Assembly: GCA_018674305.1 (NCBI GenBank)
Contig: JABHAL010000015.1
Location: forward strand, 128,532-192,531
Length of the DNA stretch: 64,000 nt
Direction of reading: 5' to 3'
DNA from: Candidatus Falkowbacteria bacterium
GTDB taxonomy: Bacteria > Patescibacteriota > Patescibacteriia > UBA11705 > JABHMO01
Below are positions 1 through 64,000 of the stretch, piece by piece (positions within the stretch are counted from its first letter, which is position 1; the number at the start of each line of letters is the position of its first letter). The notes under the pieces were generated by a model. The model searched no databases. It saw only the letters and a list, made by a program, of their open reading frames with translations, and had not been told where the DNA came from. Position numbers and translations under genes: made by a program.

Positions 1-59
1 TCGTCGGGATTAATTCCATTATACTATGGATCAGCTTTTATTTATACAACCTGGAACCA

Positions 60-1889
60 TTGACTGTTATTCGAGCCCTAATCATTACCACCATTCCACT
101 TGAATACTTCACACCGAAATTTATTAGACCGAAATTTAACTTAAAACAATTTTTCAGTGATTATATAGTTAAACTAAAGCCAAAATTTTTAATTTTCGGT
201 TTTTTAATTTTCGTTCTGGTGAATTTTATGTTGCTATTCAAATTTCGAACTGACCAAGCCATAACTTCACCATGGAACATCGTAAGCAAAGATTTCTTTG
301 TGTTTTTTATTGTGCTAACAATTCTACTGGTTATTATTTTGATCAAAAATCAAAATATTTTAGTTTCAAAAATTTTGTTAATAATTTACACAGCGCTTTT
401 TTCCAGTGTAGCTCTGATTATTTATAAAATCGGTTACGGTTATGACCCATTCTTACACTTGGCCGCCATGAAACAAATAATGGCCACCAGCACCCTAATC
501 CCAAAAACGTTTTATTACATTGGAGAATACTCAGTTGTTATATTTTTACACAATATCACTCAGCTTCCATTGGAATTCATCAACAAACTATTTCTACCGC
601 TTAGCATGGCGATTCTTTTGCCGACCTCCATTTATTATGGCCTAACAACTGGACTAAAGTTAAACAAAAACTATTCTCTAACTGCCTGCTTGGGGAGTTT
701 AATTTTACCAATCACCTACTTTATCCACACAACACCTCAAGGTTTAACAAATTTATTGTGTTTAATCATTATCTTTTTAAGCTTTATTAAACATAAATCA
801 ATGCTTAAGTTTTTATTATTTCTAAGCATTATCACTCTAACTATTCATCCGCTTTTTGGCGCTCCGATTTTGGTCTTTGTAATTTATTTATTCAGCCAAA
901 ACATTATAAACGCAAAAGTTAAAAAAGCCACACAAACAGTTTTAATTTTAGGTAGTTTATTCGTATTTCCAATTCTTTTCATTCTTAACTCTTGGTTAAA
1001 CAATTTAAAAGTCAGTTTACTTAAATTTAATCTTTCTCAATTGTTCGACTTTACTTTATTTCACAGTGAACACAAGTTCAGATTCATTTACGATCTAATT
1101 TATGTTTATGGATTCAACATTAAGATCATATTTCTAATCCTTGCTGGCTGTGGATTACTTTTAATGTTATTCAAAAAAGAATTTGCAAAATACAAAGTTC
1201 ATTTTGGAGCAGGCATAGTAATTTTTGTTAATTTTTTACTGACCAAAGTCTTTCTGAATTTTGAATTCGCTACGAATCAAAACCAAGCTCAATTTATGAG
1301 CAGAATCTCTGAATTAAGTTTATATTTCTTACTACCAATTGTAATTTATTTATTCTATAATTTAATTCAATTTAATTTTGACAAACAGGGCAACTTCGCA
1401 GGAAAGCTTTTCGTACTCCTTTTGCTCACCTTAATAACGAGCACTTCACTATATTTTTCTTATCCGGTTAAAGATGATTACAAAGACTCACAAGAATATA
1501 ATGTTACCAAGGGCGACGTTGAGGCCGTGCAATTAATTGACCAAAAAACTGAGGGTGATTATATTGTTCTTGGCAACCAAATGCTAGCGGCAGCGGCAAT
1601 TAGAGAATTTGGTTTTGCTCATTATTATAACCAAGATTTTTACTACTCAATTCCTAATGGCAATGATAACAATCTTTATCAATATTATAAAAAATTAGTT
1701 TTCGAAAAAGTTGATCGTGATTTTATTGACCAAGCCATGAGCCAAGCAAACGTCGATCAAGCGTATTTTGTTTTGAACGACTATTGGTCTAACTCTGAGA
1801 AACTCATTCCTCAATCTAAATTCATGTCCGATAATTATTATACTACAGACAAGGGGTCAAACCATATATTTTATTTTCAAAAAAAATAG
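60..1889 (+). CDS. Large polytopic integral membrane protein (609 aa; >12 predicted TM helices, soluble C-terminal region), function unknown
   Basis: Long ORF; strongly hydrophobic helical segments throughout; no recognisable catalytic motif. Confidence 0.5.
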   Translation: MTVIRALIITTIPLEYFTPKFIRPKFNLKQFFSDYIVKLKPKFLIFGFLIFVLVNFMLLFKFRTDQAITSPWNIVSKDFFVFFIVLTILLVIILIKNQNILVSKILLIIYTALFSSVALIIYKIGYGYDPFLHLAAMKQIMATSTLIPKTFYYIGEYSVVIFLHNITQLPLEFINKLFLPLSMAILLPTSIYYGLTTGLKLNKNYSLTACLGSLILPITYFIHTTPQGLTNLLCLIIIFLSFIKHKSMLKFLLFLSIITLTIHPLFGAPILVFVIYLFSQNIINAKVKKATQTVLILGSLFVFPILFILNSWLNNLKVSLLKFNLSQLFDFTLFHSEHKFRFIYDLIYVYGFNIKIIFLILAGCGLLLMLFKKEFAKYKVHFGAGIVIFVNFLLTKVFLNFEFATNQNQAQFMSRISELSLYFLLPIVIYLFYNLIQFNFDKQGNFAGKLFVLLLLTLITSTSLYFSYPVKDDYKDSQEYNVTKGDVEAVQLIDQKTEGDYIVLGNQMLAAAAIREFGFAHYYNQDFYYSIPNGNDNNLYQYYKKLVFEKVDRDFIDQAMSQANVDQAYFVLNDYWSNSEKLIPQSKFMSDNYYTTDKGSNHIFYFQKK

Positions 1890-1928
1890 GGTAAATCATT
1901 GTTGATTTTCCCTATTGTCTTTTGGATT

Positions 1929-2411
1929 CTACTCACCACGTTTTTTCTGCACGTACTTTTTAATCTGTTCGTTTGTACATTCTTTTGCCTGCTGACCCAA
2001 TTCATCATAAAAGGGTCTTTCAAAAACATGTACTGACCCATCCAATGAATCCGTTGTACAATACTTTCTCTGACCGGTCCAGCGGTCAACAAGTTGATCA
2101 CCACTGATAAAAAACATGGCCAAGGAATGCAAGGCAAACATTCCCAACAAAAGAGCAAAACCTAGGTTTCTCTTTTTTTTATTCCAACGAAGGAATAACC
2201 TAAAAATTGCAAACCACAGTACAAAGCCAACAACAACTGCGATGACGTTGGCTAAATAAACATTCAGACCTAACCCTAAAACCTGGCTTAGGGCGTATGG
2301 ATATATCATCAGGAAGCCGAGAAAACTGGCATATCGGAACATCCCAACTAACAGCAAAATTCCCATCACTAGAAGGGAAATGCCCAACAGTAGCCTTTTG
2401 TTATTATTCAT
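1929..2411 (-). CDS. Paralog-family membrane protein (160 aa; shortest member: 4-TM N-module + conserved Cys-containing soluble segment)
   Basis: Shares motifs YASFLGFLMIYPY / NVYLA / LWFAIFRLFLRWNKKKR / HSLAMF / CTTD...VFE..YDE.GQ..C with five downstream paralogs. Confidence 0.6.
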   Translation of the reverse strand: MNNNKRLLLGISLLVMGILLLVGMFRYASFLGFLMIYPYALSQVLGLGLNVYLANVIAVVVGFVLWFAIFRLFLRWNKKKRNLGFALLLGMFALHSLAMFFISGDQLVDRWTGQRKYCTTDSLDGSVHVFERPFYDELGQQAKECTNEQIKKYVQKKRGE

Positions 2412-2423
2412 CTTAAACCTCCC

Positions 2424-3464
2424 TTATTCAAGATCATCTTTAAACACCCAGACAAAAAATGAATGTACAATAAGACTAATTATTACAGTCATATACCCTA
2501 GAATTGCCAATCTAGTAGCATACACCAAGCAATACCCAACTCCCCCCATAAGTCCACCTACCGTCAAAGTCACAATCAAGACCTTCAGAGTGAGCTCATT
2601 TCTTTCTTTACTGTCATATTCAGAATGATCTAAATACATAAATATAAAGCCAGATATTACTAATGTGAAAAGAAGTGTTATTATTATAGTAAAAGTTACA
2701 ATTGAGTCCATTGGATTTGATATTTCTTTTTTTAGCGAACTGGAATGTGTTTCTGTAGGTTGATGAAATTGCGTACTTGTTTTTTTCTTGGGCCCCTCAT
2801 TTCGCCAACGTGCTTGATTTTGTTCAGCTTTGGCAAATGACTGTTCTCTGATCTTTTCCATTCCAGTGTCAGTTTTTATTCCACGCTTTTTTTGCACAAA
2901 TTCCAAGGCCTGACTCTTATTACACTTTCTAGCCTTTTGGCCAAATTCATCATAGATTGGTTGATCAAACACCTGTAGTTCATTTGTGATTTTGTCATAA
3001 GTACAATATTTAATCACTTGGCCTGTTTGGGGGTCATAAATTCTTGAGCTGGTAATAAAATACATTGCCAGAGAGTGGGCAACAAAGATAAAAGCCAGCA
3101 AAATAAAACCTCGTTCCATTTTCTTTCTATTTAAACTGAAAAACAGTTTAAATATTGCGTACCACAGAATTGCTCCAACACCGACTGCAATTGCCTTGGC
3201 TAAATATTGATTCAACCCAAGCCCGAGGAGTTGCTCCAGGGCGTAAGGATAAACCATTAAAAAACCAAAAACTGATGCATAGCGCCAGGTGCCAATCAGA
3301 AGCAAAATTGCCACGACTAGTAAAAATATTCCTAGTTGCAATTTCTTTTTTCTAATTTTTTCTCTTTCTAACAATTCATGAATAGAAGTAATTGAAATAC
3401 CAGGACTCGTGTCTGGCCCTTTTGCAAAATGATTCTTTTTCTTCTGACTCATTTTATCCTCCAT
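2424..3464 (-). CDS. Paralog-family membrane protein (346 aa; N-terminal extension + conserved module + C-terminal 2-TM tail)
   Basis: Conserved FGFLMVYPY...NQYLAKAIAV...SLNRKK...HSLAMY...KYCTYD...VFDQPIYDEFGQKARKC block. Confidence 0.65.
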   Translation of the reverse strand: MEDKMSQKKKNHFAKGPDTSPGISITSIHELLEREKIRKKKLQLGIFLLVVAILLLIGTWRYASVFGFLMVYPYALEQLLGLGLNQYLAKAIAVGVGAILWYAIFKLFFSLNRKKMERGFILLAFIFVAHSLAMYFITSSRIYDPQTGQVIKYCTYDKITNELQVFDQPIYDEFGQKARKCNKSQALEFVQKKRGIKTDTGMEKIREQSFAKAEQNQARWRNEGPKKKTSTQFHQPTETHSSSLKKEISNPMDSIVTFTIIITLLFTLVISGFIFMYLDHSEYDSKERNELTLKVLIVTLTVGGLMGGVGYCLVYATRLAILGYMTVIISLIVHSFFVWVFKDDLE

Positions 3465-3516
3465 TCTTAAAGAACAACAACTGTTTTATTTTTCAATAAA
3501 ACAGTTGTCAGCCTTT

Positions 3517-3553
3517 AAAAAATTAGGGCGAAGCAAAGTGCTTGACTTCGCCC
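3517..3553 (-). terminator. Intrinsic terminator (GGGCGAAG-loop-CTTCGCCC + T6 on minus strand) after paralog 3580..4695
   Basis: 8-bp GC stem followed by U-run on minus strand. A second 12-bp hairpin lies at 3477-3510. Confidence 0.6.
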
Positions 3554-3579
3554 ATGTTAGACTTTCAAAACAAACACCG

Positions 3580-4695
3580 TTATGGGTGAAGTAAGTTATG
3601 GAATGATCTACGAATCATTGAAAAATCTATATCTAATGAACTATCTTCAACAATAAAATACAATAACACACAATACCCAAAAATCAATAACGCGCCAACC
3701 GGAATTCCAAAAATGAAAACAAGTACTGCTGGAGCATTATAATATACAATAATAGTTGCCAAATCAGCAACCAAAATTATAATAATAGAAATTGGCAACG
3801 CTGAAAACACTACCAACACAGAAAACTGCCAATAACCACTATCCGCTCCAGCCAACATAAACAAAACACCACCAACAAGACAAAAAATGAACAAAAGAAA
3901 TGCCAAGCCACCAGTAGTTTGATAATCCATAAAAGCAAATAAGTTGAAATTAAAATCTGACTCGTCGGATTCAATCTCTTCAACGTCTTCATTACTATTT
4001 TCCCATTCGAGATAATTACCTTTCGTTGACGTCCGTTTGACTATAGCTGGTGTTACTTGCCTTACATTGCCACCCCAAGGACAATGGCCAACCATATTAA
4101 AGAAGCGAACAATTCCGTCTATGTCATAGCAGTAATAAAATATTGACTTGCCAGTTGTTGGACTAATAAAGCCCTTTTTTATCTGAACAAAATCAATTTC
4201 CTGATTTTCATCAGGCTCATATTTTTTTTCAATTTCAAATCTTTCAACTTGATCATCTTCACAACGATAAGCAAGATCACCAAACTCATCGTAAAGCTGA
4301 GCCTCATAAACCTTAACCCGACCGGTCAAACGATCATCAATACAAAATTTTCGCTCTCCAGTAATCGGATGTACAATCGTATTGTAATTAACTGCGTACA
4401 TCACCAGGGAATGACTAATGAAGATTAATCCAATTATTGCAAATCCAATGTAGCGTCGCTTTTTATTCCAACTAAGAAAAAACTTAAAGATAACTACCCA
4501 TAAACCGACACCGGCTATTAGGGCAATCACTTGAGCCAGATAAATATTAAGGCCGTAGCCAGAAATCTGTGCTACCACATACGGATAAAACATTAAAAAA
4601 CCAAAAAACTCAGCGTACATTGCTATTCCAACCAGCAAAAATACTGCCAAACCAATAAAAAACACACCAATAGACAACTTTGTCCACTTTGACAT
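3580..4695 (-). CDS. Paralog-family membrane protein (371 aa)
   Basis: Conserved N-module plus second conserved soluble motif FYYCYD...GHCPWGG; variable C-terminal TM bundle; RBS GGAGG upstream. Confidence 0.7.
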   Translation of the reverse strand: MSKWTKLSIGVFFIGLAVFLLVGIAMYAEFFGFLMFYPYVVAQISGYGLNIYLAQVIALIAGVGLWVVIFKFFLSWNKKRRYIGFAIIGLIFISHSLVMYAVNYNTIVHPITGERKFCIDDRLTGRVKVYEAQLYDEFGDLAYRCEDDQVERFEIEKKYEPDENQEIDFVQIKKGFISPTTGKSIFYYCYDIDGIVRFFNMVGHCPWGGNVRQVTPAIVKRTSTKGNYLEWENSNEDVEEIESDESDFNFNLFAFMDYQTTGGLAFLLFIFCLVGGVLFMLAGADSGYWQFSVLVVFSALPISIIIILVADLATIIVYYNAPAVLVFIFGIPVGALLIFGYCVLLYFIVEDSSLDIDFSMIRRSFHNLLHP

Positions 4696-4761
4696 GACAA
4701 ACCTCCGTAATTTTAAAGATCAATCTTTATTCTAAATTATTTAGAACAAGGATTAAGCTTG

Positions 4762-4798
4762 AAAAAATTAGGGCGAAGCAAAGTGCTTGACTTCGCCC
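4762..4798 (-). terminator. Intrinsic terminator, same sequence as 3526-3553
   Basis: GGGCGAAGCAAAGTGCTTGACTTCGCCC + A-run on plus strand (U-run on minus strand). Confidence 0.6.
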
Positions 4799-4823
4799 AG
4801 GTTTTGTAGTTTACATCTTGAAT

Positions 4824-5930
4824 CTATTTATCTTTGAACATGTTTTTGATAACGTATCTTGCGTCACAAAAATCTCGTTCCAAAGAAGTATTTTTAGAAA
4901 TCCAAATAACTATCAGGTAATATCCAAGTGTCACTAAAACGAATATTGGTATACCAAAAATAGCCATAAAAAAATTGGGAACCTTCAGATGAGACATCCA
5001 AACTGCCAAATCCGCTATTAATATCCCTATAAAGGTCATTGGGAATATTGAGAACACACACAAAGAACAAAATTTCAACGAACGAATACCTATCCCAGCA
5101 AGAAAAAAAATCATCAATACAATCAAAATAACAAGAAAGCAAAATGCAAACAATAGAGTCGCTTCCTTATTTTTTTCAAAGGCAAAGAAATTAATTTTTG
5201 AAGCAGGCTTAACCTGCGGCTCACTTATTTCACGTGCTATTGGTCGGTAATTGTTGTTTTCCTTCGTTTGTTTAATAATATCTGCAGTTACATCTGAAAG
5301 TTCACCGCCCCAAGGACAATGACCACGCATATTAAAAAAATGAACTCTGGCTTCAGTGTCATTGCAATAGAAAAATATTGCTTTTCCCGTTTTCTGACTT
5401 ATAAAACCATTTGCAACCTGATAAAAATCAATTTCTTGATTATTGTCCATTGCATATCTTTTATTAATTTCAAAGCGTCTGAGTTGGCTATCATTACATC
5501 TAATAGACTGGTCACCAAATTCGTCATAACTGTGCCCTTCATAGACCTTTACGCGCCCACTCAATTTATCGTCAATGCAAAACTTTCGATCTCCAGTAAT
5601 TGGATGAACAATCGTGTTGTAATTAACTGCGTACATTACTAGTGAATGACTGACAAAAATTAAAACGATCAACCCAAAACCGATGTAGCGTCTTTTTTTA
5701 TTCCAGCTCAAAAAGAACTTAAAAATAGTTACCCATAGCCCGATGCCGATAATTAAACCGATCACTTGAGCCAAATAAATATTAAGGCCGTAACCAGAAA
5801 CTTTCACCACGATATATGGGTAAACCATTAAAAAACCAATGAAATCCGCGTACATCACAAGACCAAGGAAAAGAAATACTGCCAAACCAACAAAAAAAAT
5901 ACCCAAAGTTCGCTTTGTCCACTTTAACAT
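4824..5930 (-). CDS. Paralog-family membrane protein (368 aa); closest sister of 3580..4695
   Basis: High identity in N-module. 5' UTR/promoter block (5938-5995) nearly identical to 4703-4760. Confidence 0.7.
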   Translation of the reverse strand: MLKWTKRTLGIFFVGLAVFLFLGLVMYADFIGFLMVYPYIVVKVSGYGLNIYLAQVIGLIIGIGLWVTIFKFFLSWNKKRRYIGFGLIVLIFVSHSLVMYAVNYNTIVHPITGDRKFCIDDKLSGRVKVYEGHSYDEFGDQSIRCNDSQLRRFEINKRYAMDNNQEIDFYQVANGFISQKTGKAIFFYCNDTEARVHFFNMRGHCPWGGELSDVTADIIKQTKENNNYRPIAREISEPQVKPASKINFFAFEKNKEATLLFAFCFLVILIVLMIFFLAGIGIRSLKFCSLCVFSIFPMTFIGILIADLAVWMSHLKVPNFFMAIFGIPIFVLVTLGYYLIVIWISKNTSLERDFCDARYVIKNMFKDK

Positions 5931-5993
5931 GACAAACCTCCGAAATTTTAAAGATCAATCTTTATTCTAAATATTTTAGAACAAGGATTAAAC

Positions 5994-6031
5994 TTGAAAA
6001 TAAATAAGGGCAAGGCGCAAGCACCTTGCCC
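5994..6031 (-). terminator. Intrinsic terminator variant (GGGCAAGGCG-CAAG-CACCTTGCCC)
   Basis: GC hairpin with flanking A-run on plus strand, immediately after small ORF 6038..6292. Confidence 0.5.
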
Positions 6032-6037
6032 TTTGGA

Positions 6038-6292
6038 CTACTTCTTTTTACGTTTTTCCTTCAACTTCTTAACCCACGGATGCCCAGAACTCAAGAAAAT
6101 GCTGAACAATCCGATGGCGATACTCAGGAGAATTCCCGTAACAAACCAAGCCTCCTTTTTGTTAACTTCACGACCTTCGGGGTTTTCCTCAGCATCTTCT
6201 CCCATGATCCAGCCTTTAATAAAGGCAATTCCAAGAAGGAAGAAAAAGATGATAAGCACAACAATCGCAATCAAGATAATTTTTAACCACAT
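6038..6292 (-). CDS. Small 2-TM membrane protein (84 aa) with C-terminal GHPWVKK motif; paralog of 10244..10489
   Basis: Two copies share architecture (TM - acidic loop - TM - HPWVKK - basic tail); both are followed by the GGGCAAGG hairpin. Confidence 0.5.
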   Translation of the reverse strand: MWLKIILIAIVVLIIFFFLLGIAFIKGWIMGEDAEENPEGREVNKKEAWFVTGILLSIAIGLFSIFLSSGHPWVKKLKEKRKKK

Positions 6293-6319
6293 GGCATCCC
6301 TCCTGTTTAGTGGTCCTCT

Positions 6320-7810
6320 TTACTGAAAAGTGTATTCCATATAATGATCATTAGCATCCTTGCCACTGATTGTCACTTCAATCCAACGAAGGTTAGAATT
6401 ACCTCCCTTCAATCCCTTGTAATATGATGTCAAATCGATCATAAATCGTGCATTTTGAGTATGATGCTTCAAATTTGCTTCAAGGTACACTTCTGGTGCC
6501 AATTTCCAAGAGAAAACAATAGGAGTCCTTTGCTTATATTGAGCTGGGGACTCTCCTTTGCTTTTCAACACCCAGGCATTCATTGTTGCATCAGTGTATG
6601 TAACTGAGACACCGTGCTTTTCCTCACCTCTGAAATAAAGCCGGCAATTTGAAGACAGAAAACCGGGCCAATTCCACTCAATATTTCGAAAAACAGGGTA
6701 TGCCACAACATTTCTAGTTTTACTGGCAGCTGGATTATTTTTATTCCAGCCAGCTGTAACAATTTCGTAATGCTTTCTATCTTTTTCTAGTTGGGCTGCT
6801 TTTTTAGCCTTCTCTTTGGCTTTTTTTTCTGCTCTTTTTTTAGCAACCCTTTCTTTTCGTAATTCAGCCTTAGCATCTTCAGCTTTTCTGTTTTCTAGAT
6901 GTACCCTTCGTTTTTCCTGTCGGGCAAATTTATTTCTTTCGGCCTCTAGACTTTTTTCTGCTGAAACCCTTTTTCGTGCTTCTTCTTTTGCTTTTTTCTC
7001 TGCAACCAATCTTTCACGTCGCTCTTTTTCAATCTTTAATTTCAGGTTTTGCTTTTTTTCTTTCTCTAACCTGATTTGTTCATTTTTTTTTTGCAACTTC
7101 TCTCTTTCTTTCCTTACAATTTCACCAGTAATGACCTGAAGCTCGCCTCCCCAGGGACAATACCCAGAGGATGCGTAAAAATGAACCGTTCCTTCAGGAT
7201 CAGTACAGTAGAAAAAAAGTGCCTTTCCCGTGGCTGGACTAACAAATCCAGACTCTACTCTCTCAAGTGTGACTTCGTAATTCTTGGTAGTAGCAAACTG
7301 CTTACCCTTCTCATATTTTTCAATGAGCTCGGGGGAACAACGCTGTGCCTGCTGACCAAACTTATCATAAAGAGCCTGTTCAAAAACCTGAATTTCACCA
7401 GTCAAAGGATTGACTGTGCAAAACTTAGCCATAGCCGGTCCATCAATAGGATGAACCAAGGAGTCCCCTTGAATCAGGAACATTGCCAAGGAATGCAATG
7501 CAAAAAATGCTGCAATGGTGATCATCCCCGCAAGCCGTCGATCTTTCTTCCAGCTAAAGAAAAGCCGGAAAATTGCGTACCACAGAGGTACCGCAACAAC
7601 TATTCCAATTGCCTGGGCCAGATAAGGATTCATTCCGAATCCGGAAATCTTGCTGACCACGTACGGATAAACCATCAAAAAACCAAAAATCGAAGCATAT
7701 TTAACAAGACTGATCAAAATCAGAATTGCCAATGCCACAAAAAACAACCCGAGAAACAGTTTAGCTGTCCTCTTCATAACACACCTCCAATGGTTATTTT
7801 CAACGAACAA
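6320..7810 (-). CDS. Paralog-family membrane protein (496 aa) with K/E-rich coiled-coil insert and a distinct soluble C-terminal domain
   Basis: Conserved N-module (FGFLMVYPY, FFSWKKDRR, HSLAMF, FFYCTD...GYCPWGG), then ~120 aa EKEKK/ERRER low-complexity helix and a non-TM C-terminal domain. Confidence 0.7.
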   Translation of the reverse strand: MFVENNHWRCVMKRTAKLFLGLFFVALAILILISLVKYASIFGFLMVYPYVVSKISGFGMNPYLAQAIGIVVAVPLWYAIFRLFFSWKKDRRLAGMITIAAFFALHSLAMFLIQGDSLVHPIDGPAMAKFCTVNPLTGEIQVFEQALYDKFGQQAQRCSPELIEKYEKGKQFATTKNYEVTLERVESGFVSPATGKALFFYCTDPEGTVHFYASSGYCPWGGELQVITGEIVRKEREKLQKKNEQIRLEKEKKQNLKLKIEKERRERLVAEKKAKEEARKRVSAEKSLEAERNKFARQEKRRVHLENRKAEDAKAELRKERVAKKRAEKKAKEKAKKAAQLEKDRKHYEIVTAGWNKNNPAASKTRNVVAYPVFRNIEWNWPGFLSSNCRLYFRGEEKHGVSVTYTDATMNAWVLKSKGESPAQYKQRTPIVFSWKLAPEVYLEANLKHHTQNARFMIDLTSYYKGLKGGNSNLRWIEVTISGKDANDHYMEYTFQ

Positions 7811-7850
7811 TATTTAATCTTAAATCATTAAAATCAAATATCGTTTTTTG

Positions 7851-7891
7851 AAAAAAATTAGGGGCGAAAGCAAAGTTGTTCACTTCGCCCC
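7851..7891 (-). terminator. Intrinsic terminator (GGGGCGAA...TTCGCCCC + A7)
   Basis: Same hairpin family, located after 7908..8786. Confidence 0.55.
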
Positions 7892-7907
7892 TAGCATTAT
7901 TTTAGTT

Positions 7908-8786
7908 TCAAAGATCCCTCAAATAAATGATAACTTCTCGGGGAGAAATATTAGCGCATTTTTTTCTAAGCCACCTACTTGACTGATATCTATCTCTTGA
8001 ATATTTTGTTTGTTCAATCCATTTTGGATTTGCTTTTATCTGAATCAGATAATGCAAGGCCATATTATCACATAACCACTCTGCATCGTCACCTGATACT
8101 TCGTCCTGGCTAACAAACTCATGTAACCAAGCGTGAAAAAGTTCATGCACCAAGATGGCTCTGTGCACATCAAGTGGTAACCCAAAAAGAATGCTAATCA
8201 AGTGATTCGTAACTTCTGTTTTTCCCAGAAAAGGTTGGATATATTTAGTTAAACAATTCCCCAAGGTTGTACTACCTCGATTCCTATTTCTTTTAGTTAT
8301 AATCCCAAGGGTATTCAGATCGACGACTCTATATTCAATGGGTTTCCTTGGAAACCATGAATGCAGGTGCAATATCCGACTAACACCATTTATTATACTT
8401 TGATCAATTTGAAAAACGGCATCAATTGAACAAGTCGGGCAAATTACCCGGTAATCGGCTAAGTGCATTACATCATTAGGAGCCATTTGAGAGTGACAAG
8501 TAAAACACTGAAAACGTGGATCATGGCACCCTTTGCAAACAGCACCCTGGTCAGTGTTGAAATATCGTCCGTTTATTTTATTCCTACAAAGGCAACATTT
8601 CAAAGCAATTGAGTCATAACATTGTGAATGGTATAAAGAACCATCACATTCAACAGTATTATTCCCAATTAATGGCTGACTACAGACCGAACACTTTGGC
8701 GCACGTGAATTCACGCAAAAATCACAATACGTTACATTATTCAATGTAAAAATTTGTCTCGCGGATCTACCGCAATCGCACCTCAT
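7908..8786 (-). CDS. DA1-like protein: N-terminal LIM-type Cys/His zinc fingers + C-terminal HExxH zinc metallopeptidase (HELFHAWLHEF)
   Basis: Multiple CxxC...HxxCxxC clusters in the N-terminal half; HELFHAWL closely resembles the HEMMHAWL signature of DA1-like peptidases. Confidence 0.55.
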   Translation of the reverse strand: MRCDCGRSARQIFTLNNVTYCDFCVNSRAPKCSVCSQPLIGNNTVECDGSLYHSQCYDSIALKCCLCRNKINGRYFNTDQGAVCKGCHDPRFQCFTCHSQMAPNDVMHLADYRVICPTCSIDAVFQIDQSIINGVSRILHLHSWFPRKPIEYRVVDLNTLGIITKRNRNRGSTTLGNCLTKYIQPFLGKTEVTNHLISILFGLPLDVHRAILVHELFHAWLHEFVSQDEVSGDDAEWLCDNMALHYLIQIKANPKWIEQTKYSRDRYQSSRWLRKKCANISPREVIIYLRDL

Positions 8787-8787
8787 T

Positions 8788-8901
8788 TTAATCCTTGGTG
8801 ATAAAAAAGATGATAGCGATAATGATGATAATCAGCAGAATTCCTCCACCACCCGAATCACCACCAGCAACAACGCCAAGACTAATAAGTGAATTTAGCA
8901 T
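8788..8901 (-). CDS. Micro-ORF (37 aa): MLNSLISLGVVAGGDSGGGGILLIIIIIAIIFFITKD; Gly-rich N-half + single TM; stop lies 1 nt from the ATG of the DA1-like gene
   Basis: ATG..TAA ORF below the 60-aa ORF-track cut-off; arrangement TAAAATG suggests translational coupling. Confidence 0.3.
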   Translation of the reverse strand: MLNSLISLGVVAGGDSGGGGILLIIIIIAIIFFITKD

Positions 8902-8974
8902 TTTCGTCTCCTCTAAATTTTAGTCAATGAACAATATTTATTTTCAAATTATTAAAAACAAATATTATTGATTG

Positions 8975-9008
8975 AAAAAAGTTGGGGCAGGCAAGCTAAG
9001 CCTACCCC
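8975..9008 (-). terminator. Intrinsic terminator variant (GGGGCAGGC-loop-GCCTACCCC + A6)
   Basis: Hairpin followed by U-run on minus strand. Confidence 0.5.
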
Positions 9009-9016
9009 GTTGGTTA

Positions 9017-10165
9017 TTAAAATTCATCAAAAATCTTTATACCTAAATGAAAAACGCCAATAGTCAATAGTACGTAAATTGGGATCGAAAGAACAACCAT
9101 GACAACTATATGCAATTGTGCCCAAATGAGCAGGGACAATATATCAGCAGTCAATACACTTATTACTGCTAAAAAAGGAAGCACAATAAACGCACCAACC
9201 ATAGTTGGCCCATTCCCGTCTGACAGTCCAACACATAACGTAATAATAGAAATAATTACTGACAGAACGAAGAAAATCCCCGCAATAATATTTGTTTTTT
9301 TGTGATTTCTAAATTCCCAAAACCACGCAGTATAACTTATTTGCATTTCAGATTCAGCAGGGACAACTTCAACTTCCTGTGTTGTTCCCTCGAACGTTGG
9401 AAACTCCAGTTCAAATGGGACATAAACTGACTCTTGATGCACCAAAATTTCTTTATTGGCTATTTTTGCCACAAGAACAGAACTGACAGGCAAAAGTTGA
9501 CCTCCCCAAGGACAATATCCTTCAGAAGAAAAAAAGTGTGCTTTTTTCTCAGAGTCAAAACAATAGAAGAACAATGGTTTTCCAGTTGCCGGACTTATGA
9601 AACCATCCTGCACCCTAGAAAAAGAAACTTCCTTGCTTGTTCCATCAGTAAAAGTTTTTTCTCTCTCGTACTTTTCAATCAATTCCGGTGAGCACCTTTC
9701 CGCTTTATTACCAAACTGATCATAGATAGACTGTTCAAATGTTTGAATTTCACCTGTCAAAGGATTCACAGTACAAAATTTCGCCATTGCGGGACCATCA
9801 AATGGATGAACCAAGGAATCACCTTGCAATAAAAACATAGAGAATGAATGCAAAGCGAAAAAAGCTACAATTGTAATCATGCCAGCCATTCTGCGATCCT
9901 TTTTCCAACTAAACAAAAGTCGGAAAACTGCATACCAAATTGGAATGGCTACAACAATACCGATTCCTTGCGCCAAATATGAATTCATCCCAAAACCTGT
10001 AATCTTTGTAACTACGTAGGGATAAATAAGCAAAAAACCAAAAATAGTTGCGTATTTCAGTAAACTGACAATCATTAGGATTGCCAAGCTGATAAAAATG
10101 ACTCCAAAAATTATTCCTGCTTTTCTCTTCATGTCATCCTCCACAGCGTTGGTTTCAATGAACAA
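9017..10165 (-). CDS. Paralog-family membrane protein (382 aa); closest sister of 6320..7810 in the N-module
   Basis: MKRKAGIIFGVIFISLAILMIVSLLKYATIFGFLLIYPY... FFYCFD..GYCPWGG; C-terminal TM bundle. Confidence 0.7.
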   Translation of the reverse strand: MFIETNAVEDDMKRKAGIIFGVIFISLAILMIVSLLKYATIFGFLLIYPYVVTKITGFGMNSYLAQGIGIVVAIPIWYAVFRLLFSWKKDRRMAGMITIVAFFALHSFSMFLLQGDSLVHPFDGPAMAKFCTVNPLTGEIQTFEQSIYDQFGNKAERCSPELIEKYEREKTFTDGTSKEVSFSRVQDGFISPATGKPLFFYCFDSEKKAHFFSSEGYCPWGGQLLPVSSVLVAKIANKEILVHQESVYVPFELEFPTFEGTTQEVEVVPAESEMQISYTAWFWEFRNHKKTNIIAGIFFVLSVIISIITLCVGLSDGNGPTMVGAFIVLPFLAVISVLTADILSLLIWAQLHIVVMVVLSIPIYVLLTIGVFHLGIKIFDEF

Positions 10166-10204
10166 TATTTACTTTTAAATTTTTTAAAAATAAGTATTGT
10201 TATT

Positions 10205-10237
10205 GAAAATTGAGGGCAAGGTGCAAGCACCTTGCCC
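10205..10237 (-). terminator. Intrinsic terminator (GGGCAAGGTG-CAAG-CACCTTGCCC)
   Basis: 10-bp GC stem; lies between small ORF 10244..10489 and paralog 9017..10165. Confidence 0.5.
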
Positions 10238-10243
10238 TGTGAT

Positions 10244-10489
10244 TTATACTCTTCGCCCCTTCATTTTCTTTACCCACGGATGATCCGTGGCCAGGAAAAG
10301 GGTACAGACACCAATGACCGCAGCGGCCACAAAGGCACCAACGCTCCACTTTTCCTTTTCAGTGAAGGGAATGGGGTTTCCCTCCTCATCCTTGAAAGGC
10401 TGCCATGATCCCTTGATCAACAGCACCCCGCCAACAAGCAATGCAACGATCACTAAAACAAACAAAATACCAACAAAGTTCAACATCAC
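10244..10489 (-). CDS. Small 2-TM membrane protein (81 aa) with C-terminal DHPWVKK motif; paralog of 6038..6292
   Basis: Same architecture and C-terminal motif as 6038..6292. Confidence 0.5.
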   Translation of the reverse strand: MMLNFVGILFVLVIVALLVGGVLLIKGSWQPFKDEEGNPIPFTEKEKWSVGAFVAAAVIGVCTLFLATDHPWVKKMKGRRV

Positions 10490-10528
10490 ACCACCTCCAT
10501 TTGTTATGTGTGACTTACTAGTTGACCA

Positions 10529-10810
10529 TCAATCATCATCCTTTCCGAAAATCGCATCTCGACATCTTTTGTAAAGCGAATCAACGCCTCGCCTGGTAAG
10601 TTTACGCATTTCCTTGGCCGCAGTCTCCGCTTTTTGTTTTTTTATTTCTGCCTTTCTATCTGAAAAAGCAAAAAAGCTTCCCAGACCATTCATAAGCATT
10701 TCTTTGCCTAGATCAAAGGCAACTTCCACAGCCTCTTCTACAACTTCTTCCTGCTCACCGGACAACTTAATTTTGGCATCTTTTTCTTCTGTTTTATTTT
10801 TTTTCACCAC
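10529..10810 (-). CDS. Small charged hypothetical protein (93 aa)
   Basis: ORF overlaps the 3' end of the vWA gene by 17 nt (co-transcription likely). Confidence 0.4.
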   Translation of the reverse strand: MVKKNKTEEKDAKIKLSGEQEEVVEEAVEVAFDLGKEMLMNGLGSFFAFSDRKAEIKKQKAETAAKEMRKLTRRGVDSLYKRCRDAIFGKDDD

Positions 10811-11654
10811 CGCCTCCTAAAAGTAAAAGCTTACTTTCCGCGGAAGCCGATAACAGATTTCGTTTTTTCTGTGTTTTTACGTATTCTTCCAAGTCGCCAG
10901 TCTTGTGAGCGCAAACTCCGATCAAAATCTGAACCAAATCATCAAGATCAGAATCACACATTTCAAGGTATTGTCCCTTCGTCTCTTTTGCAATTTCCTT
11001 GTAAAAGCCTTGCGTTTTGTAGAGTTTCTTGTACGCTAAGGCCCCTTCTTCAAAACAGAACATGGAATAAACCGTTACTCCAAGCTCAACAAGCTTATCG
11101 ATCTCGTCCTTGTAATTGAATTCATTCCGACAGTTAGAAACTGGGTCAACAACGCCATGCGGAGGCATATCTCCAATCAACACTACCATCCTGATTGAAC
11201 CAGGGGTCCACTCAACATCATGTGCTAAATGATGAAGAACACATTCCAGGGCAGAAAGACCATCACCACCGCCACCAGGCCGAACTTTTTCTATTTCAGT
11301 CTGAATATCTTGCGGATCGCTCAAAAAATCGGTAGCCGAGAAAGCACGAACTCCATCAAAATGCCTTTCTTCATCGCCATGATTCTTGTAAGCAATGTAG
11401 CAGAAACGAGCCTTAGGATTTGTTTCACTCACTTCTTTCACGATCCGAGCAATTGCCTTTTTTCCTCGGTCAAAGTAACCCCACATACTAGCAGTAGTAT
11501 CAAAGGCAAAAGCAACCTCCAAAATTCCCTTTCCAGGCGTTTTACCAGTAGAACCAAATCGCTTTGATTCTCTGGTTTTGGCCAAGCCTCGTCTTTCGCC
11601 AAGTTTGGTTAAACCACCAGCTCCTGAAGTTGGACGTTTAATAATATTTGCCAT
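10794..11654 (-). CDS. von Willebrand factor A (vWA) domain protein
   Basis: MIDAS-like DTTASM (DxSxS-type) motif, GGGGDGLSALE, VVLIGDMPPHG typical of vWA fold. Confidence 0.65.
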   Translation of the reverse strand: MANIIKRPTSGAGGLTKLGERRGLAKTRESKRFGSTGKTPGKGILEVAFAFDTTASMWGYFDRGKKAIARIVKEVSETNPKARFCYIAYKNHGDEERHFDGVRAFSATDFLSDPQDIQTEIEKVRPGGGGDGLSALECVLHHLAHDVEWTPGSIRMVVLIGDMPPHGVVDPVSNCRNEFNYKDEIDKLVELGVTVYSMFCFEEGALAYKKLYKTQGFYKEIAKETKGQYLEMCDSDLDDLVQILIGVCAHKTGDLEEYVKTQKKRNLLSASAESKLLLLGGGGEKK

Positions 11655-11665
11655 TGTCTCCTCCT

Positions 11666-12628
11666 TTATAATGTTTTGTCGTAATCAGCACGTTGTTGAG
11701 CATCTTTCAATATTTGATAAGCTTCATTAACATTTTGAAATTTTTCATCGAAAGCTTTCTCGATCTGAGCTCTAACATCAGGATCACTGACTTTATTCAT
11801 CTCTGCAGTCTTCACGTCGGGATGATATTTTTTTGCCATTTTCCGATATGCTGATTTGATTTCATTGGAGGTCGCAGATGGCTGAATTCCCAAAATATCG
11901 TAATAATTCTTTCTTGGGCCTTTGGATGAAGTCCCACTGTTTGAACTACCACCAGAAGAACTCCCCGCCAAATAATCTCGCAAAGTAACTTCTTCTTCCA
12001 ACAACTTATCATAAAGCTCAAGCAAAGAAGTCATATCACCAAAATCAAAGCGTGATGCTTTGTAATCATTAAAGTCGGCTTCAATCTCAGACAAGGTCAC
12101 CAAATCATCGTCAGTTTCTGCTCTTTCTCCTGCCTGAATAAGTAACTCGAAGCAAGTTGCCAACAAATCATCGGTCTTTTTGTAAAGCTCAGCAAATTCA
12201 GGGAACTTTTTTCTCGTTTTCTGAATTTTGAGTCGTAAAGGAATAAAGTCAAAACCTTGCTCCCTTACCTGATCCAAGAAATCTTCAGCCGTTTCATCAA
12301 TAACAGCTTCCAACGGCAGAAGATGCTTGAAGGGTTCTTTGATTCTTTTTTTTCTTGCTCGAAATTGACCAAGCTCTTTCTTTAAAATTTTTGATTGCTC
12401 CTTCTTTGCAATTGCCGGGATAAGTTGTGGTAACAAAGAGAAAATGCCAAACAATATCGCTGACTGCCAGCCATCTCGACCATGTATAATTGGTCTCGCA
12501 CCACTTCCATTCTTCATCGCCCGAATGCCACTCTTGTCAAAAACAGTAGGATGGCTACGAACAATAATTCTGATCCCTATCCAAACTAGTAAAATAACGC
12601 CTAAAAATAGCAAAATTTTATATAACAT
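11666..12628 (-). CDS. Membrane-anchored J-domain (DnaJ-like) protein
   Basis: N-terminal TM helix; C-terminal DYYDILGI...YRKMAKKYHPDV...EAYQILKD with HPD tripeptide. Confidence 0.7.
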   Translation of the reverse strand: MLYKILLFLGVILLVWIGIRIIVRSHPTVFDKSGIRAMKNGSGARPIIHGRDGWQSAILFGIFSLLPQLIPAIAKKEQSKILKKELGQFRARKKRIKEPFKHLLPLEAVIDETAEDFLDQVREQGFDFIPLRLKIQKTRKKFPEFAELYKKTDDLLATCFELLIQAGERAETDDDLVTLSEIEADFNDYKASRFDFGDMTSLLELYDKLLEEEVTLRDYLAGSSSGGSSNSGTSSKGPRKNYYDILGIQPSATSNEIKSAYRKMAKKYHPDVKTAEMNKVSDPDVRAQIEKAFDEKFQNVNEAYQILKDAQQRADYDKTL

Positions 12629-12739
12629 TTAGGCCTCCACGAGCATATATTTTAAATGAACAATTGACAGTATATTCAATTTAACCATACTACTTCTGAC
12701 TAATTTGTCAACCCTCAAAACAAACCAAATTTTTTGATT

Positions 12740-12775
12740 CGTTAGAAAAGGGAGGACAGCATTTGAAACTGTCCT
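12740..12775 (-). terminator. Intrinsic terminator (GAGGACAG-loop-CTGTCCTC + CCTTTTCT on minus strand)
   Basis: 8-bp stem directly after stop of 12785..13027. Confidence 0.5.
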
Positions 12776-12784
12776 CGTAGTTTC

Positions 12785-13027
12785 TTACCGAAATCCCATA
12801 AAGAAACCATCATCAATACTGTTGCAATGCTTGCATTCACCGTTTCTACCTTCAGGATAGAGGAACGGGGTCATTTCACGCTTACACCGGTGACAAAACC
12901 TCTTTGAACTCTCTTTTTTCTCCTTAACACCCAAACACGTGCAAAGAGTTTTCAGATAGTGACAATTCTTACACAATAGTAAATATCCCATGTTTTCTCC
13001 TTTGTTAAAATTATCAATTATCTCCAT
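12785..13027 (-). CDS. Small Cys-rich zinc-ribbon protein (80 aa)
   Basis: CKNC...CTC...CHRC...CKHC pairs. Confidence 0.45.
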   Translation of the reverse strand: MEIIDNFNKGENMGYLLLCKNCHYLKTLCTCLGVKEKKESSKRFCHRCKREMTPFLYPEGRNGECKHCNSIDDGFFMGFR

Positions 13028-13230
13028 CTATTCAAATTATACGTCTAAATAACTATGAAATATACTGAAAAACTTACGAAAGAGAACAATGCGTAAATTT
13101 AGCAAAATCATCCAAACATATAATCAATAATACTCATTTCTATTGACATTAAATTAAATTTATGTTAAGGTTGTTGGTCTAATCAGCAATGATTAATTGA
13201 ATTTTGAAAACTATAACCCAAGGAGGAAAC

Positions 13231-14193
13231 ATGTTTTTTCAGGCTGAATTTTCTCAGTTGATCCCCTGGCCCAAGAAAACTGCCGGACAATGGTTCAGAA
13301 ATCTTTCTGGAAATAGTAAGCTGGGTTATCAGCTCTATTCCGCAATGCGTCACGTACTAGGAATCTTTCCTCTTTTGAGCGTGAACAAGGTTATTCTGTT
13401 TAGGGTTAATGGTGCAGATATACCATTTCCAAAAAACAGCGAAGGTGTTCAGTTGTCACAATTGTTCAACCTGATTGGCCAGGCAGAAGATCAAAATGAT
13501 AACCCTCTACAACTTCGAGTCATCCTCACGCAGTTCAATGCGCCTCTGAGCATCACATACAATGTGCATATTTGCATTGATGACGGTGCTTGCCGAATCA
13601 GTATTCATACGCACGGTCAGATGCAATTGCCAACGCTTGACGGCCATGAACAGTTTGTACAGAAAATCAAACTGTGCCTACCCGAATACGCGCACGCTGG
13701 GCTTCTCAGGTTTGGCGACTGCCAAGTCGCTCTGGTTTCCAACTTCAATCAGCTCTACGGAACAAGAATTGAGGCTGGATATCAGACCGTTGGGATTGTT
13801 CCCAATCTAAAGGTCAAGGCAAAGTCTTTTTACGAAAGGGACTTTTCCAATCAAGCGAACTTCGAGTGTTACGCACCACCGGTTTACCAAACACTTGGGA
13901 CATCACCACCATATATTCTGGACGGCATTGACCCGTTCGAGTATTTGTTCTGGTTCCTATCGCTTGATCATCTAATTCTAGGAATTGATCCAAACGATCT
14001 ACTGTACCACGACCCAGCTGGTAATGCTGTTACTATGGAAGATGCACAAACAGCGTTGGATGAATTCAACCAGCAGTCCCCTACGGAATTCATGCGCACA
14101 CGTATCGAAGCTGGTGAACACGCCAGACTGAATCCAGTCGTTGGCAAGCCACCACATCTCAAGCTGGTGTCTAGCAACGGCGAAGAGACGTAG
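13231..14193 (+). CDS. Hypothetical protein (~320 aa)
   Basis: ORF 13204..14193. Start refined to ATG 13231, preceded by AGGAGG at correct spacing. Confidence 0.5.
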   Translation: MFFQAEFSQLIPWPKKTAGQWFRNLSGNSKLGYQLYSAMRHVLGIFPLLSVNKVILFRVNGADIPFPKNSEGVQLSQLFNLIGQAEDQNDNPLQLRVILTQFNAPLSITYNVHICIDDGACRISIHTHGQMQLPTLDGHEQFVQKIKLCLPEYAHAGLLRFGDCQVALVSNFNQLYGTRIEAGYQTVGIVPNLKVKAKSFYERDFSNQANFECYAPPVYQTLGTSPPYILDGIDPFEYLFWFLSLDHLILGIDPNDLLYHDPAGNAVTMEDAQTALDEFNQQSPTEFMRTRIEAGEHARLNPVVGKPPHLKLVSSNGEET

Positions 14194-14235
14194 ACAAACA
14201 CAAATCCCACTATTCACGAATAGTGGGATTTTTTA

Positions 14236-14829
14236 TTACACAGAAAACTTCTTGCGAAAAGATTTTTCCAAAGCGGATTCATCATCCCGTTCCATTAACG
14301 CTGTAAAAATATGAATGGCAGCTTTATCGCTTGGATCCACAATATTTGGATAAAATGAAAAAACGTTCTCACAAGTTATCGCATTTGCTTCAATTATGCC
14401 TAGAATCACTTCTTTTCCAAATTCCCGTACCTCAGAAGGTCCCATCCTAATTAATGATGCAGCCTGATCAATATCAAGCATACTTGAGTATACACTTCTT
14501 AAAATCTGCAGAGCCCAACCTATATTATCAGATGTTTTGAACGCATCTAAATAACTAATAAGAACTTCTGCTGATAGTTCAACACCAAACTTATCTGCAA
14601 GAATTTCTCTTATAATTGCTCTGTCTTCAAGCCCTTCAGATTCATCCTTTTCATAGGCTGGTTCAAAAGATAATAGCAATTCCATTAAATGCTTAAAATT
14701 GTACTTTCTTTTATCAATTGACAAAGCCAACTCGGTGGCTCGATCAGAATCTGCTCGGTTCATCTGAACAAGAACTCCAACAAAATCGTTTCCCATGACA
14801 TCCTCCTCGTTTGGATTCGCGATTTTCAC
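14236..14829 (-). CDS. Hypothetical protein (197 aa)
   Basis: ORF only. Confidence 0.4.
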   Translation of the reverse strand: MKIANPNEEDVMGNDFVGVLVQMNRADSDRATELALSIDKRKYNFKHLMELLLSFEPAYEKDESEGLEDRAIIREILADKFGVELSAEVLISYLDAFKTSDNIGWALQILRSVYSSMLDIDQAASLIRMGPSEVREFGKEVILGIIEANAITCENVFSFYPNIVDPSDKAAIHIFTALMERDDESALEKSFRKKFSV

Positions 14830-14905
14830 GAATATTTAAACTTAACAAAAGAAAACCCCAGTGTCAATAGGAGTTTTCTTTAATCTTAAAACTTTACTCT
14901 TCTAA

Positions 14906-15862
14906 CTACTTATCCCAACAAAAATTATTCCCGAAATGGCCAAACTCAGCAGTTTGTTCAAATTGAGGCTTTTTCAACTCTAATAAAGTAATAATCCCTT
15001 TAGGAGTTAAATCATAACCTTGTACATTCTCTTTGCGACCATCAATTTCCACAGTCGCCATTACCGGTTCAGCTACTCCAATTGAATAAGCTAAATGGCA
15101 AATAACTTCTTTGGCATTATTTTTTTGTAAATAATCAACAGCAATTTTTCTGGCCATGTAAGCAGCGGAACGATCGACTTTGGACGGATCCTTGCCTGAA
15201 AATGCACCACCTCCGATAGGAATTCGTGGACCATAGTTATCCACAATCAATTTCCGACCAGTTACACCAGCATCTGCCTCAAATCCTCCTTGTGACCAAT
15301 CACCAGCTGGATTAACATAAATTTTAAGGTTTTCACTTACATTTTTGTCTTTTAACCATTCTTCAACCAGCCCCTTCATTTCTTCTGCTCGAGCATGCTG
15401 AAAGCTGGCCACGACAGTTGAAATTAAATTGTTTTCTAATGTAATTTGAGTTTTGCCATCAGTTTTGTATTTAGAAAATAATACTCGACACAAATCACGT
15501 GAAAGCTTTACCTCCAAAGGAATTAATTCCGGAGTTTCACTGCAAGCATATCCAACCATGATTCCCTGGTCACCAGCACCACCCGGATCAACTCCTCGGG
15601 CAATATCTGGAGATTGCTGAACTAAATTGACACTAACTTGATATTGATCTCCAGCAATTCGTTTAGCAATTTTTTCCGCATCAAAAACCGCACCGGAAGT
15701 AATCTCTCCGGTAATTGTAATAACTCCATGCCCCCCCATTGTCTCTACTGCAACCCGTGAATGTGGGTCTTGCGATAAACAAATATCTAAAATAGCATCG
15801 GAAACACGATCACAAATTTTGTCTGGGTGCATTGGTGAAACTGACTCTGCTGTACGTAACAT
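14906..15862 (-). CDS. metK: S-adenosylmethionine synthetase (compact form, 318 aa)
   Basis: HPDKICDRVSDAILD, GGGAFSGKDPSKVDRSAAY hallmark motifs. Confidence 0.9.
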   Translation of the reverse strand: MLRTAESVSPMHPDKICDRVSDAILDICLSQDPHSRVAVETMGGHGVITITGEITSGAVFDAEKIAKRIAGDQYQVSVNLVQQSPDIARGVDPGGAGDQGIMVGYACSETPELIPLEVKLSRDLCRVLFSKYKTDGKTQITLENNLISTVVASFQHARAEEMKGLVEEWLKDKNVSENLKIYVNPAGDWSQGGFEADAGVTGRKLIVDNYGPRIPIGGGAFSGKDPSKVDRSAAYMARKIAVDYLQKNNAKEVICHLAYSIGVAEPVMATVEIDGRKENVQGYDLTPKGIITLLELKKPQFEQTAEFGHFGNNFCWDK

Positions 15863-16118
15863 AAATTCTTTGGCCGCGATGTAACCAGAAATAGTTTTTG
15901 GTTTTGTTGCAGCTTAATACTTAAATAAAAAATACTCTTTCATCACGAAAAAGTATAATAATTGAATAATTATTTATCTTTCCCGTGCTGGGCTAGAATT
16001 GACACCTTCTTGAATTACCTTCAAGGGTTGTCGACAGGTCATCGGGCTATATCCCTCACTGTACTCTTGATAAATGGTTAAATTGTATATATATAATATT
16101 ACACTAAAATTAATTTTA

Positions 16119-16877
16119 TTACAAATTTTTTAAATGATGCATAATAATCGCTGCGGCACTGGCAACATTAAGCGATTCCATATTTGAGCTGATTTTTATT
16201 TTAATAAATTCGTCTGTGCGACTCTTTATTTCATCATCAATGCCACGTGATTCATTTCCCAAGACTAAGCAGTAATTATTTTTCACCTTTATTTCTTCAA
16301 GATTATGAGCTTTTTGATTCAATAAAGACGCTAATACTTTGAGCTTTTTCATTTTGAGTAAATCAAGGAGTTTTGATCCTTCATCTTGCTCGATATTTAA
16401 TTTAAATATAGCACCTTTGCTAGCCTGAATGGTTTTACTATTGTAAATATCAGCGCAAAGTTCATCCACAATAATATTCTTGTAACCAAAGGCAACAGCA
16501 CTACGAAGGATTGCTCCCAGGTTACCAGGATCATTAATTGCATTTAAATAAATCACCGGGTCTTTAAGATTAGTTTTAGTTTCAACTTTAGCAAAAACTG
16601 CGCAAATGCCCTGTGGGGTTTCAAGTTCTGAAAAACTTTTGTAAACCTTTTTGTCAACTAAATAATAGTCCAACTTGAGCTCAGTAAATTCTTTATTGTA
16701 TTTATCTAAAAAGTCTTGGGTGACTATAACTTGCTCCGGTTTTATTTTTCCTGCAATAGCTTCACTAATTATTTTTAAGTTTTCTACCTTGAACAACGCC
16801 AACTGTTCTCTATATTTCTTGAGCTTAAGTTTACGTAATAGTTTAATTTTTTCATTGTCCTTGCTGGTAATAGCCAT
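16119..16877 (-). CDS. SpoU/TrmH-family RNA 2'-O-methyltransferase
   Basis: NDPGNLGAILRSAVAFG, GNESRGI, ESLNVASAAAI SPOUT motifs. Confidence 0.8.
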   Translation of the reverse strand: MAITSKDNEKIKLLRKLKLKKYREQLALFKVENLKIISEAIAGKIKPEQVIVTQDFLDKYNKEFTELKLDYYLVDKKVYKSFSELETPQGICAVFAKVETKTNLKDPVIYLNAINDPGNLGAILRSAVAFGYKNIIVDELCADIYNSKTIQASKGAIFKLNIEQDEGSKLLDLLKMKKLKVLASLLNQKAHNLEEIKVKNNYCLVLGNESRGIDDEIKSRTDEFIKIKISSNMESLNVASAAAIIMHHLKNL

Positions 16878-16912
16878 ATAAATAGTGTTATAATATAATA
16901 AATATAAACATT

Positions 16913-17500
16913 ATGAAAAGTAAAAAATTAATTCCAGTATTATTAATAATTCTAGCAATTCCCTTTGTCACTTTTGCTTTTTCCTGGAAAAGCATGCTTT
17001 TCTGGCAAAAGCCAGTTATCGTCGAACCAATTGCAGAATTAAATCCAGTAGAAATATTAAATGCCAATGAAAAATATTCAAACTGGGAAAAAGCGTTCAA
17101 TAAAACCAATCTTAATCTAGTTACCACTAATCCACAAAACCTAACTCTCTCCGAGTCTGAACTAAATTACATGGTCAAGAAAAGTTTAGCTACTTTAAAA
17201 AATCCACCGATTCAGGATCTAAAAATAGACTTATTGGAGGGTGAAGTAGAAATATCTGGATATTTACTGTCTCCATTTAGAGGGAGCATAAGTGCTATTG
17301 TTAAGCCCGTCTATAGCTTGGGTAAATTATCACCAGAAGTCACTAAAGTTCGTTTCAAAAAATTGTACTTTCCAAAAAGATTGGCCAACCGTTTATTATC
17401 AAAACAGCTCGAACCTTCATTAAACTTGCTGTACTCAGATTCTAGTTTGAAGGATTTACAGATTATTATTAGAAATGATCGAATACAAATAAAATTATAA
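16913..17500 (+). CDS. Secreted/membrane-anchored hypothetical protein (195 aa)
   Basis: N-terminal signal/TM segment. Confidence 0.45.
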   Translation: MKSKKLIPVLLIILAIPFVTFAFSWKSMLFWQKPVIVEPIAELNPVEILNANEKYSNWEKAFNKTNLNLVTTNPQNLTLSESELNYMVKKSLATLKNPPIQDLKIDLLEGEVEISGYLLSPFRGSISAIVKPVYSLGKLSPEVTKVRFKKLYFPKRLANRLLSKQLEPSLNLLYSDSSLKDLQIIIRNDRIQIKL

Positions 17501-17534
17501 GCAATATATTTCAAAAAGGCTTTAGGGCCTTTTT

Positions 17535-17975
17535 TTATTTAAGCTTTTCATTCAAAGTTTCAACATCGCCAACCACCCAACGGTTTATTTCATTTTGATC
17601 TTTGTCTATTTGAATAAATGTTGAAGTATGTTCAACTGAGTATTTTTGTTTTAGATTTTCTTCCTTTGCATAATCCACTTTTAAGACCACAGCCTTGTCT
17701 GGGATGTCTGATTGTTGTAAATCAAACTTGGTATCAGCAGTCACTGAATACGGATCCCAAGGAGCATAAAAAAACAAAACTACTTTTTTGCCTAAATCTA
17801 CCTCTCTCCCTAAAACTGTTGGAGAATAATCCAGATACTTAACTGTTTTATCTGTAATAACTAATTCTTTGGTTTCACCAGAGTTGGTTTTGAGTTTAAC
17901 GGTTTTTTGACCACAACCGGTTATAGAAAACAACATGATCAAAATTAATATTGTAAGTAAGAAATTTTTTTTCAT
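17535..17975 (-). CDS. Lipoprotein with thioredoxin-like fold lacking the CxxC motif
   Basis: Lipobox ITGC; VVLFFYAPWDPYS resembles the thioredoxin WCxxC region with both Cys replaced. Confidence 0.45.
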   Translation of the reverse strand: MKKNFLLTILILIMLFSITGCGQKTVKLKTNSGETKELVITDKTVKYLDYSPTVLGREVDLGKKVVLFFYAPWDPYSVTADTKFDLQQSDIPDKAVVLKVDYAKEENLKQKYSVEHTSTFIQIDKDQNEINRWVVGDVETLNEKLK

Positions 17976-17978
17976 AGA

Positions 17979-18872
17979 TTAAGCCATCTTTCTCAGTTTT
18001 TTTATTCTTTCTTCAATTGGTGGATGGGTTGAAAATAGTTTTTTAACTTTTGTTCCGGAAAAAGGATTTGCAATGTAGAGATGTGCAGTTGCTTTCGAAG
18101 CTCGAGCTAAAGGCTTATTTTCATAAGCAATCTTTTCTAACGCGCTAGCTAACCCTTCTGGATACCTAGTCAAAAGTGAGGCTGAAGCGTCAGCTAAATA
18201 TTCTCTTTTCCGAGAAATAGCAAACTTTATAAGCTGGGCAATTATTGGAGAAAGGACTATAAAAACTAAGCCAATGATTATTAAAGCCGGATGACCACCC
18301 TTATTGCTACGTGAACGACCACGACCACCCCAAATACTTATCCGCATAAACCAATCTGCCAAGATTGCGATTGCACCAACCAAAACCGTTACTAACATCA
18401 TAAAACGAATATCATAATTACCAACGTGAGATAACTCATGAGCAATTACCCCTTCTAACTCTTCATTTTCCAACTTTTCAATTGCTCCCTTGGTAACTGC
18501 GATTGAAGCTAATTCTGGTTTTCGTCCCGTAGCAAAAGCATTAATTGACGGATCATCGATCAAATAAACTTTTGGTGCTGGCAGGCCAGCTGTAATACAA
18601 AGATTTTCTACCATTCGATAAACATATGGATTGTCCGTTTTTTGAATTTCTTTTGCGCCAGAAGCTGACAAGGCTATCTTGTCTCCTTTGAAATATGAAA
18701 CACTGGTCATTAATAATGAAAACCCAACAGCTATAATCATTCCAAGGTACGGAACTTGGCCTTGGCCACCATATATATAATCATAAGCATAGCCAACACC
18801 AAGCAGAACTGCGAAAAAAATCACAATCAAGAACATTGAATTTCTTTTGTTGGAGTCTATCTGGTTGTACAT
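17979..18872 (-). CDS. htpX: M48 zinc metalloprotease HtpX
   Basis: HELSHVGNYD motif, 4 TM segments, adjacent LemA gene. Confidence 0.85.
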   Translation of the reverse strand: MYNQIDSNKRNSMFLIVIFFAVLLGVGYAYDYIYGGQGQVPYLGMIIAVGFSLLMTSVSYFKGDKIALSASGAKEIQKTDNPYVYRMVENLCITAGLPAPKVYLIDDPSINAFATGRKPELASIAVTKGAIEKLENEELEGVIAHELSHVGNYDIRFMMLVTVLVGAIAILADWFMRISIWGGRGRSRSNKGGHPALIIIGLVFIVLSPIIAQLIKFAISRKREYLADASASLLTRYPEGLASALEKIAYENKPLARASKATAHLYIANPFSGTKVKKLFSTHPPIEERIKKLRKMA

Positions 18873-18877
18873 ATATT

Positions 18878-19804
18878 TTATTTTTTAACAACAATAACAT
18901 TTCCCTTAATTGTATCAGGAACCTTACGCAATTCCGCTTTGAATCCCTTGTCCTGCAAATATTTTATCCTGGCTGAATCCAGCTTTTCCATTGCCTCTTG
19001 TCCTTTTTTTCGTTTTTCCAAGTCATTACTATTAGTTAAATCTGACTGACGACAAAGTTGTTTCCACTCTTCTTTGTCAATACCATATGGATTGGCATGA
19101 TTCTTGGCCATTCCCTGACAACAGGTCATTAAATACAATTCCGGACTGCCTTCAGATTTCGACCAACTATCAATAATATGATCAGCTAAATCACCACAAG
19201 GATGTTTGGCTACCCAGGTGCCATCAGGAATTTTATCTTTTCTAATATCAAATTGAACAGGTTCAACACTTTGATCCAAAATTTTATTTAACTCTTCTAC
19301 ATAACGAAGCTGATGTGGATTAATGTCCAAAACCTTAGCTGGTTTACCGGTCTTTTCAGATAAAACACGAGCCATATCACCAGCGCCACCAGCAATGTCA
19401 ATAATCTCATCACCAGAAATAGTATCAATTATTTTCGAAAAACCAATCATTTCTCGTTTTTTTCTTTTATAAAATTCTTCTGTTTTTTGGGGGAGAGAAG
19501 TATCACTATACACCTCTTGCTTAAGTTCAGGTACCATAAAATCTAAAAGAATACAGTTTTCACTGGGTGTTACGTTGTGAACATTAAATTTCCCAGACTT
19601 AAGCATCTGCTGAATTTCTTGAGCTCTTTCTGGTGAAAAATCAACAAAAAGCTCCTTCTGCCGTTCCCTATTCAATTCCCCTAAACTTTCCCAAAGTTTA
19701 TTGAGATAAGTATTAAAAACTCTCGCCCTATTTTTCTGGGAATATAATTCGTCTGCAACATGTTCAGCTACGGAGACTGGTAAATTTTGGTTTTCGAATT
19801 TCAT
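18878..19804 (-). CDS. Class I SAM-dependent methyltransferase, substrate unknown
   Basis: IDIAGGAGDMARVL motif I; VLDINP motif II. Confidence 0.55.
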   Translation of the reverse strand: MKFENQNLPVSVAEHVADELYSQKNRARVFNTYLNKLWESLGELNRERQKELFVDFSPERAQEIQQMLKSGKFNVHNVTPSENCILLDFMVPELKQEVYSDTSLPQKTEEFYKRKKREMIGFSKIIDTISGDEIIDIAGGAGDMARVLSEKTGKPAKVLDINPHQLRYVEELNKILDQSVEPVQFDIRKDKIPDGTWVAKHPCGDLADHIIDSWSKSEGSPELYLMTCCQGMAKNHANPYGIDKEEWKQLCRQSDLTNSNDLEKRKKGQEAMEKLDSARIKYLQDKGFKAELRKVPDTIKGNVIVVKK

Positions 19805-19814
19805 ACTTAAACTA

Positions 19815-20387
19815 CTAAAATTTAACTTTTACGTTTTCTTTTTCTTTCTCATCGGCTTCAAAAAAATCATACTTTTTAAATCCAATAGCATTAGCAATCA
19901 TATTTGTTGGGAAAACTTGAATTTTGGTATTGAAGTCACGAACATTACCATTGTAAAATCTTCGAGCAGCTTGGATCTTATTTTCAATATCACTCAACTC
20001 ATCTTGCAACTTCGCAAAATTAGCAGAAGCCTTCAGGTCAGGATAACTCTCAGCTACTGCGAACAAGGTTTTTAACGCTCCTGACAGCATGTTTTCGGCC
20101 TTAGCTTGGTCTTCTGGACTAGCATCCTTGTTATCATGTGATCCCATGGCAGCTGTTCGAGCTTCAGTTACTTTTTGTAAAGTTTCTTGTTCGTGCGTCA
20201 TGTAACCTTTAACGGTCTCCATTAGATTTGGAATCAAATCATAACGTCGTTTTAACTGAACATCAATATCTGAAGAAGCCTCGTCCACACGATTACGTAA
20301 ACGAATTAGTCCGTTGTAGACTGCGATTAACCAAACGATAATTACTGCTACAACTGCCAAAATTACATAAATAATTGTTGCTGACAT
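19815..20387 (-). CDS. lemA: LemA family protein
   Basis: N-terminal TM + YNGLIRLRNRVDEASSDIDVQLKRRYDLIPNL... LemA signature; upstream of htpX. Confidence 0.8.
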   Translation of the reverse strand: MSATIIYVILAVVAVIIVWLIAVYNGLIRLRNRVDEASSDIDVQLKRRYDLIPNLMETVKGYMTHEQETLQKVTEARTAAMGSHDNKDASPEDQAKAENMLSGALKTLFAVAESYPDLKASANFAKLQDELSDIENKIQAARRFYNGNVRDFNTKIQVFPTNMIANAIGFKKYDFFEADEKEKENVKVKF

Positions 20388-20460
20388 AAATTGTTTATTA
20401 TTTATAAAATCAACTAAATTATAGTCTATTATAGCAGAAAAATCAACTTTATTTTGTTTT

Positions 20461-20500
20461 TATTATAAAAAAAGAGCAAGCCAGTGATGGCTTGCTTTGA
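20461..20500 (-). terminator. Intrinsic terminator (AGCAAGCCA-loop-TGGCTTGCT + T7)
   Basis: Hairpin + U-run downstream of 20505..20777. Confidence 0.55.
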
Positions 20501-20504
20501 TTGA

Positions 20505-20777
20505 CTACCAACCCCTTCTTTTCTTTAATTTCTTGCGTCGATTTTTTCTAGCTTGCTCTCGATAGGATTCCTTAGCTTTTTCCTGTCGAAGAGCTCTAGC
20601 TTCAACCTTGTTTGGCACATGCTCACGTTTGGTTAATTCAGTCTTAATCTCTACAACTGACAACATTCGACCACCTGGTATCGGCGTATGGCCCTTGTGT
20701 CGTTTTGACCTAGCTTTTTCTAAATAATTCAACAAGACTTTTGTAGGTAAATTTGGTAAATCATATGGATTAGTCAT
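20505..20777 (-). CDS. Small basic hypothetical protein (90 aa)
   Basis: ORF; RRKKLKKRRGW basic tail. Confidence 0.4.
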   Translation of the reverse strand: MTNPYDLPNLPTKVLLNYLEKARSKRHKGHTPIPGGRMLSVVEIKTELTKREHVPNKVEARALRQEKAKESYREQARKNRRKKLKKRRGW

Positions 20778-20882
20778 AATAACCTCCCTTATGACAAAGA
20801 TTCAAAGAACGAGCACTAAAGCGTATATGCACTAGTTTATCAAGTTCAATGATTTTAAGCAAATATTATAACTACTGTTCTA

Positions 20883-20911
20883 TTGACAATATACAACCAA
20901 TAAGCTATACT
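20883..20911 (+). promoter_or_regulatory. Sigma70-like promoter TTGACA-N17-TATACT driving the ncRNA below
   Basis: Consensus -35, 17-nt spacer, near-consensus -10; predicted TSS ~20918. Confidence 0.55.
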
Positions 20912-20917
20912 TTAACC

Positions 20918-21304
20918 TAGGTTAAGAAGTGAAACCTCCGCCACGCGGAGGGGTAACCTAAATTGGTTCCCGACAAACCGATTTAGATTGCTGGTAATAC
21001 CGGAGTGGGTTAGCTCGCCCTCATCATGGCCCTTGACAGCGGTGTTGGTAAATGAATAGCAGTCAAGTCCATTCTACGACTAGCCCTGCTACCAACCGCG
21101 ACCGTCTACAGACTAGGAAATACCTCCGCCAAATTGAATGCGCACAATTTGGTTCCGAATGGATATTGGACAAATATGAAACTGGCGAGAAAATTCATAT
21201 TTGAGAAATATCCAGGTCTAGTCCCTTATTCCGGGGGGTGCGTCAAGCATTTCTTAACCTAAAAGCGCGCCTTGTGCATCATTACGGGGCGCGCTATTTT
21301 TTTT
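20918..21304 (+). ncRNA. Unclassified structured ncRNA (~385 nt) bounded by promoter, closing helix and intrinsic terminator
   Basis: GC-rich island between two minus-strand genes. 5' GGTTAAGAAG (20920-20929) pairs with 3' TTTCTTAACC (21250-21259). Internal hairpins: CCTCCGC/GCGGAGG, CTAAATTGG/CCGATTTAG. Terminator GCGCGCC...GGCGCGC + T8 at 21265-21304. No convincing RNase P P4 or tmRNA UUCGAC/T-arm match. Confidence 0.5.
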
Positions 21305-21309
21305 GCAAA

Positions 21310-21345
21310 CAAAAAAAAACAACTATTAAAGTTGTTTCTTTTATA
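21310..21345 (-). terminator. Intrinsic terminator (AACAACT-ttaat-AGTTGTT + T9) for 21357..23078
   Basis: Hairpin + U-run on minus strand. Confidence 0.5.
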
Positions 21346-21356
21346 CAGTTCAAATT

Positions 21357-23078
21357 CTAACCAACACTTTTCATATATTTTAAGTCTTCCTTCTTAATCA
21401 TAAATTTACCATCTTTAGCTAGCCTCTTTGCTAGTATTTCATCTTTCTGATCCTCATTAACTAACGACTGAGCAATCGTCTTGGCCTTTTCTCCTATTTC
21501 TGCATCATTTTCATTATTAGCAGCCTCGGTAACTCCCCATAGATGCCAACCTATTTTATTCAGTGTTTTTTGGAAATTATCTTGCAATCCAGCAAGATCC
21601 ACACCCCATTCATTTTTCACCTCACCACGGTCAATTTTTGCTTGAATGACCTCAATTTCATTTTGTTTCAATGCTATTATTTCTTCTAACGCAACAATGT
21701 ATGAATTTGCATCACTATATCCCATTTGTGATTCCCAATGACCCTCATCAGAGGCTAAACGAAAAGTGTGTTTTTTATCTTTTGAAGATAAAGATTGATA
21801 TATTTGCTGAGCATATGACCAAGAATCAAAATTATTTCGTTCAGGTAAATCCAGATTATATATATCACCTTCTAACACATCTTTTATTAATTCATTTTTC
21901 TGACTTTCACTTAATTCAAAATCATTATTGACAATATCCTCTATTTTCATTGGTTTCTTATTGTACTTTACTCTTTTCCTATCAACTTCTTCAAGTTCTT
22001 CATTCACAATTTTTTCAGTCACAACTTCCTCAACCAAAAAATATTCACCTGTCTGAGCATCTCTTATATATACTGGCATGCCCAGGGTTTTGCCTTCTTT
22101 CAATATTTCATCCATCAAATTTTTATTACCATGCTCAGTTAAGGCTGAATTCTCCGCTATTTTAACATCAATATCTGAATCAAAAAACAAAGCTGCAATT
22201 TGTGGTTTTTTTACTAAAATTTCATTATGTCCAGACTCCGATTTATTAATAGCTTGAGAGATTTCTTCTTTAGGATTTTCAGTATTAAATACATTACTTC
22301 GTTCACCTTCAGATACTTGTGAAACACTATCTCTCGCCATTGCTGCCCCAATCTCACCCCCTTTCAATAAAACACCAAAAGAAAAAAAGGATTGATCCTT
22401 GACTTCATTCTTTTGCTTATCAAGCCGTACACTTGCAGTTGACAAATTAGGCTCCATTGCCAATGTTGCATGAAACATATCCTGCCATCTAACCCCACGC
22501 TTCATAACAGAAACCTGTCCCGGAGTAGTCATGCTCAAAAAACTGTGATTTAATACAGCATTATGTTCTTTACATACCTCCATAACATCCTTGGACTTTT
22601 TCTCACCTTCCCAAGTCTCCAGAGCCTCAGCTTGATCTTTATAAAATTCACTTATCAAACTTTCAGCTTTTTCAAGTTCGACTTTACTGTCAGCCTCTTT
22701 TTGCAAATCTTTATACATTTGCCACAACCCCTCAAACTCTCTTTGTAAATCTTCAACTTTTCTCCTATCCCCTTGGATCTCATTCTGCAAAGCCCTAATC
22801 TCAAATAAATTAAATAATTTAGCAAGTGTTCTTTGCTGTTTTGACTCTAATTCACTCTCCAATTCTTTCAACCTATCGATTACTTCCTTAAACTCCAATT
22901 GTTTTTGTTTAATTTTCTCCTGTAATCGTACTGTTTTTTCATTGATATCTGCTTGGCGTTCAGAAAACTGAGCTTCCAGCGCAGCTTGTTGCGCCTCCAC
23001 TTCTAATTTTTCCTCGGGATTTTTTTCCTGAACAAAATTTCTAAGCTTTTGATTATTTACTGGTGATTCTTTTCTCAT
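21357..23078 (-). CDS. Coiled-coil protein (573 aa), function unknown
   Basis: N-terminal ~200 aa heptad-rich E/K/Q region; C-terminal globular part without recognised motifs. Confidence 0.5.
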   Translation of the reverse strand: MRKESPVNNQKLRNFVQEKNPEEKLEVEAQQAALEAQFSERQADINEKTVRLQEKIKQKQLEFKEVIDRLKELESELESKQQRTLAKLFNLFEIRALQNEIQGDRRKVEDLQREFEGLWQMYKDLQKEADSKVELEKAESLISEFYKDQAEALETWEGEKKSKDVMEVCKEHNAVLNHSFLSMTTPGQVSVMKRGVRWQDMFHATLAMEPNLSTASVRLDKQKNEVKDQSFFSFGVLLKGGEIGAAMARDSVSQVSEGERSNVFNTENPKEEISQAINKSESGHNEILVKKPQIAALFFDSDIDVKIAENSALTEHGNKNLMDEILKEGKTLGMPVYIRDAQTGEYFLVEEVVTEKIVNEELEEVDRKRVKYNKKPMKIEDIVNNDFELSESQKNELIKDVLEGDIYNLDLPERNNFDSWSYAQQIYQSLSSKDKKHTFRLASDEGHWESQMGYSDANSYIVALEEIIALKQNEIEVIQAKIDRGEVKNEWGVDLAGLQDNFQKTLNKIGWHLWGVTEAANNENDAEIGEKAKTIAQSLVNEDQKDEILAKRLAKDGKFMIKKEDLKYMKSVG

Positions 23079-23105
23079 AAATTTGCAAACACAAAACTTC
23101 GAAAA

Positions 23106-25091
23106 TTATTTAAAATTGGCTCGAAACACTCCATCAAAATTTTCCGGCGGATTAACAAGATATTCTTTTAAGCGTTCAACATAAATTTCGATTGGCCGAT
23201 CTTCTGGGTAGGCTTCTGCCAACGACGAAAATAACTTCAAAGCTTCCGGCCATTCTTGATTTAAATATTGCTGTGTTGCTAGTCCAAATTTTTCTAATAA
23301 TTCAGCGTACTTTTTTTTGTCCGCTAATTCACCCAAAACTTGATAAATTTTAATGCCTGTTTGCTTCCCTTTTACAGCAACGGTATCTAAATATCTAAAC
23401 ACAAATTTGTTATTCAATTCAGCTTTTGTTTTTTCACTGGCCAAAATACCAACTCCATAATATTTAGTTAAACTTTCCAGGCGAGATGCTAAGTTCACAT
23501 CATCACCAATGGCCGTGTAATCAAAACGCTGATGTGATCCCAAATTTCCAACCACCACTTCGCCCGTATTTAACCCAATTCCAATCTTTATCTCAGGCAT
23601 CCCTCGGATTTTCATTTTTTTATTAAATTTTACTAATTCACTTTGCATTAATAATGCTGAAGTTAACCCATCTTGGCGATGATTTTCATTATGCAAAGGT
23701 GAATTCCAAAAAGCCATAACCGCATCACCAATAAACTTATCCACAACCCCGTTATTATCCATAATCACAGTTGTCATTTCGGTTAAATAATCGTTTAAGT
23801 AATGTACAAGCTCCTCGGGCTTCATTTTTTCTGACAATGAAGTAAACCCACGAATATCAGAAAACAAAATAGTTAATTCTCGCCTTTCTCCGCCGAGATT
23901 CAATTTTTCTGGTTTAGCAATTAGCTCGTCAACAACTTCCTTAGCTACATATTGGGAAAAACCAGCACGAATTTTTTGTTTTTCTTGCGATTCTAATAAA
24001 TATCGAATCACAAAAGCAGTAGCAAAAATTAAAATTATTAACAAACAAGGATATAAAATCGAAAATAACCAACTGAAGACAAAGGCTACAACTACACCCA
24101 GTAAATATAAAACGATTAACAATACCATGCCCAACAATGAGTAATACCAACGCCAAGCAAAAGCTACAAAAGCACTAATTATTCCTAAAAGTATAAATAG
24201 ACCTAAATACAAAATTTGATTATCAACTTGCTGAACATATGCCGACTGTAAATATGACTCAATCAAGTTAGCCTGAATTTCCACCCCAGACATAGCCTCA
24301 AACTTAGTCGAAGCCGTGAAATATTGATCATGTAAATTGTCTGCAGTAGCACCGACTAAAACAATCTTGCCTTGCAAAACTTGACTATCAAAATCCTGAT
24401 TGTAAACATCTATGAAAGAATATTTTTGAAAAGTATTTTCCGGACCAAAGAATTTAATGCGAAATAATCCGAACTGATCAAAATCAAATTTTTCAGGATA
24501 TAAACTATCAACTTCATTCCACAAGCCAGCTTTTTGTAGAACACCAACAAAAAACGGCGTCACCATTTCATCTTGATATTTAACAAAATTAGGTGTACGT
24601 CGAATCTGCCCATCCTGATCTGTTATCAAAGAGACATGCCCAACAGAGGACCGTTCTTGAATCTCTGATATTGGCCACAAAGTTTCAGTGAACTGAGGAT
24701 CAGCACCTAAAGTCAATTTTAACTCACCCTCCATTGGAAAAACTACTTTGTTCCCCTCCTGCAAAACTGACAACAATTCATTATCTCCACCGCTCGACTC
24801 ACTAAAAGTCATATCATAACCAATAGCTTTCACTCCAGACTTACTCAATTTATCAATCATTTGAGTATGCAAACTTCTTGACCAAGGCCACTCACCAAAA
24901 GACTGAATTGATTTATCATCAATTCCGATCAGAACAATTTGATTAGAAATTTCCTCTTGAACAAATAATTTATCTTTTAACTGTTCATCAAATAAATTAA
25001 AAACCTTAAAATGCAATAGACCGTACATCAAGCCAACACAAACTACAGCTGTTAAAATTGCGCTCAGAATTTTAGTTTGTTTTTTTAACAT
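23106..25091 (-). CDS. CHASE2 sensor domain - class III adenylate/guanylate cyclase
   Basis: N-terminal TM + periplasmic CHASE2-like region, three TM helices, then cyclase core LTILFSDIRGFTSLSE...KFIGDAVMAFWNSP. Confidence 0.8.
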   Translation of the reverse strand: MLKKQTKILSAILTAVVCVGLMYGLLHFKVFNLFDEQLKDKLFVQEEISNQIVLIGIDDKSIQSFGEWPWSRSLHTQMIDKLSKSGVKAIGYDMTFSESSGGDNELLSVLQEGNKVVFPMEGELKLTLGADPQFTETLWPISEIQERSSVGHVSLITDQDGQIRRTPNFVKYQDEMVTPFFVGVLQKAGLWNEVDSLYPEKFDFDQFGLFRIKFFGPENTFQKYSFIDVYNQDFDSQVLQGKIVLVGATADNLHDQYFTASTKFEAMSGVEIQANLIESYLQSAYVQQVDNQILYLGLFILLGIISAFVAFAWRWYYSLLGMVLLIVLYLLGVVVAFVFSWLFSILYPCLLIILIFATAFVIRYLLESQEKQKIRAGFSQYVAKEVVDELIAKPEKLNLGGERRELTILFSDIRGFTSLSEKMKPEELVHYLNDYLTEMTTVIMDNNGVVDKFIGDAVMAFWNSPLHNENHRQDGLTSALLMQSELVKFNKKMKIRGMPEIKIGIGLNTGEVVVGNLGSHQRFDYTAIGDDVNLASRLESLTKYYGVGILASEKTKAELNNKFVFRYLDTVAVKGKQTGIKIYQVLGELADKKKYAELLEKFGLATQQYLNQEWPEALKLFSSLAEAYPEDRPIEIYVERLKEYLVNPPENFDGVFRANFK

Positions 25092-25096
25092 AGCAG

Positions 25097-26809
25097 TTAA
25101 TTTCTCAGTTTAGTTGAAACCAATAGAACTGTAATTGTTGTTTGGCCTGTAAACGAACTATTATCATCTGGTCGATACGTACCAGAAATTGTAGTAGCAC
25201 CACCATTGCGATTGGCTGTAAAAATATTTCCCTTCAAACTACCGACGTCATTACCACTGATTGAATCTCCACTGGCTGACCAATTTATTTGTTCAGTGAC
25301 ATCTAATTTACTACCATCACTATAAATCAAATTGGCGCTAAGCTTTGAACTCGCATCAGGAATTAAGCTTGCTGGATTAGCAGTGACTACTAAACTTTGA
25401 GCCACAGGCACCACCAGCTCCTCAGGCTGATCAGTTGAACCACTGTCAGTGATTGCAGGCTGTTCTTCGGTAACAGCTGGTGTATCAGTTGTGACGGGAT
25501 CTTCTAATGTTGCGGATTCACCAGTAGTAGCTGGTTCATCAGTCGCAATAGATTCAACGGTTGTTTCTTGTTCTGTCGATTCAGAACTCGGCACCTGGTC
25601 ATCTGCGGTTCCATAGGTTGGCTCTGATTCCTGTACTTCAATAACGACTGGTTCAATTTTAGGCTTAGCTAAATCTTGTTCAACTTCTAGCTTTAATTCA
25701 CCTGAGTCAACACTTTGTACTTCCTCTGAATCTAAACCTTGAATTTTATTAGCGATAAATGCAGCAACTGATTGGTCAAAAATCTTGCCTAAAAATACTT
25801 TTCGTAAACCATCATATCGTGACAACTTATTTGTAAATTCTTTATCAAAAGACTGCAGTCTCTGTAATGTTGCTAAAGTCTGTTTATTAAATTCTGCTAT
25901 TTTCAACTGTTCAATTGCCTTGGTTACTTTTGTACTATCAATTAAGCCCTGAATTTCAATTCCTCTTTTGGTTTCTAGCTTTTGTTTATAACTAGACTCT
26001 GTTCCAGACAAAAGCAAACGGATCTTTTCAAACCCGGTTTTAATCCCATACAAAGGATGGTCAGGTAGTAGCCCAACGTCGCTAATAATTGCTTGCCTTT
26101 TTGTCTCTAAATAATTTTCAAAATTTCTATTCATCATTATATTATTGTAAATCCATGGCTCTTCTTTTTGTTGTAACTTTAATTCATCTGTACCAACTGT
26201 TTCCTGCTCATAAGTTTTCTTTACCAAATCATAAGTCAATTTATCACCGGCTGACATATTTGCTAGAATTGCTGCCTCTCCAACAAGACTTACGTCAACA
26301 TCATTTTCATAAACAAAAACTTCAACTGTAATATCCGTTAAAGTTACATTAAAGGCAGTACCACGAACTGTTGCCACAACTGTACCCGCTTCAACTTCAA
26401 AAGCAGCAGAAGGATGCAATAGATTCATTAATCTTGACCAAACCTGTCCTTTTTGCAATTTAACTCTGACCTTGGTCAACAAAGGTGAGTTGGAATTAAT
26501 ATATCCCTTGGTAATAACAACTTGTGAATCTTCAGCGACCATAACTTCCTGAGTATCAAAAAAACTAATTCGCGCTACTGAATTACCATTGGTTTTTATA
26601 ATGTCACCTTCGGAAACAATTTTAAATTTTTCAACTTTCTGAAAATCATTATCAGTACTTCCATTGTGCCAAACATCTCCCTTTTCTACAATTAAAGCGA
26701 TTTCTGGTTCTACCAAGTCTGTTCTCCCCATTGCACCGTTAAACCAAAATATTACTATTACAATGACAACCGCTAAAACAATTAAACCAAAAGTTTTTAT
26801 TTTTTTCAT
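25097..26809 (-). CDS. FecR-domain protein (membrane anchored) with Thr/Glu-rich linker and C-terminal beta domain
   Basis: FecR-like block ISFFDTQEVMVAEDSQVVI...GTVVATVRGTAFNV; directly upstream of the CHASE2 cyclase with a 5-nt gap. Confidence 0.65.
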   Translation of the reverse strand: MKKIKTFGLIVLAVVIVIVIFWFNGAMGRTDLVEPEIALIVEKGDVWHNGSTDNDFQKVEKFKIVSEGDIIKTNGNSVARISFFDTQEVMVAEDSQVVITKGYINSNSPLLTKVRVKLQKGQVWSRLMNLLHPSAAFEVEAGTVVATVRGTAFNVTLTDITVEVFVYENDVDVSLVGEAAILANMSAGDKLTYDLVKKTYEQETVGTDELKLQQKEEPWIYNNIMMNRNFENYLETKRQAIISDVGLLPDHPLYGIKTGFEKIRLLLSGTESSYKQKLETKRGIEIQGLIDSTKVTKAIEQLKIAEFNKQTLATLQRLQSFDKEFTNKLSRYDGLRKVFLGKIFDQSVAAFIANKIQGLDSEEVQSVDSGELKLEVEQDLAKPKIEPVVIEVQESEPTYGTADDQVPSSESTEQETTVESIATDEPATTGESATLEDPVTTDTPAVTEEQPAITDSGSTDQPEELVVPVAQSLVVTANPASLIPDASSKLSANLIYSDGSKLDVTEQINWSASGDSISGNDVGSLKGNIFTANRNGGATTISGTYRPDDNSSFTGQTTITVLLVSTKLRN

Positions 26810-26875
26810 AAATTTAGATCATTAATTTTTAAACCTCCTAGTAACAGCTTAGCAAATTTTGGCCGTGAATTCAAC

Positions 26876-27379
26876 CTAAACTTCATTATTTCGATCACAA
26901 AACCAAGCTTTTGGGTTGTTACAAATATAACAACGAGCATGTTCCAGTTCGGATTGGTCTCGTAACACGCGGTCGTAAAATGATTTTTGCCAATTAAAAT
27001 CAAAACAATTTAGACCATATCGAATTTGTTTGGTACAAACATTTTTGAAGGAATTTATGATTTTGGAAATTAATCCATAATTATTTCGTGTAGGGATCGG
27101 GCAATGCCCGTTCCCTACGTTTTTTATATATATTATACCGTGCATATGATTCGGCATTACAATATATTTATCCAATGAAACATTTTCATAATACCGTGGA
27201 ATTAATTTCCAAAATTCATTTACCACATCACCACAAACATTCAAAATCATTTTTTCATCAACAACATCACCAAACCAATTTATTCTATTCTTCGTACAAA
27301 TCGTTAAATAATAAAAACCGGGCAATGAATAATCAAACGCCCGACAACGGTTTAATTTTCGTTCTGGACCATTGTACAT
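26876..27379 (-). mobile_element. IS200/IS605-family HuH tyrosine transposase, REP-associated (RAYT)-like
   Basis: HuH motif PNHMHGIIYI, catalytic Tyr region WQKSFYDRVLRD, C-terminal ...YICNNPKAW typical of RAYT/TnpA-REP. Confidence 0.65.
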
Positions 27380-27530
27380 ATATTAACATTGTGACAATTA
27401 ATTTAAGAAACCTATAGCAAAATGTTATCCCCACTCGTCAAATCCTATTAAAACAAAAACTTCTCTTCTATACAGCGGTGTTTTTTTGACGATGAAAGTC
27501 GTCAATATTAAGATAACAATTTTTTAAAAT

Positions 27531-27560
27531 AAAAAAGGACCCTTGTATCGACAAGGGTCC
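27531..27560 (-). terminator. Intrinsic terminator (GGACCCTTG-loop-CAAGGGTCC + A6/T-run) after giant gene
   Basis: 9-bp stem, U-run on minus strand immediately after stop at 27569. Confidence 0.55.
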
Positions 27561-27568
27561 TGTCTTTC

Positions 27569-30500
27569 TTAAACGCGCTGTCTATTCCTCAGACCAAGCA
27601 AGATACCTCCTAAAAGTAGAAACAGGACAATTCCTGTTGCTTGTCCGTTCTGAGATGTAGAACATCCGTCTGAACTTGAACACCAGTTTCTATCGCTACT
27701 GACAGAAAACTCTTTCTTGGCAGTAACTGTCTGGTCATTATTTTTCACCGTAATTTTAACTTCATGTTTCCCAGTGCTACCACACTCAAGGAAAACATAA
27801 GCTTCAACGTGATAATGATCATCCACCCACATAAAATTACTGTTGATATCTGTATCGACAGATAAAGAACCAAAGATATAGGAGAACTGTTCACTCTCTG
27901 GAACATTATCAGACCCATACAGATCAAAGCTTATGACCATATGAGTAGCTTCTTGAGCGTTATTAATCGACAAATTTTCTATGGCTAAATCACCCTCTGC
28001 TTTAGGCTTATTACCACAAGAAGTGATTATAACTTGTTTTGTCGTGCTAGTAGTAATATTGTCGATGTTTATATTCATTGTCACTTGATAAGTTCCCGGC
28101 TGATCATAAATATGAGTTGCTTTCAATTGCAAAGCCCCATTACCTATAAGACCAGCTGAACAAGCAACTTGTTCAAAACCCTCAAGTCCAAAGTTCACAT
28201 AGCAACTGACAACCTGACTTGGAACCGCATTGTAGATAAGCCATTCCGACTTAACATCACAGAATCCCATATTCACCACATAGTAATTCTGTCCCTTGAC
28301 AACGGGGTCACCTGTCGGAACTTCACCTTCAACGCATTCTCCGTCTTGACAAAACTCATTCTGAGCACAGGGTTGTTTGATGGCCACCTTTTCCCCATCT
28401 TCACTTATCCACCAAACATCATTCTCAAAACAACCAAGTTCGAACACAACGGAGCAGTCCATTTCCAGGCAGTACTCAATTAATCCTGCCGGCAAAAGCC
28501 CATGTTTACCCAACATCTTCATTAAGTCTTCGTCTTTTACCTTGTCGAGCATTTTTTGAAGAACTAATTTTGCATCTTTGATCAACAAGTTTGCTTCTGC
28601 CGTTTTTGCATTGAAGGCAGACGTTCCCAAAGAACTTTTGATCTCATTAAGTAATGCTGTATCCTTGGAAATCATGGCCTGAGCAAGACCCTGTGTATTA
28701 ATATCAGCTAAATCATCAAAAGAGTCTCTGACTACTAATTTCACTGAATCTCGATATTTTGTTTTCCAGCCCTGAACTCCAAACATATTTTGAGTTGGAT
28801 GACCGCCACCCCAAAGATCTGCTAGCACCTCCAAGATTGCAGCTTGTGCACCCTCTTTGGCAATAGGAATGCCCAGCTCATAAACTAAAATAGCTTTAGA
28901 CTTTGCATGCATATACTCATGCATAACAATAGAAGTTAAAACTGCTTTCACATCAGCCAGATAAGTAGCTATAGGAACTGCTGAATCTGCAGAGCCGTAT
29001 AACAACTCCTTCAATCGTCCTTCATGTACTGTGAAAATAATCATTTCATGGAACTCGTCTACATTATAAGCAGCTGGAATAGCTTCATCTATTCCATTGA
29101 AAAGCTCCTCGCTTTTTTTGAACCAATTATACTCACCTAGACTAGCCAAGGGATCAGCAGTAACTGCAAGAGCTTCAAACCCTTTAACGCTTGGGGCTTG
29201 ACCATCAATTGCCTCTAGTGCCTTTTTAAGATTTCCACTACTAATCACTTCACGCATCACCAATCTATCAACTTCTGAAAATTTCATGGAAAAAAGAGAT
29301 TTGTAATTATAGAATGGATATTTTTTAACTAGAGCAACAGCATCACCTCTAACACTTTCCAGAACAAGTGGGTCTTTGATTTTCTTTACGTGAATTTTTC
29401 CACTTCTAGCAAAGACCACAAACTTTTCAGTTTTTCCACTTGTTAAATACTTGATGTATCGCAATCCATGTTTTCCAAGAAAGACAAGTCCCTTGATGGC
29501 ATTGTAACCAAGGTCAACAAATGCCAAGATTGCCACAACATAAGCTAGTTTTGGATACGTATCTTCTAGCAGAATAAAACCTGCGGTCTCACCACAAACA
29601 CCCAGAAGAGCAATCCCAATTGGAGCAGTGGCTACCTCAAATATTCCTGCAACAATCAAGAAGACTGAAGCTCCATAACACGAACCATACAATAAAATCT
29701 CATCAAAGTTGTCCATCATCCAGTCAAGACCAAAGAGACCGATATCAAGCACATCGTCCATCACATACAGCCCATTCTCGTCCCACCATTCAAAACACGT
29801 AGCTGATGTATCCGTTTCTGGACTGAGACACGGTGATTCCGTCAGATTAACGATAGAATCAATCATCCCCATCATTTCAATGATTTTTTCTTGCGGGATT
29901 ACGTTCAAGTCTATCACATAAGCATCATTATCATTGAGGAAAATATTCGTTTTGACCAACAACTCCAGTGAATCTCCACCATGAATTGCTTGCCAACTGA
30001 ACTCGAATTCATCCCCCTCAAAGAGGACAAAGTCCTGACTTAACTCCTCTTCTGCGTCTACGAGTAATATTTCAACCTCAATGTAATTCGGAACATTTTC
30101 TGCACAAAATGCAGAAAATGTAATTTCAAGTAAGGCAATGTCACCCTCAAAAACTGCAGTAGCGACAGAGCCGTCTTCATGTTTCCACTGCGCGCTTATA
30201 ATTTCACACGGAGATGGATTATAAACACAATCACCAAACACACAAGAGTAAAATTCCGGACACAGATTCACATCACCCCAGTCACAACACTGTCCATCGC
30301 ACTCACATTCGCGATAACCAAAACCAAAACACTCTTTTTCGTTTGGTTCGCAATTGCTTTCACAACAAGGAGAAATACATTCCCCTGCCTGGCAACCACA
30401 TGAGCAAGGATCAGCGTCCAAATAGTAACAATCCAAATCATTTGAGGAGCACTTTCCATTACTCAACACCGAACTGTAATTTGATGAACATACATTTGGT

Positions 30501-32110
30501 AATTCAGTGCAATCATCAATAATTTCAGTCGTTACATCACAACCATTTTTCCAAACTAGATTATCATTTTCGCAAGTCTGATAATCCTTGGTGGGCAAAC
30601 AGTCGTTAACACAATAACCGTCACTACAGACCTTGTTTGATCCACACTGATAAGTTTGCTTTTGTAAGCATCCGTCCTTGAGTAGACAAGTCCACTTTTG
30701 GGACGGGCTATTACAACCAACCTCATTCAGCTCGCAGATTTCATCGCAACAAGGCTCAAGACAGGAATCATTCTGACAACCACAGTCACACTCTATAACT
30801 TCAAGTGTCACAGGTGACCAGTCATCCTGACATGCACCATTCTGGCAAATCTCCTGCATCTGATTTTGAATAACATGCTCATCGCCTGATTTGCAGATTG
30901 AATAACTTGAACCATTCTGTGTTCCGTCACAAGGATCAATTTGATGGTGTGGCGAATTATTCGAATCATAGCACCAGATTCCACCCAAATGACATTTTTC
31001 ACTTGCACAACTGTTGTAACAATTAGTTTTGCAACTACCGTTTAGACAGCCACAATCACAATCAGTTTCAACAGCGTAATAGCAATCCTTGTCTTGCGGA
31101 GAGCAAAAACCGTTGCTTAAAACATTCCCGGCAGCATTACAAACATCAGGTTGTTCATCACAGTCTTCAATTATGCTAGTTTGGACATTGCAAGAATTTT
31201 TCCAAACTAATTTACCAGCCACACAAAATTTATTTGCTTGTACTGGCAAGCAGTCTGAAACACAATTACCCGCGTTACAAACCTTACCAACCCCACAATT
31301 AACATAATCTTTTTCGTAACAACCGTTTGTATTGTTAAAATCACAGGTCCACTTTTGAGTATTATTAGCGTTACAGCCTACTTGAGCGGAAGAGCAATTA
31401 CTCTGACAGGACTGGCATTTATCATTGTAACAATTACATGATTCATAATGCCATTCCAAACAAGTATCGCTGTCAAAATTGCCACAAGTTTTGAGCATAT
31501 TACTGCTCATACATTCCTTGTCGCCATAATCATCACACTCATCATCACAGAGCAACACACACTCACCATCGTCACATTCTGTGCCTAGTTCACAATTAGC
31601 CCAGTCTTTTTCATAGCAACCAGTATTGGAATTATAATCACAGTCCCACACTTTGCTACCAGAATTATTACAACCATCACTGCCTGACGAACATTCATCA
31701 TCACATTCAATACATTCACCGTTACTGCAACCATTATCGCAATAATCAATTACCTGCATACCTGAATAAACTGCCTCTTGTTTGCAAGTAGTATTACTAC
31801 AATACGGTTCATAATCATAGGAATCATACTGAAGCCAATTACCATCGCAATAGGCCTGAGAGTCATAGCCACCAAAGGCTGTACACTCTTCATCGACATG
31901 ATCCCATTCGTTATCAGAATTAATACACCAAATATCTCCATTCTTGCATTGTCGATCAACACAAGTATGAAAACATTTAAAATAACTACAATACCCAGAA
32001 CAGCAAGAACCACCAGTAGCACACCAGCCACCGTTACCTGTGCAAGCCTCAGCTTGATTAGCAAAGCCCAAACAAAACAACAAAACAATAGCAAAAATTG
32101 CATTTCTCAT
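27569..32110 (-). CDS. Giant secreted Cys-rich repeat protein (1513 aa) with central HExxH (HEYMH) motif and C-terminal TM anchor
   Basis: Signal peptide MRNAIFAIVLLFCLGFANQAEA; ~600 aa of CxC/CxxC-rich repeats (>150 Cys); VMHEYMHAK putative zinc-binding site; C-terminal GIVLFLLLGGILLGLRNRQRV hydrophobic anchor + basic tail. Confidence 0.6.
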   Translation of the reverse strand: MRNAIFAIVLLFCLGFANQAEACTGNGGWCATGGSCCSGYCSYFKCFHTCVDRQCKNGDIWCINSDNEWDHVDEECTAFGGYDSQAYCDGNWLQYDSYDYEPYCSNTTCKQEAVYSGMQVIDYCDNGCSNGECIECDDECSSGSDGCNNSGSKVWDCDYNSNTGCYEKDWANCELGTECDDGECVLLCDDECDDYGDKECMSSNMLKTCGNFDSDTCLEWHYESCNCYNDKCQSCQSNCSSAQVGCNANNTQKWTCDFNNTNGCYEKDYVNCGVGKVCNAGNCVSDCLPVQANKFCVAGKLVWKNSCNVQTSIIEDCDEQPDVCNAAGNVLSNGFCSPQDKDCYYAVETDCDCGCLNGSCKTNCYNSCASEKCHLGGIWCYDSNNSPHHQIDPCDGTQNGSSYSICKSGDEHVIQNQMQEICQNGACQDDWSPVTLEVIECDCGCQNDSCLEPCCDEICELNEVGCNSPSQKWTCLLKDGCLQKQTYQCGSNKVCSDGYCVNDCLPTKDYQTCENDNLVWKNGCDVTTEIIDDCTELPNVCSSNYSSVLSNGKCSSNDLDCYYLDADPCSCGCQAGECISPCCESNCEPNEKECFGFGYRECECDGQCCDWGDVNLCPEFYSCVFGDCVYNPSPCEIISAQWKHEDGSVATAVFEGDIALLEITFSAFCAENVPNYIEVEILLVDAEEELSQDFVLFEGDEFEFSWQAIHGGDSLELLVKTNIFLNDNDAYVIDLNVIPQEKIIEMMGMIDSIVNLTESPCLSPETDTSATCFEWWDENGLYVMDDVLDIGLFGLDWMMDNFDEILLYGSCYGASVFLIVAGIFEVATAPIGIALLGVCGETAGFILLEDTYPKLAYVVAILAFVDLGYNAIKGLVFLGKHGLRYIKYLTSGKTEKFVVFARSGKIHVKKIKDPLVLESVRGDAVALVKKYPFYNYKSLFSMKFSEVDRLVMREVISSGNLKKALEAIDGQAPSVKGFEALAVTADPLASLGEYNWFKKSEELFNGIDEAIPAAYNVDEFHEMIIFTVHEGRLKELLYGSADSAVPIATYLADVKAVLTSIVMHEYMHAKSKAILVYELGIPIAKEGAQAAILEVLADLWGGGHPTQNMFGVQGWKTKYRDSVKLVVRDSFDDLADINTQGLAQAMISKDTALLNEIKSSLGTSAFNAKTAEANLLIKDAKLVLQKMLDKVKDEDLMKMLGKHGLLPAGLIEYCLEMDCSVVFELGCFENDVWWISEDGEKVAIKQPCAQNEFCQDGECVEGEVPTGDPVVKGQNYYVVNMGFCDVKSEWLIYNAVPSQVVSCYVNFGLEGFEQVACSAGLIGNGALQLKATHIYDQPGTYQVTMNINIDNITTSTTKQVIITSCGNKPKAEGDLAIENLSINNAQEATHMVISFDLYGSDNVPESEQFSYIFGSLSVDTDINSNFMWVDDHYHVEAYVFLECGSTGKHEVKITVKNNDQTVTAKKEFSVSSDRNWCSSSDGCSTSQNGQATGIVLFLLLGGILLGLRNRQRV

Positions 32111-32275
32111 GATTCACCTCTTTTTTAGGTTTCAATTTGTGTTGTCAACGAACTTTCATTAACATTGTACACTATCACACTACAACAAAAAAATCAAGCT
32201 AAACAAAAAGTTGAGATTAATACTCTCAACTTTTGACTTTTGGCTAAAATTAAACCTTTTCAACTAATAATCTTA

Positions 32276-33679
32276 TCATTTACAATAGCCTTGAGTATAA
32301 GGCAATCCATAGCTTTGATGTAATTTAATATTTGCATGATCACGATTATCTAAATTCATATCCCACAAAGACAAAGCTTTTCTCACTGCACCTTTAGTAA
32401 TAACCACTGTTTTTACTTCACCTATGTCTGGTCTATTGTAATGATAACACCCCTCTAATCCAATAATTGAAGGATTTTCCACACAAGTATAAGAAAAGCA
32501 TCCTGAAACACCTTGATTATGATCTGGGCAATAAGTTATTAAGCCATAGTCTGGCTCAATGAGCGTGCCATCAGTCGGATTAAATACATGCCAGGCGCCA
32601 TCAAAATAGACGTTAGCAAAAACATGCCCGTTGGCAGGAACAGCAGAGCAACCATTTTCTAATTGATTATATAAATCTAATTCTATGGTGTCCACATAAA
32701 TAGCAGGATAGCCAAGTTCTCTAGCTAAGGCCACAAATCCAATTCCAAAATCCGTACAACCCTGCATATAATCACTATTAGAAATCATATTTTCGGCAGT
32801 TTTCACTCCTTTGTCAATTTCAAATACTTTTGGAGAAATATCATAAATCTCCTTTTCAAGATAGCTTGTAATTTTTTTCAAAACTGCAATCGGTTTATTC
32901 AGTTGGACATTATTTTTTATTTGATTCACTGCCTGCTCTATTGAATTCCCGTCATCGGTTTGCATATCATTATGAAGCCATTCTTCTATTTCCGGTGGAG
33001 CACATCTTTTTTCTGCCGGCAAACATAACGCTGAACTGCAATCATTATCCCCCTGACAATTTTTATTTATACCGCATTTTTTACCGAATTTTTCTAAACA
33101 TTTTCCACCGCAATCTATATCAGTTTCAAAAACTTCTTTCTGACCATTATTACAAAGTTCTATCATCTCAACACATAAACTTTCATAACATGAGCCGGAT
33201 TTGCAGTCCTTACCTTTTTGACAAACAGAACCGTTGGCTTTACCACATTCACCACCCACATCAGCTCCGGTTTCGTTCTGATTTTTTACATTATCAAAAC
33301 AAGTTGGTGGTAAACAGACTTTACCATTAACCTCTTCAAAAATTTCTTCCGAAGAACCGCATACTCCACTTAAACAATCAAATTTACTAACACAAGAAAT
33401 ACCAACTGGCGATTTTCCTTTATTCTTTCCAATAGATGACGATAAGCTTTTTACCCCTCCCAAAATATTGATTAATGAAGATTCTGGTTTAGTTACAACT
33501 TTCACGTCCACTACTGATTCTCTGGTTGATAATTCTTTTTTTTCAGCTTTTTGTTTTCTCATGTTCGTAGCAATTCCAGCTGCTGCAATGCCCCACATCC
33601 CCAATACTATAATTATAACTGCTACTTTTTGGTAGGTTTTTAACTGAGTTTTTTCCGCTGTCCTAGGTTTTGCTTGCAT
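32276..33679 (-). CDS. Membrane-anchored Cys-rich protein with C-terminal transglutaminase-like cysteine protease domain
   Basis: N-terminal TM; Cys-rich middle; catalytic-core-like QGCTDFGIGFVALARELGYPA (Cys), GHVFANVYF (His), NPTDG (Asp). Confidence 0.55.
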   Translation of the reverse strand: MQAKPRTAEKTQLKTYQKVAVIIIVLGMWGIAAAGIATNMRKQKAEKKELSTRESVVDVKVVTKPESSLINILGGVKSLSSSIGKNKGKSPVGISCVSKFDCLSGVCGSSEEIFEEVNGKVCLPPTCFDNVKNQNETGADVGGECGKANGSVCQKGKDCKSGSCYESLCVEMIELCNNGQKEVFETDIDCGGKCLEKFGKKCGINKNCQGDNDCSSALCLPAEKRCAPPEIEEWLHNDMQTDDGNSIEQAVNQIKNNVQLNKPIAVLKKITSYLEKEIYDISPKVFEIDKGVKTAENMISNSDYMQGCTDFGIGFVALARELGYPAIYVDTIELDLYNQLENGCSAVPANGHVFANVYFDGAWHVFNPTDGTLIEPDYGLITYCPDHNQGVSGCFSYTCVENPSIIGLEGCYHYNRPDIGEVKTVVITKGAVRKALSLWDMNLDNRDHANIKLHQSYGLPYTQGYCK

Positions 33680-33831
33680 AAAATAATATTGTTATTTTCA
33701 TACTAATCATAACTCAATATTAAAATATTTACAATTGACAACTCCTTCAATTTTAACTAAAATAGAATTGAATTGATCATTAATAATTTAATTTACCTCT
33801 CGACAAGCTCGAGACATATGAGGAGCCCCCA

Positions 33832-35257
33832 ATGTTCGAGATCATTAAAATAGATGGAAAGTTGTTCAGACACGAAGTATTATGCACGAAGGAATTTTTC
33901 CTACCAATGAAGAGAAAAAACCAAATTCATTGGGCAGCAATGAGTGAAGCTGAAATCATCTTGTATGCAAAAGCTTATTGTCAGCATCATGAAATCAAAA
34001 GACAGAGGCACCTTGCCAATGGAAAGAACAAACACGACGGGCTTTACAACATCCTTTATAAATCCAAATGGATGAGGCAAGTTTTCATCGTCGATGAAAC
34101 TAAACCTGTAAGACTGGGTGAGGATGATTTTATTATACCTTTGGATGGTGGCGGCAGGGTCAGCTGGAAAAGCATGTCGCGTCAGGAAAAAATTGATTAT
34201 ATAATTGCCTACTGCAAGGAGTTTAATATTACCAACTCCACACAACTCCAAAAAGGTCCTAACAAGAACCCCGGAATGCACAGTAGGTTACTTGACGATA
34301 AACTGATGACTGACATCTTCGACCGAGAAAGGCTTGAAACGTTGTGTGGAGAACCCTTTCTTATTCCTCTATGTGCAATTGACAAAGTTGCTTGGGAAAA
34401 AATGTCCGAAGACGAGATCATTGAATATGCAAAAGCTTATTGCAAACATCACAAGATCAAAGGCTCTGGGGCATTGTCAAATCACAAAACTAAGCGCAAC
34501 ACAGGCATGTACAAAGCACTCATGGACAGAACCTTGCTAGATCGAGTTTTCAGCCGACCAAAAACAAAATCCTATCCAGTCAACGGAACAACATATACTT
34601 TCCAAATTCGCAAAAACCGACAAATTGACTGGAAATTGGTAACTAAAAAGAGATTAGAAAAATTTGGTCGAGATTACTGCATCGAATACGGGATAAAAAC
34701 TCGCACTCAATTGAAAAACAAAAATGCGGGACTGTGCAACCAAAAGAGACGCCAAAGTGCTTGATCTGGTTTTGCCACAAAAATTCAGACCTTTCCCTAT
34801 TGGCCAAGAAACATTTCGTCTGCCTATGATTGGCAGCCGGATCGCCTGGAAACTTTGGACAAACCAAGAACTACTTACGTTTGCCAAAGCTTATATCATA
34901 GAACACAACATTGCGGACTCAGGAGACTTGGGATACGGAAATCATAGATTCTCTGAATTGTACAAGTGCCTGATTCGATGTGAACTCATGCATGATTTAT
35001 TTAATCTTGAAAGCGAAAGACCAGAAAAATGGCAGGAACAGGAATTTACACTTCCAATCCTCACTACCGGTGATGTAAATTGGGAAAAATTCGACAATAA
35101 AAAACTCGAAAATTATGCCAAAGCATATTGCGCGCACTTTGCGATTGTTTACCGAGAGCAACTCAAGAAAAAAAAACGAAGCACTTGTTGGGGTATTAGA
35201 AAGAAGAAAATTAATACACAAAATTTTTCCCAAAGAAACTACCGTCTTAGCCTTTGA
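33832..35257 (+). pseudogene. Tandem-repeat protein gene disrupted by at least one +1 frameshift (ORFs 33832..34764 and 34724..35257), with further decayed repeat remnants to ~35790
   Basis: ~45-aa repeat W..MSE.EII.YAKAYC.HH.I recurs six times across two overlapping frames; remnants GIRKIKPKQP / VKGIRRIERSI downstream in other frames. Confidence 0.5.
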
Positions 35258-36051
35258 AAGCCGTCATTTCAAATTCAAGGTAAGAAGAGCGAAAGTTCTC
35301 TGGCACTTAGCTAAAATTGAAACTCTGAATATTTACGCCGCGTGTTGGTGTATTGCAAATAAAAAAAACGTCAACGACCTACCAAAAGAAATAAAATAAC
35401 ATATTCAGATTGGCACTGTCGCAAGATTTACAAAACATCTACCGACACTGAATATCGAAATCGCTGGTGAACTGAGATGGAAATACGAGATATCCAGCAA
35501 CAACGATATTCCTGAAGAAATTCTTTGGGCCCTTGGTTACGAACGCTATAACAACACGGCGTTGAGAGCAAGAGGGATTAGAAAAATCAAGCCAAAACAG
35601 CCAGTAAAGGTTTCTTCAGTGAAAGAAGTCTTAGACGCTGGACAAATCCCAACGGTGGACGATTTCTGATACACCACCTAGCAATATGACAAGGGTTTTT
35701 AAAACTAAAGAAGACAAACGAATTCGAGTGAAAGGGATCCGTCGAATTGAGCGGTCCATTAGAACAACATAAAGACTACTAGTGAATCTACTGGTGGTCT
35801 TTTTTATTTTGATTAAAACATTAATTAAGAGTCTAAACTTATCCTTCGGAGAGTTACTTTTATAACCTGCCTCGACTGACGTCGGTCAAGGCGGCCGCCC
35901 CTCCAGCTCCCCCAGAAAGTAAGGGAATCCTTCCCTTACCATCCCTGGTTCGAGTCCTCCTACTTCGCACAAGAGTTTTTATTGGCTTGCCATGAACCCG
36001 AAGAATCATCTAAATAAAAACCACCCACCTTGTAAAAAGATGAGTGGTTCA

Positions 36052-36378
36052 TGGCTCTGCGAGTCGGACTCGAACCGACGACCTACTGGTTACACTTATC
36101 CAAGGATTTCTCCAGGGCGTGGACTATATCATCACCATAGCAAATGCTTTAGGCGCGAGGCGCTTCCACCTTGATGTAAAAATCAAAGTGTACTCCTAAA
36201 AAGGATAGTCTCTGAACCTTCCCCAACTAATGTTAGGGCTTGGCTGCGGATTAGCATATCACAATTGACTTAGCCTTCCCGACAATTCACCTCGTTATTC
36301 ACCCCAATGTTTCCAAAGGGGGCTGCGTTATATTTTTGTGTACACAGCCAGTTGCTCTACCAACTGAGCTATCGCAGA
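36052..36378 (-). tRNA. tRNA-Asn(GUU) (alternative reading Thr-UGU) interrupted in the anticodon loop by a 251-nt group I intron (36093..36343); exons 36344..36378 (nt 1-35) and 36052..36092 (nt 36-76 incl. CCA)
   Basis: Exons give a perfect cloverleaf: acceptor TCTGCGA/TCGCAGA, D-arm GCTC-AGTTGGTA-GAGC, anticodon stem ACTGG/CCAGT with loop CUGU|UAA, T-arm GTCGG-TTCGAGT-CCGAC, G73, CCA. Intron has Q AATCCGCAGC (exact), R GTTCAGAGACTA (exact), S ATGATATAGTCC, P AATTGTCGGGAA in canonical order. P1 pairs GGCUGU (exon) with GCAGCC (IGS) giving U.G at the splice site; omega-G precedes 3' exon. Confidence 0.8.
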
Positions 36379-36508
36379 ATAATGTTTTTACCAACTGCGT
36401 GTCCGCCGAAGCTTTAGCGTAGGCGGGAGCTATCGCAGAATAATTCTGTAGTAAAATACTATCATATTATTTCAAAATATACAAGAGCCAAATATCAACA
36501 AATATTCG

Positions 36509-36874
36509 CTACCGGTAACAACAGTCCGTACAGTTCGGACCAAAGAACAAACCCTCCGGAGTGAAGAATTCCTTTTTTTCTTCTTCTGTTCCTTTATAAT
36601 ATTTACCAAATAATATTTTGCAGATCGCTTTGCTTTTTACAATACAGGTATAGTCATAACCATCGGACCATCCTTTCACTTGTCTATCCATCACTCCACC
36701 ACCAAGCACACACAAGGGCTCTAAATAATTTTTTCCGAGAGTTACAAACTGCAAAGTCGGCGATCCAGAAACAATATCTCCGCCACCAAGTTCATTATAA
36801 AGCGGGAAATATAAAATAATTAAAACAGAAATTATTATTCCAATGATAATTAGATGGAGCTTTCTCTTTTCCAT
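36509..36874 (-). CDS. Small membrane-anchored hypothetical protein (121 aa)
   Basis: N-terminal TM; C-terminal Cys pairs. Confidence 0.4.
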   Translation of the reverse strand: MEKRKLHLIIIGIIISVLIILYFPLYNELGGGDIVSGSPTLQFVTLGKNYLEPLCVLGGGVMDRQVKGWSDGYDYTCIVKSKAICKILFGKYYKGTEEEKKEFFTPEGLFFGPNCTDCCYR

Positions 36875-36889
36875 AGATTTTATTTCTAT

Positions 36890-37702
36890 TTATTTTTCAA
36901 GTCCAATGAACGGGCTGGCCTGTCCCCAATAAGTTGGAACTTCACCATTCCATTTTTCAATCCAACGTAATTCCACAACTTTTGGATTAGATCTCAGCGC
37001 CTGAGCTTCAACATCAATAGCTGCAGCCTTTCCTTTTGCTTGGGCCACTTGTTGCTCAGCTTCAATCACAATTCTTTCCAAATCTCGATCTGCTTTTAAT
37101 TTCAACTGCTCAGCAGTAACCTTAGCTTCAATAGCCTCATTAAAAGCTGGTGAAAAACTAAAATCAATAATATTAAATTCATCAATAATAATTGACCGAG
37201 CTACAACTCTCTCTGCTAGATTCACTTTAATCTGATCTTTAACAGTTTCACGTTTAGTAATGAGTTCTTCCGCTGTGAACTTGGCAGTTACTGCCTTTAC
37301 TGCTTCCTGAATTGAAGGTGCAATAATACGAGAATTATAATTTTTTCCGACTTCCTGCCAAATCTTATTTACAGCCGCAGGATCTAAATGATAATTCAAA
37401 GCAATCTTAGAAGTAACAACCTGCAAATCTTTGGAAGATGCGCTAGCTGGAACTTCATCTTTTTGGATTTTAACATCCATAACCTCTACTTGTTGGATCA
37501 ATGGGATCTTGATGTAAAGGCCTTCGTCAAAAATCTTATCCTGAACTGCGCCAAACTGCAAAACTACGCCCCTCTGTCCAGCACCAATTGTACCAAAGCT
37601 TCCAAAAATTCCGACCAGGACAATGAAGCCTATTAATACATATACTGCAAACTTTCCTGCTTGTTTTAATTCTTTTACTTTCTTTGGTTCAATGATTTCC
37701 AT
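36890..37702 (-). CDS. SPFH/band-7 (prohibitin/HflC-like) membrane protein
   Basis: N-terminal TM + GQRGVVLQFGAV...IKIPLIQQV PHB-domain motifs, coiled-coil C-terminus. Confidence 0.75.
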   Translation of the reverse strand: MEIIEPKKVKELKQAGKFAVYVLIGFIVLVGIFGSFGTIGAGQRGVVLQFGAVQDKIFDEGLYIKIPLIQQVEVMDVKIQKDEVPASASSKDLQVVTSKIALNYHLDPAAVNKIWQEVGKNYNSRIIAPSIQEAVKAVTAKFTAEELITKRETVKDQIKVNLAERVVARSIIIDEFNIIDFSFSPAFNEAIEAKVTAEQLKLKADRDLERIVIEAEQQVAQAKGKAAAIDVEAQALRSNPKVVELRWIEKWNGEVPTYWGQASPFIGLEK

Positions 37703-37820
37703 AGAATTAGAGATTAAATATTAAGTAATTAGTTAATTATACTTTTATCCTAGCACCATTTGAGGGAAATTTCAAATAAAAAACACCCTTGAATAAGATC
37801 AAGAGTGTTTATTAACTCAC

Positions 37821-39446
37821 CTACTCATCACAAACTTCACCATTGTGATCAAGTTTAACAACAAACGCGTCAGCAAAACCGTTATTAGGATAAACATTGC
37901 CAGCCACTACAAAACCAAGAGTCTCAGTTTGCGCTACGGCCATGCCGTTTTCCATATCAGTTCCGCCAAATGTCTTTTGCCATTCAACTTCACCATCATT
38001 AAAAAGTTTTACCAGCCAGACGTCGGACATCCCGGCGCCCATGGACCAAGTATCACCCACAGCAATATAGCCAGTATCTTCAGTTTGCTGAATTGAATGA
38101 AACAAATCAATTTCACTGCCACCAAGGACTTGTTCCCAAAGCAGATCACCTTCATAGCTTAGCTTAAAAATCCAGCCTTGCCACTGCTCAGCAGGGTCGA
38201 GCTGAATTATTCCAGTAAACACTAAGCCCCCATCAAAAGACTGAATAACCTTGTGCACTTCGTTCTTAGTTCCCCCGGAAAATGATTTTTCCCAGACTAA
38301 TTCGCCAGAATTATCCAACTTTAACACTTTGGCAGTTTGTATATTTTCAATTATATCCTGAGTGTAGCCGGACAAAATAAATCCATCGGAAACAAGTCCG
38401 GGACCAAAGACCTGATCAATTGAGGTACCCCAATCTTCAGCTGATCCACCGTATTTTTTCTCCCACTCGAGCTCGCCAAACTGACTCAATCGCAAAACCC
38501 AAAAATCTTTTCCGCCTGCGCTATCCGTTGTGGAATAGCCAACTGCCGTAAACTTTCCATCATCCGTCTGCACTACATCATACACTCGATCATTACCGGC
38601 GCCACCAAATTTCTCGCTCCAAACTATTGAACCATTGTCAGGATCAAGCTGAAGGATCCAAGCATCAAACAGAACTGAATCGGGTTGTTGTGCATAGCCT
38701 GCAACAACATAACCACCACCAAAAACTTCTTTGACAGACTCAGCCCATTCCATACTACCTTCATCACCAGTAATCACGGTCCATAGAACTTCACCTAATT
38801 CATCTAGCTTAGCCACAAAGAAGTCATGTTCCAAAGTAGCGCCCGGTCCAACAAAGCCTACAGCAACACAACCACCATCTGCTGTCAGTGTTAAATCGCT
38901 GAAATAATCAGCTTCCATTGTGATAAAATCCGTTTGCCACAAGTCACAAGACTTATCTTGACAAATACCACTCTCATCACAAAACTGCCAAAGATCACAG
39001 TTTTCATCACAAAAATCATCCAAACATTCAATATTACAATGAAGCTTGCAAATGCCATCTTCGCAATATTTATCCGGATGACATTCTTGAATCTCAGTCC
39101 ATTGCCAACAGTCCGACGCCACCTCGAAGCAATATTGGTATTCTTGACCTGAAACACATTTTCGTTCATCAGGCGAACAATTGGATTCACAAGAAACTTC
39201 AGAGTTATCTATACTCAAATCTTCAACTTCAATTTCCGATTGCTCTTCCGAATCGATTTGACCACTGTCTTTTTTGTGAACATTCAAATCTTCATTCACA
39301 ATAAACTCTTGGAAATCGATATCCTGTTCAAGCTCAATATTTGAATCGCTAGGCAACTCCCCAACTACTATGTCTGAGAGAATCCCTGTTGTTGAAGCGC
39401 CACATGAGCAAAGAAACAATACAAGTAAAATGATGATTTTTTTCAT
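37821..39446 (-). CDS. Secreted lipoprotein-like protein: Cys-rich N-region + beta-propeller of SBBP-like repeats
   Basis: Signal MKKIIILLVLFLCSCGAS; 5+ repeats of G.L.WEK.FGG...D.....Q..DGG....G. Confidence 0.55.
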   Translation of the reverse strand: MKKIIILLVLFLCSCGASTTGILSDIVVGELPSDSNIELEQDIDFQEFIVNEDLNVHKKDSGQIDSEEQSEIEVEDLSIDNSEVSCESNCSPDERKCVSGQEYQYCFEVASDCWQWTEIQECHPDKYCEDGICKLHCNIECLDDFCDENCDLWQFCDESGICQDKSCDLWQTDFITMEADYFSDLTLTADGGCVAVGFVGPGATLEHDFFVAKLDELGEVLWTVITGDEGSMEWAESVKEVFGGGYVVAGYAQQPDSVLFDAWILQLDPDNGSIVWSEKFGGAGNDRVYDVVQTDDGKFTAVGYSTTDSAGGKDFWVLRLSQFGELEWEKKYGGSAEDWGTSIDQVFGPGLVSDGFILSGYTQDIIENIQTAKVLKLDNSGELVWEKSFSGGTKNEVHKVIQSFDGGLVFTGIIQLDPAEQWQGWIFKLSYEGDLLWEQVLGGSEIDLFHSIQQTEDTGYIAVGDTWSMGAGMSDVWLVKLFNDGEVEWQKTFGGTDMENGMAVAQTETLGFVVAGNVYPNNGFADAFVVKLDHNGEVCDE

Positions 39447-39587
39447 TGATTTCTCCTTGGTTTAATTTTCAATAAACTATTGACTGACTACCATCAATCA
39501 AACAAAACACTCTAACATTTTTGAATAAATATGTCAATTATTGAGACAAAAAATCCCCAAGTCCATTGGACCTGGGGATTGTGTTTT

Positions 39588-40709
39588 CTAGAAATTGTCA
39601 TTCAACGTACGGTAGACAAAACCCTCACTGGCGGTGATAGTAGCAATGTACACATCTCCACCAACCGTAGGAATTTGATTCTTGATGTACGAATGAAATT
39701 CCGAGGTTGAATCAATCAACCACTTAATAACCTTCAGACACTCCCGCAGGGTCATATCACTCATGTGGTCAATGCTAGCCCCTTCACGAATATTTTGCAT
39801 AAGATCTTCACACATTGCCATCCCGAGCGACATACTGACACCAGCAAAGTCAAATTCATCGGTAGCCTCGTCAAAAGATCCGTCCGGAGCTCTCTTCTTC
39901 GCTTCTTCAAAAAGCGCATCGATATCTTTCAAGCCATCTTCCAACATCTTCTTAAGGTCGGACGCTGGAAGCTTCTCGGTTGGCAAAGTACCACCTTCTG
40001 CACACAAACCCAAAAGATACGTGAGCATTTCCGTGACTTTGTCTTTCAAAAGGTCTGGCAAGCGCGTATCTCTCCCCAGGATCATTCTGTCCACAACGCC
40101 AGTATCGCCAAGCGGATAAAACAACTTGCCGCTACCAAGCTTGACAAAGTCAAAGTTTATCTTCTTCTCATTGTCATGAACCTTTGACTTGTAAATGACT
40201 CTCGCAAAATAGCAAATGTAATCCTTTTGGACTGGGCAATATCCAGCAAAAATAAAGGATCCGAAACGCGAAGAGCCGTTCAATTCTTCCATGGCGACCG
40301 TCATCCTGACTTTCATGGAATTCATGTAATCCTCAAAAGCCAGATCCTCAGATGCTCCTTCTTTTTGCATTTCCTGAGCTACACTGACCACCATGTTATC
40401 AATCAAAGCATCCCCTACGGTCATCACACCGCCAAAAGGCTTCCCATCCTTGTAGAAAGTTGGAAACAACTTTTTAGCACGAAAACTTTTGATGACTGCG
40501 TCGTCTTTTGCCTGAACCATTTTTTTCATAGCTTCTGCTTTCAGAGCAGCAAGGTCGACTTCGTCAGCACCCTCCTTTTGTGCTTCATCAAACAACTCTT
40601 TGATTTCTGACCACAAGTTGACCTCAAAGAATGTGCGTGACGTAGAAACCAAACTGTCAGCTCCAAGTGCCACACCGTGCTCATTACAAATCATAATTCC
40701 TAAACTCAT
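39588..40709 (-). CDS. Hypothetical protein (373 aa)
   Basis: ORF only; acidic. Confidence 0.4.
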   Translation of the reverse strand: MSLGIMICNEHGVALGADSLVSTSRTFFEVNLWSEIKELFDEAQKEGADEVDLAALKAEAMKKMVQAKDDAVIKSFRAKKLFPTFYKDGKPFGGVMTVGDALIDNMVVSVAQEMQKEGASEDLAFEDYMNSMKVRMTVAMEELNGSSRFGSFIFAGYCPVQKDYICYFARVIYKSKVHDNEKKINFDFVKLGSGKLFYPLGDTGVVDRMILGRDTRLPDLLKDKVTEMLTYLLGLCAEGGTLPTEKLPASDLKKMLEDGLKDIDALFEEAKKRAPDGSFDEATDEFDFAGVSMSLGMAMCEDLMQNIREGASIDHMSDMTLRECLKVIKWLIDSTSEFHSYIKNQIPTVGGDVYIATITASEGFVYRTLNDNF

Positions 40710-41068
40710 GACATACCTCCACTTTGTTAAAATACAATTATATTCAACGTAATTGTTGACTGAAAATTATACACTATTGACATGATTTGTCAAGTGTTAG
40801 AACACAATTCAAACAAATTATTTAGATTGATTAACTTGAAACCTACAGTTTACACACCGACAGACTCTACTTTTTGACCCCAAAAAGTAGCAAAAAGGCT
40901 GGGGCTCCACAATTCGCTTCTTACTCTTTTAGTATATCTTTCTTATTACGGCTCAATGTTCTGCCCCAGACCCCGCCCTGCTATTTTTGGTCATTGCGAT
41001 AAAAGGACACGAAATCCCAAATTAATATCAAAACAATGTCTTAGAAAGAAATACTGTCCACACATCGT

Positions 41069-41644
41069 CTAAACAACCAAATATGCAATATCTAATCCTA
41101 TATCAAATCTATTATACTTTTCAAAGTTAAAACCCTCTAAGCCAGGATAATGAAAAAGGTCTTCGATCTTCTCATTTTTCAATGCATCATGATAGTTATA
41201 AATAATAATTGACCCACCTGGCGCTAAAAAGTTTTTCAACTTTTCAACTACGCTTTTTCTGTCCTTTTCATATAATAAATATGGTTCCAAAATAATATAC
41301 TTAAATTTTATTTCCGTAGAAAATAAATCGATTGAACAGCAATAAAAGTTTTCATTGAACTGCGGTAAAATCTCTTCTTTGGCCTGCTCGATCGACTGCT
41401 CCAAAAAATCAACGCCATACGGAACAACATTCAGATTAGAAAAGTATGTTAAATGGCGCAACAATAAACCATTACCACAACCTAGATCCAAAACATTGCC
41501 ATCTTCCTCTAGGTATTGCAAAAAACTATTATAAATATCCATTGGATAATCTTTGAAACCGTTTACATTAATCAATCCAGGCGTTTGTTCCAGCCAATAT
41601 TTTTCATAAAACTGTTTTTGTCTTGTCTCGTAAAAATTACTCAT
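41069..41644 (-). CDS. Class I SAM-dependent methyltransferase, co-transcribed with the rSAM gene (8-nt overlap)
   Basis: VLDLGCGNGLLLRHL motif I. Confidence 0.65.
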   Translation of the reverse strand: MSNFYETRQKQFYEKYWLEQTPGLINVNGFKDYPMDIYNSFLQYLEEDGNVLDLGCGNGLLLRHLTYFSNLNVVPYGVDFLEQSIEQAKEEILPQFNENFYCCSIDLFSTEIKFKYIILEPYLLYEKDRKSVVEKLKNFLAPGGSIIIYNYHDALKNEKIEDLFHYPGLEGFNFEKYNRFDIGLDIAYLVV

Positions 41645-42752
41645 AAATACTAGCTTTTATGTGTTCAATTAGCTGTATTGTTTCCCGACAATAAATTGAC
41701 GGTGCGTCATAAGTATCTTTGCCTGTATGTCGGAAAGCGTGGCCACCAGAACCGCAAATATTCAAATAATCACAACTCACACATTGCTCCGGCAAGTTAA
41801 CTTCCGATTGGTGTAGAGCTTTTACTTTGGAATGATCAAAGAAATCAACCAATTTATTTTTCTGTACATTCAGACCAAGTTCCACAAAACCATCTCCACA
41901 AATTCTCAGATCATCAACTAGCTGGATACTTCCATCGGTGTCAATTGTCAACATATCTAAACCTGAATGTCGAATCGAACACATCGGCTCATTAGAACCA
42001 ATTAATAAATCAATTATACTATCAAAAATTCTAATCGACACTTCAGGATCGTCCATAGCTAAATATTTTTCAAAAATCGGTTTTAACCAATCGAAATATT
42101 CACTTTTATTTTCATTATAACCAAAAGGGTTATGCGGATTTCTAAGTGGTAACAAAAAGTCAACTTTTTTCACACCCAATTGCAGGAAATGATCATACAA
42201 TTCCAAAGGATCACTCTTGCTATCTATCACGCACAGTAATCCACGAAAACAGGCTGGATCAGCCTTGGCTTGCAACTGTTTCAAACCGCGGACAATGTTA
42301 TTATATGAATCTTCACCGGACTTCATTTTTGATTTGTTTTGTACATCAGGACCGCCATCCAGACTTATACCGACTTTTAATTTATGTTTGTTAAATAATT
42401 CAATGAATTCATCATTTATCAAGGTTCCATTGGTTTGCATTGAAACACCCACACCTGGAATCTTGTTCAGGTTAGTCAAAATATAATCTAACTTTTCAAG
42501 TCCCAAAATTAATGGTTCACCACCGTGCAAAACAACTTCTAACTGCTCAACCTTATTTTCCTTTACATACTCCGTCAGACGCTGACACACTTTTTCAATC
42601 ATGGCAGAAGAAATAATTGGTGGTTTTTTATTAAAACTATTGTCCGGCCCGCTAAACATAAAACAGTGCGGGCAAGCCATGTTACAAACTTCAGTAACTT
42701 TGAAAACAACTGTACTAATTATTTTGTCGTAAGCTCTTTCATTTATTTTCAT
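41637..42752 (-). CDS. Radical SAM enzyme with C-terminal SPASM/twitch domain (peptide-modifying maturase-like)
   Basis: CNMACPHC (Cx3Cx2C) near N-terminus; C-terminal Cys cluster RICGDG...CVSCDYLNICGSGGH...YC. Confidence 0.8.
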   Translation of the reverse strand: MKINERAYDKIISTVVFKVTEVCNMACPHCFMFSGPDNSFNKKPPIISSAMIEKVCQRLTEYVKENKVEQLEVVLHGGEPLILGLEKLDYILTNLNKIPGVGVSMQTNGTLINDEFIELFNKHKLKVGISLDGGPDVQNKSKMKSGEDSYNNIVRGLKQLQAKADPACFRGLLCVIDSKSDPLELYDHFLQLGVKKVDFLLPLRNPHNPFGYNENKSEYFDWLKPIFEKYLAMDDPEVSIRIFDSIIDLLIGSNEPMCSIRHSGLDMLTIDTDGSIQLVDDLRICGDGFVELGLNVQKNKLVDFFDHSKVKALHQSEVNLPEQCVSCDYLNICGSGGHAFRHTGKDTYDAPSIYCRETIQLIEHIKASIYE

Positions 42753-42813
42753 AGGTGTTCTTAATAATCAAAATAGTTGAGAGCAGGTAAAAAACCCACT
42801 CTCTCAATTCTGA

Positions 42814-42921
42814 CTATCTAAGCCATTGCGCGTGCATTGACTTTAATTCACCGGAAACGTTTTTTGCTTCTACTCTTTTCAGAGCTTTTGCCAAAAGGCT
42901 CATGTTCTTTAAGCTTTTCAT
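42814..42921 (-). CDS. Candidate RiPP precursor peptide (35 aa, no Cys): MKSLKNMSLLAKALKRVEAKNVSGELKSMHAQWLR
   Basis: Unannotated small ORF 61 nt upstream of and co-directional with the rSAM-SPASM gene; helical leader-like N-half and aromatic/basic C-terminal HAQWLR; hairpin TTGAGAG...CTCTCAA between peptide ORF and rSAM gene. Confidence 0.4.
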   Translation of the reverse strand: MKSLKNMSLLAKALKRVEAKNVSGELKSMHAQWLR

Positions 42922-43039
42922 ACTTTTGATTATTTAATTAATTAATTATATAAATAGCCTTGGTTACTAACAGTTAACTATCTTGCTTAGATTATATTGA
43001 TTTTCAATTATGAAAACTACTGAAATTTTCAAGAAAACA

Positions 43040-43066
43040 AAAAAGCACTAAATTTAGTGCTTTATG
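43040..43066. terminator. Bidirectional terminator (AAGCACTAAA/TTTAGTGCTT perfect palindrome flanked by A/T runs)
   Basis: 10-bp palindromic stem between 43144..43521 and the peptide/rSAM cassette. Confidence 0.5.
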
Positions 43067-43143
43067 TTTAAATATATTTGATATTATTTACTAATTTTAA
43101 TTAAAAATCCCACCATTCATGAACAGCAGGATTCAACATACAC

Positions 43144-43521
43144 TTATCTTGGCCACAACCGAGGCTTATTACGTGGTGTAGCATATCGTTGTTTCTTCCA
43201 GTTATATCTACAAAATGTACAGGTATCAGGAGTTTTAATTACCGACAACTGACTTGAAGTTCCCCGGTAACTTAAACAGGCCAAACAAAAATGATAACAT
43301 CTGTAACTTATTCCCATTCCGTATGTATCGACGTGGCTCAACATACAAACCAGTTCTTCTTTGCCACACACAGGACACTTTATTTCAAATATCCGAACCC
43401 AACAACGACGGGCGCCAACCGAGTTTCTAACCTCTTTTAATATTCCATGTAGCTCCCCAACAGGTACAGCATCTAGAACCGTTCTAATCCTTTTTTTCAA
43501 AAGCCATTGTCTAATGCCCAT
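43144..43521 (-). CDS. Zinc-finger hypothetical protein (125 aa)
   Basis: CPVCG...C...HFCLAC...CTFC clusters. Confidence 0.4.
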   Translation of the reverse strand: MGIRQWLLKKRIRTVLDAVPVGELHGILKEVRNSVGARRCWVRIFEIKCPVCGKEELVCMLSHVDTYGMGISYRCYHFCLACLSYRGTSSQLSVIKTPDTCTFCRYNWKKQRYATPRNKPRLWPR

Positions 43522-43594
43522 GACTTCCTCCGTTGCAATTGAATATCAAATCAATTTAACTTATTTTTAGTAAAATGTCGATGAGGGACCTACT

Positions 43595-44065
43595 TTATAT
43601 TTTGTTATCTCTTATCATTTCAAACAACTCATCCACTGGAAATTGCAAATCCTTTTTCTTTAGCTTACTTACATCAACCCATTCCGGTTTTTCGGATTCA
43701 TCATCCTCAACTTGATAGTCTTCCGCCAATTCAAAACCAAGTGGTTTACATTCAAAAAAGAAGCAATAATTCTGCCAAGCGTTGTCCGTCGGATCGTAAT
43801 AGAACATTGTTTTTTTGCGGGCAAGCAATTCTCCAACTTCAACATCTATTCCGCATTCTTCGTGTGTCTCCCGCTTAACAGCATCTTCCATCTCTTCACC
43901 AATTTCCACTTCCCCGCCCGGCAAAAACCATTTACCGGGACTCTTGGTATTAACTAACAATATTTTTCCTTCATGTTTAATAATCCCGTAGGCAGAGACC
44001 CGGTTGGTAAATTTTTCTTTTGGTAGCATTACGTAGTTACCGTTTATTGAGCGGGCTTTTAGCAT
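43595..44065 (-). CDS. NUDIX hydrolase
   Basis: Nudix box GGEVEIGEEMEDAVKRETHEECG. Confidence 0.8.
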   Translation of the reverse strand: MLKARSINGNYVMLPKEKFTNRVSAYGIIKHEGKILLVNTKSPGKWFLPGGEVEIGEEMEDAVKRETHEECGIDVEVGELLARKKTMFYYDPTDNAWQNYCFFFECKPLGFELAEDYQVEDDESEKPEWVDVSKLKKKDLQFPVDELFEMIRDNKI

Positions 44066-44172
44066 AGGTAAATATCAGTTAAAAGTTGAAAGCTAAAAAG
44101 TTTATAAAGTTGAAAATTATAATTCTTCTATATCTATATTACAACCTTTCAGCTAAAATTACAACCCGAAAT

Positions 44173-44682
44173 TTATTTCTTCAGCGCCATTTCATAAACA
44201 TCATAATCCGCCTGCGCATAGCAAACAAAAACAACCTTTTCAAAACAATCATCCTCTTTTATAAAATCCTGGACTGTATCAACGGCGATTTTGGCGGCCT
44301 TTCGTTTAGGATAACCGAATACACCGGTTGAGATACACGGAAAAGCGATTGATTGACAATTATTTTCTTTGGCCAATTTTAAACTATTCAAATAACAATC
44401 CCGAAGCAGGTTCGGTTCTTCCCCACCATGCTGACCGTATCTTGGACCAACGGCATGAATAACATATTTTGCTGGTAACTCATGACCTGAAGTTATTTTC
44501 GCCTGACCAGTTTTACAACCACCAAGTTTGGCACATTCAAGTTTCAACTCATAGCCAGCGCCCGAATGGATTGCGCCGTCCACTCCGCCACCACCAAGCA
44601 AAAGTTCGTTAGCCGCATTAACAATTGCGTCAACTTTTTGGTTGGTGATGTCGCCTTTTTCAAGAAAGATTTTAGTTTTCAT
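44173..44682 (-). CDS. Macro domain protein (ADP-ribose/O-acetyl-ADP-ribose processing, YmdB-like)
   Basis: VDAIVNAANELLLGGGGVDGAIH...YVIHAVGP...IAFPCISTGVFGYP. Confidence 0.8.
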   Translation of the reverse strand: MKTKIFLEKGDITNQKVDAIVNAANELLLGGGGVDGAIHSGAGYELKLECAKLGGCKTGQAKITSGHELPAKYVIHAVGPRYGQHGGEEPNLLRDCYLNSLKLAKENNCQSIAFPCISTGVFGYPKRKAAKIAVDTVQDFIKEDDCFEKVVFVCYAQADYDVYEMALKK

Positions 44683-44709
44683 ATTAAAACATTGGCTTTC
44701 AACGCTTTC

Positions 44710-45051
44710 TTACAAATTATCCAGTGCTGCTGGCTCACAATTCTCAAACTTACCTAAATCAATTGAGGTCATCTCAAAGTGTCCACCTTCCTGCTCAAAC
44801 CTCATCAAGAACTTATTATCCAAAACAATGTCAAAACCACGACCATTATTGCCACCTCGTGGAAACATGTCTACTTTTCTATTCTCACGACCGCGGGTAA
44901 AAAGAAAAGCTGCCAACCTAAAGTCCATTGATTTCGCACCATAGCGTCGGAATAGATAACGATTAAAGGTGTCTGGGAACATGGCGTACAAGAACTTCTC
45001 TACCATGCTAAGATGAATAACTTTCTGCGTCTCGGGTGTGTGATTTTTCAT
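44710..45051 (-). CDS. Hypothetical protein (113 aa)
   Basis: ORF only. Confidence 0.35.
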   Translation of the reverse strand: MKNHTPETQKVIHLSMVEKFLYAMFPDTFNRYLFRRYGAKSMDFRLAAFLFTRGRENRKVDMFPRGGNNGRGFDIVLDNKFLMRFEQEGGHFEMTSIDLGKFENCEPAALDNL

Positions 45052-45072
45052 ATTTTTTTAATGTTATTTTTT

Positions 45073-45462
45073 TTAATAGTTAGCAGTTAATATTTGAAAT
45101 GGAGTATTGTCCGTTCGCCTGAACTTAATTGATTTAACCATTTTGTGGCGAAGGAAGGTTGGTTTATCAATATCAACATCATGGTAAGAACCTTTCCCAC
45201 GATAAACATAGGCCTTCACTTCTCCTGACCGCAACCACCGAAAAGGTAAGGCTGTGCCGTTTATCAATTTCTTCACATCCTTTTCTAGCTTCGGCGGATA
45301 GGCGTATCCTTTGACTTCAGGATCATAGTCCTTACCGAATTTAGCGTCTTTATTATCAATAGTAATTACAACTTCCACAAAGGAATCTGAGGTGTTGGAA
45401 AAGTTCACGACTTTCGTACCGTCAAGTTCTTTGACCTTTAGTTTAAATGGCTCATTTTTCAT
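45073..45462 (-). CDS. Hypothetical protein (129 aa)
   Basis: ORF only. Confidence 0.35.
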   Translation of the reverse strand: MKNEPFKLKVKELDGTKVVNFSNTSDSFVEVVITIDNKDAKFGKDYDPEVKGYAYPPKLEKDVKKLINGTALPFRWLRSGEVKAYVYRGKGSYHDVDIDKPTFLRHKMVKSIKFRRTDNTPFQILTANY

Positions 45463-45468
45463 ATAATT

Positions 45469-46344
45469 TTAATTAGCCAAAAGTACAATTTTCAAGTTCT
45501 GTTTGATTTTAGCATCATTCACAACTCCAAAGATAATTCTAGCTTTATTAGTTAATTGTTTTTGTATTTTATTACAAATGTCGCCCACTTCCTGCATAAG
45601 CAAATCACTGTTGGAATAGATCACGTACAATGAACGAGAAAAATCGGTCTTGGTAGATTTCAGTTGGGTATTTGTAAAAAGTTGATTAACTATGCTCGTC
45701 AGATCCTCTTTTGTGCCACTGATAGAATTGAAAAACAGTTCTCCGCCGTTCTCTATTGTTGAACGCAGATCTGCAAAATCAACATTGATCACTCCACACT
45801 TATTAATAAGGTCAATAATTGACAGGATTACCCCGCTAAGCATATTATCAACCTTTGTTAAACCTTCTGCGATTGGAACTCCTTTTTGGATTGTTTTGTC
45901 ACTATCCAAAACCAAAACTGAATCTATTTCATCATGCAGATAGGCTTTGTTTTGTTCAGACTGTTCTAATGCTAGTTTGCCTTCGAAGAAAAATGGTGAT
46001 GCGCCCACAAAAACTGTTAAAATTCCTTTTTGTCTGGCCAGTTGGGCGATTGTTGCAGTTTGGGTTACGGTAACCTTGTTAGTAAGGTTAGAAATGAAGA
46101 AAACAATATCCGTGTTATCCAGGATTTTTTCTATCTGGGATTTCTTGCTATCAATAGCTTGGCCAGGATTGTCTATATCAACCTGGGTTAATTCTATTTT
46201 CTTGTTAACCTCAAGACCCTCGAACACTTTTTCACGCTTAGCAATTGCAATTCTTTTGACTGACTTTGGCAGGTCATTGAGGCGATTAAGAACGTTACAG
46301 CCTCTATTACCTACGCCAATGATTTTAACCTTGATTGTTGACAT
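45469..46344 (-). CDS. Divergent FtsZ/tubulin-like protein with degenerate GTP-binding loops (291 aa)
   Basis: Aligns with FtsZ core: IKVIGVG.., KGILTVFVGASPFFFEGK, DSVLVLDSDK, GVINVDFADLRSTI (compare FtsZ GLMNVDFADVRTVM). Tubulin signature GGGTGTG replaced by NLTNKVTVTQT, and GVGGGG by GVGNRG. Confidence 0.6.
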   Translation of the reverse strand: MSTIKVKIIGVGNRGCNVLNRLNDLPKSVKRIAIAKREKVFEGLEVNKKIELTQVDIDNPGQAIDSKKSQIEKILDNTDIVFFISNLTNKVTVTQTATIAQLARQKGILTVFVGASPFFFEGKLALEQSEQNKAYLHDEIDSVLVLDSDKTIQKGVPIAEGLTKVDNMLSGVILSIIDLINKCGVINVDFADLRSTIENGGELFFNSISGTKEDLTSIVNQLFTNTQLKSTKTDFSRSLYVIYSNSDLLMQEVGDICNKIQKQLTNKARIIFGVVNDAKIKQNLKIVLLAN

Positions 46345-46394
46345 AAAATTAGAATTTTATATAGTTATAACCTAAACTTTGTGAAATGAAATTA

Positions 46395-47426
46395 TTATGG
46401 ATATATCAGAGTAAGTTCATTGTTTGTCCATTTATAATATCGAGAAGAAAATCGTTCCCAGACTGCCATATTACGTTTACGATTTTCATTATCTATCCGA
46501 TAAAGATCTAATGTGCTGGACGGATTAACGATAAGTAAATTACTTTCTAGCTGAAAATCTATTCCTAACTCAGATACAAATTCATTTGTTTGATAAATTA
46601 TTCCTGTAATATTATCAATTATTACAAAACGTTGGCAATTTGCCCCACAACCGTAGTCAACAACAGTATAATGCCCGGCGAAATTCGGGCTACCATCATA
46701 AGCATTTGTAAGAATGGTTTTAAATTTTATTCCGACAGGATGGCTATTAAGATCAAGCGGAGAATAAGATGAACTAGCGGCCGTCTCTGATACTGGATAT
46801 TTTTCAAAAGTGGGTAATGAGCTTAAATGTTCTATTTTTTCTACAACTACATTTGGAATACACACTTGATTTCCATTACGGTCCTTTTGATCATAATAAT
46901 CACAATCTGCTCCGTTAAAACTACCTGTAATTCGGTAAATGCCACTCCAATCAACACCGTCACTTTTCGTAACACCATATCTCTTCATCATATAATTTAC
47001 CCAATTTCCAGAAAAATTTTGAGTTATTTGGTTATTAATTTCAAAAAGCTCCTCTTCCTTTGTGTAATCCGGGGCGCCCCAAAACCATTCATAATAATCC
47101 CATATGCTCGCTGGATGGTCTTCGTCAAATATCCAAAACTTTATTCCATCGATTTGAGTCTTGTCAGATATTACGCCGTTCCACTCCACCCGTCCTCCTT
47201 TCGTATTGCTGTTTTGAGCATTAATAGCAAATTCATAGGAAACCTTTTGGTTAGGATCGAGATTGTGTGTCTGAATGTTTGTTTCTAATACCTTTTCGGT
47301 TTTTTCTACTCCCACATCTGCGCTTTTTTTTCTTGTGAATAGTCCTTGATCAAGGCCAATAATAAATATTGCAATTACTAATAAAACTGCGGTTACTATT
47401 AAAATTTGAAGTCGTTCATTTTTCAT
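46395..47426 (-). CDS. Secreted/membrane-anchored hypothetical protein (343 aa)
   Basis: N-terminal TM; Trp/Tyr-rich. Confidence 0.4.
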   Translation of the reverse strand: MKNERLQILIVTAVLLVIAIFIIGLDQGLFTRKKSADVGVEKTEKVLETNIQTHNLDPNQKVSYEFAINAQNSNTKGGRVEWNGVISDKTQIDGIKFWIFDEDHPASIWDYYEWFWGAPDYTKEEELFEINNQITQNFSGNWVNYMMKRYGVTKSDGVDWSGIYRITGSFNGADCDYYDQKDRNGNQVCIPNVVVEKIEHLSSLPTFEKYPVSETAASSSYSPLDLNSHPVGIKFKTILTNAYDGSPNFAGHYTVVDYGCGANCQRFVIIDNITGIIYQTNEFVSELGIDFQLESNLLIVNPSSTLDLYRIDNENRKRNMAVWERFSSRYYKWTNNELTLIYP

Positions 47427-47500
47427 AGAATTTTTGCTAAGTTTTCAGATAATCTCATTGTAACACTCCTGTCAAAAACAAAAAAATGTGCAAAGTGAAC

Positions 47501-47585
47501 ACATTTTTTATTCAAATTTCCTGATTCAGTTGTAATTTTGCGGAGACGTCAGTGGCTCTTTTTTAGGAGTGAGCTGGGGATAAGT
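47501..47585. repeat. Direct repeat copy A (85 bp; 84/85 identical to 48918..49002), flanking the toxin-antitoxin cassette
   Basis: ACATTTTTTATTCAAATTTCCTGATTCAGTTGTAATTTTGCGGAGACGTCAGTGGCTCTTTTTTAGGAGTGAGCTGGGGATAAGT occurs twice; similarity extends ~20 bp further upstream imperfectly. Confidence 0.8.
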
Positions 47586-47604
47586 GTATTATATCCTCAC
47601 AAAT

Positions 47605-47958
47605 TCAAATACCAAAATGTTTTTTTAAGTATAATCTTATTTCATGCATAATATTATTCCCGGCATGACCGATGACGCCGCAGAAACGACTATAATCACA
47701 GGAAGCAATGTTGTAAACCTTAATTAGAGAATTGCTTTTTAAATTATTTTCATTATCAGCATGAATAATTATATCATCATCAACTTTATTCGTTAAATTA
47801 CCTGTCAAAGGTATTACTGTTACTAAATTTGATCTGCTGATCTGCTTATTTGTTTGAATAACCACAGCCGGTCTTTTATCCTGGAATTCATGGCCGATAC
47901 TGGGATCAAACTGCGTCCAAACAATATCACCAAATTCTATTTGTCCTTTTTTGAGCAT
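47605..47958 (-). CDS. MazF/PemK-family type II toxin (endoribonuclease)
   Basis: GDIVWTQFDPSIGHEFQDKRPAVVIQ matches the PemK/MazF N-terminal signature; overlaps upstream antitoxin gene by 22 nt. Confidence 0.75.
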   Translation of the reverse strand: MLKKGQIEFGDIVWTQFDPSIGHEFQDKRPAVVIQTNKQISRSNLVTVIPLTGNLTNKVDDDIIIHADNENNLKSNSLIKVYNIASCDYSRFCGVIGHAGNNIMHEIRLYLKKHFGI

Positions 47959-48800
47959 AAATTTTCATAATAATTATATTCTTCTTTTGATATAGGGCCA
48001 AGATGCTTCAGGGAATCTACGCCAGAAGCATTTTGCCATGCTTGCCAATGATCAACCTGTGCGTATGGCGTTTCTCGGTCAACAGTTAATTCATAAGGAA
48101 TGACTTCATTTTTTCCCATAACCTTCCAGGGAATATCTTCATGAACATATTGCTCAATCTGGGCCGCTGACATATCTGACAATTTAGCAATAACATCATC
48201 AATTACATTTTTTTCTTTGATTGAAAAATTATCCAGATTAAAATCACCCAACGCGACATATCTTTTTTGCTTCATATCATGATATTCTTGAATGAAAATT
48301 TTAATCCGGTTTTCAGTTTCCATTTTCTTAATCACGGTTCGGAATTGAATTGACTGAGGTACCGGACCAAACTGCAATTTAACATAACTCAGGCCAATAA
48401 TCGGTTTGCCCCATTTTTCATAACTATTAAAATCAATAAAGTACAACAATTTATACAAAACAGTTTCTCCGACATTTGGCTTACCGCCACATTTATTTAA
48501 AACATAAAGTAAAACCTGCTGTAATTTCTCAGGATTGAATTCTATATCTTTATTTACTTCTACATCAGAAGGACTAGTTTCATTCTTGTTTATTTCCGAA
48601 ACAAGTAGCTCGTCAATTTTCACGCCAAAAAAAGTGGCGATTTTAGATAATTCAAATACTTCTACTCCCCTGTTTCCGGTTTCAATTGCCGACATGGCTG
48701 GACGAGAGATTCCAACATATTTAGCCAGTTTTGCCTGACTAACCTGTCTTTCTTCGCGCAGACTTTTAATTGTTTGACCCAATTGTTGTTTATTTATCAT
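47937..48800 (-). CDS. Antitoxin-like protein: N-terminal XRE-family HTH + C-terminal DUF4065 (Panacea/SocA-like) domain
   Basis: QAKLAKYVGISRPAMSAIETG HTH; LYKLLYFIDFNSYEKWGKPIIGLSYVKLQFGPVP DUF4065-like; own promoter TTGACA-N17-TATAAT at ~48812-48840 (minus strand). Confidence 0.65.
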   Translation of the reverse strand: MINKQQLGQTIKSLREERQVSQAKLAKYVGISRPAMSAIETGNRGVEVFELSKIATFFGVKIDELLVSEINKNETSPSDVEVNKDIEFNPEKLQQVLLYVLNKCGGKPNVGETVLYKLLYFIDFNSYEKWGKPIIGLSYVKLQFGPVPQSIQFRTVIKKMETENRIKIFIQEYHDMKQKRYVALGDFNLDNFSIKEKNVIDDVIAKLSDMSAAQIEQYVHEDIPWKVMGKNEVIPYELTVDRETPYAQVDHWQAWQNASGVDSLKHLGPISKEEYNYYENLCSKKDK

Positions 48801-48917
48801 ATATCTGAATTATAACACTGCTCAATATACTGTCAAGTGTATATCTTCAATGACAAGATACCTGACAACGGTTAGATGTTTATATTAATTTAAAAACAAA
48901 AAATGCGTCAAAATGGC

Positions 48918-49002
48918 ACATTTTTTATTCAAATTTCCTGATTCAGTTGTAATTTTGCGGAGACGTCAGTGGCCCTTTTTTAGGAGTGAGCTGGGGATAA
49001 GT
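48918..49002. repeat. Direct repeat copy B (85 bp), upstream flank of the TA cassette
   Basis: See copy A. Confidence 0.8.
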
Positions 49003-49029
49003 CGGCATTTAAAGACAAAACTGATAATT

Positions 49030-49326
49030 TTATATATATTTTATTACATCAGTTTTTTTATATCTATTCATACCAAAGTTATTGGAACTAGGAATCTTTG
49101 ATATTTCTTTATCAGTAAGATTAAACATCTTTTTGATTTGATACTTTGACATGGTTTGATTTTTATATTCTCTTCTATCTTCTTTTATATCTTCTAACCC
49201 TTTCCCAGAATCACAAACCCAGGCAGAAGCAAATGTTTTTTGACAAGAAGGACAATGGCTTACGCAAGCATAAAAGGCGTTAATTTCTTCATGGCAATGA
49301 GGACATTTTATAAAGTTTACAACCAT
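49030..49326 (-). CDS. Zinc-ribbon hypothetical protein (98 aa)
   Basis: CPHC...CVSHCPSC...C. Confidence 0.4.
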   Translation of the reverse strand: MVVNFIKCPHCHEEINAFYACVSHCPSCQKTFASAWVCDSGKGLEDIKEDRREYKNQTMSKYQIKKMFNLTDKEISKIPSSNNFGMNRYKKTDVIKYI

Positions 49327-49353
49327 ACTTTAGTTCACTTCTACTTATTAGAA

Positions 49354-50838
49354 TTACAATTTCTTCAAAAATCTATAAATTTCCACCATTGCGAATGTAT
49401 CCAACTTACAATATTTGAGCAAGTCACTGGCGATCTGTTTTTTTTCTTCAGGTGAGCTATCGCCAAACACCATTCTTTCCCAGCGTTCGACTGCTTGGTC
49501 TCCTTTTTGGATTCCTAAGGTCCTGTAGGTAAGTTCAGGGACAATAACTGGAAGAACGTTTTTTATACTCGAACTTCCTTTGAACCGAGCATCAACATAA
49601 TAATTATTAGAAAAGATTGTCATGAGGTCAAACATTCGGTCGTTCAGGCCAACAAGAAATTCAGCATAGTCAGGATGGATTTCTGCAAGTTTATCGTTTC
49701 GTTGTGATTCATATGATTTGTACCAAGCGATGACACTACCCGTATCATCAAAATCTTCTCTCATTCTTTTGATAAGTGGCAAAGTAAGATCACTTTCTGG
49801 GTCGGTGATAAGATATTCCTTGTGGTCCAGTGTTCCATCTTCATGCAATATATGTAGTGAGTATTGAAATGGTACTTGTTCATATGCGCCAAAATCATTA
49901 AACCTTGGGATTGCGCTTGAGTAGCCTTCATAATCGAAGAAATGGATTGGGAAGGTCAAACTAGCAAGCTCATTTCTTACGGCAGTGGTGTCAACAATTG
50001 GATTTCCAAGCATATACGCGTCGTATTGGAACTTTTTCGTACCTTTAAGTTTTTCTGGGTTATCTATTTCTTCCAGCTTATATATTCCTCGATCTATCCA
50101 GTCATAAAACAGTTTTTTACTACCACCGATTCTATTGATATCATGGACAGAATATTCTGGGACTTTTGGGTTGGAATAAGCAAATGTAGTACATTGTGAA
50201 TTTCTGCCACGGTACAAACATTCACAGCCTTTTTCTTCTTTCATATTCAAATAGATCTTGATATCGTTCATTTGTTCCTGAACACCCGCCTCGGCCTCTA
50301 GAACCTCGTCTGTTAGCTCGGCAATGATAAACAGCTCGTCATAGTCAACTTTTCCCTGTTTCCGGTATTCACCGTTCAGATGAATTACGCCTGCTTTCAC
50401 AATATTCAGACCGTCATTCTCAATAACAATTTTCTGGAATGCGAGGTCGTTGATATGATGGTGCGGAATCTCCCTTTTCACGTCGTTGGTTGCTTTTACT
50501 TCATAGAGCTCCCAGCCTTTCAAAACATTATTATAACGAAGGATATCTGCCTGGACGAAAAAGTCATTATACTGGAATGCACCCTGGAACAGGACTGGTG
50601 GGTTTTTCTCGAGTATTTTTTTTGTAACTGGTACGGCATTGACACCAATAATATCAATCAGTTCTCCACCAGGAAAAAGATTTCTGGCTGCTTCGTCTGC
50701 TATATTCCCCTCTTCGATAATTTTCTTTTCAAATTCTGATAATTCGACATCGTCAAAAAGCTCTGGCTTGTGTTTGTTTAGCCAGAGATTCTTTTTGCAG
50801 TATGTGTATTCGAGGTAGTCGGTTTTTGTGATGTGCAT
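49354..50838 (-). CDS. DUF2779-like protein (predicted RecB/Cas4-like PD-(D/E)XK nuclease family)
   Basis: N-terminal MHITKTDYLEYTYCKKNLWL resembles the conserved SKS...qCpkrLWL start of DUF2779 proteins; family assignment from memory, moderate. Confidence 0.45.
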   Translation of the reverse strand: MHITKTDYLEYTYCKKNLWLNKHKPELFDDVELSEFEKKIIEEGNIADEAARNLFPGGELIDIIGVNAVPVTKKILEKNPPVLFQGAFQYNDFFVQADILRYNNVLKGWELYEVKATNDVKREIPHHHINDLAFQKIVIENDGLNIVKAGVIHLNGEYRKQGKVDYDELFIIAELTDEVLEAEAGVQEQMNDIKIYLNMKEEKGCECLYRGRNSQCTTFAYSNPKVPEYSVHDINRIGGSKKLFYDWIDRGIYKLEEIDNPEKLKGTKKFQYDAYMLGNPIVDTTAVRNELASLTFPIHFFDYEGYSSAIPRFNDFGAYEQVPFQYSLHILHEDGTLDHKEYLITDPESDLTLPLIKRMREDFDDTGSVIAWYKSYESQRNDKLAEIHPDYAEFLVGLNDRMFDLMTIFSNNYYVDARFKGSSSIKNVLPVIVPELTYRTLGIQKGDQAVERWERMVFGDSSPEEKKQIASDLLKYCKLDTFAMVEIYRFLKKL

Positions 50839-50934
50839 TTTTTTGTGCTTGAGTTTTTAGATATCGATAATAGTGCAAATATTTTTTGGGAGTGGTAAAG
50901 AGACTTGTCTTCCGAGGTTAGATGAATGTCCAAC

Positions 50935-52251
50935 TTATTTTTCTAAATTTTTTAAACCAATTTTTGGATTCTGATAATCTAGCCCATCTGGCGTCAATTT
51001 AATTGATTCCATAAAATATTTTTTTGAATTTTCTTTGTCGTTAAGTTCAGCAAAAATAACGCCCATATTGTTTAATATCGTACATACAGTTTTGTCTCGT
51101 TTTAAATATTTTTCTCCAGCTGAAAAATATTCTGGATTTATTGTTCTAGTAGTTTCCGTATCTTGAACAGTATTTTCAAGTTTTCTTGCGACTTTACAAG
51201 CTTCTTTAATAAAATGATCATAAACTTGATTATATATTCCCATAGCCTCAACTAATTTACCCTCTTTTTTGTATTTTTGTGCTTGATTAACTTTGTTTTG
51301 TAAATCATCATCAGAATTAACAAGAACACCCTCCTCAATAACAAAACCGACAGGAGCCTTTCTTGATAATCTTTTATTGTAAGGTGAAATATATAATTTT
51401 CCAAGATCTTTATTATGTTCAGTAAAAATATTATAAATGTCTATTAACCCATCCATTTTCATTACACTTGATTCAATCGATCCAGCTCTTTTAAATTTAA
51501 TTTTACTTCCATCAACGGTTTTTAGACTTTCTAAATACACGTCGCTTGCCAAAATTCCGTTCACAGGGATTGGATTGGTTTCACAGCGACCAAATTCGCC
51601 ATATGCGACAGGAATTTCATCTTCGTCATAGCCTAACCCTGTTAAGCCAAAACCAGTCTCTATAAATTTAATAGCTTTTTCATCTGTTGATCCAAGCATT
51701 AGAAAAGCAGTTACAAGCTTCAATTCATTATCGTCTAAAATATCACCAAAATTCAATTTCATTGACTCATACAATCGATTTTTGTTTATTGAAAGCATAC
51801 CCTTCCCCTTCAAGAGCATCTTTTGTGCTGTTTCAAAGTTTATTTTACCATTTAAAAGTTCAATAATTTCATTTGTTTGATCTTGAATTTGTTTTTTACC
51901 ACCAGGAAAGTGGGTCTTGGACATCTTTTCAAAAACTTCTGTGATCTCTGATTTATTTGTTTTCTTCTTTATGATGTCCTGTTTCCGAATAATTCTTCTC
52001 GCAGATACATATATTCTAAGAGGCCAAATAAAAAAAATTCTGATAATCCCATTGAGTCGGGCTGCGCCACGTTCATTCACGTAAAGTGGAGATTCTATAT
52101 TTGCCTTAAGGTCAAATTCTCGAGAATTAAAAAGCAAAGATAATATGCGATAGCGCATATCCCAGAACACAAGCAACAACCCTCCGGCTAAATAGGTTAG
52201 GATTATAATTATAATTTTAATCATATTTTCATTTTTTATTCCTACCTTCAA
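50935..52251 (-). CDS. Membrane-anchored hypothetical protein (438 aa) with C-terminal TPR-like helical repeats
   Basis: N-terminal TM; C-terminal AMGIYNQVYDHF...ILNNMGVIFAELNDKENSKKYFMESIKL. Confidence 0.4.
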   Translation of the reverse strand: MKVGIKNENMIKIIIIILTYLAGGLLLVFWDMRYRILSLLFNSREFDLKANIESPLYVNERGAARLNGIIRIFFIWPLRIYVSARRIIRKQDIIKKKTNKSEITEVFEKMSKTHFPGGKKQIQDQTNEIIELLNGKINFETAQKMLLKGKGMLSINKNRLYESMKLNFGDILDDNELKLVTAFLMLGSTDEKAIKFIETGFGLTGLGYDEDEIPVAYGEFGRCETNPIPVNGILASDVYLESLKTVDGSKIKFKRAGSIESSVMKMDGLIDIYNIFTEHNKDLGKLYISPYNKRLSRKAPVGFVIEEGVLVNSDDDLQNKVNQAQKYKKEGKLVEAMGIYNQVYDHFIKEACKVARKLENTVQDTETTRTINPEYFSAGEKYLKRDKTVCTILNNMGVIFAELNDKENSKKYFMESIKLTPDGLDYQNPKIGLKNLEK

Positions 52252-52341
52252 TCTACCACATTTAAGCTAAAATTACTATGACAATATCAAAAAAACAGGC
52301 TCATTTGAGCATAGGTCTGCCTTAATATATCCATTACAACA

Positions 52342-52854
52342 TTATAACTCAAAAATAATCTTTGCCTCAGCCATAAGTTTTTTGGTTAATGAAAGATTCC
52401 ATGCTCTCATTGTTTTGTGCCATTTCCGAAATTCCAAAAACTTCTCCCATGTTAATTCAATGATTAAAACAGGCTCAAGCGCTTTACTTATTGAAACAAT
52501 AATAACATATTCAAACTTTTTGTCTGGCAAAATAGTATCTTCTACATTTCCCACATTATAAAAAACACCTGTTAGTCGGCCTGGTTGGGTGATTGTTTTA
52601 ATACTATATCTTTCTCCCTTTCGACTTAACGCATCAACGTTTTGTGTTCCCTCGGGGGCAGCTTGTAAATTTGAATAACCTGGAATATTATTATATGCCT
52701 CGATAGCTAAAAATTCACCCCTTTCTCCAGTAATATTTTCTGTTCTTACTAGTCCTCTCTCTTTTAATTGAACCTTCGCAAACGCAAACAGCTCCCAGAC
52801 ATTATGATTATCGAGGGTTTCTAGTTTTTTTATTAAATTTTTGGATAATGGCAT
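52342..52854 (-). CDS. Hypothetical protein (170 aa)
   Basis: ORF only. Confidence 0.4.
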   Translation of the reverse strand: MPLSKNLIKKLETLDNHNVWELFAFAKVQLKERGLVRTENITGERGEFLAIEAYNNIPGYSNLQAAPEGTQNVDALSRKGERYSIKTITQPGRLTGVFYNVGNVEDTILPDKKFEYVIIVSISKALEPVLIIELTWEKFLEFRKWHKTMRAWNLSLTKKLMAEAKIIFEL

Positions 52855-52861
52855 ATTTTAT

Positions 52862-53158
52862 TTTTTCACAAATGCTTTACTACCTCTACGGCAATTGCCC
52901 GTATCAAATTAACTGGAACGCTGTTCCCAAATTGCTTATACGCTTGTGTGTCAGAAACAGGTATAACAAATGTTTCCGGATAACCTTGTAGCCTTGCAGC
53001 TTCTCTTGGTGTTAACTTTCTAGGATTTTTTCCTATTTGCGCAACCAGAATCTACCGGTCTTTTTTTTAATAAAACTTTTTGCTATGTGCGATACGGCTT
53101 CATTAGTATGGGACCAATCTGGTTCTTGAATTTTGTTTTTACTTTTTTGATTAAACAT
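52862..53158 (-). pseudogene. Remnant of a DNA (cytosine-5)-methyltransferase (C-terminal motifs IX/X only, frameshifted)
   Basis: Minus-strand translation gives ...[49 protein letters not shown] (classic C5-MTase C-terminus), preceded by out-of-frame MFNQKSKNK... segment; no motifs I-VIII present. Confidence 0.6.
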
Positions 53159-53238
53159 ACTTAATATTACTATAATAACTTCCAACATCCTTCATCAAAA
53201 CCATTTTTATGAAACATTTTTTTAATATAGCTTCTGTC

Positions 53239-54009
53239 CTAACTTTCTTTTATCCTATATTTACCTGAGTTTACTAACTTCACACTATTATAATCATCCT
53301 CATTTTCGAATTTAAATTGCCAAATAGAATAACTATTTTCTTTAATATCTCGCTCAAAAAACAAAATAATAACTTTCTTTTCTGTACAAACTTGCCATTG
53401 CCTAAATGGATAATAAAGTTGTCTTATGATCGTATTGCTAACGCCAGGCCTTTTTGCCTCAACCAAAACAATTTGGTTTTCTCCCTCATAACCAGCATCT
53501 ACTTCTGTCTGGACACTCGCTGTTTTAATCTCTTGACTCCCAACTTTAAAATGAAATTCCGGCGTGTATTTTCGACCACGAATTGTCAGAACAAGTGTCG
53601 GATCGTCCATAAAAGTTCTGATTAAACTTGAGGCATAGGCAAAATCTAGATGTTGCATCTCAGAGTCTCCTACATCTGAGGAATCCAAGTGAAATTGTAA
53701 TTTAGACGAGTATATTTCAATTTCTTTATTTATTTCTGGCATATCCAGATAACCCTCCCCTTTTATAATATTATATATTCCATTTTTAACGGGAAGAAGA
53801 AATAGATTGTTTTTTTGAAAAATTTTCGGACGGGACTCTCTTGTGTCCTGCTTACAAAGGATTCGAACCTCCTTTTCTGCAGTTTTTTTAAATCTTTGAC
53901 ATGAAACTTTAATTTGCGGTGCGGTTAATACAAATGGTTCTTTATCAAAGTCGTGCTCATTAATGTTATAATCACGAAATATTTTTGCCCATGATTTGCT
54001 GTTTGCCAT
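53239..54009 (-). CDS. Putative type II restriction endonuclease (PD-(D/E)XK)
   Basis: EVDAGYEGENQIVLVEAKR (D...E.K) motif; starts 2 nt after the MTase stop. Confidence 0.5.
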   Translation of the reverse strand: MANSKSWAKIFRDYNINEHDFDKEPFVLTAPQIKVSCQRFKKTAEKEVRILCKQDTRESRPKIFQKNNLFLLPVKNGIYNIIKGEGYLDMPEINKEIEIYSSKLQFHLDSSDVGDSEMQHLDFAYASSLIRTFMDDPTLVLTIRGRKYTPEFHFKVGSQEIKTASVQTEVDAGYEGENQIVLVEAKRPGVSNTIIRQLYYPFRQWQVCTEKKVIILFFERDIKENSYSIWQFKFENEDDYNSVKLVNSGKYRIKES

Positions 54010-54011
54010 AA

Positions 54012-54818
54012 TTATAATAGTTTACGATTTTTAGATTTCAATATTTCATTGAATCTTTGCTTTGACAAATCCAAATATTCTTTTTCCATATCAAGCCCAA
54101 CAAAGTGACGTCCATGCTCATACGCGGCAATCCCAGTTGTTGAACTGCCCGTAAAAGGGTCAAGAATTAAATCTCCTTTATTTGTACTTGCAATAACAAT
54201 TCTTTTTAGCAAATCCAAAGATTTTTGTGTAGGATGTTTGCCAAAGTTTTTCTCTGATTTTTTTGGAGTATTAATTGACCAAACAGATCTCATTTGCAGA
54301 CCAGGCTTCTTCATCTGATCTTCCGGCCAATCACCATTTTTCATTTCCTGATAATTAAAGGTGTGCTTCGCCTTTTTCTCTTTTCTCGCCCAAACCAATG
54401 TTTCGTGACTAGCAGTGAAAAATCTACAACTTAAATTTGGTGATGCGTTTGGCTTAAACCATGAAATATCATTTAAAACATGATAGCCGGCCAACTGCAA
54501 TGCAAAGCCACACTGATAGACAGAATGATAGGTTCCGCTAACCCAAATAGTACCATTTGGTTTCAATACCCTTCGACATGCGTTTATCCAATCTAAATGA
54601 AAATTAAAGTTTTCTTGGTGTCCTTTACTTAAATCCCAGTCCCCCTTTTTCACACTCACCATTTTACCATTCTGACAGGTAAAACTACCGCTGGAAAGAA
54701 AATATGGCGGATCGGCAAAAATCATATCAAAAATATCTGGTGGGAACTCCTTCAGAATTTCCATTGAGTTTCCATGATATAACTTGAATTTAGGTTTTTG
54801 AAAGTATGGTTTTTTCAT
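54012..54818 (-). CDS. DNA methyltransferase, beta-class N6-adenine/N4-cytosine (DPPY)
   Basis: Motif IV FADPPY precedes motif I ILDPFTGSSTTG (beta-class order). Confidence 0.8.
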   Translation of the reverse strand: MKKPYFQKPKFKLYHGNSMEILKEFPPDIFDMIFADPPYFLSSGSFTCQNGKMVSVKKGDWDLSKGHQENFNFHLDWINACRRVLKPNGTIWVSGTYHSVYQCGFALQLAGYHVLNDISWFKPNASPNLSCRFFTASHETLVWARKEKKAKHTFNYQEMKNGDWPEDQMKKPGLQMRSVWSINTPKKSEKNFGKHPTQKSLDLLKRIVIASTNKGDLILDPFTGSSTTGIAAYEHGRHFVGLDMEKEYLDLSKQRFNEILKSKNRKLL

Positions 54819-55013
54819 ATATATGACACTATTTTAACATGTCTGCTAAAATTTTTCAACAAAATCTCAACCGCACTCCCCTAATTTTACACAAAAGGAT
54901 AATCAATAAAAAAACGCCCTCTCAGGCAGTTGGGAAAAATAATTACATAAAGTGGAACCGATAGCATCTGAATGGAGCCGCCCGTCTCTCAGTAATGTCA
55001 AAATATTAATAGG

Positions 55014-55622
55014 TCAGACAATATATCCATCTTTTTTTAGCTTTTGTTGCATTAACTTTTTTTCTTCTACTGTAGGATGCAAAAAAGTCCCTCCTCCAAT
55101 AAATTTATACCAAAACCATTCATTATTAAACTTGTTTTTAATTTCTAAATAATCTTTGTATTGAATTTTTATAGCTATTAATACTGGGGCTTCCTTACTT
55201 AATTTATGAGACGAAAAAATATTGCCTGATGATGTGCTTTTTTTATCTTGATATAATTTATTTGGCGATTCAAACCTATTTAATTCTACTTTGTCATTAG
55301 GATACATATAAAGGGTTGTGATACTTACATCACTAGCAGGGTGTTTTCCTTGATTATGAAAAACAATATTATATGGGTATTTAAATTTTAGTCCATCCTC
55401 AAATCCCCCTTCTTCAATTCTTACTTCTGTCTTGTCAATACTAATAAGTGGCCTTTCAAAATGTCGTGTGAATCGAGTTGTTTTAAAATGGATGAAAACT
55501 GCTAAAACAAGACTTAAAAAACCAATAATCGAAGGTGCCAAATCTTTTATTATCTCAATATAAGTACTCTCGGTTAGAGTACAAAAAACCGACGGAGCCG
55601 ATTGTATAAAAGTTTCTGTCAT
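55014..55622 (-). CDS. Membrane-anchored hypothetical protein (202 aa)
   Basis: N-terminal TM. Confidence 0.4.
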   Translation of the reverse strand: MTETFIQSAPSVFCTLTESTYIEIIKDLAPSIIGFLSLVLAVFIHFKTTRFTRHFERPLISIDKTEVRIEEGGFEDGLKFKYPYNIVFHNQGKHPASDVSITTLYMYPNDKVELNRFESPNKLYQDKKSTSSGNIFSSHKLSKEAPVLIAIKIQYKDYLEIKNKFNNEWFWYKFIGGGTFLHPTVEEKKLMQQKLKKDGYIV

Positions 55623-55710
55623 AAATAAATATTATACTTTTATTCTAGCAAGCTCACCATCTAAAGTCAATCAAAAAAACGCCCAAGTTTGGACGTTTTG
55701 TGTTTGTGTG

Positions 55711-57636
55711 TTAGTTACATGCAGTCATGTCAAAACCAAATATCTGTGTGTTTTTCAATTTAATCAGCACACTACAAGTTCCAACATCTACAAACAATTG
55801 ATTATTTGCCAAATAAAGATATGTCAACCAAAGCAAACCAGCTATAGGAGTAACATCACTTACTTGATTATTCTCAATACTAAGCGTTTTTAAAGTTGTT
55901 AAACTTTCTAACCCCACTAGACTTGAAACTTGGTTGTTGTTAAGCCAAAGTTGAAGTAAAGAAGTTAATCCCGCCAAAGGAGTAAGATCAGTGACTTGAT
56001 TATTACTAAAACGTAAATATTTCAGAGTAACTAATCCAGCTAAAGGTGTAAGGTCAGAAACCTGGTTATTGTTAATGTTTATGCCTTCCAGTGAGGGTAA
56101 CCCTGACAATGGAGTTAAATCAGAAACTTGGTTATTCATAAGAGTTAGGCCCCTCAACAAAATTAATTCAGCCAAAGGAGTAAGGTCCGAGACGAGATTG
56201 TCTTCTAACCAAAGATTATCTAATGAAATTAACCCTACTAAAGGAGTTAAATCAGAAATTTGATTCTCATAAAGAATGAGTTGCCATAGAGAAGTTAGCC
56301 CTTCCAAACCATTAAGATTGGATATCTGGTTTTCCTGAAGTTGAAGAGAGGTTAACAATGAAAGCTCTGCTAAAGGAGTTAAATCAAATATTTGATTCTC
56401 CTGGAGTTGCAAAAGTTCCAATGACGTTAACTCCATTAAAGGAGCAATATCAGAGATAAAATTATCCTTGGCCCTAAGCCAGTTTAACGAAGTCAATCCG
56501 GATAAGGGAGTAAGGTCCGAGATAAAATTTTCCTGAATATCTAGATGCGTCAAAGTAACCAAGCTACTTAAAGGACCAATATCAACAATCCCAATTTCAT
56601 CCATTTCCAATTCTTTTAGGGATAAAAAGTGTTCAATTCCTCCCAAATCAGTAATGGGATTGTGCGACAACTTCAGCACTTCAATATTTTTCACATCATT
56701 TTGAGTTAAATACGGAAACTGATTTTCATCAAGCTTATTGATTTTTTTCCGCACAACATATTCGAAGTCTGGATCTGCAAATTCGATAATACTACTTATG
56801 CAATTACCTTCTTCCTCCATATACCAATCATCACAGATCACGTTACAACCTGGATATGGCCCAATGATTCCATTTTCAATTTCCTGCACTTCGCAAACTG
56901 GAAGTTCCACCACCTCAAATCCCACCTCAAAACTATCCACATCATCCCCATCACTCACCAAGAAAGTAACTTCATACTCTCCCGCCTGATCAAATCCAGG
57001 CGTCCATGAAAAAGTTGCACATGGCGCAGGTGGAAAAACAAGACAAGGTTCATCAGGATTTGGATCAAAGATAAATCCTTCCGGCGCATTTTCAACTGAG
57101 AACACTAAATCATCATCGTCATCATCATACGCCCAAAGATGACCCTCAATCAATTCACCTTCATTGACGATTTCCTCATTAAACGCAATCCACAACTCCG
57201 GCGGATTATTCACATACTCGCATACACCTTCAAGGCAGTAATGCTTCGCGCTGTATTCACTACAATTCTTGTACCACCGCTTGTAAGTCTGATTCGCCGA
57301 GCAACCGCCCTCGATAACATACGTTGTTCCAAACCAGTCAAGACACCAGTCAGCTTTACCAACTGGACTTGTATCAGTCGTGACAATGCCGAACTCTTTG
57401 AACGACATACCACCATCAGAATCCTCACACCAGCCCTGGACTGCATTTTGTGCCTGAGCACTGCAATCCCACGAGCAATTCATGTAGTTTGCCCAATCAG
57501 CGTCAAGCAAGAGCTGATAGCAACTGTCTTTCCAACATTTGTAAAAGAATTTTTGTTGGTAATAGTTTAGAGCCATTGCATTTGTTGCAAAAGATACGAC
57601 AACGAGGCCTAAAATTACTGTGATTACCTTTTTCAT
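55711..57636 (-). CDS. Secreted leucine-rich repeat protein (internalin-like 22-residue LRRs, ~14 repeats) with Cys-rich N-terminal domain
   Basis: Signal peptide; repeats L..L..L..L.L..NQ(V/I)SDLTPL. Confidence 0.75.
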   Translation of the reverse strand: MKKVITVILGLVVVSFATNAMALNYYQQKFFYKCWKDSCYQLLLDADWANYMNCSWDCSAQAQNAVQGWCEDSDGGMSFKEFGIVTTDTSPVGKADWCLDWFGTTYVIEGGCSANQTYKRWYKNCSEYSAKHYCLEGVCEYVNNPPELWIAFNEEIVNEGELIEGHLWAYDDDDDDLVFSVENAPEGFIFDPNPDEPCLVFPPAPCATFSWTPGFDQAGEYEVTFLVSDGDDVDSFEVGFEVVELPVCEVQEIENGIIGPYPGCNVICDDWYMEEEGNCISSIIEFADPDFEYVVRKKINKLDENQFPYLTQNDVKNIEVLKLSHNPITDLGGIEHFLSLKELEMDEIGIVDIGPLSSLVTLTHLDIQENFISDLTPLSGLTSLNWLRAKDNFISDIAPLMELTSLELLQLQENQIFDLTPLAELSLLTSLQLQENQISNLNGLEGLTSLWQLILYENQISDLTPLVGLISLDNLWLEDNLVSDLTPLAELILLRGLTLMNNQVSDLTPLSGLPSLEGININNNQVSDLTPLAGLVTLKYLRFSNNQVTDLTPLAGLTSLLQLWLNNNQVSSLVGLESLTTLKTLSIENNQVSDVTPIAGLLWLTYLYLANNQLFVDVGTCSVLIKLKNTQIFGFDMTACN

Positions 57637-57916
57637 GACATTCCTCCAGTCAAATTGTCAACGTTCATTTCTAACTCAATCGTAACTTAAATTAACTGGT
57701 TAGTCTAGCATTAATTGTCAATTTTGTCAATTGTGAAATATGAATTATGCGATATGTATTATGGAAATTAATTGTGGAAATAAAAAAACGTCCCAATCGA
57801 GACGCCAACATACCTACGATAAGTGAACCTGCCGAAGGCAGGTTTTGTGTTTATTTAGTTTAGCCTATAAAAATCTGCACCTTCCTTATATAATTTTACA
57901 CAAACGTAGCCAGCAC

Positions 57917-57945
57917 TTGACAACAATACAATTATGTTCTATAAT
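57917..57945 (+). promoter_or_regulatory. Consensus sigma70 promoter TTGACA-N17-TATAAT
   Basis: Perfect -35 and -10 hexamers with 17-nt spacer. Confidence 0.6.
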
Positions 57946-57951
57946 AAAGGC

Positions 57952-58250
57952 ACAGTAGCCCCCTATACCTTGTATAGGAACGTAGGGACAGTGATACAAA
58001 TACTGATTTCAGGACTGGTATTGTTTAGTAGAATGGTACAAACCTCGCCATCTATTGCGTCAATGTTAAAACTGAGAAGTAAAAACATGATGAGAATGGA
58101 GTTTAGGTCCACTTTGCAGGTTATTGCAACGTGCAAGTGACCAACAAGGATAGTATAAAACTCTTTTCTCATTAGTACGCTACTGTCTCTTGGGTTCAAA
58201 CCCGACACTTTATATATTCTTAGGAAATATATCGCGGTCGGGTTTTTTTT
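57952..58250 (+). ncRNA. Unclassified ncRNA candidate (~300 nt) between a consensus promoter and a strong intrinsic terminator
   Basis: Terminator AACCCGAC...GTCGGGTT + T8 (58199-58250); 5' hairpin CCTATAC-cttg-GTATAGG; only weak ORFs inside (68-aa ORF starts within the promoter spacer). Confidence 0.45.
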
Positions 58251-58361
58251 ATTTTTTCCAATAAATTCGGAGAAAAAATCAACAAAAAAACCCAGCACCG
58301 TTTGGTACTGGGTAAGCGCCTCTCACGCGAGGCGGTTTGTGTTTGTTTGTTAATGAAAACT

Positions 58362-59297
58362 TCACTCCAGGGACACTACTTGCACATCAATACCCCACTG
58401 TTTGCAAAGTACTGTCAATGATGTTTCGTGAGCTTGACCAACAACAAATAACGCTTCTGTATAGCCATGCTTTCGCATCTGCTGTACAATGTGAGCCAAC
58501 ATTATTTGATCTCGCCAAACGAAATTCAAGTTCATAACTCCTGCAAGATAAACATTTCTGTTCAGACTCTCTTCTACGAACATGAACAAAGTTGGTATCA
58601 AAGTTCCCAAATAGTAATCTTCTACTCCGAAAATCTTTTGATCACTTTGTCCAATGTAGTCAAAATGCCAGGAGTGCAAACCGTTGGCCTTGTAATTTCC
58701 AAAAAATTCTTCTGGTCCAATCTTAGTTGCATTGGCCAATGCTTCCGGCTCCCACTTTGCTAGCTCTTGCAAAAAACTGGCCCAAGTCATTTCATCTACA
58801 GGGTCATTTTCCTTAAAAACAACCTCGGGTGAGCTTGTCCGAACATACTCAGAAATTAGAGCTTGTCGACGAAGAGACTCTTCTGTCTGCTTATGCTGTA
58901 ACACGGGGTGACTATCTAAAAGGATCGTGATCTTCAAAGTTGGACCTTTTTCCAACTCGGCAATTCCTTTTTTAATAATTTTCAGCTGTCGCTTGACATC
59001 CACTCGCCAAAAATACTCCAGAGCCTCTCTAATAGAGTTTTTCTCAGTATACATTCGCACTATGGGATACTGTCGTGCCAAGACCTCCGCAGGTAAAAGG
59101 CTCGCCAGTTCTTTTGCTTTTTGTTTAGCAAAAGTTGCTGACATATCAGGATCCGAAAAAAGTTCTTCCAATGTGTAATTCTTTTGTTCTTTTGACTCCG
59201 GTTTCTTTTTTGTAGAAGTCTCCTTTTCCCCACAAGAACATACTATTAACATCAAAGAACACACAATGACATTTCGGCAATTCAACATCTTTCTCAT
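58362..59297 (-). CDS. Lipoprotein, TraB/GumN/PrgY-like
   Basis: Signal + IVCSCG lipobox-like; RDQIMLAHIVQQM and FVVGQAHE resemble TraB/GumN motifs; promoter TTGACA-N17-TAGAAT (minus strand) within duplicated block 59355-59420. Confidence 0.45.
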   Translation of the reverse strand: MRKMLNCRNVIVCSLMLIVCSCGEKETSTKKKPESKEQKNYTLEELFSDPDMSATFAKQKAKELASLLPAEVLARQYPIVRMYTEKNSIREALEYFWRVDVKRQLKIIKKGIAELEKGPTLKITILLDSHPVLQHKQTEESLRRQALISEYVRTSSPEVVFKENDPVDEMTWASFLQELAKWEPEALANATKIGPEEFFGNYKANGLHSWHFDYIGQSDQKIFGVEDYYLGTLIPTLFMFVEESLNRNVYLAGVMNLNFVWRDQIMLAHIVQQMRKHGYTEALFVVGQAHETSLTVLCKQWGIDVQVVSLE

Positions 59298-59470
59298 ATC
59301 AGTCTCCTCTATTGCAAATTATCAATTTGATCGTATCTAAATCGAACTCTTTATTCTAGCATTTATTGTAAATTTTGTCAATTGTGAAATGTCGAGTAAG
59401 TATAATGTATTATGGAGAAACAAAAAATGCCCGTCCAACAGGCATTCACATTTGAACATACTTTTTAATT

Positions 59471-60007
59471 TTAATTTGATATCGCTGTATTCAGTTTATC
59501 CAAAATTTCTAGGGCAATTAATTCTGGCTCTTTGCACGAATAAATTTTAATATCACCAAATTGTTGGTATTCTCGAAATCGTTTTCGAAATTTTTCGCGC
59601 TCTCTATCCTCTTTCAATCCGAAACCGCGCTTGAGCTGTCTTTTGATTACTATCTCCGTACTCTCCTCCAAGGACTCTGACGGTAATAGAAGCACTGTAA
59701 TTCCTGCTTTTTCTAAAGTCTGCTGATTTTTTAAGGTTAGTTGGTCAAAACTATCGTGAACTAGGAATCCCGAGGAAAGAGCGAAAACAAAATTATCTTT
59801 CTTTTGATTAAGAATATTAAGAAAAAGGTCTGAGTTTCTTTGACAATATTCCTCATATCCCCTTGTATTAATGAACACACCAACATTTTCAATCTTTTCA
59901 CAAAACTCTCCATCTAAATCAATAAAATCATATCCAAGCTTTTGTGCAAGTATTTTGCCAACCGTTGATTTCCCAACTCCACCTGGACCAATAATGAATA
60001 TTTTCAT
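59471..60007 (-). CDS. P-loop NTPase, shikimate/adenylate-kinase-like small kinase
   Basis: Walker A IIGPGGVGKSTVGKILAQKLGYDFIDLD. Confidence 0.55.
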   Translation of the reverse strand: MKIFIIGPGGVGKSTVGKILAQKLGYDFIDLDGEFCEKIENVGVFINTRGYEEYCQRNSDLFLNILNQKKDNFVFALSSGFLVHDSFDQLTLKNQQTLEKAGITVLLLPSESLEESTEIVIKRQLKRGFGLKEDREREKFRKRFREYQQFGDIKIYSCKEPELIALEILDKLNTAISN

Positions 60008-60070
60008 ATTAAAATATTGTATTATCCCTATAACTAGTGCTTCCGATATATTACAATTTAAAACTTTAAT

Positions 60071-61399
60071 CTAGAGTCGATTATCCTCATGAAACGCTCG
60101 AATCTGTTCATCCATAATAATAGTTCTGCGAGTCATGGGTCGCTTGAGAACCATCCCCTCAAGTGTTGTACAACGACTAAGCGCCACATAACTCTGCCCA
60201 TGCGCAAAAGTACCACGCCCAAAATCGATTATAACTTTTTCAAATGTCTTGCCCTGACTCTTGTGAACGGTAATCGCCCAAGCTAAACGGAGTGGAACCT
60301 GAATGTATTTACCAATCTGTTCACGCTCAAACTTCCCGCCATGAAAGACGTACTTGGAAATTTCCCATTCATGTCGCTTTACTTCTACAATTTTTTTATC
60401 TTCTTTCTCTACTCTAATAACAATCTCTTCTGCATCTTTCTCTGAATTATATTCCATTCTAATCTCTTTAATTTTACCAATCGTACCATTTACCCAGCGC
60501 CTTTCCTTGTCATTGCAAATAAACATCACCTGCGCGCCCTCACACAGAGTGATCGTAGTATCATTAGGGTATAAACTTTTAGGAACCTTGCCTGATTTCT
60601 CTGCAACAAAATCTAATTCTGACTGTCCTAGTTTTTTCATTTCTAATTCATTGATTGTTCTGGCTTCAGCATTCGTTGTAACTAAATAAATATACTTATC
60701 GCTTTTCGATGGACTAAAATCTCTTGAATAACGAGAATTTAATACTTGCAAATGATTATCTTCAACTCTGTTTTCCCGAACGGCATTTAATACTTCAATA
60801 AATTTCCGATCCTTTTGTCGATAAATTGTCTCCAGTTCAATGATTGGTAATTCAAAGTCGGCATCAAAAATATTTTTTTGACCACTGAATACATCGGACG
60901 CAAAAAAGTATGGTGAATCATATTCAGAAAAAAACTGTTCCCTGTCTGCCGTGGTTACCACTGGCGGTAATTGATAAAGATCTCCGAATAGGACCATCTG
61001 CACACCACCAAACGGATGCTCACTTCCTCTTGCCCGTCGAAGAACTATATCCATAGCATCAAATACATCAGCTCTGACCATTGAAACTTCATCCACGAAC
61101 ATTGTCTTTAGTCTGGCAAACTTTTTCCTTTTCCTGTCATCAATTTTCATTTTCCGCGCTTCATCCTTTTCATAACCAGGCTTGATACCGAAAAATGAAT
61201 GAATAGTCTCTCCGTTAACATTAATTGCGGAAATCCCAGTCGGTGCTAAAACTACGGACTTTTTCTTGTTATATAGCCGGATATGCTCAAGAAGTGTGGA
61301 TTTACCAGTTCCCGCCTTGCCTGTAACAAAAAAACTACGGTCAGAATTCTCCACCAAATCAATAACTTGTTTTGCTTTTGCACAAAATTTAATAGACAT
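60071..61399 (-). CDS. Pif1/RecD-family ATP-dependent DNA helicase
   Basis: Walker A GKAGTGKST, motif II MFVDEVSMV, LFGDLYQLPPV, C-terminal HKSQGKTFEKVII...YVALSRC. Confidence 0.8.
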   Translation of the reverse strand: MSIKFCAKAKQVIDLVENSDRSFFVTGKAGTGKSTLLEHIRLYNKKKSVVLAPTGISAINVNGETIHSFFGIKPGYEKDEARKMKIDDRKRKKFARLKTMFVDEVSMVRADVFDAMDIVLRRARGSEHPFGGVQMVLFGDLYQLPPVVTTADREQFFSEYDSPYFFASDVFSGQKNIFDADFELPIIELETIYRQKDRKFIEVLNAVRENRVEDNHLQVLNSRYSRDFSPSKSDKYIYLVTTNAEARTINELEMKKLGQSELDFVAEKSGKVPKSLYPNDTTITLCEGAQVMFICNDKERRWVNGTIGKIKEIRMEYNSEKDAEEIVIRVEKEDKKIVEVKRHEWEISKYVFHGGKFEREQIGKYIQVPLRLAWAITVHKSQGKTFEKVIIDFGRGTFAHGQSYVALSRCTTLEGMVLKRPMTRRTIIMDEQIRAFHEDNRL

Positions 61400-61625
61400 G
61401 CCTACATTTTAGCAGAAAAAAGATAAAAGGTAAAAGTGGTAAGGTAAATTTTTCAATAAAATCATCCAGCCGCCTAGGGGTAAAAAACCCCGTGAACGGG
61501 GCTAGAATCTTTAGGCGTCCGCAGGCCCCTTTAGGGGCCTTTGTTGTAGATAGCCTGGCCGTTGCACGGCCAGGCAGCAAAGTGAATTTTTCAACAAAAA
61601 ACCCGATGCTGTAATAAACACCGGG

Positions 61626-62540
61626 TTACTTTTTCTGCTTGATAATAAATTGCCAAGCTAGACGGAGCGGGACACGCCAACCAGTCTTGCGTAACTGATA
61701 AGCTGACACCCATCTTTTGTTAACTATTTTGTAGCCAATTGAATTCAAAACTGCATTCATGTCAGAATAACGATCCACGCCCCAAAGCATGAAAATGTTA
61801 CCTGATTGAACACGATTCAGTCCGATATGTCCAATTTCATTGCGACTATTGATCACAATTTGCCAAAGCTTGCTACGTTTTTTGGAAAATCGAACATATA
61901 ACTCAAAGGCCATGGCCACCAGCACCAATTTGTTAAACAACTTGGTCAAAACCCATTTTGTTAAGTCCGACACCTGTTCTGGTTTTTTGAAATCAGGTAT
62001 CTGCTTGAAAAAATAGGATTTGGTAGCTGACACACGAGCTAAAAACTCAACTTCTGACATATCAACATTTTGCCATTCTTGACGATTTTTTCTGTACGGT
62101 AAACTGCGTGGCTGAGAAGCTAAGCCTATGACTTGCTTGATCCAACGTAGCCCAGCATAAACAGCTTGGAGCTGCCTTTTAGCTTCCCACTCAGCTGGCT
62201 GCAACTTCAACCGTTGCTCTTTGGTTAATGGCCTAATCTTGTCATGCAGGATTGAATAGCCACAGGTTTGATGAATCCTGACGAGCTTGTTTAGCTCGGC
62301 ATAATATTCTGGGTCTGCTAACGGAATCGTTGGCGCAAACATCAAAGTACGACCGTTTTTTTTGGCATGATAGGTTACGATCGGCAACTGGATATTTCCA
62401 TTACGACAACGTATATATTCTGTACCAAATCGATTAACCAACTTCATCGCCAACCAATAAAACGGGTACGTAACCAACATTAGCAACACCAGCAGGAACA
62501 GCAGTACAGACCGCCAGATTCTGCGTAGTATTTTTCTCAT
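61626..62540 (-). CDS. Membrane hypothetical protein (304 aa)
   Basis: N-terminal TM helices. Confidence 0.4.
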   Translation of the reverse strand: MRKILRRIWRSVLLFLLVLLMLVTYPFYWLAMKLVNRFGTEYIRCRNGNIQLPIVTYHAKKNGRTLMFAPTIPLADPEYYAELNKLVRIHQTCGYSILHDKIRPLTKEQRLKLQPAEWEAKRQLQAVYAGLRWIKQVIGLASQPRSLPYRKNRQEWQNVDMSEVEFLARVSATKSYFFKQIPDFKKPEQVSDLTKWVLTKLFNKLVLVAMAFELYVRFSKKRSKLWQIVINSRNEIGHIGLNRVQSGNIFMLWGVDRYSDMNAVLNSIGYKIVNKRWVSAYQLRKTGWRVPLRLAWQFIIKQKK

Positions 62541-62555
62541 GCGTTACCTCATTTT

Positions 62556-62813
62556 TTACCACAACATCTCACTGTTCAATTTACCGCCTAAAGGCCTTTC
62601 GTCGATTTGCCCACACTCAAGAGCTTCTTTGGATGCTTCTTGGCGTGTTAAAAACATGTTTTCATCATTAACAAACCCTTGCTCCCCAAGACTTACGGCT
62701 TTGCGAATGCGGGGAACCCTGATCATCTTTTCAAGAATTTTTATGTGCCTACGACCTGTGTAAACCTGACCTTCATGACGGATTGCTGCTTGTACAATCA
62801 TACTGACCTCCAT
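62556..62813 (-). CDS. Small hypothetical protein (85 aa)
   Basis: ORF only. Confidence 0.35.
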   Translation of the reverse strand: MEVSMIVQAAIRHEGQVYTGRRHIKILEKMIRVPRIRKAVSLGEQGFVNDENMFLTRQEASKEALECGQIDERPLGGKLNSEMLW

Positions 62814-62960
62814 TGTAAAGAACAGTTTAGTTTAACATCTTAATTATAATTTGTCAACAACATCATAAAAAAAACCTGCCCTAGCATTTTGCTACGGCAA
62901 GCGGTTTCTGAATTACTTTGAATTCAGAAATTTTGCAAAGATAAACACAATAAAGATTGA

Positions 62961-63149
62961 CTACTGAAACAGTCTACGAAAGAACTTGAAAGGATGAAGA
63001 AAAAACTCCTTCATAATCGCCAAATCTTCTCTAGCAATTTCCTTTGCAGGATCCTTGCCTTGCGCTTTGAACTCATCGTAACGCCGGGCATAAATCTCAT
63101 CTTTCACTCTACTGTCAATTCCAAATGGTCCTCGTGTAAACATAGTCAC
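62961..63149 (-). CDS. Small hypothetical protein (62 aa)
   Basis: ORF only. Confidence 0.3.
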   Translation of the reverse strand: MTMFTRGPFGIDSRVKDEIYARRYDEFKAQGKDPAKEIAREDLAIMKEFFLHPFKFFRRLFQ

Positions 63150-63272
63150 CTCCTTGTTTACCGTTAATCAACGGACTCGTAGGTAAATTATATCATAAAT
63201 AATATTGACAACAAAACTAATAAACTATAAGCTAAAATAATAATAATCGTTCATTTTACAACGGGAGACTCA

Positions 63273-64000
63273 ATGGAAAAGCAAACGACTCAACAAATCA
63301 GGAATAAATTCTCAGACTTTTGGGATGAACAAGGCTTTGCAAAAAGGACCAGCAATTCAATTGTTCCTCCTCCCAACTGGCAAGAATCGCTATTTATAAT
63401 GTCTGGGTTCATTAGACACTGGGAAACGGTTGCTACCACTGGATTTATGGCTCAACCAGAATATGTGTGCCAACCATGCATTAAGTTAGGGTTTAATTAT
63501 CTTGACTTGAATGACATGATGGCAAAAGATGGATTTTTTACATTTTTTGAACAACTTTCTTGCGCACAAGCAAATACTGGGCAAAAAGATATATTCAAAT
63601 TTGTTAAAAATGTTTGGCGATTTCTTACCCAAGAACTGAATTTACCTACTAACAAATTGCACATCAGCGTTCATCAAGATCAGTCGCTGATTTATCAAGC
63701 TTGGCTAGCGGCAGGAGTAGCAAAAGAACAAATAACTTTTCCAGATCAATTTGCCTTTCACTTAAACCTGGATTCTAGTAACATTCATGGTTTCTACAGT
63801 ACAATCTCATTTGATCGTGGCCAAGAACAATCTGGCTACTGCGGAAACTCTGGATGCAATATTAACTGTGATTGTGATCGATTCCTGGAACTTGGTGATA
63901 TCGGCTTAATCGCAATTGGCGATGTTGTGATAATTGACCATGGACTTGGACTAGAGCGAATAGCTTCAGCCTGCCTTGATCAAAAAAACACAAATAGCCT
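63273..64000 (+). CDS. alaS: Alanyl-tRNA synthetase, N-terminal catalytic region (partial; runs off window end)
   Basis: Not in ORF track because no stop within window. MEKQTTQQIRNKFSDFWDEQGF (compare AlaRS IRQAFLDFFHSKGH), ...GYCGNSGCNINCDCDRFLELGD (compare GPCGPCTEIFYD), GLGLERIASA (GMGLERIAAV). RBS GGGAGA upstream. Confidence 0.65.
   Translation, partial: MEKQTTQQIRNKFSDFWDEQGFAKRTSNSIVPPPNWQESLFIMSGFIRHWETVATTGFMAQPEYVCQPCIKLGFNYLDLNDMMAKDGFFTFFEQLSCAQANTGQKDIFKFVKNVWRFLTQELNLPTNKLHISVHQDQSLIYQAWLAAGVAKEQITFPDQFAFHLNLDSSNIHGFYSTISFDRGQEQSGYCGNSGCNINCDCDRFLELGDIGLIAIGDVVIIDHGLGLERIASACLDQKNTNS

Follow-up and report, generated by a model that had tools for sequence, protein, structure and literature searches.

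The 64,000-nt stretch of Candidatus Falkowbacteria DNA analysed here, to which we refer as the window, carries a gene for a protein with LIM-type zinc fingers and a DA1-like peptidase domain, preceded by a short hydrophobic open reading frame (micro-ORF). An earlier note on this DNA had described both reading frames without giving a strand; both were located on the minus strand, in a row of genes which is headed by that of a membrane-anchored J-domain protein and which further comprises genes for a VWA-domain protein, a helical protein, a small two-TM protein (sTM) and several copies of a membrane paralog (par), as collected in Table 1. A type B par gene lies directly upstream and a type A par gene directly downstream of the micro-ORF/peptidase unit, confirming the position between membrane paralogs (9017-10165 and 6320-7810) which the earlier note had described.

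Table 1. Features of the peptidase locus, in the numbering of the window
Feature	Position	Strand	Remarks
J-domain protein, TM-anchored, 320 aa	11666..12628	-	head of the cluster; Pfam DnaJ match (for L002); two N-terminal TM segments
VWA-domain protein, cytoplasmic, 286 aa	10794..11654	-	weak Pfam VWA_4 and VWA_2 matches; NCBI name 'VWA domain-containing protein'
Helical protein, 93 aa	10529..10810	-	weakly conserved; between VWA gene and sTM/DA1 gene in relatives
Small two-TM protein (sTM), 81 aa	10244..10489	-	conserved C-terminal DHPW[VI]KK tail
Membrane paralog (par), type B	9017 to about 10132-10165	-	N-terminal TM module, four-Cys domain, three C-terminal TM segments
Duplicated par-type upstream module	8902..9016	-	terminator hairpin, motif, SD
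Micro-ORF, 37 aa, hydrophobic, Gly-rich	8788..8901	-	MLNSLISLGVVAGGDSGGGGILLIIIIIAIIFFITKD; strain-specific; gene status doubtful
SD-like AAGGA of the peptidase gene	8792..8796	-	5 nt upstream of ATG, inside 3' end of micro-ORF; ACCAAGGATTAAAATG
LIM + DA1-like zinc metallopeptidase gene	7908..8786	-	292 aa; ATG start; stop codon 7908-7910
Four consecutive treble-clef zinc fingers (two tandem LIM-type modules)	8430..8780	-	residues 3-119
Peptidase domain	7911..8402	-	residues about 129-292
Hairpin with T-run 3' of peptidase gene	7859..7893	-	likely intrinsic terminator; dG -20.2 kcal/mol (RNA fold), then AATTTTTTTC
Membrane paralog (par), type A	6320 to about 7777-7810	-	N-terminal TM module, four-Cys domain, K/E-rich coiled coil, C-terminal beta domain
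sTM paralog	6038-6292		
Four further par copies	4824-5930, 3580-4695, 2424-3464, 1929-2411	-	last one truncated to 160 aa

Searches of Pfam, NCBIfam, PADLOC, PHROGs and PDB sequences were uninformative for the par family, and the family libraries gave no informative result for sTM or the helical protein either, while for the VWA protein Pfam, PADLOC, PHROGs and the PDB yielded nothing informative beyond weak matches. The C-terminal tail of the sTM protein reads ...DHPWVKKMKGRRV, and a loop of par has the sequence SWKKDRR. For par, a positive-inside topology estimate places the large conserved Cys domain probably outside the cell, which would leave only short cytoplasmic segments as possible targets. 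No TM segment, signal peptide or other hydrophobic segment was found in the 292-residue peptidase, and hydrophobic segments are likewise absent from the VWA and helical proteins. Cys-rich zinc fingers are expected to need a reducing compartment, and the peptidase is presumably cytoplasmic.

Zinc sites, family and predicted fold of the peptidase

The start codon at 8786 is backed by the N-terminal pattern MRCDCG...C..C, which is kept in P0003, P0004 and P0005. From there, eight pairs of zinc ligands follow within residues 3-119 (C3xC5, C21xxC24, C32xxC35, H53xxC56, C64xxC67, C84xxC87, C94xxC97 and C116xxC119), making up four fingers at a spacing of about 30 residues, and the sequence HELFHAWLHEF lies at residues 214-224, so that the LIM-like clusters and the peptidase signature noted earlier are both present. 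HELFH itself spans residues 214-218 (nt 8133-8147), and E236 (nt 8079-8081), located 17 residues past its second His, is the putative third zinc ligand; each chain would then be expected to bind five zinc ions, four of them structural and one catalytic. Across 79 sequences, no substitution occurs at H214, E215, H218 or W220, E236 is kept in at least 90%, and C64, C67, C94, C97, D111, R113, C116 and C119 vary little or not at all. Homologues with 30-40% identity retain the Cys/His positions of the protein. Fingers 3 and 4 (residues 64-119) contain the four CxxC/H pairs of C64-C119, then the conserved D111-x-R113 and an A123-V motif, and thereby form the counterpart of the 'LIM-like' module which directly precedes the peptidase domain of plant DA1 and is described in PMC5322733. 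A population variant is known in which half of the LIM region is deleted.

Both family assignments put forward in the earlier note were borne out by profile searches. The Pfam DA1-like model (PF12315) matched residues 172-254 with 28.8 bits against a gathering cut-off of 25 (E 9.8e-7), in an alignment spanning just model positions 60-138 of 213, and the LIM model (PF00412) matched residues 32-88 with 26.5 bits against a cut-off of 22.9. DA1-like was also matched by all 14 of 14 close relatives and is the sole zincin model above its cut-off for the window protein. An HExxH helix following a small beta sheet is shared with SprT/Wss1-type and other small zincins, but these all stayed below threshold: SprT-like (PF10263) scored 12.1 bits (E 0.18), its cut-off being 25.6, Peptidase_M78 and BSP appeared in single relatives, and the YbeY-like structure 1oz9 was found by Foldseek at E 0.14. 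The LIM consensus CxxC-x16-23-HxxC-x2-CxxC-x16-21-Cxx(C/H/D) is followed except for the linker between the fingers, which comprises 7 residues instead of 2.

The AF2 model of the peptidase (pLDDT 95.4, pTM 0.87), which replaced an earlier one built from only 4 sequences (pLDDT 64.8), is consistent with this assignment. Its N-terminal half matched tandem LIM structures in Foldseek (PINCH1 LIM4-5, FHL2 and Lhx3 LIM1-2 at E 6e-5 to 6e-4 over about 90-140 aligned columns), the probability to PINCH1 LIM4-5, FHL2, Lhx3 and paxillin LIM2/3 being 0.99-1.00, in agreement with a treble-clef pair fold, although sequence alone leaves it ambiguous in which register the four fingers pair up as two LIM modules. 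The predicted peptidase domain follows the order beta-beta-beta-helix(HExxH)-helix. A family profile matched LIM proteins of the PDB at E 1e-17, and in BLASTP against a provisional Arabidopsis DA1 sequence the catalytic core was 32% identical across 94 aa (E 3e-8). Since the HMM matches exceed curated cut-offs and the Cys/His positions are conserved, the gene is not a chance reading frame; by sequence and predicted fold it is a real gene for a soluble LIM + DA1-like HExxH zinc peptidase of the same family as plant DA1, and probably for an active one. That the protein would instead act as a non-catalytic LIM scaffold, comparable to the decoy or inhibitory members of the plant DA1 family, we regard as highly improbable: loss of the C-terminal DPxYGxG[FY]R motif in the subfamily and the deletion variant mentioned above would fit a pseudo-peptidase, but H214, E215, H218 and E236 are conserved across both the subfamily and the wider family.

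The description of the protein as eukaryote-like in the earlier note went too far. At E<=1e-3 the DA1-like family comprises 679 representative clusters, and those named members that were sampled came from bacteria; 'protein DA1' is the NCBI name for relatives in Gammaproteobacteria and Taibaiella, relatives so named occur in several bacterial phyla, and N-terminally shortened NCBI calls of the window gene itself in Falkowbacteria already bear this name. Recent horizontal transfer from a eukaryote was rejected as well, given a GC content of 0.38 for the gene against 0.37 for the genome and homologues which reside in conserved synteny in CPR genomes. Taken alone, the gene is an ordinary member of a known family. 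A search of the literature returned no biochemical evidence for any bacterial DA1-like protein.

The micro-ORF and its upstream module

The micro-ORF ends in TAA at 8790-8788, followed by a single A at 8787 and the peptidase ATG at 8786-8784, and the resulting TAAAATG junction, already pointed out in the earlier note, recurs without change in the assemblies L002 and L011, which are independent of each other, and is therefore not a sequencing error. A 37-codon reading frame is unremarkable at this locus, with dozens of ORFs of at least 30 aa in 7 kb; what distinguishes the micro-ORF is a strong SD (GAGGAG) 6 nt ahead of its ATG. When the region is aligned with the sequences ahead of five par genes, this ATG coincides with the par start codons, and what lies upstream of the micro-ORF shows homology to the modules upstream of par genes (local-alignment z values of 17-20 against shuffles). 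The module consists of a terminator hairpin with T-run (8984-9008), the motif AAATATTGTTCATTGA (8924-8939) and the SD (8908-8913), and further exact copies of the motif were located at 7800-7815 and 10155-10170. On the other side, the hairpin 3' of the peptidase gene was missed by a consensus terminator scan owing to the geometry of its apical part. With terminators on both sides, micro-ORF and peptidase gene constitute a bracketed unit.

We consider the micro-ORF most likely a by-product of array rearrangement, which would have placed a par-type terminator, a promoter-like motif and an SD ahead of the peptidase gene. If translated, it could raise peptidase expression via termination-reinitiation, without being a conserved component of the system. 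Two further readings were evaluated and rejected. Derivation of the micro-ORF from the 5' part of a par or sTM gene found no backing in its coding sequence, whose similarity to these genes was not significant (z at most 2.2 for par and about 3.5 for the sTM paralog at 6038, within the shuffle range). A +1 frameshift programmed to join micro-ORF and peptidase into one protein is incompatible with the GAT codon before the stop, since tRNA-Asp would be unable to pair again after the shift.

The earlier note had taken the micro-ORF for a translationally coupled partner of the peptidase. A genuine small membrane protein, anchoring or regulating the enzyme as the split-off equivalent of an N-terminal anchor, would be consistent with the SD and the alignment of its ATG with par starts, with the stop-start overlap, with the single TM helix past the Gly-rich stretch, and with the N-terminal anchors found in about half of the distant homologues; NCBIfam GG_III-CTERM additionally gave a weak match at E 0.0035, below cut-off. 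Against this, the micro-ORF was found only in L002 and L011, whose contigs are identical to the window, and no comparable ORF was found upstream of the homologues in L001, L003, L006, L007, L012, L014-L020 and L023. Its exact protein is absent from a collection of 15 billion proteins and it was never called as a gene. The peptidase moreover has its own SD, and in relatives the gene directly 5' of the peptidase encodes the 81-aa sTM or the approximately 90-aa helical protein. A conserved coupled partner was hence not recovered, and we judge a functional small membrane protein at this position distinctly doubtful.

The gene cluster in Patescibacteria and candidate roles of the peptidase

While the family itself was already known in bacteria, the new point, as far as gene order can tell, is the position of the peptidase gene in a cluster which related bacteria have kept. 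The gene stands beside those for the VWA, ~90-aa helical, ~81-aa two-TM and par families in at least 10 Patescibacteria loci that are independent of one another. In tblastn searches with the window proteins against independently fetched loci, VWA, sTM and par genes were found to adjoin a DA1-like gene in L004/L006/L013/L014, L007, L012, L015, L016, L017, L019 and L020, the cluster of L016 being devoid of a par gene. VWA homologues adjoining DA1-like genes reach 43-47% identity (L007, L014, L015, L016 and L023), sTM homologues flank the DA1-like gene in ten loci (L006, L007, L012, L014, L015, L016, L017, L020, L023 and L024), and par homologues adjoin it in at least 8, with full-length type A homologues following it in L020 and L023. 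Counterparts of the helical protein occupy the same position in L007, L014, L015, L016, L017, L020 and L023; they were undetected by BLAST, at 18-27% identity to the window protein, and their alignment (A6) has a mean column identity of 40%. The only long related contig, L023, displays the order DnaJ > VWA > 104 aa > sTM > DA1 > par > DA1 > par, which is close to that of the window, with all partners at 34-48% identity and a J-domain homologue (39% identity) at the same position. A further ENA contig reads VWA > 89 aa > DA1 > 43 aa > 81 aa. A rhomboid gene found close to the cluster in L004/L006 and L023 has no counterpart in the window.

In Saccharibacteria-type relatives, the gene resides beside YchF, EF-P and RecA (L001/L008, with a similar layout in L009 and only the upstream gene in L003), and par and sTM genes of L001/L008 lie about 6 kb away on the other strand. 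This housekeeping context without adjacent cassette implies that the link to the cluster is not universal, and, together with the terminator-bracketed organisation of the unit and the shortness of the cytoplasmic par segments, it would be expected if the enzyme acted in the cytoplasm on substrates unrelated to its neighbours, the clustering then reflecting shared regulation or hitch-hiking in small CPR genomes. We regard this as rather unlikely, because the same four or five partner families recur in the at least 10 independent loci although the proteins are just 30-48% identical, and adjacency is kept even though gene order varies, some loci having two peptidase genes interleaved with two par genes.

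We therefore favour, with a probability of roughly 0.55, a reading in which a soluble cytoplasmic LIM-DA1 zinc peptidase would be part of a conserved, membrane-proximal module for processing or quality control, the micro-ORF being a by-product. Family identity, fold, conservation of catalytic residues and zinc ligands, and synteny are established, whereas catalytic activity, the cytoplasmic location, LIM-finger docking and the choice of substrates are what we infer. LIM domains bind short linear peptides, and for this reason the fingers may tether the enzyme to short peptide stretches on the cytoplasmic side of its membrane partners, candidates being the sTM tail and the N-tail, KK-rich loop or C-tail of par. 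The zincin domain would then cut a membrane-proximal segment, so that these membrane proteins would be matured, turned over or quality-controlled, the VWA and J-domain proteins being possible co-factors. The suggestion of the earlier note that the enzyme may process the paralogs thus gained a conserved gene neighbourhood, whereas par and sTM stay candidate substrates.

Combinations of VWA domains and proteases are known from conflict systems. In a conflict or defence module, a VWA sensor and the peptidase would activate the variable paralogs as membrane-inserting effectors by cleavage, similar to protease-activated pore formers. The tandem array of six par copies with variable C-terminal parts would suit such a function, and the peptidase gave weak matches to PADLOC peptidase_U41 (E 4e-4, in the HExxH region) and phrog_1233 (E 1.7e-6). 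However, no cassette protein had a significant PADLOC match, with everything beyond peptidase_U41 at E>=0.002; neither an NTPase, a nuclease or another typical effector nor signs of mobile elements were found around the cluster, and the J-domain protein points instead to protein biogenesis or quality control, rendering a defence role very unlikely.

Within the processing and quality-control reading, a bolder version, which we consider less likely, is put forward tentatively: an undescribed conserved Patescibacteria module of TM-anchored J-domain, cytoplasmic VWA, small helical and two-TM proteins with one or two soluble LIM-DA1 peptidases, which would site-specifically cleave an expanded and C-terminally variable family of surface membrane proteins. 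It would be a prokaryotic counterpart, and a possible antecedent, of juxtamembrane cleavage by plant DA1, regulated by partners rather than by ubiquitin. Bacterial DA1 relatives have so far been noted just in comparative genomics, and the locus offers a concrete, testable context: a short soluble enzyme with candidate partners and substrates encoded alongside, in an arrangement kept in divergent CPR genomes. It could reveal the ancestral role of LIM-peptidases and how LIM fingers direct a protease, and it draws attention to an expanded membrane-protein family which may be of importance at the surface of these episymbiotic cells.

Comparison with plant DA1, LIM adaptors and bacterial relatives

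In plants, DA1 peptidases have been studied in depth for their part in regulating organ size and receptor-kinase signalling. With the plant DA1/DAR proteins, the window protein shares the module order of LIM, 'LIM-like' four-CxxC module and HExxH...E zincin domain, in 292 residues compared to about 530 for plant DA1. The spacing of the active site is two residues longer, with x17-E in place of the HEMMH-x15-EE given for DA1 in PMC5322733, and a W takes the place of the second E; plant DA1 furthermore has a C-terminal (S/D)PxYGxGFR motif, which is missing here. Ubiquitin-interaction motifs, which plant DA1 possesses, were not found, and there is no room for them, as the protein begins directly at zinc finger 1 (M1-R-C3). 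Since no ubiquitin system is evident either, activation by ubiquitylation would not be expected to apply to the bacterial enzyme. For plant DA1, site-specific protein cleavage is described in PMC5322733, and PMC9546594 describes cleavage of the membrane kinase TMK1 in its juxtamembrane intracellular region by plant DA1-family peptidases.

The tandem LIM fold of the N-terminal half is common to animal LIM adaptors such as PINCH1, FHL2 and Lhx3/LMO-LDB1, and the pair of fingers 2 and 3 fits the canonical pattern CxxC-x17-HxxC ... CxxC-x16-CxxC. In contrast to these adaptors, the protein has the longer finger linker and a CxC finger 1, is fused to a peptidase and is bacterial.

The bacterial 'protein DA1' proteins belong to the same family and score next-best after the CPR clade (E 1e-20 to 1e-10); bacterial homologues of Roseiflexus type are credited by Dong et al. 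2017 (PMC5322733) to Burroughs, Iyer and Aravind 2011. Both groups have LIM repeats and an HExxHxW...E core, but the other bacterial proteins are mostly 300-460 aa long, have more CxxC pairs and keep DPxYGxG[FY]R, whereas in the window protein and the majority of the CPR clade W...SRDxY stands in place of the (D/S)PxYGxG[FY]R motif, with a YG[YF]GLR remnant only in P0006 and P0010. An N-terminal hydrophobic anchor is present in 31 of 58 complete members of the wider family and in 0 of 19 of the CPR clade, and no VWA, sTM or par neighbours were found beside the Ignavibacteria DA1-like examples. The peptidase is part of a small and divergent Patescibacteria (CPR) subfamily which, unlike other bacterial 'protein DA1' proteins, is short, soluble and embedded in a cluster.

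Family identity, fold and origin of the peptidase

The 292-residue peptidase can be assigned with high confidence to the LIM and DA1-like family. The earlier note had described zinc-finger clusters and a HELFHAWLHEF motif in a gene embedded in a membrane paralog array; we located eight Cys/His pairs in residues 3–119 (C3xC5, C21xxC24, C32xxC35, H53xxC56, C64xxC67, C84xxC87, C94xxC97, C116xxC119; fingers 1–4), the motif at residues 214–224, and two members of a six-copy membrane family (par) flanking the gene, so that each element described, the micro-ORF junction included (below), is confirmed. In the family-model check that it had proposed, Pfam DA1-like (PF12315, 28.8 bits vs. a gathering score of 25) and LIM (PF00412, 26.5 vs. 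22.9 bits) were both matched, while SprT-like, the obvious alternative zincin, reached only 12.1 bits, below its 25.6. DA1-like was matched by 14 of 14 members of the closest clade, a CPR (Patescibacteria) subfamily. Structure prediction, likewise proposed, yielded an AF2 model from a 79-sequence alignment (pLDDT 95.4, pTM 0.87), whose N-terminal half superposes in Foldseek on the tandem LIM domains of PINCH1 (LIM4–5), FHL2 and Lhx3 (LIM1–2) with E 6e-5 to 6e-4; the family profile matched LIM proteins in the PDB (E about 1e-17), and Foldseek found no confident relative of the peptidase half among solved structures. In the alignment, H214, E215, H218 and W220 are invariant, and E236 and the cysteines in fingers 3 and 4 nearly so. 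H214, E215, H218 and E236 thus fit an active HExxH...E zincin, and this conservation speaks against a non-catalytic scaffold, which we consider highly improbable.

The exact protein is found on 30 public contigs, recorded as 'hypothetical protein'. Three NCBI entries (MBT5338080.1, MBT6573415.1, MBT5502814.1) use downstream starts, with one to three of the four fingers lost. The ATG giving 292 aa is the correct start, as the N-terminal MRCDCG...C..C finger is kept in homologues at 37–39% identity. The JGI metagenome contig Ga0233434_1026165 (L011), otherwise 100% identical to the window across 3 kb, carries an in-frame 156-nt deletion of residues 83–134 (the latter half of finger 3, the whole of finger 4 and the linker), whose edges have a short GGTG..T microhomology in common; it would be an assembly artefact or else a variant in the population, in which case it is probably non-functional.

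An exhaustive profile search returned 679 representative clusters at E<=1e-3 and 136 at E<=1e-10, with only about a dozen of those clusters forming the close clade. Named members sampled are bacterial ('protein DA1' from a gammaproteobacterium, Taibaiella and Candidatus Falkowbacteria); several other matches look eukaryotic by sequence. GC content is 0.38 in the gene vs. 0.37 in the window. Bacterial homologues with LIM-like modules had been noted before (Burroughs et al. 2011, cited in Dong et al. 2017, PMC5322733), and our literature searches turned up neither experiments on bacterial members nor anything on CPR. The DA1-type LIM and peptidase match in the earlier note therefore stands, while its label 'eukaryote-like' is overstated: rather than a recent eukaryotic import, we have here one more member of a bacterial family that is known but functionally unexplored. 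N-terminally shortened versions of this protein (231, 192 and 186 aa) are already named 'protein DA1 [Candidatus Falkowbacteria bacterium]' at NCBI.

Upstream modules, micro-ORF and other elements

The minus-strand junction reads ACC AAG GAT TAA A ATG AGG, so that, as previously claimed, one base separates the micro-ORF stop from the peptidase ATG. The bracketing hairpins make the two ORFs look like a single unit. The proposed coupling has no parallel in relatives: the micro-ORF was found only in L002 and L011, contigs identical to the window there, nothing resembling it lies upstream of homologues in the fetched loci, and no gene caller has recorded it. On this comparison, the micro-ORF is no conserved part of the system.

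The 115 nt 5' of the micro-ORF are homologous to par upstream regions (alignment z 17–20), having in common the terminator, the exact motif AAATATTGTTCRTTGA (three exact copies), a GGAG-type SD and an ATG at the same place, while the micro-ORF coding sequence does not significantly resemble the 5' ends of par genes or of those for sTM, an ~81-aa two-TM protein. A separate SD, AAGGA, precedes the peptidase ATG by 5 nt. Most parsimoniously, rearrangement within the array would have put a par-type expression module before the peptidase gene, the 37 codons being the stretch from that module's ATG to where the peptidase begins. The micro-ORF may be translated, with some reinitiation at TAAAATG, and the coupling is probably incidental; a true coupled anchor or regulator, for which the one-base junction would speak, is improbable given its confinement to window-identical contigs.

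Ahead of each array unit comes a GC-rich terminator hairpin with a T-run; an AT-rich stretch follows that carries AAATATTGTTCRTTGA or a close variant of it, and then a GGAG-type SD and the ATG. With this repeated module, the array looks like separately terminated and separately promoted genes made by duplication.

Elsewhere in the window, a tRNA gene is split within its anticodon loop by an Rfam group I intron (80.5 bits). This tRNA is recovered by ARAGORN only with introns allowed, as tRNA-Thr(tgt) with a 251-nt intron, the anticodon call depending on the exact intron boundaries. Directly 5' of the S-adenosylmethionine synthetase gene is a SAM riboswitch (68.3 bits), an ordinary arrangement.

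Gene cluster around the peptidase

Relatives' loci were taken from genome and metagenome collections and searched with the window proteins. A conserved neighbourhood lends real support to the earlier suggestion of a link between the enzyme and the membrane paralogs, and the cluster is wider than first described, which is the main addition here. It comprises a VWA-domain protein, a helical protein of ~90 aa, sTM and par, and in the window and L023 also a TM-anchored J-domain protein.

Positions in the window (unless a locus is named) and gene orders at related loci
Feature	Position	Strand	Details
609-aa polytopic membrane protein	60–1889	+	
Array units with upstream modules	1929–10170	minus	
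par, last copy	1929–2411	minus	160 aa
par_2424	2424–3464		
sTM	6038–6292	minus	followed by four par copies
par, type A	6320–7777	minus	
AAATATTGTTCRTTGA copies	7800–7815, 8924–8939, 10155–10170		
Hairpin + T-run 3' of peptidase gene	7859–7893		dG -20 kcal/mol
Peptidase (DA1)	7908–8786	minus	292 aa
L011 deletion	8386–8541	minus	
Start difference in NCBI records	8604–8786	minus	
Micro-ORF	8788–8901	minus	37 aa
Hairpin + T-run 3' of upstream par gene	8984–9008		
par	9017–10132	minus	
sTM	10244–10489	minus	
~90-aa protein	10529–10810	minus	93 aa
VWA protein	10794–11654	minus	
J-domain protein	11666–12628	minus	head of cluster
S-adenosylmethionine synthetase	14906–15862		
SAM riboswitch	15971–16076	minus	
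Split tRNA gene	about 36052–36378	minus	
Group I intron	36100–36353		
Type-A homologues	L020 1152–2372; L023 10689–11909		
Short DA1-like paralogs	L004/L006 2378–3118; L023 10001–10591		
609-aa protein homologue	L023 1307–3379		
L004/L006/L013 (Falkowbacteria RIFOXYC2_FULL_48_21)			sTM, DA1, par, DA1 (short), rhomboid (other strand)
L007			VWA, ~90 aa, DA1, sTM, par
L012			sTM, DA1, par
L014			VWA, ~90 aa, sTM, DA1, par
L015, L016			VWA, ~90 aa, DA1, sTM
L017			~90 aa, sTM, DA1
L019			par, DA1
L020			par, sTM, par, ~90-aa homologue, DA1
L023 (24-kb contig)			J-domain TM protein, VWA, 104 aa, sTM, DA1, par, DA1 (short), par
ENA contig			VWA, 89 aa, DA1, 43 aa, 81 aa

L023 comes closest to the window's order, and identities of 30–48% between the window and the cluster loci indicate independent lineages. 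As exceptions, the DA1-like gene of the Saccharibacteria-type loci L001/L008 adjoins YchF, EF-P and RecA, with par and sTM about 6 kb off on the opposite strand; L009 is similar in layout, and L003 has only the upstream gene in common. L016 is without par, and distant Ignavibacteria homologues have none of the cluster's neighbours. Weighing such loci against the neighbourhood kept across independent lineages, we consider it unlikely that the substrates are unrelated to the neighbours and the synteny incidental, and put the probability of a functional link between peptidase and cluster at roughly 0.6.

A second, shorter DA1-like paralog (196–246 aa; L004/L006, L018, L019, L020, L023) has fingers 3–4 only and a basic C-terminal tail, and usually lies 3' of a par gene; L004/L006 and L023 also have a rhomboid protease gene close by on the other strand. 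Short paralog and rhomboid are both absent from the window. The 609-aa membrane protein adjoining the array has a 41%-identical homologue beside the L023 cluster and is a candidate for one more conserved neighbour.

Judged by hydropathy and the positive-inside rule, the par N-terminus and the KK/RR-rich loop that follows hydrophobic segment 3 are predicted inside and the conserved four-Cys domain outside, with the type B C-tail inside after three more TM segments. In the type-A protein, a K/E-rich coiled coil (~130 residues) and a beta-rich domain at the C-terminus are both kept in two other genomes; they would be extracellular by this estimate, which suggests a stalked surface protein. Of the last par copy, which abuts par_2424, there remain only the TM module at the N-terminus and the initial part of the Cys domain, so that it is probably a pseudogene or a truncated paralog. 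In par_2424 the latter half of the Cys domain is lost as well; its N-terminus is extended by 40 residues rich in K, with no signal peptide.

Proposed function and comparison with plant DA1

No TM segments are present in the peptidase, the neighbouring VWA protein or the ~90-aa protein, and all three are thus presumably cytoplasmic. LIM domains bind short linear peptides in LMO/LDB1-type complexes. We propose a putative cytoplasmic zinc endopeptidase, whose LIM fingers would bind such peptides and whose partners or substrates may be the membrane proteins encoded beside it. On the par topology estimate, accessible targets would be short membrane-proximal par segments and the basic sTM C-tail; par or sTM as direct substrates is a tentative proposal and rather doubtful. 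J domains recruit Hsp70, which the J-domain protein could bring to the membrane, with the VWA protein as a suggested protein-binding co-factor; together, both point to a role in the maturation, turnover or quality control of par proteins. A conflict-type module, with membrane effectors activated through cleavage, is very unlikely, with no significant PADLOC support.

In BLASTP against a hand-entered Arabidopsis DA1 sequence, the peptidase shows 32% identity over a 94-residue catalytic core (E 3e-8), and the canonical DA1 LIM aligns with finger pair 2/3. The C-terminal DPxYGxG[FY]R motif, common to the wider family and, in the hand-entered sequence, to plant DA1, is absent in the window peptidase's clade. 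An N-terminal hydrophobic segment is found in 31 of 58 complete wider-family members and in none of the 19 clade members. Because the protein begins directly at a zinc finger, it has no UIMs. Plant DA1 carries a 'LIM-like' module of four CxxC/H pairs ahead of the peptidase and the motif HEMMH-x15-EE (Dong et al. 2017, PMC5322733); fingers 3 and 4 are the counterpart of this module, and the motif here is HELFH-x17-E. The proposed membrane-proximal cleavage of par or sTM would resemble that of TMK1, which plant DA1-family peptidases cut near the membrane (PMC9546594).

Follow-up and report, generated by a model that had tools for sequence, protein, structure and literature searches.

New classes of large bacterial RNA with an intricate fold are, to our knowledge, rarely found. 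RNase P, the group I and group II introns, OLE, ROOL, GOLLD and raiA have proved to be catalysts or unexpected RNA-only assemblies, with sizes of roughly 580-800 nt in the case of OLE, ROOL and GOLLD. A known RNA-RNA contact is the kissing hairpin of the HIV-1 dimerisation initiation site (DIS), whose loop consists of AA, followed by GCGCGC and a final A. OLE, ROOL and GOLLD belong to the large 'ornate' ncRNAs of bacteria and assemble into homo-oligomers made of RNA only (PMC12286853), and among natural RNA homo-oligomers palindromic pairing and kissing loops are recurrent (PMC12990946). The raiA motif RNA is reported from more than 2700 species (PMC12968392). Here we describe a locus from an uncultured, ultra-small marine bacterium of the Falkowbacteria-like CPR, contained in a 64-kb window (the whole stretch of DNA that was analysed), which is likely to be a stand-alone gene for a structured ncRNA of ~340 nt and, as judged from its sequence and that of its homologues, the founding member of an undescribed, narrow family in Falkowbacteria-like CPR bacteria (Patescibacteria). 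Judged by homology, the RNA is new, and as to its kind it adds to the few orphan large ncRNAs known from bacteria.

The RNA gene is located on the plus strand between two minus-strand ORFs (20505-20777 and 21357-23078), neither of which it overlaps, and forms a GC island with a GC content of 0.45-0.49 over positions 20900-21299, compared to about 0.30-0.37 in the flanks. It is preceded by a sigma-70-type promoter (20883-20911, plus strand) with the -35 box TTGACA at 20883-20888, a 17-nt spacer and the -10 box TATACT at 20906-20911. This promoter agrees with the consensus at 11 of 12 positions and ranks first among the 8 promoter-like sites identified in the region by a promoter scan; transcription is expected to start at A20919 or G20920. 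At the 3' end, an intrinsic terminator (21264-21304, plus strand) is found, which consists of a 13-bp stem with 8 GC pairs (21264-21295), a 6-nt loop and a subsequent T8 run. The RNA body between promoter and terminator amounts to ~340 nt, or to 385 nt once the terminator is counted. No coding sequence follows on the strand of the RNA, the next gene being convergent and the terminator directly following the closing helix P1. The same arrangement recurs in the three homologous loci L010, L020 and L022, where TTGACA, a 17-nt spacer and a -10 box of the form TAnnnT are found upstream of P1, and a hairpin of different sequence with a U-run is found after it. With its conserved promoter and terminator, the locus has the look of a discrete, strongly expressed stable RNA.

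The 90-aa ORF that adjoins the RNA encodes a basic protein and is present on many metagenomic contigs and in the metagenome-assembled genome GCA_018670895.1, and in nine contigs bearing this ORF the RNA is 100% identical. In L010, which carries an 83%-identical relative of the 90-aa ORF, the RNA is 88% identical, while in L014 the 90-aa ORF occurs without the RNA. In L020, which was reached via LemA homologues, the RNA is encoded at 5790-6118 on the minus strand (nhmmer E = 2e-20) and is roughly 65-70% identical. The fourth lineage, L022, possesses a 280-nt unannotated unit (6926-7206) upstream of mgsA, in the same place and orientation as in L020. This homologue was not detected by nhmmer, but was matched from end to end (model positions 1-298) by a covariance model, R1, built from the three closer sequences (window, L010 and L020) with P1b deleted, with a score of 21.5 bits (E = 1.8e-5) and a next best match of 8 bits. 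As a filter-free search with the covariance model returned no other member at E < 0.05 in a further 157 kb of related loci, the match in L022 can be regarded as specific. Promoter, closing helix and terminator are retained in all four lineages. In L022, the helices P1, P1a, P1c and P2 differ almost entirely in sequence while their lengths and positions are the same; the middle of the unit (P3 region) does not align with confidence.

Synteny walks via LemA and MgsA homologues identified the RNA in 4 of ~90 LemA neighbourhoods, namely in the window, L010, L020 and L022 alone. A two-block DNA pattern, ACCGGAGT-N30-55-AAATGAATRGCAG, yielded 14 matches in genome contigs, which is about the number expected by chance and of which only the one in the L020 contig is real; with this pattern the RNA is found in 1 of 185,579 species genomes, and viral contigs contain 0 matches. 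A phage collection contains no similar sequence either. Searches with translated stop-free frames of the RNA, scanned with several degenerate seeds, found nothing in genome or metagenome contigs, collections which evidently do not include the source species. The distribution counts are lower bounds, one member (L022) having already escaped sequence search. A first structural descriptor turned out to be far too permissive and a strict descriptor recovered known members only. GC-rich gaps in other loci correspond to tRNAs, a SAM riboswitch or repeats, and a weak nhmmer match in L044 was rejected as it falls in coding sequence.

The predicted minimum free energy of the transcript (20920-21304) is -145.6 kcal/mol, compared to -106.6 ± 5.7 kcal/mol for dinucleotide shuffles (z = -6.8), a value that none of 100 shuffles reached; folding of the opposite strand is weaker (z = -4.2). 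All helices described in the following are on the plus strand and are numbered such that nt 1 corresponds to window position 20920. The fold is closed by the 12-bp helix P1, seen in both folding and alignment, in which GGUUAAGAAGUG at 20920-20931 pairs with CAUUUCUUAACC at 21248-21259 (nt 1-12 / 329-340); in a manual table of the four sequences, 9 of its 12 pairs show compensatory changes. P1 is followed by the 7-bp hairpin P1a (CCUCCGC-CAC-GCGGAGG, 20935-20951, nt 16-32), which contains 3 compensatory pairs among three sequences and is replaced by GACUUCU-CACA-AGGAGUC in L022, and by the long variable hairpin P1b (20952-20992, nt 33-73), which contains 4 compensatory pairs and is missing from the L022 homologue. 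P1c (20993-21031) is a 3-bp helix (nt 74-76 / 110-112) with lineage-specific pairs (GGU/GCC, AGC/GCU, GGG/CCC), which closes a 33-nt loop; AAUACC (20996-21001) at the start of this loop does not vary in any of the four lineages, and CAUG (21025-21028) forms its end. P2 comprises 6 bp between CUUGAC (21032-21037) and GUCAAG (21242-21247; nt 113-118 / 323-328) with 2 compensatory pairs, reads CUCGGC/GCCGAG in L020 and GGUCAG/CUGACC in L022, and directly abuts P1 with its 3' strand, so that both 3' strands are contiguous over 21242-21259. In terms of topology, an insertion on the 5' side between P1 and P2 thus holds P1a, the optional P1b and the P1c-closed loop, while P3, the multi-hairpin P4 and P5 form three arms meeting at a junction inside P2.

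The P3 domain (21039-21099) is made up of an outer stem (21039-21049 / 21091-21099, nt 120-130 / 172-180), which is retained as GCGAUUUGAU/AUCAAAUCGC in L020, an 8-nt bulge AAAUGAAU (21050-21057), which is invariant in the three close lineages and not recognisable in L022, an inner stem P3a (AGCAG/CUGCU) and a variable tip. The P4 domain (21100-21218) is closed by a GACC/GGUC helix (nt 181-184 / 296-299) and encloses the mini-hairpin P4a (21104-21113), the hairpin P4c (21128-21153) with the palindrome UGCGCA (21139-21144) inside its loop AAUGCGCA (21137-21144), and the long hairpin P4b/P4d (21160-21214) with a GGA/AGA internal loop. Compensatory pairs within this domain number 5 in P4d, 2 in P4c, 1 in P4b and 1 in P4 itself. 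The hairpin P5 (UCCCUU-AUUCC-GGGGGG, 21222-21238, nt 303-319) is paired in 100% of the alignment cells and shows one-sided changes only. The P1c loop contains a complement to its AUUCC loop, GGAGU (21002-21006), with which a pseudoknot could form; neither segment varies among window, L010 and L020, and L022 does not preserve the pairing convincingly.

Evidence for selection on this structure comes from a structure-blind MAFFT alignment (A5) of the three closer sequences, in which 91.9% of the cells are standard pairs and 20 pairs have changed on both sides yet remain paired, compared to 8.9 ± 2.1 in column shuffles, none of 500 shuffles reaching 20. When the partners are slid by 1-3 columns, only 1-6 double-changed pairs are left, and RNAalifold independently recovers most of the helices. 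In the hand-made table of the four lineages, 280 of 284 cells are paired and 40 of 83 pairs are compensatory, figures that are biased towards the structure to which the table was fitted. All of these statistics rest on few sequences, four lineages being known. G-U wobble pairs are numerous on the plus strand and there is no A-C among the four unpaired cells; hence, the plus strand is the functional one. Compensatory substitutions of the kind that mark a structured ncRNA are present in the homologues, and they show that the predicted fold, with its 12-13 helices (about a dozen), is maintained by selection. A coding reading was rejected because the longest frames contain an indel of 2 nt when window and L010 are compared and because the substitution pattern is compensatory. 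The original prediction, made from the window alone, had called the locus a structured ncRNA in a GC-rich island between two minus-strand genes, with a near-consensus promoter, a strong terminator ending in T8, a 5' end pairing far downstream and several internal hairpins. All of these elements have been recovered at the positions given, the long-range pairing as the 12-bp P1 and the internal hairpins with compensatory substitutions in diverged homologues; the covariation analysis with homologous loci that it had proposed, run on the three-sequence alignment, likewise came out above the shuffles. Its size of ~385 nt applies to the transcript including the terminator and is too large for the mature body of about 340 nt.

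Besides the helices, a considerable number of nucleotides is conserved. Among window, L010 and L020, the invariant blocks are AAUACCGGAGU, UAAAUGAAU(A/G)GCAGUC, ACCGUCUA, AAUGGAUAU, GAUAUCCAGG and UAUUCCGGGGG. Common to all four lineages are the P1c loop motifs AAUACC and CAUG(A), the basal P4b segments GGAU/AUCC along with a GGA internal loop, the C-rich/G-rich character of P5 and the UGCA core of the P4c loop, which is extended to UGCGCA in the window and L010 and stays UGCA in L020 and L022; we initially considered the P4c loop as fully conserved sequence, a reading that was discarded in favour of the UGCA core alone. CCUCC was also examined as an anti-Shine-Dalgarno decoy and rejected, the stretch being a covarying stem that reads CCUUGC in L020. 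Conserved unpaired nucleotides such as AAUACC, AAAUGAAU and GGA/AGA, together with the complex multi-junction fold and the candidate pseudoknot GGAGU/AUUCC, are typical features of catalytic or ligand-binding cores, and the RNA might accordingly be viewed as a monomeric ribozyme or a ligand-binding RNA with a new activity. We consider this unlikely, as no feature points to a specific chemistry and as L022 has retained neither the 8-nt bulge nor the partners of the pseudoknot.

In all four lineages, the RNA lies upstream of a conserved lemA-htpX cluster, no more than about 4 kb away, and on the strand opposite to its neighbours. Its immediate flanks, by contrast, vary: a 573-aa ORF and the 90-aa ORF in the window, a CHASE2 cyclase and the 90-aa ORF in L010, a 1677-aa ORF and mgsA in L020, and a 73-aa ORF and mgsA in L022. 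Such differing positions within a variable stretch of the chromosome, the patchy occurrence and a weak match to an IS200-like Y1 transposase (E = 4.5e-4, below the Pfam cutoff) at 26876-27379, 5.6 kb from the RNA, could be expected of an RNA belonging to a mobile or RNA-guided system, such as an IscB or TnpB omega RNA, an IS110 bridge RNA, a retron ncRNA or a group II remnant. This origin is highly unlikely, however. None of the four contexts contains an adjacent nuclease, reverse transcriptase or transposase gene, and the neighbour proteins gave no nuclease, reverse transcriptase, transposase, phage or defence signal with Pfam, PHROG and PADLOC. Viral contigs and phage records are equally devoid of the RNA, the HEARO, group II and retron-type models of Rfam do not match it, its 3' end is formed by P1 and the terminator and lacks a variable guide-like tail, and it is single-copy within the 64-kb window.

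The same context bears on a cis-acting role, be it as a leader, a riboswitch or an antisense RNA that regulates a flanking gene. The RNA and the promoter region of either the 90-aa ORF (window, L010) or mgsA (L020, L022) are arranged back-to-back, which would fit such a role, but a strong terminator is placed right after P1 with a convergent gene beyond it, the flanking ORFs are not overlapped, and the flanking genes vary by lineage, with no mgsA anywhere in the 64-kb window. A cis-acting element is therefore highly improbable. Since the neighbours vary and lack enzyme signals and nothing lies downstream, a leader or riboswitch is excluded, and it becomes unlikely that the RNA guides an adjacent enzyme or serves it as a scaffold.

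In order to place this RNA among known families, the whole window was searched with cmscan against the 4227 families of Rfam. At gathering thresholds no family was found at the locus, the only matches being a group I intron and a SAM riboswitch, both away from it. With lax filters and E <= 10, only noise was obtained, which fell on the terminator, and searches with the RNA body alone and with the L020 and L022 RNAs likewise gave noise. The models of OLE, ROOL, GOLLD, raiA, HEARO and other large ncRNAs in Rfam remained without a match, as did the group II and retron-type models, and neither Rfam nor the literature searched contained a CPR-specific structured RNA of comparable size. ARAGORN detected no tRNA or tmRNA in the window and no tmRNA in the related loci. 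These results agree with the original prediction, which had found no convincing RNase P or tmRNA signature and had set the Rfam search as a check beforehand: at the gathering threshold as well as at E <= 10, none of three members matches RNase P or tmRNA and no known family is found. Of the two identities that it suggested, a lineage-specific large ncRNA is supported, whereas a divergent housekeeping RNA is not, RNase P being detected at 90.8 bits in a related CPR bacterium by the same search.

The latter point deserves closer consideration, given that the RNA could in principle be the RNase P RNA of the organism, too diverged for Rfam. Its size of ~340 nt, its closing helix and its strong promoter would suit a housekeeping RNA, and the block GGUAAUACCGG matches the RNase P motif GGAAAGUCCGG of E. 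coli at 8 of 11 positions. RNase P RNAs of CPR bacteria that fall below the Rfam thresholds have, moreover, been reported (PMC8172020). Against this, chance alone would, by our own estimate, produce about one match of 8/11, and none of three diverged members matches RF00010 or RF00011 at E <= 10, while the same search mode finds a type-A RNase P RNA in a related CPR locus (L102:13715-14092), our positive control, with RF00010 at 90.8 bits (E = 3e-28), under the gathering score of 100 and so in line with PMC8172020. The L102 candidate had been found by a regular expression for CR-I and CR-V, which does not match the RNA under study. In addition, the helix adjoining the P1 3' strand covaries freely, unlike the conserved P4 of RNase P, the P4 motifs GGAAAGUCC (5') and ACAGAA...GGCUUA (3') are not conserved in the four sequences, the P1/P2 topology is mirrored (the 3' strands are continuous here, the 5' strands in RNase P), and the family is missing from most relatives. 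Taken together, an identity as RNase P RNA is extremely unlikely. Any other housekeeping RNA (tmRNA, SRP RNA, 6S RNA or a detached rRNA fragment) is just as improbable, for although the transcription unit is like that of a stable RNA and GGUAAUAC(C)GGAG resembles the 16S rRNA 530 loop, ARAGORN is negative in window and loci, a tRNA-like 3' end or CCA is lacking where the 12-bp P1 runs into the terminator, the SRP, 6S, SSU and LSU models do not match the window, L020 and L022 RNAs at E <= 10, and the 530-loop likeness is superficial because its GGU lies in a covarying stem (AGC in L020), with ~0.3 such matches expected by chance by our own estimate. We dropped both likenesses, that to CR-I of RNase P and that to the 530 loop, as they are at chance level and partly located in covarying stems.

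Returning to the stand-alone structured ncRNA, we propose that it acts in trans, since no gene follows on its strand and since its neighbours differ between lineages, and that it would be abundant and stable. The conserved unpaired nucleotides would then represent interaction surfaces. The RNA may serve as a scaffold that self-associates by loop-loop (kissing or palindromic) pairing and/or binds a partner. We favour a self-associating scaffold because the P4c loop motif UGCA/UGCGCA and the P1c loop motif CAUG are self-complementary and kept in all four lineages; by our own estimate, the chance of finding two palindromic motifs among about four conserved loop motifs is only about 0.02. The conserved palindromic tetramers could instead be protein or tertiary contact sites, and the self-association step, taken by itself, is put forward tentatively. 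A universal essential role is disfavoured by the absence of the family from most related loci, with 4 of ~90 LemA neighbourhoods containing it. A more far-reaching and rather speculative possibility is a CPR-specific RNA of genuinely new function, either an RNA-only homo-oligomer or the core of a ribozyme or RNP replacing a lost function, which may be much more widespread in Patescibacteria; a wider spread could be hidden, because one member was invisible to nhmmer and was found by the covariance model only.

CPR genomes are tiny and streamlined, with sizes of roughly 1 Mb. That a 340-nt RNA is maintained in a genome of ~1 Mb, with a near-consensus promoter and 12-13 helices under selection, suggests a useful role. 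Its significance is limited by the narrow distribution so far and by a gene context that offers no functional clue. The four natural variants nevertheless provide a synthesisable target for structural work, and their alignment can serve as the seed for sensitive searches among Patescibacteria genomes.

Compared to known systems, the RNA resembles type A RNase P RNA (RF00010) in its length, in its strong promoter and in a long closing P1 on which a second helix stacks, but lacks the P4, CR-I and CR-V motifs and has the opposite P1/P2 strand topology. Like the raiA motif RNA, it is an abundant-looking structured RNA of a few hundred nt that is predicted to be transcribed independently; it differs from the latter in the missing Rfam match, in its occurrence in four lineages only and in its architecture. 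The 8-nt loop of P4c, AA followed by UGCGCA, resembles the HIV-1 DIS kissing hairpin in that two purines precede a 6-nt palindrome; here, however, the loop belongs to a bacterial ncRNA, and the palindrome is just 4 nt (UGCA) in L020 and L022. From OLE, ROOL and GOLLD, the RNA is set apart by its smaller size of about 340 nt, the lack of a match to their Rfam models, its CPR host and the lack of a phage association. What it has in common with these three is that it is stand-alone, large and multi-helix, with many conserved unpaired nucleotides and a patchy distribution, and that its loops contain self-complementary motifs such as those mediating RNA-RNA quaternary contacts, through which the present RNA, too, might oligomerise.

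The structured RNA at window 20883-21304 (+) is flanked by two minus-strand reading frames. The 90-aa ORF at 20505-20777 (-) has a strongly basic C-terminus (RKNRRKKLKKRRGW), finds no match in Pfam and, of 5.8 billion 90%-identity clusters, is represented by just three. In two lineages this ORF and the RNA are divergently transcribed; locus L014 carries the ORF with no copy of the RNA nearby. The coiled-coil-rich 573-aa ORF on the other side (21357-23078, (-)), for which Pfam, PHROG and PADLOC returned no match, is an insertion that, in the genome of the window, separates the RNA from the cyclase gene; it is missing from the 88%-identical relative L010.

One of the contigs carrying an RNA homologue, CAYSUN010000028.1 (L020, identical to L034), is titled 'uncultured Gammaproteobacteria bacterium' in the public record. 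Since the nearest relatives of its LemA (84%) and MgsA (77%) are CPR proteins and its genes are arranged as in the Falkowbacteria-like loci, this contig is probably mis-binned or mislabelled. The same contig also holds a unit of about 110 nt (L020:13560-13690, (+)) that starts from a TATAAT box, ends in a clean terminator (AGCGGAAAGUCCUAGUACUUUCCGCU followed by a U-run) and may be a small RNA. Between lemA and mgsA of another locus (L039:10574-11022), and in the same region of L045, a segment of about 190 nt is present as two direct repeats. In each copy an AT-rich tail comes after a GC-rich, hairpin-like part; these repeats are unrelated to the RNA. Clusters of short GC-rich repeats adjoin lemA on other CPR contigs (L061:718-1460 and L087:1180-1726; for example AACCACCCCUAACCCCUCCUUG...AAUGAGGGG) and look like REP or MITE elements.

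Within the window, the 167-aa ORF at 26876-27379 (-) shows a weak, sub-threshold match to an IS200-like Y1 transposase (E = 4.5e-4). As homologous 168-aa ORFs occupy the corresponding position in L010, the ORF is unlikely to be an active element and more probably represents a gene that is domesticated or REP-associated. A SAM (S-box) riboswitch (68.3 bits; 15971-16076, (-)) precedes the 318-aa ORF at 14906-15862, whose homologue in syntenic loci is S-adenosylmethionine synthetase; the arrangement in the related locus L022 matches, with the riboswitch at 15671-15772.

In the related CPR locus L102, a type-A RNase P RNA is found at 13715-14092 (+). Its score of 90.8 bits falls short of the Rfam gathering score of 100, and standard annotation would thus overlook it. 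RNase P RNAs overlooked in this manner have been reported for CPR genomes (PMC8172020).

A 1.25-kb gap in the window devoid of ORFs surrounds a group I intron (36100-36353, (-), with flanks at about 35950-36520; Rfam, 80.5 bits). When the intron is excised in silico, ARAGORN places a tRNA across the junction for nearly all boundary choices, the identity of which varies with the exact splice site chosen. Hence, the intron interrupts a tRNA gene in the anticodon loop, and this break explains why ARAGORN reports zero tRNAs in the window. Intron-interrupted tRNA genes in CPR genomes are likewise mentioned in PMC8172020.

Follow-up and report, generated by a model that had tools for sequence, protein, structure and literature searches.

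[quoted passage not shown] Using tFind, this list of four intron-bearing bacterial tRNAs was extended to 21 settings (Williams, 2020, 10.1101/2020.01.27.920355), including the type 'Asn.4Ug' which, as cited by Nakagawa et al., is occasionally confused with 'Thr.2Ug'. An analysis of 95 complete Patescibacteria genomes (Nakagawa et al., 10.1101/2025.07.03.662931; mSystems 2026, PMC13011429) revealed group I introns at 35/36 in 15 tRNA-Asn(GUU) and three tRNA-Asp genes, tRNA-Asn 35/36 being the commonest tRNA-intron setting in Patescibacteria. In the same study, 25 of 28 introns at 35/36 were assigned to subgroup IA, and HNH genes were present in four of the tRNA-Asn introns. ARAGORN and tFind were reported to call such genes often as Thr(UGU) with the intron at 33/34. 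Precise self-splicing was obtained in vitro and the product was sequenced, while mutation of the omega-G to C abolished exon ligation (PMC13011429).

The locus analysed here belongs to this class. With high confidence, it is a tRNA-Asn(GUU) gene of a marine Candidatus Falkowbacteria, split between U35 and U36 by a 251-nt ORF-less group I intron of subgroup IA, which would self-splice as proposed below and would derive from an ancestor by loss of its homing endonuclease gene. The initial annotation had considered an Asn(GUU) host at 35/36 to be unusual. That judgement followed the textbook view of four hosts and has been superseded (Williams, 2020; Nakagawa et al., PMC13011429): tRNA-Asn 35/36 introns of Patescibacteria are already described, and the present copy is an ordinary new example of them. 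The structural part of the early reading was right, since the host phylum, the tRNA, the site, the architecture, the mis-call by tRNA finders and the occurrence of an ORF-less form beside HNH-bearing relatives all match the published class.

With the Patescibacteria introns at tRNA-Asn 35/36 our copy shares the tRNA, the anticodon, the site, the phylum and the combination of a U preceding the 5' splice site with a terminal omega-G. The P7.1/P7.2 hairpins predicted here correspond to the IA assignment made there by Nakagawa et al., the erroneous Thr(UGU) call is seen again, the gene escapes tRNA finders run with default settings, and HNH ORFs are present in longer relatives. The two do not differ in kind. 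Unlike the published set, our copy comes from a draft marine Falkowbacteria MAG population which is unlikely to be among the 95 complete genomes, and the main text of that study (PMC13011429) makes no mention of Falkowbacteria. Compared to the HNH-encoding tRNA-Asn introns (the four published ones, and L009 with the 26 long metagenomic introns described below), the site is the same and the core homologous, but the P1 loop counts 13 nt where theirs holds an ORF of about 100–120 aa. The classical bacterial tRNA introns, such as those of Azoarcus and Anabaena, resemble it in being small, ORF-less and located in the anticodon loop (self-splicing is established there), in forming P1 from anticodon-loop nucleotides with a U.G pair, in ending with an omega-G and in capping peripheral hairpins with GAAA tetraloops. 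They differ by their tRNAs and positions, and by belonging to subgroup IC3 without P7.1/P7.2, in contrast to the IA-type hairpins found here (Williams, 2020; Nakagawa et al., 2026).

The window, i.e. the whole 64-kb stretch of DNA that was analysed, is metagenome-assembled. Pfam and NCBIfam, run on 40 of its ORFs, yielded no marker of taxonomy, and the host was identified by exact protein look-ups. About 10–11 of its proteins are identical to NCBI entries that bear the name Candidatus Falkowbacteria bacterium (accession series MBT5338xxx, MBT5502-5503xxx, MBT6573-6574xxx, MBT7348xxx and MBT7501xxx), among them MetK, a prohibitin, a radical SAM protein, an M48 peptidase and a 121-aa hypothetical protein. 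The host phylum is Patescibacteria (Candidatus Falkowbacteria, marine samples). The split gene occupies window positions 36378 to 36052. The exon coordinates given initially hold; the strand, which had been left unstated, is the minus strand. Intron nucleotides are numbered such that nucleotide n lies at window coordinate 36344-n. The gene is composed as follows:

36344 to 36378, minus strand: 5' exon (35 nt) of tRNA-Asn(GUU), tRNA nt 1–35, ending with anticodon G34 U35; from the sequence and from ARAGORN on the joined exons
36093 to 36343, minus strand: group I intron, 251 nt, ORF-less, predicted subgroup IA architecture, ending with G
36052 to 36092, minus strand: 3' exon (41 nt) of tRNA-Asn, nt 36–76, from U36 and A37 to G73 C74 C75 A76, with encoded CCA

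Read 5' to 3' on the minus strand, positions 36378–36344 are TCTGCGATAGCTCAGTTGGTAGAGCAACTGGCTGT, the intron (36343–36093) begins with GTACAC and finishes with GGATAAGTG, and positions 36092–36052 are TAACCAGTAGGTCGTCGGTTCGAGTCCGACTCGCAGAGCCA. When the exons were joined, ARAGORN recognized a tRNA-Asn(gtt) of 76 nt whose cloverleaf is flawless, displaying U1-A72, G73, the loop CUGUUAA and the encoded CCA. G73 and the anticodon GUU are identity elements for AsnRS. A terminator-like hairpin followed by a T-run (36018 to 36050, minus strand) lies directly 3' of the CCA end. With default settings ARAGORN found zero tRNA in the whole window. The claim that the intron is devoid of an ORF also stood: no ORF longer than 60 aa overlaps it, and those which do overlap mostly cross its borders or sit on the other strand.

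The identity of the intron was examined with the Rfam covariance model, as the initial annotation had proposed. Intron_gpI (RF00028) matched positions 36353–36100 on the minus strand with 80.5 bits, above the gathering score of 50 and, at E=7.5e-19 for the whole window, far from anything expected by chance, and the match covers model positions 1–253 of 253; the model thus accepts the intron. The alignment stops at G36100, seven nucleotides before the omega-G, because the RF00028 model does not locate the omega-G (Williams, 2020, 10.1101/2020.01.27.920355). At E<=10, Rfam gave nothing credible apart from the intron between 35300 and 36900. The Q element AATCCGCAGC (intron 92–101) and the R element GTTCAGAGACTA (intron 127–138) are present as originally written, and the P (GAATTGTCGGGAA) and S (GATATAGTCC) elements stand with them in canonical order. 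The helices were derived by hand and then mapped onto a MAFFT alignment of 40 short homologous introns, whose origin is described below. They are listed here with the proportion of paired cells and of base pairs showing double changes in that alignment:

36321 to 36349, minus strand: P1, exon G30–U35 and intron G1, U2 paired with intron A16–C23; U35.G18 wobble; 13-nt loop
36303 to 36320, minus strand: P2 hairpin with GAAA tetraloop, intron 24–41; 96% paired, double changes in 7/7 pairs
36288 to 36294, minus strand: P3 5' strand, intron 50–56, partner at 36156–36162; 95% paired, three pairs with double changes
36245 to 36284, minus strand: P4-P5 domain including Q AATCCGCAGC, intron 60–99 (P4, intron 60–66 with 94–99; P5, intron 69–71 with 89–91); 96% paired, double changes in 6/9 pairs
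36216 to 36244, minus strand: P6/P6a, intron 100–128
36206 to 36212, minus strand: P7 5' strand within the R element, G132, bulged A133 and G134–A138, partner at 36121–36126
36194 to 36205, minus strand: P7.1 hairpin, intron 139–150; 96% paired, double changes in 4/4 pairs
36167 to 36190, minus strand: P7.2 hairpin, intron 154–177; 83% paired on the MAFFT alignment, double changes in 9/9 pairs
36156 to 36162, minus strand: P3 3' strand, intron 182–188
36133 to 36155, minus strand: P8, intron 189–211; helix base 95% paired, distal part 40% paired where the MAFFT alignment is poor
36121 to 36126, minus strand: P7 3' strand within the S element GATATAGTCC, intron 218–223
36100 to 36117, minus strand: P9 hairpin with GAAA tetraloop, intron 227–244; 90% paired, double changes in 6/7 pairs
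36093, minus strand: omega-G, last intron nucleotide, directly before the 3' exon; position fixed by exon homology to intronless genes

The fold is well supported by the alignment. Across the 40 sequences, 91.0% of the cells in P1–P9 with P7.1/P7.2 are paired, versus 35–43% in controls where the 3' partners were slid by 1–3 columns. Changes on both sides were observed in 49 of 73 pairs, the 40 homologues being related sequences. A covariation score of 0.456 was obtained versus at most 0.122, and the observed values were reached in none of 500 shuffles. The search pattern by which the homologues were collected had predetermined the 3' strands of P7 and of the P8 base as well as the final five nucleotides of the intron, and consequently the invariance of P7 (40/40 homologues), of the P8 base and of the intron end carries no weight. 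When the 327-nt precursor was folded by unconstrained free energy minimization, P1–P6, P7.1, P7.2, P8 and P9 were reproduced independently, as were the acceptor and T arms. Subgroup IA, reportedly defined in this way by Michel and Westhof in 1990, has as its hallmark the hairpins P7.1/P7.2 in the segment that links P7 to the P3 3' strand. From the hand-derived and energy-based folds and the covariation, the intron is predicted to belong to this subgroup. P7, whose role in guanosine binding is established for group I introns, is presumed to be the guanosine-binding helix here as well.

The junctions agree with this architecture. The internal guide GCAGCC (intron 18–23) pairs with exon GGCUGU and places a wobble, U35.G18, at the 5' splice site between nt 35 and 36, which confirms the P1 that had been drawn from the single sequence. 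The pairs between exon CUGU and guide GCAG are C-G, U-A, G-C and U.G in 40/40 homologues, where the exon side was fixed by the filter and the guide side was free. The omega-G claimed before the 3' exon is G36093, the start of the exon being set by intronless homologues; it is a G in 66/66 homologous introns, for which the search pattern itself required AAGTG. No convincing P10 pairing of the guide region with the 3' exon was recognized by eye, and we assume that the anticodon stem aligns the exons in its place.

A comparison with relatives lacking the intron had also been suggested. One genome per species was scanned with a 22-nt pattern of the 5' exon (tRNA nt 14–35, AGTTGGTAGAGCAACTGGCTGT), which delivered 12 loci. 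In nine of them the gene is uninterrupted, the 22-nt stretch running straight into TAACCAGT.GGTC, with which the 3' exon is proposed to begin, and these nine genes fix the junction. Six uninterrupted loci were submitted to ARAGORN and all were called tRNA-Asn(gtt); the three archaeal ones were recognized as uninterrupted by Rfam and sequence only. One of the nine is an intronless tRNA-Asn of another Falkowbacteria MAG (locus L017, in different MAGs than the window), which is identical to the joined exons at 74 of 76 positions, both differences forming one compensatory T-stem pair. Essentially no synteny was detected between the window and the 12 loci. Insertion between anticodon nt 35 and 36 is supported by both the exon homology and the position of the U.G pair. 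The same pattern retrieved a single locus from viral contigs (L005), which has no tRNA context and was discarded as a chance or coding match. In a Thaumarchaeota MAG (L015, PAWD01000017.1, 5673–5759, minus strand), the tRNA-Asn has this 5' half as well and contains an insert of 14 nt after 37/38, where protein-spliced introns of archaea usually lie; it illustrates the cross-domain conservation of the tRNA-Asn 5' half.

Homologous introns were found at the same site. A Saccharibacteria MAG (L008) contains a 230-nt intron (Rfam, 82.3 bits) which ends with GGATAAGTG, followed across the junction by TAACCAG. In a MAG labelled Omnitrophota (L009, JACQCF010000011.1, about 2962–2392, minus strand), a 571-nt insertion at this tRNA-Asn site includes an ORF of 101 aa, located downstream of the 5' splice site and ahead of the guide GCAGCC. 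Omnitrophota, taken here from the label of the MAG, is not a phylum named by Nakagawa et al. for 35/36 introns in complete genomes. Because of this relative, a Patescibacteria host should be regarded as typical and not as strictly defining. Metagenomes were further scanned with a pattern made of the S element and the 3' junction, the window's own allele being excluded, and 95 loci were obtained. In 76 of these, removal of the insert at 35/36 left a tRNA called Asn(gtt) by ARAGORN. They represent 66 distinct introns, 40 of 182–336 nt (the alignment used above) and 26 of 529–670 nt. The window intron can be aligned over nearly its full length with that of L008 and with 65 further distinct introns.

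Most of the long introns, to which L024, L033, L038 and L043 belong, hold in their P1 loop an ORF of about 100–120 aa that encodes a CxxC...HH...CxNCH motif. Matches to Pfam HNH stayed below cut-off (E about 2e-3) and were found in two of four ORFs tested, so that the HNH-like label is based on the motif and the published classification. The nearest sampled relative of the window intron is ORF-bearing L038, with about 73% identity over 245 nt and nearly the same host tRNA. As the window copy has a P1 loop of 13 nt where its relatives hold the ORF, it has probably lost it. The 5' starts, GUACAC here and typically GAACAC, GGGCAC or GTACAC in the long forms (GTACAC in L065 and L101), likewise suggest ORF loss in the window copy. 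The 66 distinct introns extend the published survey beyond complete genomes. With 26 of the 66 being of a length that carries an endonuclease gene, they suggest that endonuclease-bearing copies are commoner than the 4/15 published.

Splicing of the window copy is most likely functional, judging from the family and from the published in vitro work on other members. The following course is proposed. The tRNA-Asn gene would be transcribed on the minus strand, with termination at the hairpin that follows the CCA. Its intron would fold into P1–P9 with P7.1/P7.2, and the guide GCAGCC would pair with GGCUGU of the anticodon loop and stem in the 5' exon, so that U35 makes the U.G wobble. Exogenous guanosine bound in P7 would attack after U35; the omega-G (36093) would then occupy the same site, and the freed 3'-OH of U35 would attack before U36. 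Exon ligation would give the 76-nt tRNA-Asn with the loop CUGUUAA. The window copy is most likely a derivative without its homing endonuclease that is now vertically inherited.

A different register of splicing has to be considered, since TGT/GTG is present at both junctions and two registers consequently have a U ahead of the 5' site and end the intron with G. If the same intron lay two bases upstream, at 33/34, the 5' exon would end with GGCU, the 3' exon would start with UGUAACC and the product would be tRNA-Thr(UGU). This is what ARAGORN reported in intron mode (-i): tRNA-Thr(tgt) i(34,251). The intron detection recommended initially was hence only partly successful, as the 251-nt intron was found and the amino acid and site were not. 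In that register, however, P1 would pair U33 with A20 as a Watson-Crick pair, whereas in the window, as in 40/40 homologues, it is U35 that forms the U.G wobble. The tRNA body also argues for Asn: bacterial tRNA-Asn typically has U1-A72 and G73, as does this gene, and tRNA-Thr usually G1-C72 and A/U73. Furthermore, where these exons occur in an uninterrupted gene, the anticodon is GTT and the call is Asn. Finally, the same mis-call by ARAGORN and tFind is documented by Nakagawa et al., and the sequenced spliced product of another member is Asn with the junction at 35/36 (PMC13011429). Based on the wobble position, the identity features and the intronless homologues, the Thr(UGU) reading is scarcely tenable and was rejected as a register error of two bases.

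Two explanations question the gene itself. It could be a dead tRNA gene with an inactive intron, the organism using another, uninterrupted tRNA-Asn gene elsewhere. This would fit with the locus being known from DNA only and its genome being seen as a 64-kb window, with two non-canonical pairs in P2 and two in P9 of the window copy, and with the silence of default ARAGORN and the apparent lack of the gene in the NCBI record. Against it, all core elements are intact (P, Q, R, S, the U.G pair, the omega-G and the bulged P7), and the exons form a perfect cloverleaf with an encoded CCA followed by a terminator-like hairpin. Moreover, it is rare for a genome to hold both intron-bearing and intronless copies with a given anticodon (Nakagawa et al., PMC13011429). 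The surrounding 1.6-kb region is also 100% identical in four independently assembled contigs (ENA ERZ27250230 and ERZ27250225; JGI 3300024259 and 3300022912), retrieved out of 23 contigs read with the neighbouring gene and originating from separate ENA and JGI samples. A dead gene is accordingly considered highly unlikely. The same identity bears on the suspicion, raised by the metagenomic origin of the window, that the assembler joined an intron from elsewhere into the tRNA gene: four identical contigs from separate samples practically exclude such a chimera, and the same arrangement was seen in the 66 distinct sequences from unrelated metagenomes. The functional split tRNA-Asn(GUU) gene is therefore retained as the preferred reading.

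The locus is of value for annotation, where it uncovers an overlooked tRNA-Asn, and it contributes examples from draft genomes and metagenomes; it raises no new question on group I introns. The flanking genes (window 36509–36874 and 34724–35257) bear the consecutive locus tags HN858_04000 and HN858_04005 in one GenBank MAG record, from which we infer that the split tRNA-Asn is probably unannotated there. With default ARAGORN silent and the NCBI gene apparently absent, genomes of this kind seem to be without tRNA-Asn and their completeness scores drop, and the intron mode of ARAGORN gives the wrong amino acid for such genes.

A second feature was recognized immediately upstream of the tRNA:

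36389 to 36444, minus strand: leader made of a copy of ATTAT plus tRNA nt 1–13 (36444–36427), a 30-nt hairpin insert (36426–36397) and a copy of nt 14–21 (36396–36389)

The first part is an exact copy. The copied tRNA start lies promoter-proximal and is split at 13/14, and the motif is unique within the window. The copies are predicted to fold into an acceptor-like stem enclosing the hairpin. The leader is probably part of the same transcript, outside the intron. It has no connection with the intron, and an intronless gene, the tRNA-Asn of L017, shows the same layout upstream (3319–3378, minus strand) with two compensatory double changes in the hairpin. Similar upstream copies of the first 12 nt of their own tRNA plus a hairpin occur in L054, L018 and perhaps L060, the copy in L054 also carrying that lineage's own D-loop variant; the leader copy is absent from L064, which is closely related to L054 and shares its promoter-like sequence. 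That the leader serves tRNA-Asn precursors as a functional element in cis, for example by signalling processing or folding or as a decoy of the 3' acceptor strand, is a speculative and rather unlikely option; it could alternatively be a decaying duplication or an integration scar.

Several further observations were made in the window. The GC-rich stretch 35860–35980 was considered on either strand as a remnant of a tRNA or tmRNA and rejected, its T stem being unpaired and ARAGORN and Rfam silent. It is hairpin-rich, contains a T-loop-like 11-mer (GGTTCGAGTCC), shows fold z-scores of about -2 and sits in a non-coding gap of about 800 nt between two convergent terminator-like sites. The LemA/MamQ-like protein encoded at 19815–20387 (minus strand) shares 86% identity over 51 aa with positions 1–153 at the edge of contig L007. 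This contig, labelled uncultured Gammaproteobacteria, also has a near-identical intronless tRNA-Asn and may be mis-binned or mislabelled Patescibacteria DNA. Lastly, a SAM (S-box) riboswitch (15971–16076, minus strand; Rfam RF00162, 68.3 bits) lies directly upstream of the gene at 14906–15862 (minus strand) for a short (318-aa) S-adenosylmethionine synthetase, an ordinary riboswitch pairing encountered here in Patescibacteria.

What the first reader, a model, noticed from the sequence alone, without database searches (positions are those of the whole stretch)
41069..42921. RiPP-like cassette: 35-aa Cys-free peptide ORF - radical SAM/SPASM enzyme - SAM methyltransferase
An unannotated ORF (MKSLKNMSLLAKALKRVEAKNVSGELKSMHAQWLR) sits directly upstream of, and co-directional with, an rSAM protein with Cx3Cx2C plus a C-terminal SPASM-type Cys cluster. 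An 8-nt-overlapping class I methyltransferase follows. rSAM-SPASM maturases that act on Cys-free peptides form C-C/C-N crosslinks on aromatic residues (streptide Lys-Trp, PqqA Glu-Tyr, darobactin, three-residue cyclophanes). The peptide C-terminus HAQ-WLR has two consecutive aromatic-X-polar triads. A hairpin between peptide and enzyme genes could set stoichiometry. No such cluster is expected in a reduced genome.
Basis: partly seen in the sequence, partly recalled or inferred. Interest (0 to 1): 0.75.

Follow-up and report, generated by a model that had tools for sequence, protein, structure and literature searches.

The report
Three-gene cyclophane-type peptide maturation cassette
A tiny-genome (CPR, Candidatus Falkowbacteria) bacterium carries a compact operon: a 35-residue peptide ending in HAQWLR, a radical-SAM enzyme of the kind that staples aromatic side chains into small rings, and a methyltransferase; the trio is conserved in about a dozen unrelated metagenomic genomes and appears to be an undescribed branch of a known natural-product class.

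Summary
On the minus strand lie a 35-aa Cys-free ORF (42921-42814), a stable hairpin, a 371-aa radical SAM enzyme (42752-41637) and a class I methyltransferase that overlaps it by 8 nt (41644-41069). The enzyme's best matches are cyclophane-forming peptide maturases (NCBIfam YhhB and FxsB; PDB ChlB, E 1e-50), not AnSME, but it and its relatives score below every curated family cut-off. The small ORF is real. Eleven independent loci (28-63% GC) encode a 32-41 aa (59 aa as called in L013) Lys-rich peptide ending in K-[ST]-x-H-x-Q-W-[LI]-[RK], with synonymous codon variation. The aromatic (H, W) and third (Q, R/K) positions are fixed and the middle positions vary, as expected for two adjacent three-residue cyclophane (triceptide) motifs. 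The methyltransferase is fused to the rSAM in five loci and overlaps it by the same 8 nt in five others. The family is very rare: three 50%-identity clusters among 1.84 billion representatives, and one of 185,579 reference genomes. No description of it was found. The chemistry and the methylation site are inferred, not shown. A proteasome-fold protein next door is a tentative leader peptidase. Verdict: new variant of a known kind, moderately interesting.

The parts
43042..43063 (-). Terminator-like hairpin of the preceding gene; marks the upstream boundary of the cassette's transcription unit
   Evidence: 9-bp stem plus T-tract (AAAGCACTAAATTTAGTGCTTT TTTGTTTTCT).
42939..42995 (-). Two candidate promoters with perfect TATAAT -10 boxes (-10 boxes ending near 42990 and 42944) between the upstream terminator and the peptide start; weak evidence
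   Evidence: own scan; 8-9 of 12 matches. The region is AT-rich and the count is not above chance.
42814..42921 (-). Precursor peptide gene: Lys-rich leader of about 26 aa plus C-terminal core K-S-M-H-A-Q-W-L-R-stop
   Evidence: Homologous peptides lie upstream of the enzyme in 11 of 12 loci. W is invariant and K27/H30/Q32 are at least 90% conserved. Codons vary synonymously. The gene has no SD, but only 14 of 49 genes in the window have one.
42779..42803 (-). Stable stem-loop followed by a U-rich tract between the peptide and enzyme genes; likely a partial terminator that raises the precursor:enzyme transcript ratio
   Evidence: The position is conserved without sequence conservation, and several other loci have canonical terminators there.
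41637..42752 (-). Radical SAM peptide maturase of the FxsB/YhhB/ChlB cyclophane-synthase superfamily; no N-terminal RRE domain
41069..41644 (-). Class I SAM-dependent methyltransferase, translationally coupled (8-nt overlap); fused to the rSAM in homologs
   Evidence: The same 8-nt overlap occurs in L007, L012, L013 and L131.
39588..40709 (-). Tentative accessory: 373-aa proteasome-fold (Ntn-hydrolase) protein with N-terminal Ser2, Asp18 and Lys80 in the Thr1/Asp17/Lys33 arrangement; candidate leader peptidase with its own consensus promoter (40793..40766)
   Evidence: It stays linked to the cassette only in the closely related genome L131/L132, whose outer flanks differ. It is absent from the other loci.

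Best explanation
This is a minimal RiPP (ribosomally made, post-translationally modified peptide) operon of the triceptide / three-residue-cyclophane type. The 35-aa peptide is the precursor. Its Lys-rich, probably helical leader, with a conserved [KR]-[ILV]-[ILV]-x-[KR] element, docks on the radical SAM enzyme. The enzyme reductively cleaves SAM, abstracts a side-chain hydrogen (C-beta of residue i+2 in characterised relatives) and joins that carbon to the aromatic ring of residue i. The expected sites are His30-Ala-Gln32 and/or Trp33-Leu-Arg35, giving one or two adjacent strained rings in the C-terminal hexapeptide HAQWLR (-2 Da each). The co-translated class I methyltransferase then adds a methyl group to the peptide; N-methylation is slightly favoured, but the atom is unknown. 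The hairpin after the peptide gene lets more precursor than enzyme transcript accumulate. Shown: gene order, homology, peptide conservation pattern, enzyme-methyltransferase fusion, hairpin. Inferred: the cross-link sites and chemistry, the methylation target, leader removal (possibly by the neighbouring proteasome-fold protein), and the biological role.
For: The enzyme's top families are cyclophane-forming maturases: YhhB 307 bits, FxsB 283, XyeB 159, all aligned end to end. The closest solved structure is the ChlB triceptide synthase, E 1.4e-50 over residues 15-367. The peptide is conserved upstream of the enzyme in 11 of 12 distinct loci spanning 28-63% GC, with core K-[ST]-x-H-[ASN]-Q-W-[LI]-[RK]. 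Every degenerate core codon varies synonymously. The Omega1 and X3 positions are fixed and the X2 positions vary, matching the published Omega1-X2-X3 definition (PMC11499958). There are precedents for His-x-Arg/Lys/Ala and Trp-x-Arg/Asn rings made by YhhB, HtkB, HaaB and XncB. rSAM and methyltransferase are one polypeptide in five loci and overlap by 8 nt in five others. In a related genome the leader has six substitutions while the core is identical. A stem-loop follows the peptide gene in most loci. An all-vs-all comparison shows only rSAM and methyltransferase recurring with the peptide.
Against: No experiment has been done. The enzyme and all five clade members tested fall below the curated cut-offs of every named cyclophane family, so the chemistry is transferred from relatives about 30-35% identical. 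Gln as X3 was not among the precedents I could read. Lys27 is also conserved (at least 90%) and could instead take part in a larger Lys-Trp type ring or be a cleavage site. The auxiliary-cluster cysteines differ from canonical SPASM. The methyltransferase is absent near two clade members (L005/6, L008), and its nearest non-cassette homologs occur in unrelated contexts, so methylation of the peptide is not proven. No protease or exporter is conserved.
Confidence: 0.75

Rival explanations
1. Same RiPP cassette but different chemistry. The rSAM would make a larger or different link, for example a streptide-like Lys27-to-Trp33 carbon-carbon bond, a Trp-C5 to Arg-C-gamma link as in WprB, a C-N or C-O bond as in darobactin/dynobactin, or a non-cyclising change such as epimerisation or hydroxylation, rather than i-to-i+2 C-beta cyclophanes.
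For: Lys27 is conserved as strongly as His30 and Gln32. The enzyme is below all family cut-offs. It has clade-specific Cys258 and Cys285 that ChlB and FxsB lack, and C258 aligns with an AnSME Aux-I ligand. rSAM cyclophane synthases are known to make C-C, C-N and C-O links on three- to five-residue motifs (PMC11499958; WprB abstract).
Against: The nearest families (YhhB, FxsB, ChlB) all make three-residue rings. The fixed/variable/fixed pattern repeated twice fits two Omega1-X2-X3 motifs better than one long ring. DynA, DarE and StrB-type models score far lower (117 bits or less).
Confidence: 0.15
2. The small ORF is a cis-regulatory leader or ribosome-arrest peptide. Together with the downstream terminator hairpin it would attenuate transcription of the rSAM-methyltransferase genes, and the enzymes would act on some other substrate.
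For: The architecture of small ORF, then terminator-like hairpin, then enzyme genes is that of classic attenuators, and it recurs in most loci. The conserved residues lie right at the stop codon in 9 of 11 peptides. Arrest peptides are also conserved at the amino-acid level.
Against: Two loci extend the peptide beyond the motif (…WLRS, …WLRDWNKSA), separating it from the stop codon. Hairpin distances and sequences are not conserved and no alternative anti-terminator pairing was seen. Every characterised relative of the enzyme modifies an adjacent small peptide. No alternative substrate gene recurs.
Confidence: 0.05
3. The rSAM is a protein maturase such as an anaerobic sulfatase-maturating enzyme or a quinohemoprotein/cofactor maturase, and the peptide ORF is incidental.
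For: AnSME is a detectable homolog (TIGR03942 151 bits; PDB 4k37 E 7.9e-26). One plasmid homolog is annotated 'arylsulfatase regulatory protein'.
Against: The AnSME score is less than half its cut-off and far below the cyclophane families. No sulfatase or dehydrogenase gene lies nearby. Most AnSME Aux-I ligands are missing. The peptide is conserved with the enzyme across 11 loci.
Confidence: 0.02

Closest known systems
YhhB (NCBIfam NF041707), triceptide synthase making Tyr-C3 or His-C2 to Arg-C-beta three-residue cyclophanes
   Same: It is the best-scoring family (307 bits, aligned 1-365 of 369). It is a His-accepting enzyme with a basic X3 residue, an adjacent small precursor, and a size of about 370 aa without an RRE domain.
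   Different: The score is well below the 445-bit equivalog cut-off, for the whole clade as well (274-310). The precursor motif (H-x-Q-W-x-R/K at the extreme C-terminus) differs. A methyltransferase partner or fusion is not reported for YhhB in what I could read.
FxsB family (TIGR04269) with FxSxx-COOH precursors
   Same: It is the second-best family (283 bits), and the next-nearest database relatives are FxsB proteins at 31-37% identity. Both have the modified motif at the extreme C-terminus, and both have Gly in place of the fourth SPASM Cys.
   Different: The score is below the 370-bit cut-off, whereas genuine FxsB proteins score 381-489. There is no FxS motif. The clade has extra Cys258 and Cys285 that FxsB lacks.
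ChlB rSAM domain (PDB 9gm3), multiple-cyclophane synthase acting on Tyr-Asp-Arg motifs, naturally fused to an alpha-KG HExxH hydroxylase domain
   Same: It is the closest solved structure (E 1.4e-50, residues 15-367). It provides a precedent for a triceptide rSAM fused to its tailoring enzyme (reference cited in PMC12912966).
   Different: The fusion partner here is a class I methyltransferase, not an alpha-KG enzyme. ChlB lacks Cys258 and Cys285. The match is a distant one over a full-length alignment (175.6 bits, E 1.4e-50).
HtkB / HaaB (His-Thr-Lys and His-Ala-Ala cyclophanes) and XncB/XyeB (Trp-x-Arg/Asn)
   Same: They show that His-C2 and Trp rings linked to the C-beta of residue i+2 are made by this enzyme class. 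HAA is close to the HAQ motif here.
   Different: They are different enzyme clusters with different hosts (Betaproteobacteria, Xenorhabdus). XyeB scores only 159 bits here.
Streptide (StrB), WprB, darobactin/dynobactin maturases
   Same: They are rSAM enzymes that cross-link Trp to Lys/Arg side chains in Cys-free peptides.
   Different: They belong to other rSAM lineages with much lower scores (DynA 117, DarE 85 bits), and they make longer or different ring topologies.
PQQ (PqqA/PqqE) and mycofactocin (MftA/MftC)
   Same: Each has a very short precursor whose conserved extreme C-terminal residues are cross-linked by an rSAM-SPASM enzyme, with strong core conservation across distant taxa.
   Different: There is no homology above background to PqqE or MftC models, no PqqB/C/D or MftB/D/E/F genes, and no evidence for a cofactor role.

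Membership tests
Triceptide / three-residue cyclophane RiPPs (3-CyFE systems) | Radical SAM enzyme with a CX3CX2C cluster motif | tested here: met
   C23/C27/C30; Pfam Radical_SAM 54 bits.
Triceptide / three-residue cyclophane RiPPs (3-CyFE systems) | C-terminal SPASM/Twitch-type auxiliary Fe-S domain homologous to those of characterised 3-CyFEs | tested here: met
   Full-length alignment to the YhhB, FxsB and ChlB models. CX2CX5C plus a distal Cys is invariant. The fourth SPASM Cys is Gly, exactly as in FxsB and ChlB. Cluster number and occupancy are not testable here.
Triceptide / three-residue cyclophane RiPPs (3-CyFE systems) | Adjacent, co-directional small precursor carrying conserved Omega1-X2-X3 motif(s) (Omega1 aromatic) | tested here: met
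   H-x-Q and W-x-[RK] are conserved in 11 loci, and the X2 positions vary. Definition taken from PMC11499958.
Triceptide / three-residue cyclophane RiPPs (3-CyFE systems) | Aromatic carbon to C-beta(i+2) covalent bond in the product (-2 Da per ring) | not testable with these tools
   Requires co-expression plus MS/NMR.
YhhB (NF041707, equivalog) | Score at or above the curated cut-off of 445 bits | tested here: not met
   307 bits for the window protein and 274-310 for clade members.
FxsB family (TIGR04269) | Score at or above the curated cut-off of 370 bits | tested here: not met
   283 bits for the window protein and 238-291 for the clade, while true FxsB proteins score 381-489.
FxsB family (TIGR04269) | Precursor with a C-terminal FxSxx-COOH motif | tested here: not met
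   The peptides end in H-x-Q-W-x-[RK]; there is no F-x-S.
Anaerobic sulfatase-maturating enzyme (TIGR03942) | Score at or above 349 bits, a full set of Aux-I/Aux-II Cys ligands, and a sulfatase substrate gene | tested here: not met
   151 bits. The equivalents of C261, C276 and C330 are missing. No sulfatase lies in the window.
Canonical SPASM domain (Pfam PF13186; seven-Cys motif) | CX9-15GX4C ... CX2CX5CX3C ... C | tested here: not met
   There is no Pfam SPASM hit at E<=0.01. The spacing is C258-x15-G-x10-C285, and the fourth Cys is replaced by Gly.
Proteasome-type Ntn hydrolases (for the neighbouring 373-aa protein) | Proteasome alpha/beta sandwich fold with an N-terminal nucleophile, Asp17 and Lys33 | tested here: inconclusive
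   [not shown]

The most novel reading that the evidence does not exclude
The conserved, methylated, (bi)cyclic C-terminal hexapeptide is not a conventional antibiotic. It would be a dedicated small effector, either a signal or cofactor-like molecule (compare PQQ and mycofactocin, which are also carved from the extreme C-terminus of a tiny precursor by an rSAM-SPASM enzyme). Ultra-small episymbiotic CPR bacteria would use it in dealing with their hosts. It would move horizontally as a two- or three-gene module (seen next to integrase, transposase and conjugation genes in other loci) and would be processed in Falkowbacteria by a novel Ser-nucleophile proteasome-fold peptidase.
Probability: 0.12. 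Interest if true: 0.8.

Novelty: new variant of a known kind. Interest (0 to 1): 0.55.

Why it matters
The cassette would add a distinct branch to the cyclophane (triceptide) RiPPs. That branch has a new precursor family with two back-to-back ring motifs (His-x-Gln, Trp-x-Arg/Lys) at the extreme C-terminus, an rSAM lineage with its own extra cysteines, and a natural rSAM-methyltransferase fusion not described in the literature I could search. It occurs in at least two CPR lineages (Falkowbacteria and Saccharibacteria), organisms with minimal genomes whose chemical interactions with hosts are almost unknown. Retaining a specialised peptide-maturation module there implies a useful function. At 1.85 kb and three genes it is directly testable by the standard E. 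coli co-expression and MS workflow, and strained His/Trp cyclophanes are of interest as constrained peptide scaffolds.

Tried and rejected
(1) I scanned JGI metagenomes for the peptide core alone (KTxHAQWL[RK]). It gave 116 matches. Of the 80 loaded, only one (L070, the same contig as L002) was a true precursor. The others were in-frame chance matches inside larger proteins or an unrelated repeat, so the scan added no new loci. (3) The genome-contig scan with the clade profile returned a single reference genome. That is useful for rarity but not for taxonomy. (4) Annotated plasmids and phages hold no clade member and no rSAM-methyltransferase fusion. (5) The defence-system reading is rejected, because PADLOC gives only partial rSAM-core similarity to viperins. 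(6) P0170 (839 aa) looked like a new architecture but is a tandem double FxsB-like rSAM, not a clade member. (7) The methyltransferase structure and fold search showed a generic class I fold with N-methyltransferases (NodS, NTMT1, pavine NMT) on top. This is not decisive for the target atom. (8) Two key subscription papers (the triceptide landscape, JACS 2022, and the ChlB structure, JACS 2025) were not available, so I could not check whether this cluster appears in their similarity networks. (9) An all-vs-all search for a conserved protease or transporter found none. (10) No clear terminator was found downstream of the methyltransferase.
Full report
OBSERVATION. The three co-directional ORFs are on the minus strand exactly as described. 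The peptide runs 42921..42814 (35 aa, MKSLKNMSLLAKALKRVEAKNVSGELKSMHAQWLR, no Cys). The radical SAM protein runs 42752..41637 (371 aa). A class I methyltransferase runs 41644..41069 (191 aa) and overlaps the rSAM stop by 8 nt. The 61-nt spacer between peptide and rSAM folds into a 10-bp stem-loop (42803..42779; -26.8 kcal/mol, z = -4.9, none of 200 shuffles as stable) followed by a U-rich tract, and it is flagged terminator-like. A separate terminator-like hairpin at 43063..43042 closes the preceding gene. Two perfect TATAAT boxes lie between it and the peptide start; this is weak evidence in AT-rich DNA. The peptide gene has no Shine-Dalgarno motif, but only 14 of 49 genes in the window have one, so that is normal here. 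Identical proteins are recorded from Candidatus Falkowbacteria (CPR/Patescibacteria).

WHAT THE ENZYMES ARE. Against NCBIfam the rSAM aligns end to end with cyclophane-forming peptide maturases: YhhB 307 bits, FxsB 283 and XyeB 159, compared with anaerobic sulfatase maturase 151. All are below the curated cut-offs of 445, 370, 450 and 349 bits. Pfam sees only the Radical_SAM core and no SPASM domain. The nearest solved structure is the rSAM domain of the triceptide synthase ChlB (9gm3, E 1.4e-50, residues 15-367), far ahead of AnSME (7.9e-26). The alignment shows CX3CX2C (C23/27/30) and an invariant CX2CX5C…C set (C324/327/333/355). The canonical fourth SPASM cysteine is Gly, as it is in FxsB proteins and ChlB. 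The clade additionally has C258, which aligns with the AnSME Aux-I ligand C255, and C285; FxsB and ChlB lack both. The domain is therefore SPASM-derived, with one complete auxiliary site and a partial second one. There is no N-terminal RRE domain. The methyltransferase is a standard class I enzyme (Methyltransf_31/23/25). Its model is confident (pLDDT 92) but generic. The best full-length structural matches are N-methyltransferases (NodS TMq 0.72, NTMT1 0.67), which is only a weak lean toward N-methylation.

IS THE SMALL ORF REAL? Protein search found a tight clade at 45-60% identity, then a drop to FxsB-type proteins at 37% or less. I fetched the neighbourhoods of the clade members. Eleven distinct loci encode a 32-41 aa (59 aa as called in L013) Lys/Arg-rich peptide immediately upstream of, and co-directional with, the enzyme. 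The loci are the window, L131/132, L012, L007, L005/006, L009/010, L011, L001, L013, L002/003 and L004, and they span 28-63% GC. All the peptides end in K-[ST]-x-H-[ASN]-Q-W-[LI]-[RK]. Every degenerate codon of the core varies synonymously (His CAC/CAT; Ala GCG/GCA/GCT; Gln CAA/CAG; four Leu codons; five Arg codons), so selection acts on the protein and not on a DNA or RNA motif. In the closest relative (rSAM 87% identical) the leader carries six substitutions while the last ten residues are identical. The twelfth locus has the most divergent enzyme (L008). Its peptide ends …LQIWARK: it keeps W-x-R, has no His, its enzyme lacks C258, and no methyltransferase is nearby. Public collections hold these peptides only as unnamed or hypothetical proteins.

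WHY A CYCLOPHANE (TRICEPTIDE-TYPE) READING. Triceptides are defined by an aromatic-to-C-beta bond across Omega1-X2-X3 motifs (PMC11499958). Characterised enzymes make His-C2 to Arg, Lys or Ala-C-beta rings (YhhB HNR, HtkB HTK, HaaB HAA) and Trp to Arg/Asn rings (XncB). In the alignment here the Omega1 positions (H30, W33) and X3 positions (Q32, R/K35) are fixed, while both X2 positions vary (A/S/N and L/I). That is the signature of two adjacent motifs. The most likely product is therefore a C-terminal hexapeptide with one or two three-residue rings. This is inference from homologs about 30-35% identical. Lys27 is equally conserved and could instead mark a cleavage site or take part in a longer ring.

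THE METHYLTRANSFERASE BELONGS TO THE SYSTEM. In five loci the rSAM and methyltransferase are a single 543-583 aa polypeptide (P0007-P0010, P0013). In the five loci where they are separate, they overlap by the same 8 nt, consistent with translational coupling and easy fusion or fission. Two loci (L005/6, L008) have no methyltransferase in the fetched DNA. More distant homologs of the methyltransferase (35-48%) are stand-alone enzymes, and one sits in an unrelated archaeal context. Methylation is therefore a frequent but not obligatory tailoring step. ChlB provides a precedent for a triceptide rSAM fused to a tailoring domain (alpha-KG HExxH). I found no report of a methyltransferase fusion.

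THE HAIRPIN. A stable stem-loop follows the peptide gene in most loci, with unrelated sequences. Eight of 12 have z <= -2.8, and L011, L002, L008, L013 and L012 have canonical stem-plus-U-tract terminators. It also creates the one structural rival, a regulatory attenuator peptide. I rate that rival low because two peptides extend past the motif and no other substrate gene recurs.

FAMILY STATUS AND RARITY. Five clade members score 274-310 bits on YhhB and 238-291 on FxsB, all below cut-off, whereas genuine FxsB proteins score 381-489. An exhaustive HMMER search of 1.84 billion 50%-identity representatives finds only three clade clusters (572-602 bits) before the score falls to 384 and then into the FxsB continuum at 320 or less. 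The 839-aa hit is a tandem double rSAM and not a member. Only one of 185,579 GTDB species representatives carries the clade, a Candidatus Saccharibacteria MAG. Annotated plasmids and phages have none. Other loci sit beside an integrase (L009), transposases (L004) or conjugation genes on a 63% GC contig (L001), which suggests horizontal spread; that is inference. RiPPs in CPR bacteria are not unprecedented, since graspetides have been reported there (PMC8939145), so the 'reduced genome' argument is softened.

VERDICT. The cassette is best described as a new, rare variant of the triceptide-type rSAM RiPPs: a new precursor family, a distinct enzyme clade with extra cysteines, and a coupled or fused methyltransferase, found in CPR bacteria and a few other uncultured organisms. 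The chemistry, the methylation site, leader removal and the biological role remain to be shown. The system is small enough to be tested directly by co-expression and mass spectrometry.

Noticed in passing
window 36100-36353 (-): Full-length group I intron (RF00028, 80.5 bits), but no rRNA, tRNA or obvious protein exon around it (ARAGORN found no tRNA in the whole window). The adjacent + strand ORFs 33832-35257 contain internally repeated modules that might be homing-endonuclease-like.
   Followed up: partly
window 15971-16076 (-): SAM riboswitch (RF00162, 68 bits) directly upstream of a short MetK-like SAM synthetase gene (14906-15862). This is relevant background for a genome that runs two SAM-consuming enzymes in the cassette.
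   Followed up: no
[not shown]
   Followed up: partly
window 1929-10165 (-): Five or six paralogous membrane proteins in tandem share an N-terminal module (…YA.F.GFLM.YPY…LG.GLN.YLA…) and a conserved Cys-containing extracellular segment, with divergent C-termini. This is an expanded surface-protein family.
   Followed up: no
window 43144-43521 (-); L131 704-913; L002 3274-3659: Small Cys-rich (zinc-ribbon-like) proteins lie immediately upstream of the precursor gene in three loci. No sequence similarity between them was detected, so this may be coincidence.
   Followed up: partly
L004 307-2235: The contig carrying one fused rSAM-methyltransferase cassette has a second, unrelated rSAM-SPASM gene (387 aa, 24% identical) flanked by a 201-aa and a 60-aa ORF and by IS transposases. 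This may be another peptide-maturation module on the same island.
   Followed up: no
L011 3874-4410: A GNAT acetyltransferase follows the fused rSAM-methyltransferase by 23 nt in this locus only. It could be an extra tailoring step.
   Followed up: no
window 47605-48800, 53239-54818, 43595-44682: Accessory and defence-type genes cluster around the cassette: a PemK/MazF-like toxin with an HTH partner, a restriction-modification pair, and NUDIX and macro-domain proteins. The region may be a variable genomic island.
   Followed up: no
P0170: An 839-aa protein made of two tandem FxsB-like radical SAM maturase domains. This is an unusual double-rSAM architecture unrelated to the present clade.
   Followed up: partly
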